From: a virus
Taxonomy: Duplodnaviria; Caudoviricetes
Strand: one strand, 5' to 3'
IMG/VR virus record: IMGVR_UViG_3300020129_000348
Location: 1-51,461 of that record
Length of the DNA: 51,461 nt
Shown: one piece after another, positions 1 through 51,461 of the stretch
How positions within the stretch are numbered: the first letter of the stretch is position 1
Layout of the letters: every line of letters begins with the position of its first letter
Notes under the pieces: generated by a model
What the model was told of the DNA's origin: nothing
Seen by the model: the letters and a program-made list of their open reading frames with translations, nothing else
The model's database searches: none
Translations under genes and position numbers: made by a program

Positions 1-53
1 GCGAACGCGAAGTACCGCTACCGGCGAGAGATTACCGAGAAGAGCCCCCAACC
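1..53 (+). repeat. Cassette-end site (right orientation, truncated by window start)
   Basis: GCGAACGCG...GAGAAGAGCCCCCAAC followed by A-rich sequence. Confidence 0.85.
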
Positions 54-70
54 TATAAACCAGAGGACAA

Positions 71-3000
71 ATGGAACGCCAATCAATCAGTGAAACAGCT
101 TATCACGACATTCTAGAACCATCATATGAAGACTTTCTAAAGTCCAAAATAATAGTAACTCCAGAACGAGGAGCACAGTTCAATCCAGACATCAACCCCA
201 AGCTCTTCTGGTTCCAACAAGCAATCTGCCGTTGGGCAATCCGCGGCGGCAACAGGGCGATATTCGCAAACTTCGGACTAGGGAAGACGAACATGCAGAT
301 TCAGATCTGTAAAGCGATTCTCGATCACGTAGACGGCTCAGGCGTGATTATTTGTCCCTTGGGAGTAAAGGACCAATTTGTCCAGGATGCAAAGAAATTC
401 TTCGGCCTGCACTTCCAATACGTACGGACGAATGAAGAGCACGCCCGCATGACCGATGAAGGCCAAAGGTATTTTTTAACAAACTACGAACGCGTCCGGG
501 ATGGAGCGATCTACCCGAACCGTTTTCAGGCGTTGTCCTCGCTCGATGAAGCCGACGTATTGCGTTCCTTCGGTTCCAAAACGTACCAAACCTTCCTAAC
601 ACTCTTCGATAAAGTACCTTTCAAGTACGTCTGCACCGCAACCCCTTCACCTAACCGATACAAGGAACTGATTCACTACGCCGGCTTCTTGGGCATAATG
701 GACACAGGACAGGCCTTAACCAGGTGGTTCAAGCGCGACTCTTCACAGGCGGGGAATCTCAAACTACATCCCCATAAGGAGCGGGAGTTCTGGCTATGGG
801 TTTCCACCTGGGCCGCATTTTTAACCAAACCGTCCGACATCTGCCTTTGCCGGGAGCGTGGAGTCGTTTGCAAGTGCGATGAAGGTTACGACCTTCCGCC
901 GCTCCACATTCACAGACATCGGCTCCCCGTCGATCATTCAACTGCGGGCTACGATTCGTGGGGGCAAGGAAAACTTCTACGCAACGCAGCTACAAGCCTA
1001 CGTGAGGGCGCCAGAGAAAAACGGGATTCGATGGAAGCCAGAATTCAGGAGTGCCGCCGCATCATAGACAACGAGCCACTGCGGACGCATTGGATCATCT
1101 GGCATTCCCTTGAAGACGAGCGCCGGGCAATCGAGCAGGAGATTCCCGAAGCGGTCACGGTTTACGGAACACAAGACTTGGAAGAGCGGGAAGAAGCAAT
1201 TCGGGCTTTTTCGGATGGAGAGTCCGAGTTCCTCGCCACGAAATTAAGCATTGCGGGAAGCGGAACAAACCTGCAACGGCACTGCCACCGGGCAATCTAT
1301 TTGGGACTCGACTTTAAGTTTCGGGATTTCATCCAAGGCGTTCACCGGATCTACCGCTTCCTCCAGGCGAACGAAGTCCACATTTACCTGATCTACACCG
1401 AATCGGAAGATCCAATCTTTGAAGAACTCATGCGGAAGTGGGACCAAGACAGGGAGCTTAGAAAAATCATGACTGACATCATTCGGAAGTACGGATTGAA
1501 CAACGCAGGTGCGGGAGCGGAGATGCAACGCTCAATCGGGCTATCCAGACAGGAAGTGAAGGGCGAACGCTTCACCGCGGTGAACAATGACAACATCCCG
1601 GAGATGGCCGCAATGCCTGAGAACTCCATTGACCTGCTAATCACTTCAGTGCCATTCAGCGACCACTACGAGTACACCGAACTTTACAACGACTTCGGAC
1701 ACAACGACGGAGACGAAGGCTTTTTTGCACAGATGGATTTTCTAACACCGGAGATTTTGCGGACGCTGAAGCCCGGCCGGTTGGCATGTATTCATGTCAA
1801 GGACCGCATCGTCTACGGCTCCGTCTCAAACCTAGGCATGTACTCAGTCAATCCGTTTTCAGATAAATGCGTGGCGCACTTCCGCAAGCACGGATTGATC
1901 TACTGCGGACGAATCACCATCGTGACCGACGTCGTGAGAGAGAATAATCAGACGTACCGATTGGGATGGACGGAAAACTCAAAAGACGGAACCAAGATGG
2001 GCGTTGGCTCACCGGAATACGTTCTGCTGTTTCGAAAACTCCCGTCCGATTTATCGAAGTCGTACGCTGATCAGCCAGTGATTCACGAGAAGCCGATGGT
2101 TGAATGCTCCGAGCACGACTGGACTGAGGGTAGCCCACCGGGACCGTGTAAGAAGTGTGGCACACCGTTCGGGACGATGTACGCGACACAAGTTCCGTTT
2201 CAAGACGGCTTGCCGATGATTCCAGGCACGGGCTATTCCCGAGGCCGCTGGCAGTTCGACGCGCACTCGTTCTGGCGCAGCTCCGGGAATCGCTTTCTAT
2301 CGCCCGAGGAAATCGGCTCCATGCGCATGGACGACCTTCGTAGACTCTGGCGGCAATACGCGTCGTCGAAGATTTACGACTTTCAAGAGCACGTGCGAAC
2401 CGCCGAGGAAATGGAGAAGAGAGGGATTCTACCGTCATCCTTCATGGCACTCGACCCGCCGAATCCCGGTAGTGAATGGGTATGGGACGACGTGACGCGC
2501 ATGCGCACGCTGAACACAGAACAGTCGCGCGGCCGGCTTGAGCAGCACATTTGTCCTTTACAGCTCGATGTAGTAGAGCGATTGATTGAACGGTATTCCA
2601 ATCCCGGCGAACTCGTACTTGACCCGTTCGCTGGAATCTTCACCGTCCCCTACGTTGCAGTCAATAAACAACGGCGAGGCTTCGGAATTGAACTCAACGC
2701 CGATTATTTTCACGACGGAGTTTCCTACTGCCGGGCAGCCGAAGTGAAAGTCACCAGCCCAACACTGTTCGACGTGCTGGATTCAACACCAGCCTTCGAA
2801 CCACCGTTCATCGCGACCGCTTACGATCCCAATGATCGAGCATCGATGCAGCACGCTACGGAAGTTTTGGACGATGCTATGCGAGTGGCGAACGAAACCG
2901 AGATTGGACTCCAGCAGAACCTGCAACAGTTTCAACAGCCGATTGGACTTGATCCGTTGAGTGAGCCGGGCGATCCGCCGACACAGCCCGCCGCACCTCT

Positions 3001-3250
3001 ACCTTATAACGCTTCCCCCACTGCCTACAGCGCTTTATTGGAACGCGCACACAGAGAAGCTTCTCAAAAACGGGAACCGGGAGAATCAGACGATACATTT
3101 CGCGACCGCCGATTGAAACGCGTAATGGAATTAGATCTGGCACACGACCGCGAAGTGCTTCAGAGCGCGAACGCCGCCAAGGATCAACCTACGAACAGCA
3201 GCCGAAAAGAGCGCCAACCAAAAAAGACGAAGAAAGGAAAATTGAAGTGA
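71..3250 (+). CDS. SNF2-family helicase fused to N6/N4 DNA methyltransferase
   Basis: GLGKT Walker A, LDEA, TATPSPN, helicase-C motifs; then SVPF (motif IV) and DPFAG (motif I). Confidence 0.9.
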   Translation: MERQSISETAYHDILEPSYEDFLKSKIIVTPERGAQFNPDINPKLFWFQQAICRWAIRGGNRAIFANFGLGKTNMQIQICKAILDHVDGSGVIICPLGVKDQFVQDAKKFFGLHFQYVRTNEEHARMTDEGQRYFLTNYERVRDGAIYPNRFQALSSLDEADVLRSFGSKTYQTFLTLFDKVPFKYVCTATPSPNRYKELIHYAGFLGIMDTGQALTRWFKRDSSQAGNLKLHPHKEREFWLWVSTWAAFLTKPSDICLCRERGVVCKCDEGYDLPPLHIHRHRLPVDHSTAGYDSWGQGKLLRNAATSLREGAREKRDSMEARIQECRRIIDNEPLRTHWIIWHSLEDERRAIEQEIPEAVTVYGTQDLEEREEAIRAFSDGESEFLATKLSIAGSGTNLQRHCHRAIYLGLDFKFRDFIQGVHRIYRFLQANEVHIYLIYTESEDPIFEELMRKWDQDRELRKIMTDIIRKYGLNNAGAGAEMQRSIGLSRQEVKGERFTAVNNDNIPEMAAMPENSIDLLITSVPFSDHYEYTELYNDFGHNDGDEGFFAQMDFLTPEILRTLKPGRLACIHVKDRIVYGSVSNLGMYSVNPFSDKCVAHFRKHGLIYCGRITIVTDVVRENNQTYRLGWTENSKDGTKMGVGSPEYVLLFRKLPSDLSKSYADQPVIHEKPMVECSEHDWTEGSPPGPCKKCGTPFGTMYATQVPFQDGLPMIPGTGYSRGRWQFDAHSFWRSSGNRFLSPEEIGSMRMDDLRRLWRQYASSKIYDFQEHVRTAEEMEKRGILPSSFMALDPPNPGSEWVWDDVTRMRTLNTEQSRGRLEQHICPLQLDVVERLIERYSNPGELVLDPFAGIFTVPYVAVNKQRRGFGIELNADYFHDGVSYCRAAEVKVTSPTLFDVLDSTPAFEPPFIATAYDPNDRASMQHATEVLDDAMRVANETEIGLQQNLQQFQQPIGLDPLSEPGDPPTQPAAPLPYNASPTAYSALLERAHREASQKREPGESDDTFRDRRLKRVMELDLAHDREVLQSANAAKDQPTNSSRKERQPKKTKKGKLK
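3157..3218 (+). repeat. Orphan cassette-end site inside 3' end of helicase-MTase gene
   Basis: GCTTCAGAGCGCGAAC...GAAAAGAGCGCCAAC, 46-bp box spacing. Confidence 0.85.
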
Positions 3251-3507
3251 ACACTCTCTTTCATAAACCAAAACACGAGCCATGGTTCTCACCGGTGAAT
3301 GAAGTTCAACTGAAGATCGACTACGACCTCCTGGAGTCTCCACGTTGCCTAAGTGGATGCGGAGGAAAGAAGACGATTGGAAGGCCGGTGTGCGACCGAT
3401 GCGCACGATTCCTCGGAGTCGAAGGTATGAAGAAGTTGGAAGCGATTCAACCTGGCGATGGACTGGAGACCGAGGTTAGCCGACTGTTCGCAGGGAGGTC
3501 AATGTGA
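3247..3507 (+). CDS. Small Cys-motif (Zn-binding?) protein
   Basis: GTGA overlaps on both sides; CLSGC...CDRC. Confidence 0.7.
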   Translation: MNTLFHKPKHEPWFSPVNEVQLKIDYDLLESPRCLSGCGGKKTIGRPVCDRCARFLGVEGMKKLEAIQPGDGLETEVSRLFAGRSM

Positions 3508-4379
3508 CCCCCGCCGAACCGAAACGTAATCCGTGGAGCCGGGTGTTTCACGCCGACGAGGTGTTTCAGTTTCAGGGAAACACCTGCGAAGAGATCGGCC
3601 TGACGATGCGCTTACGCTGGTACGCAGCGGCACATAACGGCATCCCGGCTACCGAAGACGCTCTGATTCGCATCGCAAAACAGTCCGGATTGACGCGCAA
3701 CCGCTTCATCAAACTGTGGAGTATTTTGAGTGAAAAATTCACAGAAATCGACGGTCTACTGTTTTACATAGGAGACGACGAGAGGCGAAAGGAAGCCGAA
3801 GTTGAATCGGCTAAGTCACGGGAAGCAGGCAAGAAAGGTGCCGAGATCCGCTGGAAGGACCGCAGGCAAAAATTAACCGTCGTCCCAGAATCGCCCATAG
3901 CCCCCCCATTTTTTCAGGATAGCCACCACTACCACTACCAATCCCAGGTTGAGACTTTAGAGGGGGGTGGACCACTACTACCCCCCAACCCCCCGGAGGA
4001 AGTAGTAGACCCCACCCCACAAGCAGAAGATCAACCCCAGGAGTTTGCGTTAACCGCACCGCTTTCCGACCAGGAATACCAAGAGTTTGCAATTCACTCC
4101 GCATCGGTAGGGCTTGGAGTTCCTAGCCGGAAACTCTGTGAACGGATTCGCGTTAAGTTCCACGCTAAATATCCAGACATGCCCGTCTCAGAAATTGTAA
4201 AGAGCCTACCCAAATTCGAACGGCAAAAAACAGCAGGGCTGTGGGAGACTCTCGATATCGACCAACTACAACTACAAGCCCTCAACCAGCACTTGGCGAG
4301 AGACATCCCACGGAAGCCCAATAGCAGTCAGGACCTCGAACGAAAATTAGCTATGGCGAGAGAACGGAGCGCACAATGA
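3504..4379 (+). CDS. Putative replication initiator, YdaU/DUF1376-like N-terminus
   Basis: EEIG-x-MRL...GIP...LIRIA helix pattern, AGKKGA segment, low-complexity linker, C-terminal domain. Confidence 0.6.
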   Translation: MTPAEPKRNPWSRVFHADEVFQFQGNTCEEIGLTMRLRWYAAAHNGIPATEDALIRIAKQSGLTRNRFIKLWSILSEKFTEIDGLLFYIGDDERRKEAEVESAKSREAGKKGAEIRWKDRRQKLTVVPESPIAPPFFQDSHHYHYQSQVETLEGGGPLLPPNPPEEVVDPTPQAEDQPQEFALTAPLSDQEYQEFAIHSASVGLGVPSRKLCERIRVKFHAKYPDMPVSEIVKSLPKFERQKTAGLWETLDIDQLQLQALNQHLARDIPRKPNSSQDLERKLAMARERSAQ

Positions 4380-4786
4380 AACCAACCGAAGAGAAGTTTG
4401 TCGAAGCAGTTCACGCAATGGGACTCCTGATCCCATTTTTTCCAAAGGACGACATCGCGCAGGCGATCATCGCGAGACATCTTTCAAGTTTCGTAAACAC
4501 AGAAACGGAACTCCAATGGCTCACAGCAGCGGCATGCGGATCAATTCGTGACTGGGAACGAAACGGAGGACTTCCGGAACTCCGGGGACTCTTCTGCACA
4601 CAATTCACACCCGCCGATGGAGTCGCCGCCTACTGCACTACTCCCGGTTACCGAGCCTCAGACCTCGAAGCACAATTTTTCGCGAAAGAACTGGAAGACA
4701 ATAACCGGCGATACGAAGAGTTCCGGCAACTCGCTGGATCGGACGCGAAACCGTTCCCTCTACCAAAACCGAAGCTAATCCAGTAG
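4376..4786 (+). CDS. Hypothetical protein, coupled to replication gene
   Basis: ATGA overlap, 136 aa. Confidence 0.7.
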   Translation: MKPTEEKFVEAVHAMGLLIPFFPKDDIAQAIIARHLSSFVNTETELQWLTAAACGSIRDWERNGGLPELRGLFCTQFTPADGVAAYCTTPGYRASDLEAQFFAKELEDNNRRYEEFRQLAGSDAKPFPLPKPKLIQ

Positions 4787-4891
4787 TCTCAGCCGAAAAA
4801 TAGGGCGATTTTAGTAGTCCGTACTCGCGTGTACGTAGTCCATACACGCTAGACAACAAGATTTTGATATACTTTCCTTTCAGGAGGTCGC

Positions 4892-5194
4892 TTGGCCGAT
4901 TTTAAACCACGGAAAAGTAGATGTACAAACTGCGCCGAACAGTATCTTCAGACTCGTGAGGATCACAGGTTTTGCCAACCAAAATGCCGCTGGGAATTCC
5001 ATCGCAACGGCGGTGTGTCGTTCGCAAAAACAAAATACATTATCGAGCAGGAAGTGGAACGCCGGGTTGCACAAGCCGAGAGCCGGCTTGCAAAGAAGTT
5101 CTCCGACATCCTACGAAAGCGGCACATGGAAACACCTGACGAGTTACTCGCTCTCGTGCAAGATCATCCCGGCGTGACGGTCGCGAAAATATGA
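4892..5194 (+). CDS. Zn-finger protein
   Basis: CTNC...RFCQPKC; AGGAGG RBS before TTG. Confidence 0.7.
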
Positions 5195-5973
5195 AACCAC
5201 ACATCGCCCTACTCGCTCTCGTACTCTCTGGTTGTACCCACACCTCAATCAGTCCACCCTCAATTCCTCCAATTCCTCAAGCTCGGGCTTCGGTTCAACA
5301 ACCCCAGGCACAACCTAAGCCCGTCCCTCCTTTTGCGATCTTTAGCGCGAACCCGGTGAATTTAGGACAGCCTTCCGTTACCAGCGGTCTTACACCGTCA
5401 GGCCCGTTCTTTATCGGCTACACAAGTCCGAGCGTGGCTACATTCTTTGCGCTTGATCCGGCTGGCAGTATCTCTCTCGATCAGTCTCAGCCGTCGTTTC
5501 CGTTCTTAAAAGCCATCGGGACGCAAGGACCAACTGGTGAGCAAGGTCCTCCGGGTCCTCAAGGTGCAACCGGGCCACCGGGCGCAATTGGTCCGATTGG
5601 AGCACCTGGCATCCAAGGCCCAGTTGGATTACAGGGACCGCAAGGACTTCAGGGCGCAGTCGGTCCACAAGGACCACCTGGAATAGGGGCCGTCAATCAA
5701 CAGCAAATAATCGAGCACATCGGCAATGCAACCATGCTGCCCGATGGAACCTGGACGCTGGTGGGGGAAACGATCAACACCAGCCGGAATCCGCAAGCGG
5801 TTTTCACAATCACGAAGGACCGGCAACCCCTAATCTACGCCGACTACAACATCACGTTTGATCCGAAGGACGCTCAGCCTACAACGTGGTGGAATGCTCA
5901 CGTAATCGTTAAGCCCACTACGCCGTGGCCCGCCAGTTCGATTATTGAGATGAGATGGAGCACGCTGCAATGA
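5191..5973 (+). CDS. Collagen-repeat lipoprotein
   Basis: Lipobox LSGC after hydrophobic stretch; long G-X-Y run. Confidence 0.8.
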
Positions 5974-6008
5974 AATTCAAATGTCCTGAAATGGAGGCCC
6001 TGCTCTAA

Positions 6009-6164
6009 TTGCTTACGCATATTAAATGGATGGAAGAAGATATAGCCGAACTGCGGTCCAAGATTTCTAACCTGACTGCAAGGATCGAGAAACTAGAAGC
6101 CGATAGCGCGAACGCAAACTCTTCCAGACCGTCATCGACCGATGAGAAGAGCGCCAACACATAA
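6009..6164 (+). CDS. Small coiled-coil protein ending in a cassette end (not in ORF track)
   Basis: GGAGG upstream of TTG; ...MEEDIAELRSKISNLTARIEKLEADSANANSSRPSSTDEKSANT*. Confidence 0.5.
   Translation: MLTHIKWMEEDIAELRSKISNLTARIEKLEADSANANSSRPSSTDEKSANT
6103..6158 (+). repeat. Orphan cassette-end site
   Basis: ATAGCGCGAAC...GAGAAGAGCGCCAAC, 45-bp spacing. Confidence 0.9.
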
Positions 6165-6177
6165 AGACAATCGAAAA

Positions 6178-7887
6178 TCAGTTCGCCTGACTCTGCTGAA
6201 GTTGAACCCACTCAGGGTAAGTAAAGATCTCTTCGAGAAACTGAACGTACTTTGGTTTCTTCTTCGGCTCATTCGTATTGGGTAACGAGAAGGCTTGTAG
6301 TTGAGACCAGAGATGAGATTTGCGGATGAGTTGGTCGAAGGACTGCATACCCTCCTGCCGCATGCTGTTGTACAGTGTCATACCTTCGTTTGTAACGGCT
6401 CCACCGTCAATGAGCATTCGCTGAAGTAGTGCTGCGAAGGAGTAGCCGTCAAGCCCCATTTGGTTCGGATCGTGGAAGTGAGCAAGGAAAGACTTCTCTA
6501 TCCAGTCAACGAACATTTGATCGTTCTGCTCTTTCGTCAGTGCCGGCCGAGCGTTTGTCTGTGGTTGCGCGACGGCGGGCTGAGGCTGCTGTGCTTCCCG
6601 AAGTACATTCTCGGTTGACTTCGGTTCGCCGCCTTTGAACATCACGACAGCGTTGTAGAAAATTGAATTCAATAAACCAAGTCCAGTTGTGAGAATGGCC
6701 GGGTTCTCGGCAATCGACTTTCCCAAGGTTTTGAGTAGCGACGGCTCGGCGGGTTCCTCACGTTCCGGTTCCCGGTTGCGGCGCGAGAATCCCATTAGTT
6801 CAGCGAAACGTTTTACCTTTTCCATCTCAGCCATTGCGGAGTCGATGCCGTTCGGATTAACGACCGGAGCCGGCTGTTCAGATGCCTTGATTGCCCGTTC
6901 GCGCCAGAATTCCTTTTCCTCTCTCGCGTTCGCCAACAGCACGTCGTGCATCTTGGATTGCGAGTCCATCATCGTTTTCGCAAGTTCGATGTACTGGATT
7001 CCCGCCGAGTCGTTCGACTTTAGTTTTTCCGCGAGTCCCACCGCACTGTTCAGCATTTCAATCGGGTTGAAGGACTTCGCCGATTCGCGCGACATCGCGT
7101 CCACTTGCTTACTCACCATACCGAGACCGACATCCAGAATTTTCAGTGTTGCATCCTGAACCATCGTGTTCGGCGGTTCTTTTGTTTCATCGTTGCGGTC
7201 GCCCAACTTATCAAGCAACTCCATATTCTTTTCGGTCAGGCGCTCGTTGTTTTCAGCGAGACTTTGTACGGCAGCGGCAGCTACGCTCATTTCTTCCTCT
7301 TGTGCTTTCTCGGCGGCTTGTCCCGCCGGGTCGTCAAACGGCAATCGCTTACCCTTCGCCCGGAGTCCTGAAATGTAACCGGCGTTGTCAGGATGTCCAG
7401 CGACTAAAATATTCGGATCGACCAATGGCGGATAGGCTTCGTCCTCAAGCGAGAACCGGGTCATGGAGATCATTCCAGGCACGCCCATCTCCGTCACCAT
7501 CAGTTTGTATTTGCCGGAGCCGCCCCATTCCGGCTGGCTCAAAAAAAACTCTTCACAGTTCAGAGCGGTGAATGGGAAATCCTCTTGGAATTCCTTTAAA
7601 AGTTTCGGTCGATGCTCTCCAATCAGTTCTTTGTTGATGACGGGCCACTCCCGATACGCATGGACCTGCGCCTTGCCCCGCTGTTCTTCGTTGAAACCGT
7701 CAATCCAGGCGAAAAACTTCTCGGGTGTCGTTTTTGCGGCCGGAGGTTTCGGTAGAATCGTCTTCCCGCGCAGTTTCGCGCCAAGTTTCGCGGCCTTCTT
7801 GCGCGCCTGTGGCGTATCCTGAGGCTGTTTCGAGTAGCCAGCGGCTACGTCGACCGGCGTTGCGGTCTCGTAATCTGGTTTTGACAT
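6178..7887 (-). CDS. Large hypothetical protein with coiled-coil middle, divergent from structural operon
   Basis: ~570 aa ORF; no motif recognised. Confidence 0.85.
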   Translation of the reverse strand: MSKPDYETATPVDVAAGYSKQPQDTPQARKKAAKLGAKLRGKTILPKPPAAKTTPEKFFAWIDGFNEEQRGKAQVHAYREWPVINKELIGEHRPKLLKEFQEDFPFTALNCEEFFLSQPEWGGSGKYKLMVTEMGVPGMISMTRFSLEDEAYPPLVDPNILVAGHPDNAGYISGLRAKGKRLPFDDPAGQAAEKAQEEEMSVAAAAVQSLAENNERLTEKNMELLDKLGDRNDETKEPPNTMVQDATLKILDVGLGMVSKQVDAMSRESAKSFNPIEMLNSAVGLAEKLKSNDSAGIQYIELAKTMMDSQSKMHDVLLANAREEKEFWRERAIKASEQPAPVVNPNGIDSAMAEMEKVKRFAELMGFSRRNREPEREEPAEPSLLKTLGKSIAENPAILTTGLGLLNSIFYNAVVMFKGGEPKSTENVLREAQQPQPAVAQPQTNARPALTKEQNDQMFVDWIEKSFLAHFHDPNQMGLDGYSFAALLQRMLIDGGAVTNEGMTLYNSMRQEGMQSFDQLIRKSHLWSQLQAFSLPNTNEPKKKPKYVQFLEEIFTYPEWVQLQQSQAN

Positions 7888-7916
7888 CCGAACTTTACTA
7901 TACATATAACAAGTGC

Positions 7917-7946
7917 TTGACGGAAAGCAAGTTAACGTTGTACTCT
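7917..7946 (+). promoter_or_regulatory. Candidate sigma70 promoter for structural operon
   Basis: TTGACG-N18-TACTCT, 9 nt before in-frame GTG 7956. Confidence 0.45.
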
Positions 7947-7955
7947 TCCCCTAAC

Positions 7956-8636
7956 GTGCAAACGGCCTATCATCCCGCCTTCGGCGAGAACGTACGCTAC
8001 TCATTCGACCGTTTACCCGATTCGCCAGACGCACAAGTACGGGCGACAATCCGCAAGATGATTTCCTACATCCGCCAGGACGCGCGTTCCTGTCCAGGAA
8101 TCTGGAACGATGCGCAGCGGGCAATTCAGATTGGAGGAGGTGATCCAGTCTCGGGGATATGGAAACTGATTAAACAGTCAATGCGTTTCCAGCGCGACGA
8201 AGTAACCGCGGCGCAGCTCGACACTTCCGATATCCGCAAGCAAGACGCAATTGAAGTATTCATCCGGCCGTGCGATCAATCGCTCCTGATTCAGATGAAA
8301 GGAATCGGGGTCGAAGATTGCGACGGGTTTGAATTGTACGCCGCATGCATGTTCCTCGTTTTAGGAATTCCGATCTCGCTCGTGACGGTAACTGCGAACG
8401 AAGCGGTTCCGAAAGAATTCAGCCATGTCTACCTCGCGGCGTATTTGAACAGTCAACGAATCCCGCTCGACTTCTCTCACGGAAGTTATCCCGGCTGGGA
8501 ATGCCCCAATCTCGGAAAGCTAAAAGAGTGGCCGGTTCAAATGACGTACGGCGAGAAGTTCTGTGAACTGGCGATCGCCACTGGCCTTTTCGCCGGTGCG
8601 TACTTCGGATTGAAGGCAATGGAGCGTGCGGCATGA
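7956..8636 (+). CDS. Transglutaminase-like cysteine protease with C-terminal TM (candidate maturation protease)
   Basis: EDCDG...SHVY...PLD Cys-His-Asp pattern; start reassigned to GTG 7956. Confidence 0.7.
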   Translation: MQTAYHPAFGENVRYSFDRLPDSPDAQVRATIRKMISYIRQDARSCPGIWNDAQRAIQIGGGDPVSGIWKLIKQSMRFQRDEVTAAQLDTSDIRKQDAIEVFIRPCDQSLLIQMKGIGVEDCDGFELYAACMFLVLGIPISLVTVTANEAVPKEFSHVYLAAYLNSQRIPLDFSHGSYPGWECPNLGKLKEWPVQMTYGEKFCELAIATGLFAGAYFGLKAMERAA

Positions 8637-9097
8637 TGTTTCAGATTCCATCACGAGGACTCGGAGACGAGAACTCAACTGTCGATTTAACGTTCTTCGG
8701 AGATCCTTCAGTGGGGGGAACGCCTATCGTTCCAAACACGCCGACGCCCGTGTATGACGACGCTGGAAACATCACGTCCTACCTTCCGGCTGGCACAAGT
8801 GCGGTTGGATTGAATTTCACGCCGGCGTCATTACAAGCCCAGAATCCCGGACTAACCGGAGATCAGATCGCGAAGATCATTGCAGCATCGGCTTCCGGCG
8901 CCCTTAATATTTTCCGTCAGACTTCAACGCCCGGTATCGTTCCTGGAACGAATCTTGTCTACAATCCGGCCACAGGACAGTTCTTGCCGGCGAGTGGCGT
9001 TGGACTCACCGCGCAACAAGTAAGCTCTAGCGCAATTCCGTTGGGACTCGCCGCTGTTGCCGGACTCGTACTCCTGATGATGGTGATGAAGAAATGA
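8633..9097 (+). CDS. Putative virion membrane protein (GLGD motif, C-terminal TM)
   Basis: RGLGD near N-terminus; hydrophobic C-terminus + KK. Confidence 0.75.
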   Translation: MMFQIPSRGLGDENSTVDLTFFGDPSVGGTPIVPNTPTPVYDDAGNITSYLPAGTSAVGLNFTPASLQAQNPGLTGDQIAKIIAASASGALNIFRQTSTPGIVPGTNLVYNPATGQFLPASGVGLTAQQVSSSAIPLGLAAVAGLVLLMMVMKK

Positions 9098-9588
9098 GTC
9101 TCCGGGTATTGAAAGTAACTCCGGGCCTTGTCGTGAACGGACGTTTCAAGCCGGTTCATACAATCACCGATCGGGCGAAGCGGTACCGGGCACAGAATAT
9201 CCCGCTCGATAAACGCTGCTTTGCTTGTGGAAGCCCCAGAGCACGAGACCGTCACCACATTGACGGCCACGAATCGCACGGCGACGTAAAGAATCTCGCT
9301 CGGGCCTGCCGAAGTTGTAATGTCCGAATTGGGAACGTGATGCGCAAGGCGGGACTTGGAAAGAAAACGCAACAGTTCAATCCCACAGCAACCGGCGCAA
9401 GCTCACTCGGCCAGTATCTCAGCGCAGTACAGATCGTCCGAGGCGCAATCCCGGGTAATGTCAAGTCCGCAGTCGCACTACTGCATGCGACTTCTCCGGG
9501 AACACGTAGCCGGTTCGCAAAGCAGATTTGGGAAACCAGAAGGGAGCGGTACGGTCCGACTGGTCGTCAAGACAGTTTGCCGTTCTGA
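9094..9588 (+). CDS. Basic HNH-like protein
   Basis: CFAC...HHIDGH...NLARACRSCN. Confidence 0.7.
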   Translation: MSLRVLKVTPGLVVNGRFKPVHTITDRAKRYRAQNIPLDKRCFACGSPRARDRHHIDGHESHGDVKNLARACRSCNVRIGNVMRKAGLGKKTQQFNPTATGASSLGQYLSAVQIVRGAIPGNVKSAVALLHATSPGTRSRFAKQIWETRRERYGPTGRQDSLPF

Positions 9589-9589
9589 T

Positions 9590-9847
9590 ATGGCGGGCCT
9601 TCGGTTGAAGAAAGCAGTACCGGGTAAGTTGGTAGGCGGTCGATTCGTGCCAAGTAGGAATAATCCGCATCACGAAGCGAAACCGTCCAGCCTAACTCTC
9701 AACGCTGAACTAATGAAGTGGGCCAAGAAGTTGAAGGTTGGCGACACTGTGCGGCTCTCTACTGGTTCGGTTTGGCGCAAGACCCGAGGCAAACGCGGAG
9801 AAGGACGAACCATGTCAAGAATCAATTCTAAAAAGAGGAAACGCTAG
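9590..9847 (+). CDS. Small basic protein (NP motif)
   Basis: K/R-rich, RNNP; N-terminus resembles that of 9094 ORF (PGxLVxGRF). Confidence 0.65.
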   Translation: MAGLRLKKAVPGKLVGGRFVPSRNNPHHEAKPSSLTLNAELMKWAKKLKVGDTVRLSTGSVWRKTRGKRGEGRTMSRINSKKRKR

Positions 9848-10072
9848 ATGGCTCAACCGAAGATACCGCGCGGCCGGATGTTGAAAGTGGACGATCCGAA
9901 CGTGAAGGGGGTCCGTTTTAACACGAACGGAACTGTCGATGTTGTCCTCACGGAGAAGCGGGCCAAAAAGCGCAACCCGAAGAAGAAGCGGAAGGTGAAG
10001 GCAAAAGGGAAGCCAGTCAATAACCGCAAGTCCACAAAGAAGAAACGAAAGGCCGCAAAGCGAAAGAAGTAA
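9848..10072 (+). CDS. Very basic protein, possible DNA-condensing core protein
   Basis: Lys/Arg-rich C-terminal half, KRNP. Confidence 0.7.
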   Translation: MAQPKIPRGRMLKVDDPNVKGVRFNTNGTVDVVLTEKRAKKRNPKKKRKVKAKGKPVNNRKSTKKKRKAAKRKK

Positions 10073-10740
10073 TGCCGGCAGCAGCACAATTCGAGCACTA
10101 CTCTTGGAGTCCATACCGATTCTATGGACTGGGAGACATCGCGCCTCAGCAGATCAATGCGATTGTGACTACTGGTGCGTCAACCACAGTTGGAATTCTC
10201 GCGGCACTCGGTGTGGTAGGCGGTCCTGTTGGTGCTGCGGTCGGCGGATTGATTGCGGTCGGTTCTCTCGTAGCGAACTTATTCCACGGTTGCGGAGTAA
10301 CTTGCACGGCGGCAACTAATATTGCGAATAAACTTGAACCCGTGATGGCGCAAAACCTTCAGCATTACATGTCCGCTCCGGTTCACTACCGAAGTCTTCA
10401 GCAAGCGGCACTGAATAATTTCGATACGGCATGGAGAGCTCTTCAGCAAGCCTGTTCAGATCCGTCTCTCGCGCAAGCTGGGCAGCGTTGTATTTCAGAC
10501 CGTCAGCCCGGTGCTTGTGTTTGGAAAAATGATGGTAAGGGTGGAGCGGCAGGCTCTGGTAACGTTTGCTGGAACTGGTTCGTGGGATACCGCGATCCGA
10601 TTGCGAACGATCCGAATGTGGTGGATGATCCGATTGCGGTCGACGTAAGCCAACTATCCAGCGGTTCTCCTTCATCCAATACGAACCTCGCACCGCTTCT
10701 GGTAGTTGCGGCCTTAATTATTTTGGCGGTGATGCTGTGA
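10072..10740 (+). CDS. Putative virion membrane protein (GLGD, Cys-rich, C-terminal TM)
   Basis: YGLGD; Gly-rich hydrophobic segment; terminal TM. Confidence 0.8.
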   Translation: MPAAAQFEHYSWSPYRFYGLGDIAPQQINAIVTTGASTTVGILAALGVVGGPVGAAVGGLIAVGSLVANLFHGCGVTCTAATNIANKLEPVMAQNLQHYMSAPVHYRSLQQAALNNFDTAWRALQQACSDPSLAQAGQRCISDRQPGACVWKNDGKGGAAGSGNVCWNWFVGYRDPIANDPNVVDDPIAVDVSQLSSGSPSSNTNLAPLLVVAALIILAVML

Positions 10741-11438
10741 GATTATCGCGTGGCCTACTCGGACTCGCTGATGGAGTTTGTGGAGACGGATACGTGATGG
10801 ATACGCGGACTGATCCTCCGCATTGCATCCTGTCTCGTTTTCAATCACTGATTCCAGTCGTGGCGAAAGACTACCCGCAAGCGCAAGGCTGTCACGTAGT
10901 GGACCTGTCAAAGAACTGGTGCCTGTACGCAGACGGAACAGATGGTGGATGCAACTCCATGCCGGAATGTGATCCACTGACAGGCGCTCTCCACTTTCAA
11001 TACGGGTTACCAGGCGGTCCGACGAACACCGCAATCACCGCTTTGAAAACGGGCGTCTTTAATCCGTCGCCATTCACGAATGCGCCCGATCCGACGCTAG
11101 TGAATCCAACTGGAGGTACGGTCTTTGTTCCGGCAACTCAGTATCAGGTTCAAAGTGCAATCGACGCCGCACTTGGGCCATTGAAGCCCACAACGCAGCA
11201 GATCGCAGCGGCAACGAACGCTCCTCCGGTGAATACTGCTAGTGTTCCGCCAACGAAGTCTCTTGCGCCAGGAAGTTCAAATCCGAATCCGCCATCGAGC
11301 GGCACGGGCGGCAAGCTAGGGACATCAACATTCGACTTATCGGCATTCTTGCAAGAGCAGAGCATTGGCTCAATTCCTAACTGGGCACTCATCGCCGCAG
11401 GTGTTGGGCTTGCAATCTATTTGGGGACGCGCAAATGA
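10737..11438 (+). CDS. Putative virion membrane protein, C-terminal TM
   Basis: Ends TFDLSAFLQEQSIGSIPNW-TM-RK; paralogous tail with next gene. Confidence 0.8.
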   Translation: MRLSRGLLGLADGVCGDGYVMDTRTDPPHCILSRFQSLIPVVAKDYPQAQGCHVVDLSKNWCLYADGTDGGCNSMPECDPLTGALHFQYGLPGGPTNTAITALKTGVFNPSPFTNAPDPTLVNPTGGTVFVPATQYQVQSAIDAALGPLKPTTQQIAAATNAPPVNTASVPPTKSLAPGSSNPNPPSSGTGGKLGTSTFDLSAFLQEQSIGSIPNWALIAAGVGLAIYLGTRK

Positions 11439-12064
11439 GAGTTCCTATCGGCGCAGTGAATGTAACCAGCACAAGTCCCGCTTTCTCTCAGTTCAGTTTT
11501 GCATCTGATCCACTTGTGCCACGTCTTCCTGGTCCAGATTATCTTCCGGGACCAATTTATGATCCGTATTTGGCTGTTGATCCTCGATGTTCCTGTAATC
11601 AGGTATGGCTGCCTTCGGCGGGATGTATTCCAGTTGATGGCGGATCAGCGTTGAACAATGATCCTGGACCAGCGAGACTTGCGGTTGATCCGCCAGTATC
11701 TCCGCTTTCCGCCGATCAGTTAGCTGCTGCTGAAGCCGTCCGGCAATGCCAGTGGAATTTCAGAATGAATTTAATTCGCGCGGCTGGAGGAGATTTACAG
11801 AAGGCTGCAATGGCCTTTAATAATCCCGCAAACGCTACTTACGCCGCGTCAGTCACGGCGGCATGTAACGCCGGTAAAACTCCTCCTCCAATTCCAGCGA
11901 CAATGTTTGCATCGGTACAACCTACTCCAGCACCAGTCCCTAGCGCGTCGGCCACATTCGATATCTCGGCCTGGTTGCAAACCACAAGCATCGGATCAAT
12001 CCCCAACTGGCTACTTCTCGCCGGAGCTGCGGGCCTTGCACTGTACTTCTGGAGTCGGAAATGA
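11435..12064 (+). CDS. Putative virion membrane protein, C-terminal TM
   Basis: Ends TFDISAWLQTTSIGSIPNW-TM-RK. Confidence 0.8.
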   Translation: MRVPIGAVNVTSTSPAFSQFSFASDPLVPRLPGPDYLPGPIYDPYLAVDPRCSCNQVWLPSAGCIPVDGGSALNNDPGPARLAVDPPVSPLSADQLAAAEAVRQCQWNFRMNLIRAAGGDLQKAAMAFNNPANATYAASVTAACNAGKTPPPIPATMFASVQPTPAPVPSASATFDISAWLQTTSIGSIPNWLLLAGAAGLALYFWSRK

Positions 12065-12273
12065 GACCGGGAGTTGCAACACTGTCCAATCTTCCATCGT
12101 TCGATACGTGTGTTCCGTTCATTGGAAAAGTTGACCTCAATGACAAGATGGAGTGGGTGTACTGGGGTTCAATTGCAGCCACGATGTTGTTCGTGAAAGC
12201 GCCGGCGAAGTGGATAATTGCGGCGGGGATTCTCGCTCTTCGGTATGAACTGCAGAAGGGCGGTCAGTCGTGA
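12061..12273 (+). CDS. Small membrane protein
   Basis: ATGA/GTGA coupling; two hydrophobic segments. Confidence 0.7.
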   Translation: MRPGVATLSNLPSFDTCVPFIGKVDLNDKMEWVYWGSIAATMLFVKAPAKWIIAAGILALRYELQKGGQS

Positions 12274-12719
12274 GAGTTTCACTTGGCGACATCACGCGCA
12301 CCTCAGACGGACAGTATCCGCTCGTGTCCTCAATCGATCCATCGGTGACGTACGAATCGTGTCTCCCAACCATGTGCGGTGCCGATCCTCTGAACATGGC
12401 GAAGAAGTATCAGTGCTCTTCAAATGGATACGCCGGCGTGAAAAGCTGCTCCGCTCCAGAGTGTAAGCCGTATTGTCCGAACGCTCAGGTTGCGCCAGCC
12501 GTGACTACCGCGGCGATCTCTCAGAAGTTCCCGCCCGTGTTGACGCCGCAGAATGTCTCGAACCCAATGCCGAGTATCACGGAAGCACTCCAGCCTCAAG
12601 TTCCAGCGAGTTCCAAGTGTTCACTGTGGTGCGATCTGAATGGAGCGATTGCGAACAACCCGCTTCTATCGGCTGCAATTCTTCTCGGTGCGTTCTTGCT
12701 TCTGAAAGGACGGCGGTGA
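12270..12719 (+). CDS. Cys-rich putative virion membrane protein (SLGD)
   Basis: MRVSLGD start; C-terminal TM + KGRR. Confidence 0.75.
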   Translation: MRVSLGDITRTSDGQYPLVSSIDPSVTYESCLPTMCGADPLNMAKKYQCSSNGYAGVKSCSAPECKPYCPNAQVAPAVTTAAISQKFPPVLTPQNVSNPMPSITEALQPQVPASSKCSLWCDLNGAIANNPLLSAAILLGAFLLLKGRR

Positions 12720-13177
12720 TGGACTCGAAAAACATCATCAAGATTCTCGCTGTCGCAGCCGGAGCCTACCTGTTGTACGACTGGCTTCAGAAAAATGGAT
12801 ACTGGGCGCAGTGGTTCGGAACTTCCAGTGCTGTACTCCCCGCAGCTCCGGCGATCTCGCCAACACAAGTCAAAGCCGTTGCGGCGATACCTGCACCGCC
12901 TGCCGAAGCATCATTACCCCTCGGTCTCATCAATGCACTCATTCAAACTGGCGGGGGAACAGGAACAACGCTCTACAATGTCTGGCAATGGAACGCGGTC
13001 ATGAACCAGTACAAGCTAGGTTCCGCGAATCTAGAAACGGCGGATAATTCTCAAACGATGACTGCGGCGCAATACGTAGCAGCGCGACAAGCGAAAGGAT
13101 TGGGTAACGTACGAATCTCCTATCCGTCGGCCTATCCCCGTCTTGCTGGAATGCATTCACCGTGGGGGATTCAATGA
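12719..13177 (+). CDS. Putative virion protein, N-terminal TM
   Basis: Shares TLYNVWQWNAV...ANLETADNSQTMTAA with next gene; start reassigned. Confidence 0.75.
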   Translation: MDSKNIIKILAVAAGAYLLYDWLQKNGYWAQWFGTSSAVLPAAPAISPTQVKAVAAIPAPPAEASLPLGLINALIQTGGGTGTTLYNVWQWNAVMNQYKLGSANLETADNSQTMTAAQYVAARQAKGLGNVRISYPSAYPRLAGMHSPWGIQ

Positions 13178-13905
13178 AGTCCGGTGACTACATGCCCTTC
13201 GTGATCTTCGGTGCTGTCGGCGCCGGTTTGTATTTGTACTACAAGCATCTTCAACAAACCTGCGCCGTGTCCGATTCGAGCGGCGCTTGTGGCTTGTACA
13301 ATTCGGTGTTCTCAAGTGCAAGTGTGCAGGTTCCGGCCGGTGCGATTAATGCGGGTGGAACAGGGGGAACGCCTAAGGCTCCGGTAACTGTTAATCCAAG
13401 CGTTAGCCCAACCGGCGCTCCAGCGAAGTGTATGGATAAATGGAAGCAGAATGTGCTGACGGCATGGGGCGGCGATTCAATCGGCGCGTCTGCCGCGATT
13501 CAAAAGTTAAGTCTACAACAGCTTCAAGCGATCGCAAATGCATGCGAGTCCGGGGCGGTCCCGGATTTTATACCATTCCCGCCAGTAAAAGTGATTGACC
13601 CAATGCCGCCTGTCCCGATTCTGCCTGGACCGATACCCATTGAACCAGGGCTTGCGCCGCAGAGTCTTGCCGATTCGCTGATTCAAGCTGGCTCGGCAAC
13701 TCCATCGACGCTCTACAACGTGTGGCAATGGAATGCTGTGCTTCAGCAGATTCAAGCAGGAGTCGCCAATCTCGAAACGGCTGACAATTCGCAAACGATG
13801 ACTGCGGCAAGTTACGTTGCAGCTCGGAAAACGGCCGGGCTCTCAGGACTGGGTGCGCCGCATCGCATTCCAGCGTATCTCATCAATCGCAGGAGGATAG
13901 TCTGA
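13174..13905 (+). CDS. Putative virion protein, N-terminal TM
   Basis: Paralogous C-terminal domain; GLSGLG. Confidence 0.75.
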   Translation: MKSGDYMPFVIFGAVGAGLYLYYKHLQQTCAVSDSSGACGLYNSVFSSASVQVPAGAINAGGTGGTPKAPVTVNPSVSPTGAPAKCMDKWKQNVLTAWGGDSIGASAAIQKLSLQQLQAIANACESGAVPDFIPFPPVKVIDPMPPVPILPGPIPIEPGLAPQSLADSLIQAGSATPSTLYNVWQWNAVLQQIQAGVANLETADNSQTMTAASYVAARKTAGLSGLGAPHRIPAYLINRRRIV

Positions 13906-14048
13906 TGCCCTGCTACACATGGAAGAAAGGATGTTATTCAGCAGTCAGTGGATGTCAAGGAACCGGGAGTTCAGTCTGTGCTCCCACGGTTCAGTGGTTC
14001 TGGTTGTTGGCTGGAATTCTGGGGGTTGCGCTCGTCGTTAAGAAGTGA
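13905..14048 (+). CDS. 47-aa Cys-rich membrane peptide (not in ORF track)
   Basis: TGATG coupling; MPCYTWKKGCY...WFWLLAGILGVALVVKK*. Confidence 0.7.
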   Translation: MPCYTWKKGCYSAVSGCQGTGSSVCAPTVQWFWLLAGILGVALVVKK

Positions 14049-14049
14049 A

Positions 14050-14199
14050 ATGAAAAGTCACGTCACAACCTATGATCTGAACCCCGAGGAAGTTCTCGCG
14101 TTCAACCGCCTACTACCGGCAGAGCGGGAATGTTTCTATCAACTTCTCGACAGCCAAGAGTTTACGTTTGTGAAAGCGTTGAAAGCGGCGGCATGCTGA
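14050..14199 (+). CDS. Small hypothetical protein
   Basis: Fills gap between coupled genes. Confidence 0.5.
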   Translation: MKSHVTTYDLNPEEVLAFNRLLPAERECFYQLLDSQEFTFVKALKAAAC

Positions 14200-14591
14200 C
14201 TCCGAAACTACAACTCGGCTTACAAGGTCTCGGCGTGAGTCCGTGTGATGTCAATTTCGTCGGGCCGCTGACCGAAGAACAGCAAGCGACGTGTCTTGCG
14301 CAAATCATTCCGGATATCGCCGTTGACCCAGCAACCGCTGCTCTTACGAAAACAATCGGCCAATCGGTCTGCCCGTCAGTGAAACAGATGCAGGGGATTG
14401 TCGATCCGAACGATCCGTGTCAAGCATCGACCGCGCAAACGTCACCGGCAATCCTTTTGGCAAAACTGAAACTCGCCCAACAACTCGGGGACAATCAAAG
14501 TCCGAGTACGACACAGGACAACACCGCTACCTACATTGTCATCGGCGGTGCTGTTCTCTTTGTGGTCTTAATGGCCCTGGTGAAGAAATGA
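14193..14591 (+). CDS. Putative virion membrane protein (GLQGLG, C-terminal TM)
   Basis: Motif plus terminal TM + KK. Confidence 0.75.
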   Translation: MLTPKLQLGLQGLGVSPCDVNFVGPLTEEQQATCLAQIIPDIAVDPATAALTKTIGQSVCPSVKQMQGIVDPNDPCQASTAQTSPAILLAKLKLAQQLGDNQSPSTTQDNTATYIVIGGAVLFVVLMALVKK

Positions 14592-15004
14592 CGCACTACC
14601 AAGTTCTTCAAATCTCGGAGTCGGCATTGCCTGAAATCATCGAGGCTTCCTGGAAAGCGCTGATGCGCGTGTACCATCCCGATAACGGAACGTCGCCCAA
14701 TGCGCAGATGGCCGTGCTTGTGAACCTCGCTCACGATGTCCTGTCCGATCCAGAGAAGAAAAAAGAGTACGACGCGTCAATCCCCCGGCCAATCCCAATC
14801 GATCCGTTCACGCGTCGGCAATCCCGCGCATATCCATCTCCCTATCAACAGGAAACGGATGCAATTCAACTCAACGTACAGTCGATGCTGGAGCGGACAC
14901 TCTCCGCGGCGACCGAAGCAGCTCTGGAGCACGTGATTGAATCGAATCCGATGCTCGGTGATCTGATGTCGCGGATTCTTGATCGGAAGCGGAGGGTCGG
15001 ATGA
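14588..15004 (+). CDS. J-domain (DnaJ-like) protein
   Basis: HYQVLQI...YHPD...VLSDPEKKKEYD. Confidence 0.85.
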   Translation: MTHYQVLQISESALPEIIEASWKALMRVYHPDNGTSPNAQMAVLVNLAHDVLSDPEKKKEYDASIPRPIPIDPFTRRQSRAYPSPYQQETDAIQLNVQSMLERTLSAATEAALEHVIESNPMLGDLMSRILDRKRRVG

Positions 15005-15306
15005 AATCTCCATTCCGCGAGGGCGACACAATCTTGGTCTGCCGGCACATCTACGAAGAATCATCGTGCAAGGTCGTCATCAAAGACAATGTGTTGAAAA
15101 CCGCAACCATGCACCGGAGCGACAAGCCGAAAGAATTCTCGCGATTCGTTGACCCGTACGACAAATCAACCGTGGACAGCAAGGCGTATGCGAATGGTTA
15201 CGCGGTCTGCCAGCACTGCGATCCAGTCAGTAAAGAGACGCTGTTTATAGAGGTGATTTGGAAAGACGGTCGTCCGCACGTCGCGGATGTGTTGAGGGCC
15301 TCATGA
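15001..15306 (+). CDS. Hypothetical protein
   Basis: ATGA overlaps on both sides. Confidence 0.7.
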   Translation: MKSPFREGDTILVCRHIYEESSCKVVIKDNVLKTATMHRSDKPKEFSRFVDPYDKSTVDSKAYANGYAVCQHCDPVSKETLFIEVIWKDGRPHVADVLRAS

Positions 15307-15635
15307 GAGTTTCCCTCGGTCAGTATCCCGATCAAACCTGCTTCGACGCAAACCGGGCAGGCTGGCTGCCGTATTGGATCGACAACCTCACTGAAAACAA
15401 ATGCCGGATGAATCTGATTATCTCCGGCAACACAACCGGCAACATTGCGCAACCGGGCGATCCGAGTGCAGACCCGTCAACAATCCGAAACGCACAGGTG
15501 GCCTGCATCTCAACTGGGGGAAAGTGGGACCCAGACTTAAACGTCTGCGCTCCGAGCTTCATGTCCCAATACGGTCTACAGATCGGCCTCGGAGTAGCGG
15601 CTGTATTCCTAATTTTGATGGTGACGAGGAAATAA
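15303..15635 (+). CDS. Putative virion membrane protein (MRVSLG start, C-terminal TM)
   Basis: Same N-terminus as 12270 ORF. Confidence 0.75.
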   Translation: MRVSLGQYPDQTCFDANRAGWLPYWIDNLTENKCRMNLIISGNTTGNIAQPGDPSADPSTIRNAQVACISTGGKWDPDLNVCAPSFMSQYGLQIGLGVAAVFLILMVTRK

Positions 15636-16072
15636 TGAGAGTTCATCGCGGTCACATTGCCGAATTCGTACACGCCAAGACGATGTTTTTTTACAACCCA
15701 TTCACAGGAACGTCGGGTTATGCACTGCCTGGACTGGGCGAATTCGTGCCAGGAAAAACGCTCTTCCCCTACAACCCGATTCGCGAAGGCATTGCGCGCG
15801 CGGGACTCGGGGAATTCGTCCACGGCAAAACACTTTTCCCGTATAACCCTATCCGAGAAGGACTCTCAGGCTGTAGCGGCGGTTGCGGATGCGGCGGAAA
15901 GTGCGGTGGAATGGGGGACATCTCAACCACGATCAGTGATGCGTGGACATCACTCAACTCACACATGATCATTGGGATGCCCTTAGGTTATCTTGCGGCT
16001 GGTGCGGTTGCTGGAGCGGCTGTTGTCTTGTTGTGGCCCTCTGGCAGCGGAAAGGGACGGAGACGCCGCTGA
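15635..16072 (+). CDS. Putative virion membrane protein with internal peptide repeats
   Basis: 2x GLGEFV(P/H)GKTLFPYNPIREG, CSGGCGCGGKC, terminal TM. Confidence 0.8.
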   Translation: MRVHRGHIAEFVHAKTMFFYNPFTGTSGYALPGLGEFVPGKTLFPYNPIREGIARAGLGEFVHGKTLFPYNPIREGLSGCSGGCGCGGKCGGMGDISTTISDAWTSLNSHMIIGMPLGYLAAGAVAGAAVVLLWPSGSGKGRRRR

Positions 16073-17664
16073 AACGTGCAAATAATCTTTTCGGCTTCGG
16101 GAGTAAGACTACTGTTCACAAGCAGCGTGGACAGTCTCGCCGCGACGTTGCGCGAATCGCTGAGTCTGCCGGCCGGAAATCAGGCGACACTCACCAATTT
16201 AAAGCCTGGAGCGTTCGCTATAAATCCTGGGGACCGGAAGCTCTTAAAGAATTCGAGCGGGCCTATCGCAAGGGAGTCGAGACGGGTGAAAGCGTTGCGG
16301 AGCGTAAACGCGTTGAGAAGCGCGGAAAGGAGGTTTCGAGCGAGGTAGCCGAAGACGTAGTGAACGCACTTGCAGGTTTGGGTATGAGCGTGAGAGAAGC
16401 CAAACAGCAAGTCAAGCGTCACGAGCGGGCGGGGGATTCATTCGATACGTTGTTCAAAAAGGTCATGCAGCGGAACCCAATTACAATCCGGCCAACTAAG
16501 ATCAACGTTAACCCTAGCCTATTAGGAACCCGGCATGGACGGGAAAGTGAATACAGGCAGTCCAAAATCTACCAGGCAGGACATTTACTGGGGATCAAAG
16601 ACCGACGCTCTAAACATGCCCATCGTGGCGACCGTTGGCTGATCGATGAAGCGGATCGACGTTTTCCTGATGTTGCTCCCGCATACAGGATCGCCTTCAG
16701 GCAGGGATATAATTTTGGCTTTGAGAAAACTTCGTCTAATCCCAAAGGTGGGAAGTTCGACCGTTGCGTGACGAAGGTTTCCAAGTCCTGCACCGCAAGC
16801 CCCTACGCGGTCTGTCAAAAAACAGTTGGCCGTGGGAATCCCGTTCACATTGCCACGCTCAAGGCCGGAAGTGCCGAAGCGCAAGTAAAGCAAGTCGGTG
16901 CGCACAAGTTCACCGTGGACATCAAAAAGGGGACGTACTCTACGCATCAGGACTTCGATGGCTTGCCAGTTGCGATGGCATGGGCTAGACTCAGGCTCCA
17001 CGAAGTGATGTTCCGTCCAAATCCAAAGACTGGACGTGCGAACCCAATCGGCGCGGCAGAGCGAGTCTACGAAGAATTCCACGGATTCCCGTCAAAGGAA
17101 GTACTTGAGTACACTTCTCAGGAGTACTTCCACTCGGTCACGGTTGGAGTGGGACAGCTCGTGTGTATCGACGTGGTTCTCCCTGAGAACGGTAAGTCAG
17201 TTCCGCTGATCGCAAAAGGCTTCCGCTTCGACCCTGAGAAATTCTTACCGTTGAAGGTCCGTTATTCCAAAGAAGCTGAAGCTGCCGATGCAAGTTGGAT
17301 CTTCGAACCCAAAACTTCGCTTGCCGATGTAGTGCAAGTGACTTGCTCTGAGGACCGCCGTCAGCTTTTCTTCCACGGCGGCGACCAATCGCTACCAACA
17401 GAACGAATCGGACTGACCAAGGCAGACGAGCATGATCACATGCTGATCGGAACGATTGTCAACTTGACCTACCGGACTCGCAAGAGCTTCGAAGGCAAAG
17501 ACGAGAAAGATTTCCACCACGAGTTTGGGAAAGAAGGATCGCGCGGTATATGTCCCGTGTTACTCTACTTTCCTAGATCCAAGAGTATGAAGGTAGCCGG
17601 GGGACGGTACTACATCGCTCCTCCGAGAAGAGACATTGGCGCAAGCCCTGGGATTACAGGATGA
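16069..17664 (+). CDS. Large basic modular protein with NP motifs and RuvA-C-like segment; probable CTG start
   Basis: Long ORF; CTGA overlap with upstream stop; six xNP junctions. Confidence 0.75.
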   Translation: MKRANNLFGFGSKTTVHKQRGQSRRDVARIAESAGRKSGDTHQFKAWSVRYKSWGPEALKEFERAYRKGVETGESVAERKRVEKRGKEVSSEVAEDVVNALAGLGMSVREAKQQVKRHERAGDSFDTLFKKVMQRNPITIRPTKINVNPSLLGTRHGRESEYRQSKIYQAGHLLGIKDRRSKHAHRGDRWLIDEADRRFPDVAPAYRIAFRQGYNFGFEKTSSNPKGGKFDRCVTKVSKSCTASPYAVCQKTVGRGNPVHIATLKAGSAEAQVKQVGAHKFTVDIKKGTYSTHQDFDGLPVAMAWARLRLHEVMFRPNPKTGRANPIGAAERVYEEFHGFPSKEVLEYTSQEYFHSVTVGVGQLVCIDVVLPENGKSVPLIAKGFRFDPEKFLPLKVRYSKEAEAADASWIFEPKTSLADVVQVTCSEDRRQLFFHGGDQSLPTERIGLTKADEHDHMLIGTIVNLTYRTRKSFEGKDEKDFHHEFGKEGSRGICPVLLYFPRSKSMKVAGGRYYIAPPRRDIGASPGITG

Positions 17665-18791
17665 GATTCAACTTTTACAGCCATCCGACATTCGAGCCGT
17701 GGGACTGGACTAATCCTGACCGCGTTGGGATTGGAGGATCAGAGACATCGCATATTGAAATGGCGCGCCGGCTTGCGGCCCGTGGTCATGTTGTTACATC
17801 ATGGGCGCCAATACCGGAATACCGTTCAGGCGTCAATGAAGGCGTGTTGTGGCTGCATTCCCAGTTCGCTTCCGACCGTGGACACTTCAGCGATGAGAGT
17901 GTTTACTCAGATGGAATATGGGTCATCTATCGTCAACCTGCCGTGATCGACGAGATTTTAACTGACCGTCCAATCTGGTTAGTCTGCCAAGACGTAGACT
18001 ACGTTCGCCCAGAGAATAATCTGACGCCAGAGCGGTGCGCCAAGCTCACACGCATCATCGCGTTGTGCGAAACGCACGCTCAATACTTGCGCAATCGCTA
18101 TCCCTACACGGCGGATAAAGTATTCGTCTCGTCGAACGGCATCAAGAGTGAACTAATCTCTCAGCTTCTCGAGAATCCACCCGAGCGCAATCTGCGACGT
18201 TTGATGTACGCCAGCTCCCCAGATCGAGGAATGGAATACCTGCTCTCCATTTTCCCAAGGGCAAAGGAAATTGTTCCGGACCTGGAACTCCACGTGTTCT
18301 ACGGCTTCGACAACATCGACAAGGTAGTGAAGCACTACGGCGAGGATTCGCGCGTCGGACAAAACACAAGACGGCTGAAAGAACTCCTCAATCAACCCGG
18401 CGTCACATGGCATGGACGCACCGGACAACCCGTACTCCTGCAGGAGTGGCTCAAATCGGGAATCTGGTGCCATCCGTCGAACTTCACCGAAACATCGTGT
18501 ATCACGTGCATGGACGCGCAAGCCTGTGGAGCAATCCCGATCACCTGTCCAACCTGGGCGGTGTCTGAGAACGTAAAGCATGGCGTCTTTATCGACGGCA
18601 ACTTGAAAAACGAAGTGGTTCGATCTCGTTACGTGCTGGAACTCATCCGGATGGCGCTCGACCCTCAGAGACAAGAATCAATCCGCCAAGAGATGATGCC
18701 CTGGGCGCTGGAAGCATTCGGCTGGGAACTGTTCGTCGATCAGTGGATTGGTTGGGCGCGTCACGACATGAAAGTCGAGGTCGCGGCATGA
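17661..18791 (+). CDS. GT-B (GT4-like) glycosyltransferase
   Basis: GIGGSE, SSNGI, YASSPDRG, ETSCITCMDAQACG. Confidence 0.9.
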   Translation: MRFNFYSHPTFEPWDWTNPDRVGIGGSETSHIEMARRLAARGHVVTSWAPIPEYRSGVNEGVLWLHSQFASDRGHFSDESVYSDGIWVIYRQPAVIDEILTDRPIWLVCQDVDYVRPENNLTPERCAKLTRIIALCETHAQYLRNRYPYTADKVFVSSNGIKSELISQLLENPPERNLRRLMYASSPDRGMEYLLSIFPRAKEIVPDLELHVFYGFDNIDKVVKHYGEDSRVGQNTRRLKELLNQPGVTWHGRTGQPVLLQEWLKSGIWCHPSNFTETSCITCMDAQACGAIPITCPTWAVSENVKHGVFIDGNLKNEVVRSRYVLELIRMALDPQRQESIRQEMMPWALEAFGWELFVDQWIGWARHDMKVEVAA

Positions 18792-19336
18792 ACTTTGAAA
18801 CGACAGTGTACCGCGATCAGTTCAGTTTTCAACGTCTCTATGCGAAAGGGAAAGTGTTGAATGTCGGCTCAAACACAGACGGAGCAGGATTCGCCCAAAC
18901 AGGAGGAGTCAACGTCGACTTATTCGCGACCGATAATCATACCGGGCTACCATTGCCTATACATATCTTCGCAGACGCCCGTTCGCTTCCGTTCAAACGA
19001 GTTTTTGACTCAGTGGTACTTGGTGAAATCCTAGAGCACATGGAACACGATGACGCGGTGAAAGCACTCAGCCAGGCGCGGACTGCAATGAAACATGGCG
19101 GCCGAGTCGTCATTACCATGCCCCACGATCACCGCAGGGACGAGGGACGCGAAACAGAACCTCCGATCACACCAGAAAACAAGTGGTACGCGCCGGGAAT
19201 CTTCGCCTATCATCACCGCTGTATTTCACGGAAAGAACTATTCAGTTGGATCTGTGAAGCCGGTCTCAACGTGTTGAACTACGCGCGAATTGCCTACGTA
19301 TGGGGTGAGGTTGGAACTGGAGTTGTCGCATGCTGA
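18788..19336 (+). CDS. Class I SAM-dependent methyltransferase
   Basis: VLNVGSNTDG...FDSVVLGEILEH. Confidence 0.85.
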   Translation: MNFETTVYRDQFSFQRLYAKGKVLNVGSNTDGAGFAQTGGVNVDLFATDNHTGLPLPIHIFADARSLPFKRVFDSVVLGEILEHMEHDDAVKALSQARTAMKHGGRVVITMPHDHRRDEGRETEPPITPENKWYAPGIFAYHHRCISRKELFSWICEAGLNVLNYARIAYVWGEVGTGVVAC

Positions 19337-20028
19337 CCCATCAGAAACTCATCGGTACGATCGGCTACATGGGTGGGGTGATGAGCTTACCGGAACCGTT
19401 CGCTTGGTCTTGGGGAAACATGCTCTCTTACACCAAAGAAGCATTGTGCCAGCCGAACGAGCATGTACTCGCAGAGAAAACGAAGCTCAGCTTGCACGAC
19501 TGGGCACGAAACGAGCTCGTGTCCAGAATGCAGGGAGACTGGCTACTGATGTTCGACACTGACGTCGCCTTTGAGCCGGACATGGCCGCACGTCTCGTGA
19601 TGACCATGACACGGTATGACGTGGACGTACTCACGGGGATTTACTGCTATAAGTCGCCTCCGCACTTTCCAGTGTTGTACGTCTGGAATCCGGAGACTGA
19701 AAAACACGAGACGATTGCCAAGTGGCCGCGGAACCAGGATCTGATTCCAGTCAGTTCAGCCGGCGGCGGTTGCCTGCTTGTTCGCCGTCGAGTCTTTGAA
19801 CGCATCACGTCGGAACTGAACGAAAATCCGTTTGACCGCTATCCGGGCAAGGGCGAGGATCACTCGTTCTTCATGCGACTCAGAAAGCTGGGAATCAAAC
19901 CGGCCTGCGCTTGGAAGATTGAAATGCAGCACTTGGAGTATGTCGGCCTCACGCCGTCGCAGAATTACATTGAACCGGAAGAAGGTTCACACGAGTTTGA
20001 AATGGAAGGTTTTGCAATAGCCCGTTAA
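19330..20028 (+). CDS. GT-A (GT2-like) glycosyltransferase
   Basis: WLLMFDTD, GGGCLLVRR, GEDHSF. Confidence 0.85.
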   Translation: MLTHQKLIGTIGYMGGVMSLPEPFAWSWGNMLSYTKEALCQPNEHVLAEKTKLSLHDWARNELVSRMQGDWLLMFDTDVAFEPDMAARLVMTMTRYDVDVLTGIYCYKSPPHFPVLYVWNPETEKHETIAKWPRNQDLIPVSSAGGGCLLVRRRVFERITSELNENPFDRYPGKGEDHSFFMRLRKLGIKPACAWKIEMQHLEYVGLTPSQNYIEPEEGSHEFEMEGFAIAR

Positions 20029-20055
20029 TCGGGAGCGAAAGGACGAAAGGACAAA

Positions 20056-20523
20056 ATGAACTTGAACAAGAAACACGCTATCGGTTTTCTGGTGGCACTG
20101 CTCTGTATTTTGACAATCGGTGTCGCCATCGTAATTCACCCGCACCTATCCCACAAGTTGATCGTTCAGTGCTGGACTGCGTTTTCCCTCATCGGCGGCG
20201 CCGTGACAATCTCTTACCTGTATCCGATCACAACCGGGCCTCCGACCGGATCGCAAGTCACGAACATGGTCATTGCCACAGTCGTTGGAAGTGCGGCCGG
20301 CGATACGTCGGCGGTGATTACACACAACTTTGGGCTGGCCGCAGGCGAAATCACGCAAGGTTTTCCGAGAGTGGTGATTGAAGGCCAAGACGGGAACAGT
20401 ATTACATCGCCCTGGTTTGAATTGTCGGAGAATCCGAACTACACGGTTCTCGGCAAGGGAACTGTCGCGGCGGGCGGAACGGTGAAGGTCACGATTGACC
20501 GGCCTCACAGTATCGTCCGGTAA
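20056..20523 (+). CDS. Membrane-anchored beta-rich putative virion protein
   Basis: Two N-terminal hydrophobic segments; VITHNFG motif. Confidence 0.7.
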   Translation: MNLNKKHAIGFLVALLCILTIGVAIVIHPHLSHKLIVQCWTAFSLIGGAVTISYLYPITTGPPTGSQVTNMVIATVVGSAAGDTSAVITHNFGLAAGEITQGFPRVVIEGQDGNSITSPWFELSENPNYTVLGKGTVAAGGTVKVTIDRPHSIVR

Positions 20524-20590
20524 AGGTCTTTGAATTGAAGTTTGCTTCGGAGTAATTACCCGGAGCGTAAAACCAGAAAGCGTCCTTCGC

Positions 20591-20644
20591 GAAGGGGGCC
20601 GTTGGCAGAAATCCTCACGGATTTTCCGCTGGCTGCCCCCTTTC
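20591..20644 (+). other. Stem-loop in intergenic region upstream of capsid genes
   Basis: GAAGGGGG/CCCCCTTTC outer stem; GAAATCC/GGATTTT inner stem. Confidence 0.45.
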
Positions 20645-20664
20645 GCTTTCTGTAAGGAGATTTG

Positions 20665-21387
20665 ATGTACGTAGGCAGAACGACCTCAGTTGTAAACCCG
20701 AAAGGGTCCCGCGCCGCTCCCCGGCGCAAACCGTCTGGGAACCCAGCGTGGATGCTCACGCTTGGTCCGATGAATCCAAAAAGGAGAAGTAACGTGCCAA
20801 AAGCAAAGCGCAAAGGCAAGAAAAAAAGCGCGTATCGGGCCACGTCAGTATCCCGTGCGCAAAACCATAAAGGAAAAACCAAGAGCATGTCCATCACGCC
20901 CGGGCGATTGATGGCTCTCATGGGCAAGAAGAAGAGCAAGGGCCATCGCCGGCGCGGAGCGGGGAATCCGATTGCGAAGTCAATCACTCTCGCACGCCCC
21001 GCGAGTATCGGCAAGGCAGCCGCTGGAATTCTGGTAGGCGTCGGACTTAACAAAGCCGCCGTCTCCATGCTTCCGGACGGGATCAAGGGCAACAACCTCT
21101 ACGCATTCCTCGCGTCGGTCGGAATTGCTCTGGGTGAATGGTGGCTGCTGAGTATGGTGGACGGGGAATTCGGAGCCGCGGCGGGTCTCGGTGGAATCGC
21201 CGAAGCCGGCTCGATCGGTCTGAACAACTGGCTACCCGCAATTGGAAGCCATGTTTCGCTCGGAGAATTCGTGCCGGGCAAGACGTTGTTCCCGTACAAC
21301 CCAATCCGTGAGGGAGCTGGCCCCTACAAGCCCAGTGGCGAACGACGCTTCGCCTATCCGGGAGCCTATCAAGTTTCGGCTGCGTAA
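20665..21387 (+). CDS. Basic NP-motif membrane protein preceding the capsid gene
   Basis: K/R-rich N-terminus with four NP motifs, TM segments, SLGEFVPGKTLFPYNPIREG. Confidence 0.8.
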   Translation: MYVGRTTSVVNPKGSRAAPRRKPSGNPAWMLTLGPMNPKRRSNVPKAKRKGKKKSAYRATSVSRAQNHKGKTKSMSITPGRLMALMGKKKSKGHRRRGAGNPIAKSITLARPASIGKAAAGILVGVGLNKAAVSMLPDGIKGNNLYAFLASVGIALGEWWLLSMVDGEFGAAAGLGGIAEAGSIGLNNWLPAIGSHVSLGEFVPGKTLFPYNPIREGAGPYKPSGERRFAYPGAYQVSAA

Positions 21388-21421
21388 GCATCCGCAAATT
21401 CGAAAGGGAAACTAGAAACTT

Positions 21422-22114
21422 ATGAATCAGTCACAGCAAATCGCACAAGCAGCCGGTCAACAAGCTCTCGCGCGGATGGCCGATCAAGCGGTCGCAACGC
21501 AAGTCGCGGCGGAAGCAATCACGGCCAAGCAAATGTACATCGTCAACCAATTCCGGGGACAGATCTACATTTCAGACACCCTCGACGTTCAGGACACACC
21601 GGTCTACGACACACTCACGTTCGCGGCCGGCACGACCATCTCACTCACCAACAACATCTGGTTCACCAACGTAGAGCAAGGAAGCGGCAAATCCTTGGCT
21701 CAAACGAACATGACCCAGAACGGAAAACTCGACGCGCCGGAAGCAATCGCAGTTCTCGGCGTCCGAGTCGGCATCAACGAAGAAGCTCTTCGCTCGGATC
21801 TGACCACTCTTTTCAACGGCTGGGCCTATCAGCTCTCCCTGGGAAAGAAGCCGTATCAGCTTGCGAACCTTCGCCACTTCTCGTCCGGTTGGGGACTCTT
21901 CGGAACCACCACCCGCACAAGCGAATCAATTTACACCAACGGCTACCCGTCGCGAGGCTCGATGAACCTTTTGGAAATCAACCTCGTCATCGCAAACCAG
22001 ATGAGTTTCAACGCTCAACTGGTCGGCAACACTTCGCAAGTCGTCTCTTCGTCCGGGCCGGGACTCATTCTGTTGAATGAACTCGTCGGCCTGTATGCGC
22101 GAGGCGTGCAGTAA
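21422..22114 (+). CDS. Putative major capsid protein (single jelly-roll-like)
   Basis: VYDT...WF...TNM-x-Q-x-G-x-L pattern, beta-rich, followed by terminator; fold is inferred. Confidence 0.55.
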   Translation: MNQSQQIAQAAGQQALARMADQAVATQVAAEAITAKQMYIVNQFRGQIYISDTLDVQDTPVYDTLTFAAGTTISLTNNIWFTNVEQGSGKSLAQTNMTQNGKLDAPEAIAVLGVRVGINEEALRSDLTTLFNGWAYQLSLGKKPYQLANLRHFSSGWGLFGTTTRTSESIYTNGYPSRGSMNLLEINLVIANQMSFNAQLVGNTSQVVSSSGPGLILLNELVGLYARGVQ

Positions 22115-22154
22115 GCTATCGCCGTTTGGCGATGCCCTCGATTCGTTGAGGGAC

Positions 22155-22210
22155 GCATGGGGCAGGTTACTCTCCTCCGAGTCTGCCCCTGCATTTTACT
22201 TTTTCTTTTT
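22155..22210 (+). terminator. Rho-independent terminator candidate
   Basis: GCATGGGGCAG/CTGCCCCTGC stem followed by T-rich run. Confidence 0.6.
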
Positions 22211-22212
22211 AT

Positions 22213-22788
22213 GTTGGCGCTCTTCTCACTTTCGGTTCGTCGGTTGATCCTCAATGCCGTTCGCGCTATGAGGCAGGCATTCGAAGATCAACAGGCCATT
22301 CTTGGTTACTCCGCATTGTCGATAACCGGCCTTCAGAAAGCATCGGCCAGGATCGCGCTTGTGGCGTACCTTCTTGGGGTCAACGTAGGTGTACAGGCGT
22401 TCGCCGGGCCAGCGTTGCCATGCAATCTCGTTCGCCAACCGGATGAGTTCGCTCGACCGTCCCGAAGTACTGCCTTCGTTTCGGAAGACCGCACAATTAA
22501 CGCCAACCTGTCCATTGTCGCTTTTGAATTTGCGCCACGCGAACAGCGCACGTGCATCAGGAGTCAGCAGAAGCGTTTTCTCGCCAGGGCCAACCAACTG
22601 GAATATTTTACGGAAGGCACGCGCCGTGTAGTGCCGCTTGAACAGCGACATTGCAGTCGTGTTGCCATCGCGGATCGGAATCCAGCCGACGCCAAACAGA
22701 AATGGCTGTTCACTCATCAGTACCACTCTTGCCCAGCGCACGCACGAAAGCAAGGTCCGTTTAGCACAGTACTGAGACAAGCGCCAAC
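22213..22788 (-). mobile_element. Cassette C1 (inverted ends), cargo Mom/GNAT-like gene
   Basis: GTTGGCGCTCTTCTC...GTTCGCGC left; GCGCACGCAC...GAGACAAGCGCCAAC right. Confidence 0.85.
22226..22717 (-). CDS. Mom-like/GNAT-fold phage protein
   Basis: RHY...NCAVFRNE...SSELI...LYTYVD...GRCFLKAGY; function inferred. Confidence 0.6.
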   Translation of the reverse strand: MSEQPFLFGVGWIPIRDGNTTAMSLFKRHYTARAFRKIFQLVGPGEKTLLLTPDARALFAWRKFKSDNGQVGVNCAVFRNEGSTSGRSSELIRLANEIAWQRWPGERLYTYVDPKKVRHKRDPGRCFLKAGYRQCGVTKNGLLIFECLPHSANGIEDQPTNRK

Positions 22789-22807
22789 GACATAAAGAGG
22801 AACCTAA

Positions 22808-23257
22808 ATGCAATACACTATGAATCAGTACTCACCAAGCTATCTTCAAGGGGTCAACCCCGCTCCGTCGTCCGAAATCGGATTCGAGCCACGGCCCTAC
22901 ACTTACCTGTACTCACCGGCGAATGGTCAACTCACGGCTTTGCAGGTTGTAAACCAGGACTCGGTTGCAATTCAGACTGACGCTGATTTTCTACTGTTCG
23001 GCTTCTATCTTTCACAGTTCACCGGCGCATTTCAAATCCTGTTGACCGATGCAACCGGCTACCAACTGTTCAGCGGGTTCATGAACTCGGGAGCGATTTC
23101 ACAGTCAAGTGCTGATCCGACTGTATTCAGCCCTTCTCACCCATTTCCAGCAGGAGGAAAGATTCTGATTTCAATCCAGGACCTCTCGAATGCGACGAAC
23201 CCACTTCAGATTGCTTTCGTGGGCGAGAAGATGTTCCGGGTTAAACTCAATCAGTAG
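22808..23257 (+). CDS. Putative small jelly-roll capsid protein
   Basis: IQTDADF...PFPAGGKI...DLS...IAFVGEK beta pattern. Confidence 0.55.
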   Translation: MQYTMNQYSPSYLQGVNPAPSSEIGFEPRPYTYLYSPANGQLTALQVVNQDSVAIQTDADFLLFGFYLSQFTGAFQILLTDATGYQLFSGFMNSGAISQSSADPTVFSPSHPFPAGGKILISIQDLSNATNPLQIAFVGEKMFRVKLNQ

Positions 23258-23265
23258 GCTTTTAT

Positions 23266-23997
23266 GTTGGCGCTCTTCTCAAGTGCGGTTCGTTGGCTGC
23301 GGATTCTCGGCGTTCGCGCTCTGAAGCACGAATTCTTTACAGTCGCACGGGACACATGGAGCATTTGTATCATGGATGCCGTGGCCTTTTCTGCCGCTGC
23401 AAAGCTGGCTATTGGCAGGATGATGGATGTACCATGGATGCCCGCATTGACAGAGTTCACTCCAGAGACGTTGCCTTTCAGCACGCACGCTATGAAACTG
23501 GCGTTCCACTGCGCGGATGATTGCATATCGACAATGGTTGCAAATATCGTCCGCTTGCCTCAACGCCGGGTTGCTTTCCATCAGCGCGTGTGCGCAATCG
23601 CCGTGAAAATGAAGGCCAGTCAGATCAGTGATAGCTGCGGCGAAGTTTTTGTACGAGATCTGCCGGGCCGTCGCGGCGGCTTCCCAAGAATTCTGCTGAA
23701 GTATCAAGTCGCGGCACGCCGCGCAGATGTCTCCTTGTTTTTCACACAGCACCCTAGAACAATTGTTGCAGTAGTAACCGCCAAGGGCATGGCGCACAGC
23801 TTCAGGGAGTTTTTGGTCATCAATCCGCTGTTTGAGTGTGCTGATCATCCGAGATGTCATCCGACGCGTATCAAGGATTCGCTGGTCGAGATCATACAGC
23901 CGCTCTTCAAGCTCTTCTGGGGTCATGCCTTGCACTGTAGCCCAGCGCGCGCACGGACGCAAGGCCCAGTCAGCCTAGTACTGAGACAAGCGCCAAC
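23266..23997 (-). mobile_element. Cassette C2 (inverted ends)
   Basis: Both ends closely resemble C1 ends. Confidence 0.85.
23279..23926 (-). CDS. Cys-rich hypothetical protein (C2 cargo)
   Basis: Multiple CxxC; ends SANAENPQPTNRT inside cassette end. Confidence 0.7.
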   Translation of the reverse strand: MTPEELEERLYDLDQRILDTRRMTSRMISTLKQRIDDQKLPEAVRHALGGYYCNNCSRVLCEKQGDICAACRDLILQQNSWEAAATARQISYKNFAAAITDLTGLHFHGDCAHALMESNPALRQADDICNHCRYAIIRAVERQFHSVRAERQRLWSELCQCGHPWYIHHPANSQLCSGRKGHGIHDTNAPCVPCDCKEFVLQSANAENPQPTNRT

Positions 23998-24008
23998 GAC
24001 AAATTAAA

Positions 24009-25190
24009 ATGCCCCAACTCTATACAGTACCGCCAGGCTACTACGACCTACCCTTCAGTTGGATCTACGAAGGAGCAGACTTAACAGACGGATCAAACGT
24101 GCTGAACCAAGTCGTACCAATCCTCGGCGGCTATGGGGATTTTGTACTCCGTCGAATTGTAGGAGCGGATACGATTGTAAATCCAAGCGGAGGAAAAATT
24201 CAGGTCCGGGACCGATCGTTGAACTACATCCAGTCGGATCCTCTGTTCGCACAATGCGCTCCCGACATTGCAATCGCGCCGGAACTGTTCTATCCCGAAA
24301 ACGGCGGCATTCGCTTCGACCTCTACAAGGTACTTCGAGAAACCGGCTTCGTAATCCCCGGCGCACCGGCAATCTACTCCCAGCTTTGCTTTCAAGGTGC
24401 GCGGCGGCTCAAGGGGGTCTACCCATTCAAGCAAACCTACGACCGGTACAATCCAAAGACCTTCGCTTACGTGACTTCATTCACCTTGACGAATCCATTT
24501 CTCCCGCCAGACGGGTTGAATGGAACGATCACGCCAATCTTTCAGAAAGTGACAGACTACGACTTCGAGTTGCTTGAGTTGCGGCTCGTTTACACCACGG
24601 CTGCAAGCGTAACTGTGTCTGACGGCCTCTTAGTCCCAGATGGCACCGTATGGGGCTTCAACACGCCAGGAACGTCGGGAAACGGATCTACGCTGACCAT
24701 TACGGGAGGACCAGCACTAAATCAAGTCTTGACCTTCACTGTGACAGGTACAAACATTGCAGTTCAGCTTGCGACCGATGGAGGAGGACTGGTAACGACA
24801 GACATTGCAACCTTGGTCGCCGCGGCGAATGCAAATCCGGCCGTCCATGCTCTCGTTACGGTGAGCGGTTTCGGAGCAGTCAATGGAACACTCGCCCCAA
24901 CGACAGGAGGATTACCCGTTGCTTTCGCCGGCGGTGGAGTAGTTCCAACCAATGCGAGCTCAGCCAAACTTTTCATTTACGACGCCCACAATCACCCCAT
25001 TTCAAACGTGCTTGGACTTGACCAGTTCTTTAATCGTATTCAGTTCGGAGGATTTCAAAACGGAGCCTTCGTCCCAACGCTTCTGTATCCCAAAGATCAT
25101 CAGATCCGGGTTGACGTGCAGAGTCTTACTTATGGAGTGCCGCTTGGATTGACGTTCAACTGGATTGGCAAGCAGAGGATTCCGTGCTGA
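24009..25190 (+). CDS. Putative virion protein with two jelly-roll-like domains and inserted beta domain
   Basis: DFVLRRI and DYDFELLE segments resemble DADF segment of 22808 ORF; FQGARR/WIGKQR ends. Confidence 0.6.
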   Translation: MPQLYTVPPGYYDLPFSWIYEGADLTDGSNVLNQVVPILGGYGDFVLRRIVGADTIVNPSGGKIQVRDRSLNYIQSDPLFAQCAPDIAIAPELFYPENGGIRFDLYKVLRETGFVIPGAPAIYSQLCFQGARRLKGVYPFKQTYDRYNPKTFAYVTSFTLTNPFLPPDGLNGTITPIFQKVTDYDFELLELRLVYTTAASVTVSDGLLVPDGTVWGFNTPGTSGNGSTLTITGGPALNQVLTFTVTGTNIAVQLATDGGGLVTTDIATLVAAANANPAVHALVTVSGFGAVNGTLAPTTGGLPVAFAGGGVVPTNASSAKLFIYDAHNHPISNVLGLDQFFNRIQFGGFQNGAFVPTLLYPKDHQIRVDVQSLTYGVPLGLTFNWIGKQRIPC

Positions 25191-25195
25191 TACTT

Positions 25196-25630
25196 CTATC
25201 TTATGTGTTGGCGCTCTTCTCGGGGTTCTCGAACGGTCCTGACCTTTCGAGGTTTCGCGCTCTGAGCTTTCAACCCGATCAGATGCTCGTGCATTTGTTC
25301 GAGCTCGGCGAACCGCATACACTTCTGGCAGTGAAGATCACAGCGTGGGTACTCGCAGAGCACCAGGCGCTTGACGAGAATTGGAAGGCCCAGGTAGCGG
25401 ATTGTGAAATGCCGTCCCTGCTTCGTCTCAATCAACACCGCATCGGGATCGTCGCTTCGGATATCGATCTTCGAAACCGTGTAGAGCGTTCCGTCTTTCT
25501 TCCCGTCTGGCCGGATGATGTCGTTCAGCGCAAGATCAAGCGGATGGATGATGGTCCAGTCCCGATGCATCCGCTGACACAGGCCGGTAGACGGATCGCC
25601 GCAGAAGGTGCAAATGCTGGCCGGGTCCAT
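25196..25630 (-). CDS. Cys-rich hypothetical protein (C3 cargo)
   Basis: CTFC...CEYPRCDLHC; reads through cassette end. Confidence 0.7.
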   Translation of the reverse strand: MDPASICTFCGDPSTGLCQRMHRDWTIIHPLDLALNDIIRPDGKKDGTLYTVSKIDIRSDDPDAVLIETKQGRHFTIRYLGLPILVKRLVLCEYPRCDLHCQKCMRFAELEQMHEHLIGLKAQSAKPRKVRTVREPREERQHIR

Positions 25631-26077
25631 AGCTTACTTGTCAGGGAACTCAACGTATGCGCCACGGTAGCCCGTTCCGACTTCGCTCCGTGCGCTTCTA
25701 TCCTCACGTTCTTTCCGTGCGCAATTGGGACAGCGGTGATTTGGTCCGAATTGATCCGTGGTTTCCCAGCCAACTTTCATGGCGGCCGCGTCAGCTTCTT
25801 CACGGCTAGAGAACAGCGCGATCGGCGAGTCCTTTTCATTCGGCAGTGGAATCTTCATACCGCTCGAAACAACTACGACGCCATTGGTCAACAGCGGCGC
25901 ATAGGGCTTCCCCTTGCCATCCATGAACCGCTGGCAGCCACAACACAAGACTGCGACTTTCATGCCTTCCAGCATCCCCCATCGTCCATCGCGGCGCAAG
26001 GGACCTCAGTACCAGTACCCGTAGGGCGAACGCTGGAAAACCAGTACTCCCGAGCCACAGTCGAGAAGAGCCTCAAC
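25207..26077 (-). mobile_element. Cassette C3 (inverted ends), two cargo genes
   Basis: GTTGGCGCTCTTCTC...TTTCGCGC left; GGGCGAAC...GAGAAGAGCCTCAAC right. Confidence 0.8.
25634..25999 (-). CDS. Zn-ribbon-like hypothetical protein (C3 cargo)
   Basis: CCGC...HRCPNC. Confidence 0.65.
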   Translation of the reverse strand: MRRDGRWGMLEGMKVAVLCCGCQRFMDGKGKPYAPLLTNGVVVVSSGMKIPLPNEKDSPIALFSSREEADAAAMKVGWETTDQFGPNHRCPNCARKEREDRSARSEVGTGYRGAYVEFPDK

Positions 26078-26079
26078 GT

Positions 26080-26361
26080 ATGAACGGCACAGAAAAACTG
26101 GTATTTGTAATCTGCCAGGTCTGTACAAAGAACTCACCTCGAATAAACAAGTGCGCATCCTGCTACCATTACGAAGAGCGGAAGGAGACGAGACCGACTG
26201 TGAAATGCACGTTCTGTTCATTTGAGAATCCGATACCTCCGTTTTCAGGGATGTGTTTGAAGTGTGGAGCGGGTGTTTCTTTTTCGGTTGGCGCTCCTCT
26301 CGTCAATCTCTCATCGGTAGCAGCACCTTGCGTTCGCGCAAATGAGGCGCTGAATGTTTGA
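26080..26361 (+). CDS. Zn-ribbon protein running into left end of C4
   Basis: Four CxxC pairs. Confidence 0.6.
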   Translation: MNGTEKLVFVICQVCTKNSPRINKCASCYHYEERKETRPTVKCTFCSFENPIPPFSGMCLKCGAGVSFSVGAPLVNLSSVAAPCVRANEALNV

Positions 26362-26875
26362 CAACCGGCCGCCTCGTAAAGATTTGAGCAGTCCAGAATG
26401 CATCGTTCTGCTGTCAGGCATCGCCGAGGGTATTCTACCGATGACACAGGACGCCAAGACGCTCAGGGAAGCCTTTGCATTTATCGCCAGTGCGGATCTC
26501 TTGTGGGAAGCTTTTGAGCTAAAGCGTCAAGCTGCGGAAGCTGCACTGAAAACAGTTGATCCGCAGATTCTCCGTAACATACTTGGCATTGTTGACGACA
26601 AAGGGCGGGCGCAATGACGAAGGCCCAGCGAGAAGCCCATAAAAAACAGAAGCCGCGTAAACGCTTTAGCAAACTGAAGCCGCCTAAAGGATACCGACGG
26701 AACCAGCCGATCGCCGGGCTTCTTTCCGAAGGCCAACTGATCGACCTCGCGTTCAGTCACATGTGCGCACAATTCATTACGGACTTGCTGCCAACCGAAA
26801 CGAAGCGCGATTTGCTTCAGAGGGCGAACGCTGGAAAGCTTGTGGCCGTAGTCGATAGCGGAGAAGAGCCCCAAC
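26287..26875 (+). mobile_element. Cassette C4 (inverted ends), two cargo genes
   Basis: GTTGGCGCTCCTCTC...GTTCGCGCAAATGAGGC left; CAGAGGGCGAAC...GAGAAGAGCCCCAAC right. Confidence 0.85.
26354..26617 (+). CDS. Hypothetical protein (C4 cargo)
   Basis: Starts just after end-encoded GAGG. Confidence 0.7.
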   Translation: MFDNRPPRKDLSSPECIVLLSGIAEGILPMTQDAKTLREAFAFIASADLLWEAFELKRQAAEAALKTVDPQILRNILGIVDDKGRAQ

Positions 26876-26898
26876 AACAAAAAGAGACGATTCAATGA
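26614..26898 (+). CDS. Hypothetical protein (C4 cargo)
   Basis: ATGA coupled; LQRANA...EEPQ tail from cassette end. Confidence 0.65.
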   Translation: MTKAQREAHKKQKPRKRFSKLKPPKGYRRNQPIAGLLSEGQLIDLAFSHMCAQFITDLLPTETKRDLLQRANAGKLVAVVDSGEEPQQQKETIQ

Positions 26899-27386
26899 AC
26901 CCCTCCCTACCCAACTATCCAATCATCGACGGCTTTCTATTGGATACAACGCTCCGTTGTAACCTGACCTTCAAATCTTTAGCTCTAGCAAACTACGAAG
27001 CACTTCGAAGAGCAGGGGCGTATCGTTCTAAAATGTGGACAGTTCCAACCGATCCGGCGAACGTCTCAATTCCAGCCCGTGATGCGTTTGAGTATCAGTG
27101 CTTTCTACCGCCTGGTTCCGCAGTGTGGGGCTACATCTTCAACGCACCGCAAAATCAGTTCTCATTTCAAGTCAAGGACGCCTGTACCGACGTGCCGATC
27201 TGGAGTGAGCCGATAGTATCAACTGGGCAGCGGCGCAAGCAACAGCGGCTCTCTAAGCTTCTTGTAGTGGGGAATCCTGGATTGCTCTCGGTCGAGATTT
27301 GCAACTTGACATCGAATGCACAAACTGGGATTCAGTTGATACTGTGTGGCGGGATTCCTGTTGAGCCGGGAGTCTGTTCGTCATGA
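26895..27386 (+). CDS. Putative jelly-roll-like virion protein
   Basis: Beta-rich; FSFQVKD...LSVEICNL...IQLILCG resembles 22808 ORF. Confidence 0.55.
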   Translation: MNPSLPNYPIIDGFLLDTTLRCNLTFKSLALANYEALRRAGAYRSKMWTVPTDPANVSIPARDAFEYQCFLPPGSAVWGYIFNAPQNQFSFQVKDACTDVPIWSEPIVSTGQRRKQQRLSKLLVVGNPGLLSVEICNLTSNAQTGIQLILCGGIPVEPGVCSS

Positions 27387-27589
27387 ACCGGCCAGAGTTC
27401 AAGTTTGACGAACGCAGTCTAGTGCCCGTATCCGCCATCAGTAAACAGGGATACGTTTTCGTTGAGGTTCGGGGAGGGCTGATTGTGATGCCATCGCTTC
27501 GGAGGGCGCACGCGGAAACTCGCAAGCCGTCGCTTAGCGCCGAGAAAAGCCCCAACAAAAAAACAGGAGACTCTACATGCGGAGTCTAG
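27383..27589 (+). CDS. Small hypothetical protein ending in orphan end
   Basis: ATGA coupled. Confidence 0.55.
   Translation: MNRPEFKFDERSLVPVSAISKQGYVFVEVRGGLIVMPSLRRAHAETRKPSLSAEKSPNKKTGDSTCGV
27496..27556 (+). repeat. Orphan cassette-end site
   Basis: GCTTCGGAGGGCGCAC...GAGAAAAGCCCCAAC, 45-bp spacing. Confidence 0.85.
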
Positions 27590-28332
27590 GAGAACTTCTA
27601 AGAACACCCTTACCAGACTGCACTAAGAACGGAGATCAATCTGTAAAGCAGGGCGGACCATACGGTATTCCGCCTGGAAGCCCACCCCCAACAGGGCCCT
27701 GGATGCGATCTCCAATCATCCCCGACTCCTGGTTACCCGATGTCCTAAAACGAATTCAACCCGCTCCGGACGTATTCAGAGCAAACCGTTGGGACCTGGA
27801 ACTCCTCGGAGAAGCGGACATCTGGAACTACGTCGCATCCCATGGCGGAATTCAAACGTGCTGTCAAATTCCAGACCTCGGAGCTCCAATCTGGAATCAA
27901 CCGCCCTGGCAGGCAATGCCGTCGCAAGGAAAAGAACTCAATCTCTTTTTCTCGCAACCGACGAACACGATTAGTGGCGCACCAGGTCCGTTCGACGGAA
28001 CCGATACGGTAATTGGTCAGTACCGCTGTCCGATCGGTTGGGACGCGGCAATCAGCAAGGTTGTATTCGGATTCACCGGAAACGGATTCGACGATTTCAG
28101 CGGGAACTTATTCTGGCGCCTGATGGTCGGCAAACGATTTGTGAAGAACCTCGGGAACGTACAGAACACTTTCGGATCCCTACAGACGGCGCTACTCGTC
28201 CCCGGCCGGGCGACGGCTCAGGTGATTAGCGGGCAGACAATTACAATTTTAGCGGCAATTCCAAACGGAAGCCCTGTCAACGGCGGACGTGTAACGGCAG
28301 CGGTATTGGGTTGGGAATACCCTCGCCGTTAG
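27577..28332 (+). CDS. Putative jelly-roll-like virion protein
   Basis: C-terminal beta domain YRCPIG...LFWRL...VLGWEY; AGGAG RBS. Confidence 0.6.
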   Translation: MRSLGELLRTPLPDCTKNGDQSVKQGGPYGIPPGSPPPTGPWMRSPIIPDSWLPDVLKRIQPAPDVFRANRWDLELLGEADIWNYVASHGGIQTCCQIPDLGAPIWNQPPWQAMPSQGKELNLFFSQPTNTISGAPGPFDGTDTVIGQYRCPIGWDAAISKVVFGFTGNGFDDFSGNLFWRLMVGKRFVKNLGNVQNTFGSLQTALLVPGRATAQVISGQTITILAAIPNGSPVNGGRVTAAVLGWEYPRR

Positions 28333-28408
28333 ATAAATTCAGGCGGCGCGTGGTGAATGCAAGGCGACTCATTCGGACGGGCGATTCAAACGATTGGAAC
28401 CGTGATCA

Positions 28409-28615
28409 CTATGGGTTTTCCGCGTTCGCGCTATTGGCAGGCGCGAGTTGGTGTAATGGCCGTCCTTCAACGTGCGCGTCGTACTCTTCAGCCGCCCATG
28501 CGAGAACACCGTATGCCGTACTGATCCAACCGCATGAGCATTCCACGCTCCAGCCATTGTGCTCTTCGTTCCAGACGACGCCCTTTGCAGCAGCATGTTC
28601 TTGTGTGTTTGTCAT
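28409..28615 (-). CDS. Small hypothetical protein (C5 cargo)
   Basis: AGGA-rich upstream; CSCGW; SANAENP tail. Confidence 0.65.
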   Translation of the reverse strand: MTNTQEHAAAKGVVWNEEHNGWSVECSCGWISTAYGVLAWAAEEYDAHVEGRPLHQLAPANSANAENP

Positions 28616-28748
28616 GAATCTATTCTACCCCTTTCCTCCTTCTCTTGGAATCCCCCTTCAGTACTAATTTCACGCCCCAAACACCTTAGCCCAGAGCGCG
28701 AACCGCTGACAGCCCAACCTGCCACCCACACCTGAGAAGAGCGCCAAA
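28422..28748 (-). mobile_element. Cassette C5 (left end degenerate)
   Basis: Inner box GCGTTCGCGCTAT only on left; full right end CAGAGCGCGAAC...GAGAAGAGCGCC. Confidence 0.6.
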
Positions 28749-28809
28749 CGACAAAAAACTAAAGCAACTGACCTTAGCACTGTGGTACTGTATGTCCGAA
28801 GGAGATAAC

Positions 28810-29382
28810 ATGTTTGACTTTTCAACCCTGGCCGCAGATCAGCCAAGATTCAATCTCTCGCTCGATAAAGCCCGCAAGATCGCCATGATCTACGGAGTCT
28901 TGGGATTCGGGCATCCCCGCCTGTTTGCGGAAGCGAAACCGGGAGCCATGCCGCCCGGTGTCCTGCTGATCCCGGAAAGGGCGCAGCAGGGCGACGATTC
29001 CCGCTGGCCCGACCGCGTAGATGTAGACACGACCGGAAATGACTTAGTTACGATGTTCGCCGGCGACGATCCTGGCGACAACGCCATGTTCTTGATGGTC
29101 AGCGTTGACGGCTGTGACGATTTCTTCACATGCGCCCCCTGGTACACGGCCCTGACCGATCCGAAACGGGAATCGCAACGGCTCCAGCTTTTGACCGCAA
29201 TGAAGCACGAGGTCGAGATCAGCACACAGCAGGCGTGGTCTGAAGCGGATGAAGCCGTCCTTCCGCAAGTCAACTCAATTCTGGGGATTCAGACAACCGG
29301 GAATGTCTCGGCCCACCGGAGTGCTGCACGTCAAGCACCTGAAGTGCCGGCGGATTACCACGGCAAAGCACCCACCGCCTAA
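28810..29382 (+). CDS. Hypothetical protein
   Basis: GGAG RBS, 190 aa. Confidence 0.75.
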   Translation: MFDFSTLAADQPRFNLSLDKARKIAMIYGVLGFGHPRLFAEAKPGAMPPGVLLIPERAQQGDDSRWPDRVDVDTTGNDLVTMFAGDDPGDNAMFLMVSVDGCDDFFTCAPWYTALTDPKRESQRLQLLTAMKHEVEISTQQAWSEADEAVLPQVNSILGIQTTGNVSAHRSAARQAPEVPADYHGKAPTA

Positions 29383-29396
29383 GCTATACTGAACCG

Positions 29397-29699
29397 ATGG
29401 AACACGAAGCACTGCACAGGATCGAGAAGATCCTGTGCAGAATACTCGAAAGGATGGAACAGTTCATGGCGAACATTGACACTTTTATTGCGGACACGAA
29501 GAAATTTCAGCAAGACGTCGTGGCCGCTTTGGGGCGAGCTCAAGCGAGCATTGACACTCTTCAGGCAGCACTCGCCAGCGCAACCCTAACCCCAGCACAA
29601 CAGAAAGCTCTGGACGATGCCGACGCGGCAGTGAACGCAGCCGACGCAGCCGCCAAGGCATTTGACGTACCTCCAACTCCTCCAGCAGCTCGAAAGTAA
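29397..29699 (+). CDS. Ala-rich coiled-coil protein
   Basis: Helical heptad pattern. Confidence 0.7.
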   Translation: MEHEALHRIEKILCRILERMEQFMANIDTFIADTKKFQQDVVAALGRAQASIDTLQAALASATLTPAQQKALDDADAAVNAADAAAKAFDVPPTPPAARK

Positions 29700-29700
29700 A

Positions 29701-30417
29701 GTGGTATCGCTCGACACACTTCTAGCGGACACCTCACGAGCGCTTCAAGACCTCAGTTCTGCCGTCACTAATCTGAAAGCCGGGTTAGTGACGGTAGCTC
29801 TCGTGAATGGTGCTACGAACTTCGCGCTCTCCCCTTCCGTAATTGAAGCCCTTGAAATTCAGGTCAACCGCGACTTCGCTCCGTTCTGGAATGTCCATGT
29901 CAAACTAACCACTGCGACGAATCCGGGAACCGTCCCGCCCGGAGCCTGGTACCTCCTAATTGCAGACACCGACACGCAAGCGGGCGCCCTCGGCTGGCAC
30001 GATCAAACCCTCGGACGGCCATATGGTGAAGTATTCGTAGTGCCCGCCCAACAATCGGGAGTCGATCTCAGCACGGTGCTGAGCCATGAACTTCTCGAAA
30101 TGCTGGCCGATCCCTACGTGAGTTCAATGGTGCAGTTCACGGACGCACAAGGAAGCCAGAATCTCAGCCCCGTCGAATGCTGTGATGCGGTTGAAAACGA
30201 TCAGTACGACATCACGACATCCAATGGCATCAAAGTGGCAGTCTCAAACTTCGTCACGCCGGCCTACTTCGACCAGAAGTCTAAATTGAAGTACGACTTC
30301 ATGGAGAAACTCACGAATCCGATTCCCTCTATGACTCCAGGTGGATACCTCAGCTACCTTCCAATCACGGCCGGACAATGGACTCAACTTGGCGGAAGGC
30401 TTGCCGGTACTCACTGA
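29701..30417 (+). CDS. Zincin-like metallopeptidase
   Basis: ALGWH...SHELLEMLADP...ECCDAVE. Confidence 0.65.
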   Translation: MVSLDTLLADTSRALQDLSSAVTNLKAGLVTVALVNGATNFALSPSVIEALEIQVNRDFAPFWNVHVKLTTATNPGTVPPGAWYLLIADTDTQAGALGWHDQTLGRPYGEVFVVPAQQSGVDLSTVLSHELLEMLADPYVSSMVQFTDAQGSQNLSPVECCDAVENDQYDITTSNGIKVAVSNFVTPAYFDQKSKLKYDFMEKLTNPIPSMTPGGYLSYLPITAGQWTQLGGRLAGTH

Positions 30418-30435
30418 TCTGCTAAACTTGACGAA

Positions 30436-30909
30436 ATGGACGACATCACCAAAGTTGCGCCCGCGTCAAACATAATTCCGTACATCGTGGCCGCAGTGAC
30501 CGTGGTTCTGATTTCCACCCTTGCCATCTTCGGTGTGTTTCTAGTCCGGCCGGACAAAGACAACACGGCGCTCATTGCGATAATTTGCGCCTCAATCACG
30601 CCCACCAGCGCTGCAATTTTAGCCATGATGAAAGCTCAGGAGACTCACATGGTGGTTAACTCGCGCTTCGATAAAGTCCTCGAAGCGTCGAAAGCCGTGT
30701 CGCACAAGGAAGGGGTAGAGGACGAAAGAGAGCGGCAAAACTTGATGCGCAGAATGATTGACGCAAATAACAATCTCGAAGCCCTGAGGGAATCGGGTTC
30801 GATCCCGCCCGGCGCGGTCCTGCCCGCAGTTCTAGTAGTTCCGACGGAGTCGTCAATTTCAACAGTTCAAGCGCCCACGAATGTGGCCACACCGGAAGCC
30901 AAGAAATAG
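30436..30909 (+). CDS. Two-TM membrane protein (holin-like)
   Basis: Two N-terminal TM segments, charged C-terminus. Confidence 0.6.
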   Translation: MDDITKVAPASNIIPYIVAAVTVVLISTLAIFGVFLVRPDKDNTALIAIICASITPTSAAILAMMKAQETHMVVNSRFDKVLEASKAVSHKEGVEDERERQNLMRRMIDANNNLEALRESGSIPPGAVLPAVLVVPTESSISTVQAPTNVATPEAKK

Positions 30910-30923
30910 GAGTATACTGAACC

Positions 30924-31430
30924 ATGCGCACCCTTCGCCTTCTCACTCTGTCGATTCTCCTGCTTTCACTGTTCGGATGTAAGAGCAGCCTAACTACAAC
31001 GCTCAATCTGGTAGTTGCCGCGTCCGAAGCCGCAGTTGGCGTTCTCGAATCGACGGGCAGTCTTCCGCCGGCCGTGGGATCGCAAATTACAACATACCTT
31101 CAACTCGTAAGCGAAGCGACTAGTTTTGCTACAACTGAACTCGCATCGGCGGACACGAGCCAGGTGAAGGCGTTGAAAATAGCTCAGGAGTTCGCAAAGA
31201 TCGCCCAGCCGACTTTTGGGCCAGGTACCCCGCAGACGGTCATCAATGTAGTTCAGTCCGTCGTTACGGCCGTGCTCAACTTCTTGCAGACAATTCAGCC
31301 CCCGCCAGGCGCTCATGCCGCCAGAACAGCACCGCCAAACATCAAATTGTCAGCCGACGACATGAAGACGTTGGACGGTATTAACGTACGAGCTCTGCAG
31401 GTGAAGGCCCGGCTTATACGGCTTCACTAG
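30924..31430 (+). CDS. Lipoprotein
   Basis: Signal with LFGC lipobox. Confidence 0.75.
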   Translation: MRTLRLLTLSILLLSLFGCKSSLTTTLNLVVAASEAAVGVLESTGSLPPAVGSQITTYLQLVSEATSFATTELASADTSQVKALKIAQEFAKIAQPTFGPGTPQTVINVVQSVVTAVLNFLQTIQPPPGAHAARTAPPNIKLSADDMKTLDGINVRALQVKARLIRLH

Positions 31431-31483
31431 TACTGAAGTTCCATTGCATTCCTCTCGCTGACGGGTTTAGAATTGCGTTATGT

Positions 31484-32108
31484 TCTGGCGCTCTTCTCAC
31501 CATCCGTTCGCAGCTTGCGACTTTCAGACGTTCGCGCAAATGAGGCAGTGGTGAAAGCTCTCTCGTTGACCCAACCGTGGGCTTCGCTTGTGGCCGTTGG
31601 CGCAAAGAGAATCGAGACGCGATCTTGGCGAACGCCATACCGCGGGGCGTTGGCGATTCACGCAGCGAAGCGTTTCCCGGCAGACGCCCGCGATTTCACC
31701 TACACAAAGATGGCGCGAGAATCTCTCGTGCCGTACTACGCCGAGCCGGATCACTGGCTTGGTGTTACCGACAAACCAACTCAGCTTGACAAAAATCTTC
31801 CTCTCGGTTGTGTTATCGCCACATGCCGCCTGATCTCATGTATTCCGACAAGAGAGATTGAACTCGCTAAGAAGATAGGTGTAGACCAAGCCGTTATCCC
31901 ACTCTGTCCCGATTTCGAGATCACGGAGCAAGAGTACGCCTTTGGCAATTACAGTTTGGGTCGATGGGCCTGGCTTCTCGCTGACATCAAACTACTCCCT
32001 GAACCAATACCAATAAGGGGAGCACGGTCTCTCTGGGAATGGGAGCCTGTTCATAGCGCGAACGGCATACCCTCCAAACCGCCCACCGAACCCGAGAAGA
32101 GCGCCAAC
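31484..32108 (+). mobile_element. Cassette C6 (inverted ends), cargo ASCH gene
   Basis: TGGCGCTCTTCTC...GTTCGCGCAAATGAGGC left; TAGCGCGAAC...GAGAAGAGCGCCAAC right. Confidence 0.9.
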
Positions 32109-32117
32109 GGAAAATGA
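31551..32117 (+). CDS. ASCH-domain protein
   Basis: KALSLTQPWASL...GAKRIETRSW...YRG-x-LAIHA. Confidence 0.9.
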   Translation: MKALSLTQPWASLVAVGAKRIETRSWRTPYRGALAIHAAKRFPADARDFTYTKMARESLVPYYAEPDHWLGVTDKPTQLDKNLPLGCVIATCRLISCIPTREIELAKKIGVDQAVIPLCPDFEITEQEYAFGNYSLGRWAWLLADIKLLPEPIPIRGARSLWEWEPVHSANGIPSKPPTEPEKSANGK

Positions 32118-32746
32118 AGAAGTGTGCAATCTACATCCGAGTGAGCACACCCAAGAAAGTACCGGGCAAAGCAGCAGGCTCGGAAGTCTACCTGCAAAAT
32201 CCCGCAGTGCAACTAGAACCGTTGAAACAACTGGCCAGCATAATCAACGCGGAAGTATTCAAGGTGTACTCTGACCGGATGAGCGGAGCAAACACGAACC
32301 GGCCAGCTTATCGGGAACTGATGACCGATGCACGGCGCCGCCAGTTCCAAGTAGTAATCGTGTGGCGCTTCGACCGCTGGGCGCGATCGACACAAGAGCT
32401 AATCTCGACTCTCGAAGAATTCCAAGCGTTGGGCATCGACTTCATTTCACAGCAAGAAGCGATTGACACAAGTACGCCCATGGGCAAGTGCCTATTCACT
32501 ATCATTGCAGCCGTCGCGGAGATGGAGAGGCATGCAATCAAGGAACGGATTCGCGCCGGCATGGAGTACGCCCGCAATCATGGAACGAAGTCGGGTAAGG
32601 AAGTGGGGCGACCGAAACGGGTGTTTCGGAGGGATGAGGCGATCGCGCTTCGACAAGAAGGCTTGCCCTTCCGGGAGATCGCACGGCGTCTCAAAGTAGG
32701 GGATGGTACAGTCAGGCGGGCATGCGCCACAATGCTATCGGCGTAA
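32114..32746 (+). CDS. Small serine recombinase (resolvase/invertase family) with C-terminal HTH
   Basis: YIRVST, SG...RP, DRWARS, ERIRAG, GRP, IARRLKVGDGTVRR. Confidence 0.95.
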   Translation: MKKCAIYIRVSTPKKVPGKAAGSEVYLQNPAVQLEPLKQLASIINAEVFKVYSDRMSGANTNRPAYRELMTDARRRQFQVVIVWRFDRWARSTQELISTLEEFQALGIDFISQQEAIDTSTPMGKCLFTIIAAVAEMERHAIKERIRAGMEYARNHGTKSGKEVGRPKRVFRRDEAIALRQEGLPFREIARRLKVGDGTVRRACATMLSA

Positions 32747-32813
32747 GAGGGCTGAAGTGTTGGGGACTCAGGTGTTACCATTACTGCTAGAGATGCGCCA
32801 ATAGGACTAGGTT

Positions 32814-33056
32814 GTGGCTCAGGAACAGTTAGAAACTAACAAAACGGCTACCGTAACCGTCTCCCTGAATCTCGGAACGTGGCTTGCAATCCAAACAGCC
32901 CTTGTCGCTTTCTCGTTTGCTCCCGAACGCAGAAAGTTCATGTGCGCGTTATTGAAGAAGTTCAATCGGGCGCTTTATATTGCACGGGGAGGCTCGGCGA
33001 AAGAACATGATGAGATCGTAAAACGCATCGCCGAATCGAAAAAGCGAGGCTGGTGA
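32814..33056 (+). CDS. Hypothetical protein
   Basis: GTGA coupled to next ORF. Confidence 0.6.
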   Translation: MAQEQLETNKTATVTVSLNLGTWLAIQTALVAFSFAPERRKFMCALLKKFNRALYIARGGSAKEHDEIVKRIAESKKRGW

Positions 33057-34255
33057 GGTTGATGTGGCTATACATACCCTCAGCATTTGTACTGGAGGAA
33101 CCGCGGGACTTGACTTGGGACTTGAAATCAGTCTCGGAGAGTGCCGCCCAATCTGTTACGTGGAGATCGAAATCACGGCTGTCCAAACTCTGGTATCGCG
33201 CATTCGCGAAGGGTCACTTCCGGACGCTCCCATTTTTAGCGACCTCTCAAGATTCAATGGAAAAAGGCTTCGAGGTTTGGTTGACATCGTTTCAGCGGGA
33301 CTGCCCTGCCAGCCCTACTCCGTCGCCGGAAAACGAAAAGAGCATAAAGACAAGCGGGCGATCTGGCCGGAATTCATTCGAGTGGTGGGAGAAGTGCTCC
33401 CGTCATTGGTATTCCTCGAAAATGTCCCTGAGTTTCTTAAGCACTTCAACCCAGTCGGCAAAGAACTACAAAGAATGGGCTACGTGGTTGAGGAACCGCT
33501 CTTCCTCTCAGCTTCGGACGTTGGGGCTTCGCACAAACGGACCCGTATCTTCATACTGGCCTACCGTGAATGCGTCGGAAAAAGCTGGCTACAATCGCTC
33601 TGCTTACGAGGGAGCAGTGATCCGACCGCACTTGGAATCGGCGGCGAGGAACTGGCCATCTCCACGATCCGAGGACGGGGAGAGTTGCGGCAACCATCCG
33701 GGAGTGACGGACTCACTGACGGGCGCAACGGGCTTGTGGGTAACACCGAATACGCCGAGCGGGGGACCGAACACGAAGAGCACGGCAACGCATCAAGGGG
33801 AACTGGGCCTGGATGGTCAAGCCAAGCTGTGGACAACTCCGCAAGCACACGATCAACAGGGCGGCAATCCGAACCGGGTCAAGAGATTTGGGACGAAGCA
33901 CGGAGGAGCGAATCTAGCGGACGATGTGACGCTGTGGGGAACGCCGAATGCTCACGAGCGGACACAAACTCCGAGGGATGTCCATCTACTCCATCGACCT
34001 CGGACCAGGCCCGGGATTTTTTCGCTCCAGGACCTTCCTCGGAACTCTGGCGAGACATCCTTGAGCACGCCCCTTGGCTTGCCCCGGCGATTGAATCCGG
34101 CTTTCGTGTGTTGGTTGATGGGACTCCCCTGGTTTTGGACGAATCCCGCACAGATCAACTCCGCTCGGTTGGAAACGCAGTCGTACCTTTGCAGGCAGCG
34201 GTTGCTTTTACATTACTTGTGCGGAAAGCCTCAGAGGGCGCACGGTAGAAACTGA
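33053..34255 (+). CDS. Overlapping alternative-frame partner polypeptide of the C5 MTase
   Basis: 400-aa open frame; five W-x-(T/S)-(P/V) repeats; RRLNPAFVCWLMGLPWFWT (motif IX-like). Confidence 0.7.
   Translation: MRLMWLYIPSAFVLEEPRDLTWDLKSVSESAAQSVTWRSKSRLSKLWYRAFAKGHFRTLPFLATSQDSMEKGFEVWLTSFQRDCPASPTPSPENEKSIKTSGRSGRNSFEWWEKCSRHWYSSKMSLSFLSTSTQSAKNYKEWATWLRNRSSSQLRTLGLRTNGPVSSYWPTVNASEKAGYNRSAYEGAVIRPHLESAARNWPSPRSEDGESCGNHPGVTDSLTGATGLWVTPNTPSGGPNTKSTATHQGELGLDGQAKLWTTPQAHDQQGGNPNRVKRFGTKHGGANLADDVTLWGTPNAHERTQTPRDVHLLHRPRTRPGIFSLQDLPRNSGETSLSTPLGLPRRLNPAFVCWLMGLPWFWTNPAQINSARLETQSYLCRQRLLLHYLCGKPQRAHGRN
33064..34248 (+). CDS. C5 cytosine DNA methyltransferase, catalytic polypeptide
   Basis: GLPCQPYS (IV), ENV (VI), HKRTRIF (VIII), GNAV (X). 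Confidence 0.9.
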   Translation: MAIHTLSICTGGTAGLDLGLEISLGECRPICYVEIEITAVQTLVSRIREGSLPDAPIFSDLSRFNGKRLRGLVDIVSAGLPCQPYSVAGKRKEHKDKRAIWPEFIRVVGEVLPSLVFLENVPEFLKHFNPVGKELQRMGYVVEEPLFLSASDVGASHKRTRIFILAYRECVGKSWLQSLCLRGSSDPTALGIGGEELAISTIRGRGELRQPSGSDGLTDGRNGLVGNTEYAERGTEHEEHGNASRGTGPGWSSQAVDNSASTRSTGRQSEPGQEIWDEARRSESSGRCDAVGNAECSRADTNSEGCPSTPSTSDQARDFFAPGPSSELWRDILEHAPWLAPAIESGFRVLVDGTPLVLDESRTDQLRSVGNAVVPLQAAVAFTLLVRKASEGAR

Positions 34256-34288
34256 CTAACTGCGAGAGATTGCCGAGAAAAGCCCCAA
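34228..34288 (+). repeat. Orphan cassette-end site at 3' end of MTase
   Basis: GCCTCAGAGGGCGCACGG...GAGAAAAGCCCCAA. Confidence 0.85.
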
Positions 34289-34300
34289 AACTAAAAAACA

Positions 34301-35191
34301 TCAAGTGCATGCCGAAGAAACTTCTTTCCAATGCAGAAGCCGTAGAGAACTCTTGCCGCCGTTGAGGAAAAACAGCGATTGGTTCGGCGTTAGCAAGTTC
34401 GTGTTGCTCTCAATTTGCATCTGCAACCAGGTCGCATTATCGGTTCCAATCCAATAGGTTCGGCTGTTCGCAGGAGTCCCTCCCGCTCCGTTGTCGCCGA
34501 TCCGCAAGCACATCAAGCCGCCGCTAAACGTGAATCCGGCATTGTTGACTGGAGTCGACCCGCCGTACGTGTTCGGATCTGTCGCGTAGAAGGCCACAAT
34601 CTGATAGGCCGTGTTCTGATAGATTCCGTAGATCAATAAGTGCCCAGTGGCGGAATCCCTCCAGCCGATACCAAGCAATTGATTCGTATTCGACCCTTGG
34701 TAGTAGGTGAAGCAGGCTTCGATACAATACGGCGCCGCCGGAAGTGTTTTGACGCGCGCGTGAATATTGAAGTTCGATTCGTACGAGCCGTCGAACAGCG
34801 TCACACTTCCATTTGCGGTTGTCTTCGTTGCCGTCCCTTGATTTACCCAGGCGTAGTTTCCATCGATCGGTTTGACAAACTGGAAGATGTTGCCATAGAA
34901 GTTCGTGCCGTCTGAGATGTAGGGTGGGGTTGCCGTGAAGCTTCCGCCGCCCGAGCTCGTGCAGTCCGTTGAACTCGTGCCGGCGTTATCGACACACGTT
35001 GTCCCCGAAAGGAAATTCAAGATCGTTCTCTGGGTTACCGGCGTTCCGTTGTTTTGGATCGTCGCATACCCTGAGGCTGCGAGGGCTTGTACTCCTACTT
35101 GTATGTAGGATTGGGGAATAAAGGCGAAGCAAATGCCTGTCAGTATTCCGAGTACCAAGGTGACGATTGTGAATATTCGATTGTTTTTCAT
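34301..35191 (-). CDS. Beta-rich putative spike/receptor-binding protein with N-terminal signal/TM
   Basis: IQNNGTPVTQRTILNF fibre-type segment; G/T/N-rich. Confidence 0.7.
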   Translation of the reverse strand: MKNNRIFTIVTLVLGILTGICFAFIPQSYIQVGVQALAASGYATIQNNGTPVTQRTILNFLSGTTCVDNAGTSSTDCTSSGGGSFTATPPYISDGTNFYGNIFQFVKPIDGNYAWVNQGTATKTTANGSVTLFDGSYESNFNIHARVKTLPAAPYCIEACFTYYQGSNTNQLLGIGWRDSATGHLLIYGIYQNTAYQIVAFYATDPNTYGGSTPVNNAGFTFSGGLMCLRIGDNGAGGTPANSRTYWIGTDNATWLQMQIESNTNLLTPNQSLFFLNGGKSSLRLLHWKEVSSACT

Positions 35192-35514
35192 ATGTTGGCG
35201 CTCTTCTCCGCTTCCGTTGACGGTTTGGAGTTGCTGCGGGTCGCGCTCTGAGCATCGTCCACGTCAAACGGTCGATTAGCTAGCAATATTGGATGATGCA
35301 TGAGATCACGAAGCGCCGCGTATGGCGTACGAGCACGCGCGTGATACAACGGGCCGTCTTCGTCACACAGCGTAGCCTTAAACTCCATGTCGTGCCACGC
35401 CTTAAAATATCCAACCTTGATCCGGTAAAAGTGGTTACTTCGAACGCCGATGCTCAGAGCGCGAACCGCTTCCGGCCCCTGAGCGTCCGAACCTGATGAG
35501 AAGAGCGCCGACAT
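35188..35514 (-). CDS. Hypothetical protein spanning all of C7
   Basis: Starts at ATG at one end, stops past the other overlapping the next ATG. Confidence 0.6.
   Translation of the reverse strand: MSALFSSGSDAQGPEAVRALSIGVRSNHFYRIKVGYFKAWHDMEFKATLCDEDGPLYHARARTPYAALRDLMHHPILLANRPFDVDDAQSATRSNSKPSTEAEKSANI
35194..35512 (-). mobile_element. Cassette C7 (inverted ends)
   Basis: Both ends of GCTCAGAGCGCGA type; 319 bp. Confidence 0.85.
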
Positions 35515-35522
35515 AAAAAAAT

Positions 35523-35747
35523 CTACAACGGCTGAGGAATTTCAGAAACCTCAATAGACGTCTGTCTGGAATCAAAAGGAGAATACACTAATCTCTCATC
35601 AAAGACTTTGACTCGTGCGTAGCTTCCATCTGGCAGAAGAGAAAGCCGTGTGGAAATGAAAAGCTTGACCTCGGCGGGTGCGCCAGATTCCAACACCGCC
35701 GTTTCTACGTTGCTTGTTAGTCCGGAGAGATCGAGAATAGGGATCAT
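35523..35747 (-). CDS. Small hypothetical protein
   Basis: In operon, 74 aa. Confidence 0.55.
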   Translation of the reverse strand: MIPILDLSGLTSNVETAVLESGAPAEVKLFISTRLSLLPDGSYARVKVFDERLVYSPFDSRQTSIEVSEIPQPL

Positions 35748-35751
35748 TGAG

Positions 35752-36906
35752 TTATCCGATCTGCGTAATGAACGCCTCGATATTATATGTCACAGTGGTG
35801 TAGATTCCACCGGCTGTCGTTTGAACGGTAATTGCAGTTCCGCCCTTAACCCTGAGATGAAGCGGAACGCCTTCGTACGGGCCAAGCCCTTGAGTGCTGG
35901 TGATGGTGCTGAGCAGGGTTCCCGTGATTTGAGAAAAGGTGAGGGTCAAAGTGCGCGATGTATTGCTTTCGTCGGTGTAGGTAACGGTAACGGCGAAACT
36001 GAAGGCCGTTGAGGCCGTGACGAGCACATTTGCCGAAACATAAAAAGAACCGTCATTGGCGGGCGTGAAAGTCGCCACTATGCCAGATGCCGCTGTTTGA
36101 GCCGTTTTTCTTCCTGTCCCATATATGGCTGGAACACCAAGACCGACAGTGGCGGTTCCGCTATATTTTGTGACCGCGCCGCCGGCGAGCAAGAAATTTC
36201 CGTCGACAGTGGTGCCACCAGGTCCTTCACCCGCCGAGATTCCGAGAGATTTTACCACCCCGTTAACGGTGGGCGCATTTTGAGTAGTCCACATTGGATT
36301 AACCGGCGTGTTATATTGCAATGTCCAAGCGTTCGCCCCGCTGCCTTGATAGGTCATGTAGTAGAATCCGCCGATTCCGTTTCCGCCCGTGGCGTCTCCA
36401 ATCATCGCGTTCGCTGCCAGATTTCCGAAATTGTTCCCGGCATCCGGGCTAACGATTGTTTTATTTCCTATGCCGTTTACATTGATGGACGGATTCGCCG
36501 TATTTCCAGCCGCTGCAAAACGGAACCGGATAGTTGAATTCAGGACAGGAGTATAGAACGCACCAGTACTGCATGAAAATTCAACCCCTGCCCCTCCGGT
36601 GTGCGAGGCATCGCTGTCGTAACAGTCCTGAATTGCTCCAGTCGCCCCGTTTTTCGCGATTGAGCCATCCACATAAGCCGATGTGACGGTTTTACAATTT
36701 GCAACATTTCCCAACACGTCTATCGAGGTAAGAACCTGATTTGTGCAGGTCTGCGCAAGCCCGGTAGGACCTGAAAGCGGAGTACTGCGCGATACCGGAG
36801 ACTGAGCGGAAATAAACAACCCGGAAACGATGAGCGACATGACGCAGCAAACGGCAAAGAAGGAGGGTCCAAGTTTGATGTGTTTCGCAGACAATTTCAG
36901 GCCCAT
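35752..36906 (-). CDS. Beta-rich putative spike protein with N-terminal TM
   Basis: G/T/A-rich; N-terminal hydrophobic helix. Confidence 0.75.
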   Translation of the reverse strand: MGLKLSAKHIKLGPSFFAVCCVMSLIVSGLFISAQSPVSRSTPLSGPTGLAQTCTNQVLTSIDVLGNVANCKTVTSAYVDGSIAKNGATGAIQDCYDSDASHTGGAGVEFSCSTGAFYTPVLNSTIRFRFAAAGNTANPSINVNGIGNKTIVSPDAGNNFGNLAANAMIGDATGGNGIGGFYYMTYQGSGANAWTLQYNTPVNPMWTTQNAPTVNGVVKSLGISAGEGPGGTTVDGNFLLAGGAVTKYSGTATVGLGVPAIYGTGRKTAQTAASGIVATFTPANDGSFYVSANVLVTASTAFSFAVTVTYTDESNTSRTLTLTFSQITGTLLSTITSTQGLGPYEGVPLHLRVKGGTAITVQTTAGGIYTTVTYNIEAFITQIG

Positions 36907-36913
36907 ATAAATC

Positions 36914-37501
36914 CTATCGAATCACCGAAGCCCCAAATGTCTGAGAGGCCGGATCAACCGCACCGCCGGATAAATTACACAGTCTCACCTGTACTGTATT
37001 CGCAGCACTGACCAGCATTGTCCCAAATAAACCAGTCTCAAGAGTAGAGGGCCAATCAGGAGCCAGGGAATCGCCCGTTACGGCGCCAGTCAGAGTGAAG
37101 GTGTTTGCAAGGCACGTTCCGTCCGCGATCGACGCGAAGTCGATTGTAGCCGTTGCCTTGATAATCGTTGCTGAGCCGGAGGTCCCGCACGAGAAGGCTT
37201 GCGTTGAATTGTTGTAGTTGAGATGGTTTCCGCCAGAATCGGTGCAGGCCGGAAGAGTTTCCCAAGCCGAGACCGCCGCCGCCGTTGTCACGAGCACTTG
37301 ATTCGCCGCGGAATTCACCGGTACGGTCGTACCGTTGATCTTTCCTACCACCGTTGCATTCTGGGAGCCTGTGACATCCCCTGCTAGCGTGATGGGCACC
37401 TGAATCGTTCCGGCCCATAGCACACAGGCGCAAATTACCAATGTAATGACGATCTTCCACCAGATGCGTTCGGGTGGGAGTTCTTCCGGTTTCCGTTTCA
37501 T
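36914..37501 (-). CDS. Putative fibre/spike protein with N-terminal TM
   Basis: LAGDVTG, VSAANTVQVRL motifs; start reassigned to ATGA overlap. Confidence 0.75.
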   Translation of the reverse strand: MKRKPEELPPERIWWKIVITLVICACVLWAGTIQVPITLAGDVTGSQNATVVGKINGTTVPVNSAANQVLVTTAAAVSAWETLPACTDSGGNHLNYNNSTQAFSCGTSGSATIIKATATIDFASIADGTCLANTFTLTGAVTGDSLAPDWPSTLETGLFGTMLVSAANTVQVRLCNLSGGAVDPASQTFGASVIR

Positions 37502-37860
37502 AGACCGTCGACAACTATTAGTAAATCTCCAGCCTGAAACTTCCGCCGGTAGATTTGGGCAAGGATAACACATCCATCGGAAGCGAGACCCGGATGCGCT
37601 GCGGAATCTCCATGGATGAAAAATCCGGAGCGCCCGAATACATCGCCGCGCGGAGTCAATGGAATCGCGAGCGGTCCGAGTCTGGGATGAGTAAGCGCTT
37701 CCCCAATTGTCCATTCACCGCGAGGAATCGGCCCTGTGTTATGGAAACTCTCCATCGCGGGATTCATTCGTCCATCGTCTCGTCCGGAGTAACCAGCGCC
37801 AACAATAGAGTGGGAGCGGTCCCGTAGATTACCAGTCGTCTGTTCGTAAATCCAATTCAT
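37498..37860 (-). CDS. Tlde1/DUF2778-like (L,D-transpeptidase fold) cell-wall enzyme
   Basis: GPIPRG...GRSGFFIHGD...ASDGC. Confidence 0.85.
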   Translation of the reverse strand: MNWIYEQTTGNLRDRSHSIVGAGYSGRDDGRMNPAMESFHNTGPIPRGEWTIGEALTHPRLGPLAIPLTPRGDVFGRSGFFIHGDSAAHPGLASDGCVILAQIYRRKFQAGDLLIVVDGL

Positions 37861-38060
37861 CGCCGCCGCATCCTTTCCCGCATGAGGGCGAACTTTCCCT
37901 CCAGCGGCCGATATCTACGCTTGCTCGGCGGCACGTACACGGGAATACGAATACGCGTCAAGTCGCGCGTCAGCCGCAGCGGCATTATGTCGAGATGCTG
38001 CAGAACGGATTGACTGTGCGCCGGCACTCCGGAACGTGCGGGGATAATAGCTATATGCAT
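37857..38060 (-). CDS. Small basic protein
   Basis: ATGA coupled. Confidence 0.5.
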   Translation of the reverse strand: MHIAIIPARSGVPAHSQSVLQHLDIMPLRLTRDLTRIRIPVYVPPSKRRYRPLEGKFALMRERMRRR

Positions 38061-38061
38061 G

Positions 38062-38292
38062 TCACTTATGACACCCTTGACATTGCTTCAAGCCGGCAGC
38101 ACTTTTCATCGAAGGCCGAAAGCAAGAGTTGCTTCCGATCATGACCGATTGCCCTTCAAAACTGTAGATCGGCGGATCGAAACAAACAACCGAATGCAGA
38201 CTATCTCGCTTAGGCGAAAGCTGCACGTTGCGGAAGAGACATCCTGTTGTCAGCATGCACAGACCCACCAATAATGCAATCGTGGTTCGCAT
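38062..38292 (-). CDS. Small Cys-rich lipoprotein-like protein
   Basis: MRTTIALLVGLCMLTTGC; TGATG coupling. Confidence 0.55.
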   Translation of the reverse strand: MRTTIALLVGLCMLTTGCLFRNVQLSPKRDSLHSVVCFDPPIYSFEGQSVMIGSNSCFRPSMKSAAGLKQCQGCHK

Positions 38293-39209
38293 CAGTATTG
38301 CGCGATTACCGCCGTGCCGTGAACTGCGACTCCGGACGCCATGTTGTAACAGAGAGCTTTTCCGGCCGGAACTACCCAAGTCGATTCCGGGCCAAGGTTA
38401 TTTGAGTAAGCGAGAACATTTGAAAGCAGTCCCGTAAGATCCGTCGCACCAGTCGCGCAATTTGACCCCGTTCCATATTGCATCTTGAAGTTCACTGTAT
38501 TTCCCGAAGTATCAGGTGTGAATTCAAAGGCGCATACGCGGATCACGGTTGAACCAGAAGCGGCTACAATCTGAGTATTGCCGGTTGCCGACGCTGTAAA
38601 CGGGACAGTTGTAGTGCAATTCTGGAACGGCAGGACATTGCCGGATCCGTCGACCGAAGCCATAAGCACTGGAGGTTTTGTAGGCGCCGCGCCCGTCGCG
38701 TCAGGCCCATCTACAACACACGGAGTTCCCGAAGTCCCAGGGCAGGGAGTTCCACCGCCGCCCGAACTCGATATCGTCCCCGCATCATCTCGGAAGCCAT
38801 TCAGTGTTCCGGTTATGAGACCAGTTCCAGTGTGAGATGCTAGGCGTACTCTCATCCACGGGAAGTAGCCAGTGAACTTAGTGGAGGCTGAAGTTATCGA
38901 GGTGTTCGGATTAATCCCCGTTCCGACGATTGAGCCGGCGAACGTGACAAAGGTTCCCGGAGATCCTGAGGAATCAGGAGCGTCCTCAACTACCAAAGAA
39001 ATTGCAGAGTAGCCGGTTGACGAATAATCCAGTTTCCAATTCGGACACGGCACTCCTGTGTTTGGTGAACTTGCCAAGTTGTTGTAGGAGTTCGTGACTA
39101 GATTTGCATTGTTGATTGCGAAGGGTATTTGGCAGTCTGGGGCTACTTTTGTTTGCGACTGCCCCCACAGTTCTATTGTCAAGACGATCAGCAACAGGAT
39201 ACTTTTCAT
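38292..39209 (-). CDS. Beta-rich putative virion protein with Sec-type signal peptide
   Basis: MKSILLLIVLTIELWG-Q; S/T/G-rich. Confidence 0.75.
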   Translation of the reverse strand: MKSILLLIVLTIELWGQSQTKVAPDCQIPFAINNANLVTNSYNNLASSPNTGVPCPNWKLDYSSTGYSAISLVVEDAPDSSGSPGTFVTFAGSIVGTGINPNTSITSASTKFTGYFPWMRVRLASHTGTGLITGTLNGFRDDAGTISSSGGGGTPCPGTSGTPCVVDGPDATGAAPTKPPVLMASVDGSGNVLPFQNCTTTVPFTASATGNTQIVAASGSTVIRVCAFEFTPDTSGNTVNFKMQYGTGSNCATGATDLTGLLSNVLAYSNNLGPESTWVVPAGKALCYNMASGVAVHGTAVIAQY

Positions 39210-39535
39210 ACGTTGGCGCTCTTCTCGGCTATAGAGAACAGGTTGCGACTCTCAAACGTTCGCGCTATGAAGCCCTGACTGTCGTTCGGTAACGATATTG
39301 CATGTCCAGGCGCGACGGTTACCGTGTTGTAGAGCGGCGTGTCCTGCACGTCGAGATCATCAGAAATGTAGATTTGCCCTGTGAATTGCTGGATGATGAA
39401 CAACTGTTTGTCTGTGATGCACTGCGCCGCAATCTCAAGAGAACTTGGCGGTGGAGCAACAGGGGCCGGAATAAACCGTTTCAGTCCGAACAGCGCGGCA
39501 AGCGTAGCGAAGAATCCACGGCGAGTTAGTCCCAT
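39206..39535 (-). CDS. Twin-arginine-signal protein containing a capsid-protein fragment (C8 cargo)
   Basis: TRRGFF N-terminus; residues 35-84 match residues 28-77 of 21422..22114 (32/50 identical, counted by hand). Confidence 0.75.
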   Translation of the reverse strand: MGLTRRGFFATLAALFGLKRFIPAPVAPPPSSLEIAAQCITDKQLFIIQQFTGQIYISDDLDVQDTPLYNTVTVAPGHAISLPNDSQGFIARTFESRNLFSIAEKSANV

Positions 39536-39951
39536 CAGTACTCATCCTCGTTTCGATAACTACGAATCGACAGCGGACGCGCAGCGGGAGTTCCGTCAAT
39601 GCTCGGTAGTAAGTCACGAACGGTTTGCTCGTCAACTGGTGTGATGGAGTAGATTGCCGGAAGTCCGAAGTATCGCGTAAAGCCGACGCGCACTACTTTG
39701 CCGCCCTTCAACAGATCGGGAACATCGACACGAAAGAGCACGCCACTTCCAAAGGTCTGCTGGGAGAGAAAGCCGACGATCCGCTGGTGTCCGAAGAGTT
39801 CAACGAGTGCCCATGATTTCAACTCAGGTGCCGAGGGCCGCTCGTTTGGCTCAACGATCAACGCTTGCGGGTTCGTTCGCTTCACATCAGCCTCATTTGC
39901 GCGAACGCAAGGTGGGCCTGGCCGCGAGAGATTGCCGAGAGGAGCGCCGAC
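39212..39951 (-). mobile_element. Cassette C8 (inverted ends), two cargo genes
   Basis: GTTGGCGCTCTTCTC...GTTCGCGCTAT left; GCCTCATTTGCGCGAAC...GAGAGGAGCGCCGAC right. Confidence 0.9.
39535..39885 (-). CDS. Hypothetical phage protein (C8 cargo)
   Basis: WALVELFGHQRIVG...FRVDVP...AIYSITP. Confidence 0.75.
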   Translation of the reverse strand: MKRTNPQALIVEPNERPSAPELKSWALVELFGHQRIVGFLSQQTFGSGVLFRVDVPDLLKGGKVVRVGFTRYFGLPAIYSITPVDEQTVRDLLPSIDGTPAARPLSIRSYRNEDEY

Positions 39952-39994
39952 ATAAAAGAACCGTATCTATAGTACTACTCCATCTAAGGTACCG

Positions 39995-40023
39995 TTGACA
40001 AGCCTTTTCTTAGGCTCTAATCT
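39995..40023 (+). promoter_or_regulatory. sigma70 promoter, probably leaderless transcript
   Basis: TTGACA-N17-TAATCT, 7 nt before ATG 40031. Confidence 0.7.
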
Positions 40024-40030
40024 TGTGGGC

Positions 40031-40360
40031 ATGGCAAATGCAATTATAAAGTACGGAGACGACGGGGGAACCTTCGCGGTCGTTTTGCCGGACGGGGAAG
40101 AAACGGACGCACTAGATCTAGACCTGAACGGGATTACACTTCTCGACGATGAATCGGATCCGAGCGCCCCCGGCTTTCTCGTGTTGACATCGGCCTACGG
40201 AGGCGGACTCAAACCAAACACAGTCTATCAGCTTACAGCGCTGGATACGGACGTTGAAACCGACGTTGACCTTGACTATGACGACGAATCGGACGAGGAA
40301 GAGTACGAATCGGACGACGAGGACGAAGACGACGAAGAAGCCGAGGAAGCCGAAGCGTGA
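40031..40360 (+). CDS. Highly acidic small protein
   Basis: D/E-rich throughout, long acidic tail. Confidence 0.8.
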   Translation: MANAIIKYGDDGGTFAVVLPDGEETDALDLDLNGITLLDDESDPSAPGFLVLTSAYGGGLKPNTVYQLTALDTDVETDVDLDYDDESDEEEYESDDEDEDDEEAEEAEA

Positions 40361-40454
40361 CACGCGAACCACTGACGCCCGCAACTCCGCTTGAACTCGC
40401 TGAACGAGCCAAATGTCCAGCTTGCCGCGAAGGACGTTGGCACACCGAAGCTGA

Positions 40455-40808
40455 GTGGAAGAATCACCCACGGGCGGGAAATGGGCATTCTTTGCTCGAT
40501 ACGACACGACCGAAGAAGACCGTATGATTAACGCTTTATTTGTTGCTGGCGCTCCTCTCGGCTGTTTTTCATCGGCTGACGCACTTTGCGTTCGCGCAAA
40601 TGAGGCAGCACGACGGAACCGCTTTTTCGCAGCGTTCACCACCGATGAATTAATAGCCGTGACGACCATCTTATTCTCCCCGCTTCCTATCAGTCTGAAG
40701 AGGGAATGCTTGGTGCCAATTGCAGACCGAGTGCTTCAGAGGGCGAACGCGGAAGAACCGCAGCCGACGAGCGGCACCCGAGAAGAGCCCCAACCAAAAA
40801 AGCAATGA
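40455..40808 (+). CDS. Hypothetical protein reading through cassette C9
   Basis: Contains translation of both ends; stop overlaps next ATG. Confidence 0.45.
   Translation: MEESPTGGKWAFFARYDTTEEDRMINALFVAGAPLGCFSSADALCVRANEAARRNRFFAAFTTDELIAVTTILFSPLPISLKRECLVPIADRVLQRANAEEPQPTSGTREEPQPKKQ
40545..40794 (+). mobile_element. Cassette C9, minimal 250-bp element
   Basis: GCTGGCGCTCCTCTC...GTTCGCGCAAATGAGGC left; CAGAGGGCGAAC...GAGAAGAGCCCCAAC right. Confidence 0.85.
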
Positions 40809-40999
40809 CAGTACCACCCAATCTTGATCTCTCTCCCGAACTAAGAGCTCTAATTGAAGAATCAGTTCAAAACTTCACCGCTCAACTGAAATCGGCAACA
40901 GGTTGGGTGTACAACATGATCGGAGCAGAGAACTGGATTGCCGATTACCGGGCTGAGATTACGCGCGTAATTCGCAAGACGCTGGAGACAAAGAAATGA
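40805..40999 (+). CDS. Hypothetical protein
   Basis: ATGA coupled. Confidence 0.6.
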   Translation: MTVPPNLDLSPELRALIEESVQNFTAQLKSATGWVYNMIGAENWIADYRAEITRVIRKTLETKK

Positions 41000-41313
41000 A
41001 CGTACGCTCCGTCACATTCCCGCAGCTTCAGTATAATGAATCGGCCAAAAAGTCACGCGTGAAAAAATCCGCCGACAACGGCCATGCACCGGAAAAGGCA
41101 CAGGCCGTAGCGAAGCAAGTACAATTGGCCCCTAAGCCCAACATTCTCACCGCTCTGGACCAAGCACGCATCCACGCCAATATCATTTTCAATAAGCTAA
41201 ATCCGATCATCGGCTCTGAAAATCGCCATGGCGACCTGTGCGTAATTCGCAGCGCAGCCTTGAACATACTTCAGCATATTGAAGTACTGATCAACGCGGA
41301 GGAAGAGACATGA
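40996..41313 (+). CDS. Hypothetical protein
   Basis: ATGA coupled. Confidence 0.65.
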   Translation: MNVRSVTFPQLQYNESAKKSRVKKSADNGHAPEKAQAVAKQVQLAPKPNILTALDQARIHANIIFNKLNPIIGSENRHGDLCVIRSAALNILQHIEVLINAEEET

Positions 41314-41642
41314 CCTGTCCATCCTGCCATGCCGAAGTACCACCCGGCCAGCTCGTGTGCGATTGCTTCCAGGTGAACGCTGACAAGGAAGTCCAGGAAC
41401 GAGCACTCGCCGCCTTTATTCAGCGCGGCCAACTACTCTACCGGACCTCAGCACTCACGAGTGGACATCATCTGTTGCCAGCACGAAAGAACTGCCTTTC
41501 ACTGTGCCACAAGAAACGATTCCACTTCGCGAAAACATCGCCGATTGTGAAGGACCAGTTCCTCCACGCCAAGCCCGATGAGTTCTGTAAAGCATGCGCT
41601 GAAGTAGTCAACGCTGCAATTCGAGGAGTCGATGCCGCCTGA
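41310..41642 (+). CDS. Cys-rich hypothetical protein
   Basis: CPSC, CDC, CLSLC, CKAC. Confidence 0.7.
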   Translation: MTCPSCHAEVPPGQLVCDCFQVNADKEVQERALAAFIQRGQLLYRTSALTSGHHLLPARKNCLSLCHKKRFHFAKTSPIVKDQFLHAKPDEFCKACAEVVNAAIRGVDAA

Positions 41643-42192
41643 ATTCGTCCGCATTGAAGATTACCGGCCGTTCTGGGAAGCATTCCGACGTGACCAAGAA
41701 TGGACCGCGTTTACCGGGCTACTCGACGGCGAACCAGCTTGGAGCGACGGTCACGTGTTGATGCTGGGAGATCCGCCACCAAGCGCCGACACGCCTCAAG
41801 ACGCCCCTCTGCATATGTTTGACGGACCTTTGGAGAAGGCGAAACGAGAGACCCTGAAACCGATTGAACCGCTGGCCGTCACAACGATAGGAAAATACAG
41901 AGTCGTTGTCTTTTCAGATGGACATATCGTCGATGTTCGCTTTTGGCGTTTACTCAACGAACGATGGCGGCACGCAATCTGGCTAGGAGACGAATACTCA
42001 CACTGTGAGCTGCCAACAACGCTAATATCCCCGATGGCTATACGGGATGGAGAGAAGTTGGTTGCTGTAGTCATGGCTATGAAGACAGACAGTTACGCCG
42101 ATATCAATGCAGTGCTGGCAGAGCTTCAGAACGCGAACCGCAGCGACTCCAAGCAGTCAACGGAAGCCGAGAAGAGCGCCGATCAAAAATGA
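41632..42192 (+). CDS. Hypothetical protein ending in orphan end
   Basis: GAGGAG RBS; tail ...EKSADQK. Confidence 0.75.
   Translation: MPPEFVRIEDYRPFWEAFRRDQEWTAFTGLLDGEPAWSDGHVLMLGDPPPSADTPQDAPLHMFDGPLEKAKRETLKPIEPLAVTTIGKYRVVVFSDGHIVDVRFWRLLNERWRHAIWLGDEYSHCELPTTLISPMAIRDGEKLVAVVMAMKTDSYADINAVLAELQNANRSDSKQSTEAEKSADQK
42123..42183 (+). repeat. Orphan cassette-end site
   Basis: GCTTCAGAACGCGAAC...GAGAAGAGCGCCGAT; spacer very similar to reverse complement of C7 left end. Confidence 0.85.
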
Positions 42193-42587
42193 ACGCGTTG
42201 AAACAAGTAGCTCATTGGGTAAAAGAACAACTGCCCTCTCGTTGGCCCAAAGGAACAGTCGCAGTCCGAGAGAAGTCTGGGAAGCCAGCCTTTCTAAAAG
42301 GAGTAGTTCATACAATTAACCGGAATGGCATTTGGATCGAAGTCGGCGAACCGTCGATGCGCTGTCTCTTGGGCGCGACGTACATTCACTACTGCGATCA
42401 TTGCCAGAAGTCGATTCCAGGATACGTCACGTTCAACCGGCCGGCGAATCAAAGACACTACTGCCCCTTCTGTGGACCAGGCTTTCTTTTACGAGAACTA
42501 CGGAAAGGTGAAAAGGTTCTACTGCATTACCGCTTTCGAGAAGATGGGAGTGGAGGGATGTGGTATGGGGAGAGAGTTGATTGGTGA
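42189..42587 (+). CDS. Zn-ribbon hypothetical protein
   Basis: CDHC...CPFC. Confidence 0.7.
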   Translation: MNALKQVAHWVKEQLPSRWPKGTVAVREKSGKPAFLKGVVHTINRNGIWIEVGEPSMRCLLGATYIHYCDHCQKSIPGYVTFNRPANQRHYCPFCGPGFLLRELRKGEKVLLHYRFREDGSGGMWYGERVDW

Positions 42588-42652
42588 ACTTTCTTAGTCG
42601 TTGGCGCTCTTCTCAGGGATCGTTGACAGTTTGAAGACGTCACGTTCGCGCT

Positions 42653-42940
42653 ATGGATACCAGACCAGTTGAGAAAGCAGAAATTATCGGTGTTCAGTTC
42701 AACTCGCTCGGACGACGGACCTGGATACTGAAGGGCGATCCGAGGGCTGATCGAGAACCAACTACCCGGCTACTGATGGCTCAGCCGACAATGCGGCGAT
42801 TAGAAGCGTTCCGAAGTGGAGCTATGGCGCGCTGTCAAGGACTTCCGCGTAAACCACATTGGAACCGGGACTCGCTTGGGGCTTACCATTTCGGCATCGG
42901 ATGGGACGCCGCCGATCTTAAGATTCGAGACTTATCATGA
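42653..42940 (+). CDS. Hypothetical protein (C10 cargo)
   Basis: ATG lies in the cassette end. Confidence 0.65.
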   Translation: MDTRPVEKAEIIGVQFNSLGRRTWILKGDPRADREPTTRLLMAQPTMRRLEAFRSGAMARCQGLPRKPHWNRDSLGAYHFGIGWDAADLKIRDLS

Positions 42941-43161
42941 AACGGTTGATTGTGGAAAGCATTGGGATGGCTCTGATGTTCGGGGCGATGTGGGGACACA
43001 ACGCAATACTCAACCTTCCCGTATTCCAATTTCATTGGAGGCCGTGGCTGGCTGGTGGTCTCATCTGGCTTTGCTCCGGGATAAATACTAATCTCATGAA
43101 TGCCTACCGCAAAATCAAAGCTTCAGAGGGCGAACGCGAAGACCCTCAACCTCCGCGTTGA
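42937..43161 (+). CDS. Two-TM membrane protein (C10 cargo)
   Basis: Two hydrophobic segments; SEGER tail. Confidence 0.65.
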   Translation: MKRLIVESIGMALMFGAMWGHNAILNLPVFQFHWRPWLAGGLIWLCSGINTNLMNAYRKIKASEGEREDPQPPR

Positions 43162-43193
43162 CAGCCGAGGAAAGCCCCAAAAAGGGAGAGAAA

Positions 43194-43679
43194 ATGGACA
43201 GTTATGAATCAGTAGTACACTCTGGCGATAAGACCTCAATTGCAATTGTAGGCATGCCGGCATCGAAGGTTTCAGACACACTGGATGCGTTGGAAGTGCT
43301 GTATCAGGCGGTTCAAGAAGAGCCAGCCGGAGACTTGGCGTCGATTCCGAAGCGCCGGTGGTGGCAATCCTCTAACACGCACGTAGTTTTGGAAGTGGCG
43401 GTGCGTCAGGCACGCATACGGACAAACCTGCTGAAGATCGCCCGCGACCAGGTCCGCGAACTCGCAATTGCCCACGCCAAAGCACTCAACGACGCCAAGG
43501 CTCATGCCGCACAAGTGGACTTCTACAAACAGTACCTCGAACTCGCAGCGCAACTGAGGGAGCTGAGGAACTTCTTTGCGGAGCACTACTCTTCTGAACT
43601 GGAAAGAGCACTGGTACAGAATGTTAACTTACTGGACTTAGCGAAACAGATTATGCTCAGGAATAAGGCAGGCTCGTGA
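43194..43679 (+). CDS. Helical hypothetical protein
   Basis: GGAG RBS; alternative TTG start 43158. Confidence 0.7.
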   Translation: MDSYESVVHSGDKTSIAIVGMPASKVSDTLDALEVLYQAVQEEPAGDLASIPKRRWWQSSNTHVVLEVAVRQARIRTNLLKIARDQVRELAIAHAKALNDAKAHAAQVDFYKQYLELAAQLRELRNFFAEHYSSELERALVQNVNLLDLAKQIMLRNKAGS

Positions 43680-43691
43680 TGATGCTTTGTG

Positions 43692-43977
43692 GTTGGCGCT
43701 ATTCTGAACTGTCAGCGGAACGGTTGAGCCACTTTGCGTTCGCGCAAATGAGGCAGGGGTAGGCACGTGCCGCACGAGTTTGATAGGCGTATTCAGCTTT
43801 CGGTGGGAACTATACGCGTCCATTTCCAGATCCCAAACGTCTTTGCCCTAACTGGAATTGACCGGGACTTCGTGTATCAAATCATCGACGCGGTGAACCA
43901 CTACGAGCATAAACAGCTTCAGAGGGCGAACGCGGAAAAACCGCTACCGACGAGCGACAGCGGAGAAGAGCCCCAAC
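43692..43977 (+). mobile_element. Cassette C11 (inverted ends)
   Basis: GTTGGCGCTATTCTG...GTTCGCGCAAATGAGGC left; CAGAGGGCGAAC...GAGAAGAGCCCCAAC right. Confidence 0.85.
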
Positions 43978-43997
43978 CTAAAAGGAACAGAGAGTGA
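43767..43997 (+). CDS. Small hypothetical protein (C11 cargo)
   Basis: LQRANA...EEPQ tail. Confidence 0.6.
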   Translation: MPHEFDRRIQLSVGTIRVHFQIPNVFALTGIDRDFVYQIIDAVNHYEHKQLQRANAEKPLPTSDSGEEPQPKRNRE

Positions 43998-44422
43998 TTC
44001 AATCCCTCGACAAACGAACCGGCACTCTCTGGTATTGCACTGAATGCCCCGCTTCTGGTGTTCTAACGTGGCTGGAAGGAAATCCCGGAGTATGGGCGGT
44101 ATCTGAAGCCCTCCGGGAAGCTCACGCGGTCCACTGGCTCGCAATACGCATACTTGTACCGAACCGCTGGAAGATGGACCTGGACACGGCGGGAAACCAA
44201 TTATGCGGCATGTTGCGCGTCCTAAAAGATGTCTTACAGGTAGACATGGAATGCGATGGACGCTCCAATGGGCCAGTGCAAGAGAATCTTGATCCTGAAC
44301 TGTTGGCGCGGGTGCAAACCGTTATCAAAAGGGCCGAAGAGCTTCAGAGGGCGAACGCGGGAGAGCCGCAACCGACGAGCTACAGCGGAGAAGAGCCCCA
44401 CTATAAAAGGAGCGAGTCATGA
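43994..44422 (+). CDS. Hypothetical protein between two direct-orientation ends
   Basis: GTGA coupled; LQRANA...EEPH tail. Confidence 0.7.
   Translation: MIQSLDKRTGTLWYCTECPASGVLTWLEGNPGVWAVSEALREAHAVHWLAIRILVPNRWKMDLDTAGNQLCGMLRVLKDVLQVDMECDGRSNGPVQENLDPELLARVQTVIKRAEELQRANAGEPQPTSYSGEEPHYKRSES
44341..44401 (+). repeat. Orphan cassette-end site
   Basis: GCTTCAGAGGGCGAAC...GAGAAGAGCCCCAC; close copy of 43916-43977. Confidence 0.9.
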
Positions 44423-44760
44423 ACCCAGTTCAACAAGTCGTAAGCAAAGAACAAATTGAAATGCAACTCAGGTATGCCGAAGTAGAGCTTGCATGCTGGA
44501 TTAAACACCTGGAAGCACACCAAGCAAGGGGCGGAGCGGAGTGCGAGTTTAATTCGGCGCTATGGATCAAGGCTTATCCCGGCTGCGAACATCTTCCCGT
44601 CCTAGAACGCTACATTGATACGTACAAAGCCGACTACGACGCCAAAGCCGAACTGATCAAACTGAGCCTTGCGAAGCTACAGTCTAATGTCGATCAGCTT
44701 AAACAGATTCTTTTGAAGATTGATCAACAGGTAGTTGTGCCGGGTAGTTTTCAGGTTTGA
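44419..44760 (+). CDS. Coiled-coil hypothetical protein
   Basis: AGGAG RBS, ATGA coupled. Confidence 0.7.
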   Translation: MNPVQQVVSKEQIEMQLRYAEVELACWIKHLEAHQARGGAECEFNSALWIKAYPGCEHLPVLERYIDTYKADYDAKAELIKLSLAKLQSNVDQLKQILLKIDQQVVVPGSFQV

Positions 44761-44833
44761 TTTTTATGTTGGCGCTCTTCTCATCTGTCTTTCGTAGCTT
44801 GAGCCACTGGGCGTTCGCGCAAATGAGGCAGCC

Positions 44834-45076
44834 ATGAACCTGAACGACCTCTACCCGCGCGGAACAAAGCTGGTGGACGTACCGCCCGATTTCACCGGTA
44901 TGCCGGTAGCTGAATGGCAACGTCTGAAGATGCAAGAACAGTTCGACGCATACCGAGTTGCCGCCGATGCCGCTGGGCCACAGACCGAAGGCGCACTCCG
45001 CGACTGGAAGCGCTGCAAAGGTCAGGAGTGGCGCGGCAAGGCGTTAGCTACGAAGCGGGATGGCTACGGGAAATGA
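44834..45076 (+). CDS. Hypothetical protein (C12 cargo)
   Basis: ATG after end-encoded GAGG. Confidence 0.7.
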   Translation: MNLNDLYPRGTKLVDVPPDFTGMPVAEWQRLKMQEQFDAYRVAADAAGPQTEGALRDWKRCKGQEWRGKALATKRDGYGK

Positions 45077-45327
45077 AGATCGAGATTCAGTCCTGCACAA
45101 TCACCACAGTCATGAACACATCCGACAAACCGGATGCTCTTGTAGTCAGACTTGCCGAGCAAATGGCGTGGTCTAAGAAGTTCGCAGACCTGCAAGAAGA
45201 GACAACGCTGGACGCCAAGCTATCGACCGCCCGTACAATCATTCTCCTAGTCGGGCTTGTCGCTTCCGTTGCGTTCAATGTTTACCAGTTCATCGCATCC
45301 GTGATTGCCTCAGAGGGCGCACGGTAG
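45073..45327 (+). CDS. Single-TM protein (C12 cargo)
   Basis: ATGA coupled; SEGAR tail. Confidence 0.65.
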   Translation: MKIEIQSCTITTVMNTSDKPDALVVRLAEQMAWSKKFADLQEETTLDAKLSTARTIILLVGLVASVAFNVYQFIASVIASEGAR

Positions 45328-45400
45328 AAAACTCACAACCGTTGCGTTGACCGTTGAGAAAAGCCCCAAACAAAAAGAAGGGTATGATACAATTCCAACC

Positions 45401-45673
45401 ATGTTAGAACTAACTAGCTATCAGACTCGAAATGCACGACTGGTGAAAATGGAATCCCATGAGCTAAGGGACATCACCCTGCAGGACGGCTCAACTCAGA
45501 GCATGGACGTATTCCGCGGCACACTCATGAAAGCCGATGGAACTACTCCTGAGACTCAGTGCGAATGGATTGACTCCAAACAGCCACATACGATCGGGGA
45601 GTGCATTAACCCAGCTACGAGACGGCCATTTGGACAGACTACTCTGAATGATCTTGTCAAACGAGTTGGTTGA
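45401..45673 (+). CDS. Hypothetical protein
   Basis: TACAAT 7 nt before ATG. Confidence 0.65.
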   Translation: MLELTSYQTRNARLVKMESHELRDITLQDGSTQSMDVFRGTLMKADGTTPETQCEWIDSKQPHTIGECINPATRRPFGQTTLNDLVKRVG

Positions 45674-45749
45674 TTCCTTCTTTTTTGTTGGCGCTCTTCA
45701 GGGCTGTCTCTCGTAGCCAGCGCCGATCAGCGTTCGCGCAAATGAAGCT

Positions 45750-46540
45750 TTAGGTGAAGCATCCCTCAACACAGCCACGCTCGGCAAACATCGTATTTTG
45801 AGCAAAGAAGTCTACCTCGCCAAGCGGCATGCACGATGGATGCAAGTAGAAGTGGGGATCAATCGCGCGTAGATCGCGGTCGGTTTCACAAGCCAACTTG
45901 AAATCTTCGGGCCAGTTCAATTTCATGTCGATCCATTCCGAATCCGCGTGGTTTGGGCAAAGGTAACACGCTGAATGTGGAATAGGCCCATCCCATGTTT
46001 CCCGGATCAATGCAACGGTAGTGTCCTAATTTAGGACACTACCAATGCAACGCATTGATTGACACGCATCGGAACGTCAAACAACAACGGATATCTGATC
46101 TGTAGCCATTTCACTCGTGGACGGCGAACCCGGCTCATTTCGTTGAGTGAAATACCTATCCAGTTGGTTGCGCTCTCGACTCCCAGCGAACGCAAATAAC
46201 GCATCAATACTTCGCGCTTCCACTCGCCGGAACAATACGGTTCCAGTTTCCCGAGTGAGCCGCTTTGGTTTGTAAACCCCGGCAGCAACACTAATCCTTT
46301 GGTGCTGAGGAGGTCCACGGTCGCCCAATCGTCCTTTTTGATTATCGTTAGTTCCAAGCCGACCTCGGCCAGCTTCGGGCGAATGAATCCATCGACAAAC
46401 GGCCATGTCGAAGACCGCTCCCGGCCAGTGTTCGTCATAACACAAAGGTCAGGACGCGGCAACCGGCCCTGGCGGATTAACTCGGCTATCGCGCCGCTCT
46501 GCCTACCTCCACCACAGGACCATACTTGAAGATCTTTCAC
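45750..46540 (-). pseudogene. PAPS-reductase/PP-loop family gene frameshifted by a 35-bp insertion
   Basis: VWSCGGGRQS PP-loop, TGRE, SACYLCP; two ORFs fuse if 46017-46051 is removed. Confidence 0.8.
46017..46043. mobile_element. 27-bp palindromic IS-like footprint with 8-bp target duplication
   Basis: GGTAGTGTCCTAA-T-TTAGGACACTACC flanked by AATGCAAC at 46009-46016 and 46044-46051. Confidence 0.8.

Positions 46541-51461: not shown

What the first reader, a model, noticed from the sequence alone, without database searches (positions are those of the whole stretch)
39206..39535. Cassette cargo is a Tat-type signal fused to a fragment of the virus's own putative capsid protein
Seen: IAAQCITDKQLFIIQQFTGQIYISDDLDVQDTPLYNTVTVAPGHAISLPN aligns without gaps to VAAEAITAKQMYIVNQFRGQIYISDTLDVQDTPVYDTLTFAAGTTISLTN of 21422..22114 (32/50 identical by hand, many substitutions conservative). 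It is preceded by MGLTRRGFFATLAALFGL, and homology stops just before the cassette end. Inference: captured from a related virus's capsid gene. It could act as a membrane-tethered decoy, an assembly nucleator or a dominant-negative inhibitor of competing viruses, and it suggests that cassettes sample viral DNA.
Basis: partly seen in the sequence, partly recalled or inferred. Interest (0 to 1): 0.75.

Follow-up and report, generated by a model that had tools for sequence, protein, structure and literature searches.

The report
Export-tagged copies of capsid protein pieces
A small gene in this soil virus joins an export-type leader to a piece of the virus's own shell protein, and the same design recurs in many unrelated soil phages, which points to an undescribed kind of viral gene whose function is still unknown.

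Summary
ORF 39206-39535(-), 109 aa, starts with a twin-arginine-type leader. Its residues 26-85 match residues 19-78 of ORF 21422-22114 (33/60 identical, E 5e-22). The match ends 15 nt before an intergenic repeat.

The 230-aa parent is the most conserved gene of a family of roughly 49-63 kb uncultured soil viruses. It folds as a single jelly roll (pLDDT 92.9). Its four best matches among 48,161 solved chains are capsid proteins of membrane-containing viruses, with middling scores (Z 7.7-6.6).

The ORF is not a one-off. Six more short proteins join a twin-arginine leader to the same capsid segment. A related leader heads 71 small ORFs in 75 viral contigs. In 9 of those 71, the variable tail matches the phage's own Pfam-confirmed capsid gene. 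One orthologous pair gives dN/dS 0.07.

My best reading is an accessory, exported or membrane-targeted capsid mimic. What it binds and what it does are inferred, not shown. Capture from another virus is not shown. 'Cassettes sample viral DNA' is not supported. Six literature searches found no description.

The parts
39206..39535 (-). Chimeric small gene, 109 aa: leader, capsid-derived segment and repeat-encoded tail
   Evidence: ORF list. It is the only protein of 59-191 aa of its kind in the 5.8-billion-protein search. Its ATG overlaps the stop of the upstream ORF (TGATG).
39461..39535 (-). Leader, aa 1-25: T-R-R-G-F-F at aa 4-9 (nt 39509-39526), then an 11-residue hydrophobic stretch, then K-R
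   Evidence: Read from the sequence. No hit to PF10518 or TIGR01409 at E<=10. Leaders of the same type head P0198, P0219, P0187, P0270 and P0280.
39281..39460 (-). Capsid-derived segment, aa 26-85, homologous to residues 19-78 of the 230-aa protein
   Evidence: BLASTP 33/60, E 5e-22. It keeps 18 of the 20 positions that are invariant in 38 full-length relatives (invariants, compared by hand). pN 0.21-0.27 against pS 0.70-0.78 versus the parent.
39206..39280 (-). Tail, aa 86-109 plus stop, with no similarity to the parent; its last ~19 residues and the stop lie inside the repeat
39199..39265 (-). Copy of the two-box intergenic repeat (box GAGAAGAGCGCCAAC at 39212-39226). It overlaps the 3' end of the ORF and lies just upstream of the ATG of the next gene (39209).
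   Evidence: Repeat families D2 and I18. Pattern count: 38 copies at up to 3 mismatches against 1.85 expected.
39535..39885 (-). Upstream, translationally coupled 116-aa ORF of unknown function; it forms the two-gene unit with the 109-aa ORF
   Evidence: phrog_29525, E 4.8e-7, function unknown. No homologue in 5 complete relatives or in any fetched locus.
39881..39957 (+). Repeat copy at the other end of the two-gene unit, oriented towards the plus-strand genes that follow
   Evidence: Families D18, I5, I6, I8 and I9; box at 39937-39951.
21422..22114 (+). Parent gene: 230-aa protein with a single-jelly-roll fold, probably the major capsid protein. The copied part is nt 21476-21655.
   Evidence: 207 proteins at E<=0.001, the best 120 listed at 60-99% identity, on contigs up to 63 kb. 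Model pLDDT 92.9. Best structural matches are SPV1, HCIV-1, HHIV-2 and P23-77 capsid proteins, Z 7.7-6.6.

Best explanation
ORF 39206-39535(-) is a real accessory gene. It belongs to a wider class of small viral genes, undescribed as far as I could find, that join a twin-arginine (Tat-type) leader to a piece of the virus's own major capsid protein.

In this window the piece is the second half of the capsid protein's N-terminal helix, the family's near-invariant GQIYISDxLDVQDTPxYDT stretch, and the first beta strands of the jelly roll. A piece like this cannot fold alone.

Proposed mechanism (inferred): the gene is co-translated with the 116-aa ORF upstream. The leader takes the unfolded peptide to the Tat machinery or the cytoplasmic membrane. 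The capsid-derived segment then acts as a molecular mimic. It competes with the genuine capsid protein for whatever normally grips that segment. That partner could be a neighbouring capsid subunit of this or a related virus, or a host protein that senses capsid protein. Either way the partner is held at, or carried across, the membrane.

Only 1 of 6 complete genomes of this virus family carries the gene, and the capsid-derived parts of the class vary widely. I therefore think it serves conflict (a decoy against capsid-sensing host immunity, or interference between related viruses) rather than routine assembly.

Shown: the chimeric architecture, its recurrence, the capsid origin of the tails, and purifying selection in one tailed-phage orthologue pair. 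Inferred: export, binding and the biological role.
For: 1. Homology to the parent gene: 33/60 identical, E 5e-22.

2. The parent has a capsid-like fold. The model has pLDDT 92.9. The top 4 of 48,161 chains are single-jelly-roll capsid proteins: SPV1 Z 7.7 over 145 aa, HCIV-1 6.8, HHIV-2 6.7, P23-77 VP17 6.6. Foldseek gives SPV1 2.3e-3 and SH1 2.9e-3. It is the most conserved ORF against 5 relatives, at 63-70%.

3. The architecture recurs in the same virus family. P0198, P0219, P0270, P0187 and P0280 each have RRxF[FL], a hydrophobic stretch, and the same capsid segment. P0269 has a hydrophobic N-terminus plus that segment.

4. The leader of P0187, P0270 and P0280 (RRGxLG...DPERALWxPGxK) heads 71 distinct small ORFs in 75 IMG/VR loci. 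Of these, 65/71 carry RRxF[LF] and 68/71 a small-x-small motif before DPE. 22/71 match Pfam TAT_signal at E<=1, best 1.7e-4.

5. In 9 of the 71, the variable tail matches a larger ORF on the same contig that Pfam calls a capsid protein. Five are strong (E<1e-5): L027, L030, L041, L058, L103. Four are weak (E 0.001-0.006): L061, L077, L099, L110. Search. Pfam identities: PF25209 for one, PF11651 for eight. One tail also matches a portal (L099). One ORF matches PF20911, the GP7 capsid family, at 6.9e-6. The L030 tail hits annotated coat or capsid genes in 9 of 9 GenBank phage records found.

6. Selection. Orthologues L100/L103 give dS 0.40, dN 0.028, omega 0.07, and 0.085 in the capsid-derived part. 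L100/L080 give omega 0.26. For the window fragment against its parent, synonymous sites are saturated (pS 0.70-0.78) and pN is 0.21-0.27. It keeps 18/20 family-invariant residues but only 15/40 of the others.

7. It is accessory. 5 of 5 complete relatives have only the full-length gene.

8. The start codon overlaps the upstream ORF's stop.

9. The protein alone is predicted disordered: Atlas model pLDDT 0.33.
Against: This ORF does not match the Tat signal HMMs at E<=10. It has no AxA cleavage site and lacks the DPERLLW motif of the large class. Its hydrophobic stretch is only 11 residues.

No orthologue of this particular ORF was found, so selection on it cannot be measured directly. Low dN/dS against the parent could simply be inherited from a donor capsid gene. 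The direct selection evidence for the class rests on one close pair (L100/L103) and one more distant pair; other pairs gave omega 0.19-0.84 over the whole ORF.

Only 9 of 71 class members show a detectable capsid match, and 4 of those are weak. G007 is a complete genome and showed none. Capsid identity of the 230-aa protein rests on middling Z scores below 8, and no terminase, portal or packaging ATPase was recognised.

In tailed phages these ORFs often sit beside portal and terminase genes: P22_portal in 11 and terminase families in 3+2+2 of the 119 neighbour ORFs. That fits a role in assembly at least as well as one in conflict.

If the peptide is exported it could not meet cytoplasmic capsid protein unless it binds before export. 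No expression data exist.
Confidence: 0.5

Rival explanations
1. It is a morphogenesis factor. The leader anchors the peptide in the membrane: the host membrane, or the internal membrane that viruses with this capsid fold carry. The capsid-like arm slots into the capsid lattice. The protein then links shell and membrane or nucleates assembly there.
For: The best structural relatives of the parent are capsid proteins of internal-membrane viruses. The copied part includes the N-terminal helix and first strands, which could make subunit contacts. In tailed phages the class sits next to portal and terminase genes (11 P22_portal and 3+2+2 terminase-family hits among 119 neighbour ORFs), so it is probably expressed with head genes.
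Against: It is absent from 5 of 5 complete relatives that have the same capsid gene, so it cannot be essential for assembly. Tailed phages with the same gene class have no membrane. The hydrophobic stretches are 11-19 residues from RR to DPE, short for a membrane span and typical of cleaved signal peptides. 68/71 carry a cleavage-type motif.
Confidence: 0.2
2. It is a non-functional by-product. An ectopic partial duplicate of the capsid gene was trapped between intergenic repeats and happens to be read through from an upstream start.
For: This genome is full of recombination-prone repeats (38 copies) and has other internal duplications (families D10 and D15). No orthologue is known. The tail is repeat-encoded. 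Tat HMMs are not matched.
Against: The part upstream of the homology is not capsid sequence but a twin-arginine leader. The same leader-plus-capsid-segment design occurs in six further proteins of this family and in tailed phages with other capsid families. The frame is kept over 60 codons although third positions are only 42% identical. 18/20 invariant residues are retained. The start is coupled to the upstream ORF. One orthologue pair of the class gives omega 0.07.
Confidence: 0.1
3. It was recently captured from a competing related virus and is used as a dominant-negative poison of that competitor's capsid assembly.
For: At two positions (39 and 41 of the parent) the fragment carries the family consensus residue where its own genome's gene deviates. 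The best match is another virus's protein: P0008, 69% in 51 columns, against 63% for its own.
Against: The difference is 35 against 32 residues of 51, which is not significant. The fragment is further from all 120 full-length relatives (median 57%) than they are from each other (median 76%), so no donor has been sampled. An old duplication in this lineage fits equally well. A cytoplasmic poison needs no export leader.
Confidence: 0.15

Closest known systems
Twin-arginine (Tat) signal peptides (Pfam PF10518, NCBIfam TIGR01409)
   Same: An RRxF[FL] motif near the N-terminus, followed by a short, weakly hydrophobic Ala/Gly-rich stretch. In the wider class a small-x-small motif follows (65/71 and 68/71). 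22/71 hit PF10518 at E<=1.
   Different: The window ORF itself gives no HMM hit and has no AxA site. The passenger is a roughly 60-residue non-folding fragment, whereas Tat is known for folded proteins (recalled knowledge). Export is untested.
Single-jelly-roll major capsid proteins of internal-membrane viruses (SPV1, HCIV-1, HHIV-2, SH1, P23-77)
   Same: The parent protein's beta sandwich aligns with them best of all solved chains: Z 7.7-6.6 over 117-145 residues.
   Different: 5-9% sequence identity. Z is below 8. The genomes here are roughly 49-63 kb, far larger than those viruses as I recall them. No packaging ATPase or second capsid protein was identified here. This concerns the parent gene, not the fragment.
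Capsid-derived restriction factors of animals (Fv1, enJS56A1; recalled, not tested here)
   Same: A gene derived from a viral capsid (gag) gene that works by interacting with capsid proteins.
   Different: Those are host genes from endogenous retroviruses, full-domain proteins without export leaders. Here the virus itself carries a short fragment behind a leader. The likeness is one of concept only.
T4 Gol peptide / Lit and other capsid-sensing bacterial defences such as CapRel (recalled, not tested here)
   Same: A short stretch of a major capsid protein is the element that a host protein recognises. A decoy would have to copy such a stretch.
   Different: No sensor is known for this host or virus. 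No decoy of this form has been described in the papers I searched.
Regulatory repeats that flank shuffled accessory genes in phages (T4-type promoter/stem-loop cassettes; start-associated sequences of cluster K mycobacteriophages; both recalled)
   Same: A conserved intergenic element sits at gene junctions and flanks accessory genes. In the window, a repeat-flanked insert separates two genes that are adjacent in a relative.
   Different: The two-box sequence is different and lineage-specific. No recombination or promoter activity was tested. This concerns the 'cassette', not the cargo.

Membership tests
Tat signal peptide | Twin-arginine motif of the S/T-R-R-x-F-L-K type near the N-terminus (consensus recalled) | tested here: met
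   T-R-R-G-F-F at residues 4-9.
Tat signal peptide | Match to the curated signal models PF10518 / TIGR01409 | tested here: not met
   No hit at E<=10 for the window ORF. P0270 scores 15.7 against a cut-off of 16.7. 22/71 of the related class hit PF10518 at E<=1, all below the 22.7-bit cut-off as far as shown.
Tat signal peptide | Hydrophobic region followed by a signal-peptidase site (small-x-small) | tested here: not met
   The hydrophobic stretch FFATLAALFGL is present, but no usable AxA follows; the candidates are followed by Pro. In the DPERLLW class 68/71 have such a motif by a loose pattern.
Tat signal peptide | Export that depends on the Tat machinery | not testable with these tools
   Needs reporter fusions in wild-type and tat-mutant cells.
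Single-jelly-roll major capsid protein (for the parent 21422-22114) | Eight-stranded jelly-roll fold like that of known capsid proteins | tested here: inconclusive
   High-confidence model. The top four matches are all such capsid proteins, but Z is 7.7-6.6, which the tool calls middling.
Single-jelly-roll major capsid protein (for the parent 21422-22114) | Presence in the virion shell | not testable with these tools
   No isolate or proteome is available. Indirect support: it is the most conserved gene, and in tailed phages the copied gene is the Pfam-confirmed capsid gene.
Single-jelly-roll major capsid protein (for the parent 21422-22114) | Neighbouring second capsid protein and packaging ATPase, as in P23-77/SH1-type viruses (recalled) | tested here: inconclusive
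   A conserved beta-rich 149-aa gene follows (22808-23257; adjacent in a relative), but it was not folded. No ATPase family was found by Pfam or PHROGs. A Walker A motif occurs in 6178-7905.
Leader-plus-capsid-fragment small ORFs (class defined in this report) | N-terminal RRxF[FL] leader | tested here: met
   compare.
Leader-plus-capsid-fragment small ORFs (class defined in this report) | C-terminal part homologous to a piece of the same genome's major capsid gene | tested here: met
Leader-plus-capsid-fragment small ORFs (class defined in this report) | Conserved DPE[RL][AL]LWxPGxK motif after the leader | tested here: not met
   Absent from the window ORF, P0198 and P0219. Present in P0187, P0270, P0280 and all 71 IMG/VR ORFs, which were selected by that motif.
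Integron-type gene cassette | Recombination site with imperfect inverted repeats, next to an integrase | not tested
   The flanking element has two direct boxes and occurs in both orientations. No integrase search of the window was made.

The most novel reading that the evidence does not exclude
Soil viruses of unrelated lineages (jelly-roll viruses and tailed phages with at least three capsid families) share a portable Tat-type leader module. They fuse it to short copies of their own capsid, and occasionally portal, proteins. The result is a general system of exported mimics of the conserved virion proteins that bacterial immune sensors or competing viruses recognise. The leader would carry the mimic, with whatever it has bound, to the Tat translocon or across the membrane as a 'hitchhiker', removing a sensor or a rival's subunits from the cytoplasm.
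Probability: 0.2. Interest if true: 0.9.

Novelty: categorically new. Interest (0 to 1): 0.8.

Why it matters
If these genes work as mimics of capsid protein, they would be a new and apparently widespread class of viral accessory gene. They are built by a simple rule: a portable export-type leader plus a piece of the virus's own shell protein.

The class would give a direct handle on three questions:
- which surfaces of capsid proteins are recognised by partners, host sensors or rivals;
- whether the Tat pathway is used by viruses to dispose of or relocate such partners;
- how uncultured soil viruses compete.

The work also characterises the parent gene family. It is a large group of roughly 49-63 kb soil viruses whose most conserved protein has the fold of capsid proteins of membrane-containing tailless viruses. 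The group has no relative among 50,697 GenBank phage records.

Tried and rejected
**Complex prediction.** The 230-aa protein with residues 24-109 of the ORF scored 0.00 in both runs. The tool's verdict was 'no answer'. I draw nothing from it.

**Expression.** No RNA holder was listed for 38200-40400. Contigs of four soil DNA runs laid on the stretch were identical, apart from one variant inside the ORF at 39377. That variant is the third base of a Gly codon and is synonymous. It is too little to measure selection.

**Structure searches.**
- The first, shallow model (pLDDT 68) gave no Foldseek PDB match at E<=0.001. BFVD gave only unnamed or uncharacterised proteins.
- The Atlas search of the 109-aa ORF gave nothing above 0.9.
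- The Atlas search of the 230-aa protein gave only sub-threshold leads to PM2 P2 and PRD1 P3 capsid families, 0.75-0.77.

**Family libraries.** Pfam and PHROGs gave no hit for the ORF or its parent.

**Homologue search.** The search for proteins of 59-191 aa found only the ORF itself.

**Self-match test: misses and off-target rows.**
- No match in G007 (complete), G009 (30% complete) or G010 (19% complete).
- No capsid match in 11 loci from MAG contigs.
- Of the 19 hit rows, 10 fall on capsid ORFs and 1 on a portal. Three are internal duplicates in L079, and 5 fall on small or no frames (L029, L070, L073, L099, L110).

**Selection estimates.** Pairs with non-homologous tails gave omega near 1 in the tail (L058/L092, L074/L099). 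I take those as alignment artefacts, not as evidence.

**Promoter and terminator scan** of 38000-40300: nothing usable.

**Literature.** Six full-text searches listed nothing on leader-plus-capsid-fragment genes. I saw only titles and abstract starts and read no paper. Supplements were not consulted.

**GenBank phages.** No match for the ORF, the 230-aa protein or the L029 leader protein.

**Metagenome scan** with P0270 did not recover its own contig.

**Rejected ideas.**
- A split or intron-interrupted capsid gene. The capsid genes are full length by Pfam coverage.
- Silent cassettes for gene conversion. These would need neither a leader nor an open frame.
Full report
**1. The observation**

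ORF 39206..39535 on the minus strand encodes 109 residues beginning MGLTRRGFFATLAALFGL. BLASTP against the 230-residue product of 21422..22114 gives 33/60 identities and 45/60 positives without gaps, E 5e-22. Residues 26-85 match residues 19-78.

The DNA arms 21506-21630 and 39306-39430 are 72% complementary.

Similarity ends at residue 85 (nt 39281). From about nt 39265 the ORF runs into a copy of an intergenic repeat, which supplies its last residues and its stop.

In an all-against-all comparison of window ORFs, this is the only substantial paralogous pair.

**2. The parent gene**

Pfam and PHROGs do not know the 230-aa protein. It nevertheless has 207 relatives at E<=0.001. The 120 listed are 60-99% identical, mostly about 205-240 aa long, and many lie on contigs of 45-63 kb. 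A further 171 more distant cluster representatives exist.

The window is a whole IMG/VR virus record of 51,461 nt, rated 93% complete. Five relatives rated 94-100% complete are 49-63 kb. Against these five, the 230-aa protein is the most conserved ORF of the window, at 63-70%.

A model built on 38 close sequences was mediocre (pLDDT 68). A model built on 141 diverse sequences is confident (pLDDT 92.9, pTM 0.80). It shows a 40-residue N-terminal helix followed by a beta sandwich.

Aligned against 48,161 solved chains, the four best matches are all single-jelly-roll capsid proteins of internal-membrane viruses:

| Match | Z | Aligned residues |
|---|---|---|
| SPV1 | 7.7 | 145 |
| HCIV-1 | 6.8 | 132 |
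| HHIV-2 | 6.7 | 117 |
| P23-77 VP17 | 6.6 | 122 |

Foldseek lists SPV1 (2.3e-3) and SH1 (2.9e-3) among its first six. The tool calls such Z values middling, so I treat 'capsid protein' as probable, not proven.

No terminase, portal or packaging ATPase family was recognised among the 20 ORFs scanned. GenBank phages hold no relative.

**3. The ORF is not a one-off**

The exhaustive representative search with the 230-aa protein returned several short proteins that match only residues of about 14-76. Their sequences show the same design:

- P0198 (93 aa) and P0219 (99 aa) begin with M-x-RRQFFG, then a hydrophobic stretch, then the capsid segment.
- P0187 (183 aa), P0270 (146 aa) and P0280 (140 aa) have SRRG[LF]LG, a hydrophobic stretch, DPE[RL]ALWxPGxK, and the capsid segment.
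- P0269 (77 aa) has a hydrophobic N-terminus and the segment.

P0187 and P0280 are 68% identical along their length, including a shared C-terminal motif. At least that subfamily is therefore inherited and conserved.

None of the 5 complete relatives fetched whole has such an ORF, or the 116-aa gene upstream of it. The gene is accessory.

**4. The same leader in unrelated phages**

The leader of P0187, P0270 and P0280 was found in 75 IMG/VR loci, giving 71 distinct small ORFs.

- 65 of the 71 carry RRxF[LF].
- 68 carry a small-x-small motif just before DPE.
- The distance from RR to DPE is 11-19 residues. That is the size of a cleaved signal peptide, not of a membrane span.
- 22 of the 71 hit Pfam TAT_signal at E<=1, best 1.7e-4. 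This is the commonest family among them.

After the conserved ...PGxKxISIP, the sequences differ completely.

I searched each variable tail against its own contig, within 10 kb on each side, or against the whole record for five of them. Nine tails match a large ORF on the same contig.

Strong matches (E<1e-5):

| Locus | Match |
|---|---|
| L027 | 52-59% over 29-33 aa, E 5e-8 |
| L030 | 48-51% over 55-63 aa, E 1.5e-15 |
| L058 | 66% over 32 aa, E 3e-12 |
| L103 | 43% over 61 aa, E 8e-12 |
| L041 | E 5e-6 |

Weak matches (E 0.001-0.006): L061, L077, L099 and L110.

Pfam identifies every one of these nine target ORFs as a major capsid protein. One is PF25209 and eight are PF11651, all above the curated cut-offs.

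- The L099 tail also matches the N-terminus of a P22-type portal (E 1.8e-5).
- One ORF matches the GP7 capsid family on its own (6.9e-6).
- The L030 tail hits genes annotated as coat or major capsid protein in 9 of the 9 GenBank phage records found.
- The remaining rows are 3 internal duplicates in L079 and 5 weak hits to small or no frames.
- One complete genome (G007) and two fragments gave no self-match.

Nine of 71 is a lower bound, because most loci are partial and simple BLAST was used. The copied pieces are often the N-terminal arm, but in L041 and L103 they come from the middle of the protein.

**5. Are these genes under selection?**

Among tailed-phage orthologues, L100/L103 give dS 0.40, dN 0.028 and omega 0.07. 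The capsid-derived part alone gives 0.085 (22 synonymous against 7 non-synonymous differences). L100/L080 give 0.26. Other pairs gave omega 0.19-0.84 over the whole ORF, some with non-homologous tails.

For the window ORF no orthologue exists. Against its parent, third codon positions are 42% identical (pS 0.70-0.78, saturated) while pN is 0.21-0.27. The ORF keeps 18 of the 20 positions that are invariant in 38 full-length relatives, and 15 of the other 40.

That pattern fits continued constraint. It would also arise if a diverged capsid gene had been copied recently. The frame and the leader argue against decay.

The start codon overlaps the stop of the upstream 116-aa ORF, the usual sign of coupled translation. 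Four soil DNA runs hold the region unchanged, apart from one synonymous variant.

**6. Where did the fragment come from?**

In 51 fixed columns:

| Comparison | Identity |
|---|---|
| Fragment vs its own genome's gene | 63% |
| Fragment vs 120 full-length relatives, median | 57% |
| Fragment vs best relative (P0008) | 69% |
| Relatives vs each other, median | 76% |

The fragment is thus an outlier with no sampled donor. 'Captured from a related virus' is neither supported nor excluded.

**7. Context**

The window carries 38 copies (up to 3 mismatches; 1.85 expected) of a two-box repeat, in both orientations and none between about 10 and 22 kb. The relatives have their own versions of it.

One copy overlaps the 3' end of the ORF. 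Another lies beyond the 116-aa ORF.

Elsewhere such copies flank an inserted gene. In a relative, the capsid gene is followed directly by the homologue of 22808-23257. In the window, a repeat-flanked minus-strand gene (22226-22813) sits between them. 'Cassette' is therefore a fair description of how accessory genes are arranged. I found no sign that cassettes in general sample viral DNA.

In tailed phages, the immediate neighbours of the leader ORFs are most often P22-type portal genes (11 of 119 neighbour ORFs) and large terminase subunits (families with 3, 2 and 2).

**8. What it most likely does**

Shown:
- a chimeric gene with a twin-arginine-type leader and a piece of the virus's own probable capsid protein;
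- recurrence of this design in one jelly-roll virus family and in tailed phages with three capsid Pfam families;
- purifying selection in one tailed-phage orthologue pair;
- patchy, accessory distribution.

Inferred: the leader directs the peptide to the Tat machinery or the membrane. The peptide is disordered on its own (Atlas model pLDDT 0.33). The capsid-derived part then mimics a surface of the capsid protein and competes for its partner.

I put about 0.5 on this general mechanism. Within it I cannot separate a decoy for capsid-sensing host defence from interference with related viruses. A role in the virus's own assembly is the main rival (0.2). Its support is the position beside portal and terminase genes, and the membrane-virus fold of the parent. 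An inert by-product seems unlikely (0.1).

Points against my reading:
- This ORF fails the Tat HMMs, lacks a cleavage site and lacks the DPERLLW motif.
- Only 9 of 71 class members show the capsid match, 4 of them weakly.
- There is no expression or binding evidence. The complex prediction gave no verdict.

**9. Novelty**

Six full-text searches found no description of such genes (listings only). PHROGs and Pfam have no family for them. GenBank phages lack both the leader protein and the virus family.

The nearest concepts are Tat signal peptides, capsid-derived restriction factors of animals, and capsid-sensing bacterial defences. Those comparisons are recalled, not tested. I rate the class as new in kind, with its function open.

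No earlier findings were used.

Noticed in passing
window, 38 sites, e.g. 3204, 6144, 22213, 23266, 32094, 35194, 39212, 42600, 44768, 49547: A two-box intergenic repeat (GCGCGAACG-type box, about 35-45 nt, then GAGAAGAGCGCCAAC) occurs 38 times at up to 3 mismatches against 1.85 expected. It occurs in both orientations, overlaps gene 3' ends and lies a few bases before the next start codon. It is absent from about 10-22 kb. Relatives carry their own lineage-specific versions (e.g. GGGGAACGACC with GTCGCCAAAC; CCTGGTCGAACG with GATGAGGCCAAA).
   Followed up: partly
window 22157-22813, compared with L146:775-2004: In a relative the capsid-like gene is followed directly by the homologue of 22808-23257. 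In the window a minus-strand gene (22226-22813), flanked by inverted repeat copies, sits between them. This is a clear case of a repeat-bounded insertion.
   Followed up: partly
window 1-51461 and G001-G005: The window represents a large family of uncultured soil viruses of about 49-63 kb. They have a jelly-roll capsid-like protein, three adjacent glycosyl- and methyltransferase genes (17661-20028) and a helicase-methylase (71-3250). No recognisable terminase or portal was found, and there is no relative among 50,697 GenBank phage records. They may be unusually large tailless membrane-containing viruses.
   Followed up: partly
window 15734-15861 and 21259-21314: A 19-residue motif (LGEFVPGKTLFPYNPIREG) is identical between ORF 15401-16072, which has two DNA copies of it, and the basic, membrane-like ORF 20662-21387 just upstream of the capsid-like gene.
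   Followed up: no
window 37498-37860 (-): A 120-aa protein with a Tlde1 domain (PF10908, 37.2 bits; phrog_24118, 8.6e-31) lies in the same minus-strand block as the ORF, among predicted secreted proteins (38292-39209, 36914-37714). A Tlde1-domain gene also turned up once among the 119 neighbours of leader ORFs in other phages. It may be a cell-wall-acting lysis or entry enzyme.
   Followed up: no
L058:3187-3615, L092:2094-2573, L087:9581-10255: A second conserved subfamily of leader ORFs has a tail containing DQEYxLLVxRGRR and no detected parent gene. It sits next to a capsid-arm-bearing leader ORF in the same phages (L058:2654-2932, L092:545-817). So some phages carry two such genes.
   Followed up: no
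L079:9172-10440: Two tandem, partly duplicated leader ORFs. A 28-residue stretch is 100% identical to part of a 590-aa ORF upstream that has no Pfam family. It looks like a very recent duplication or an assembly artefact.
   Followed up: no
window 40272-40345: The acidic Asp/Glu-rich end of ORF 39995-40360 attracts many unrelated metagenome contigs when reads are laid (depth 14-46 against 0-9 elsewhere). This is a low-complexity effect, not real coverage.
   Followed up: no
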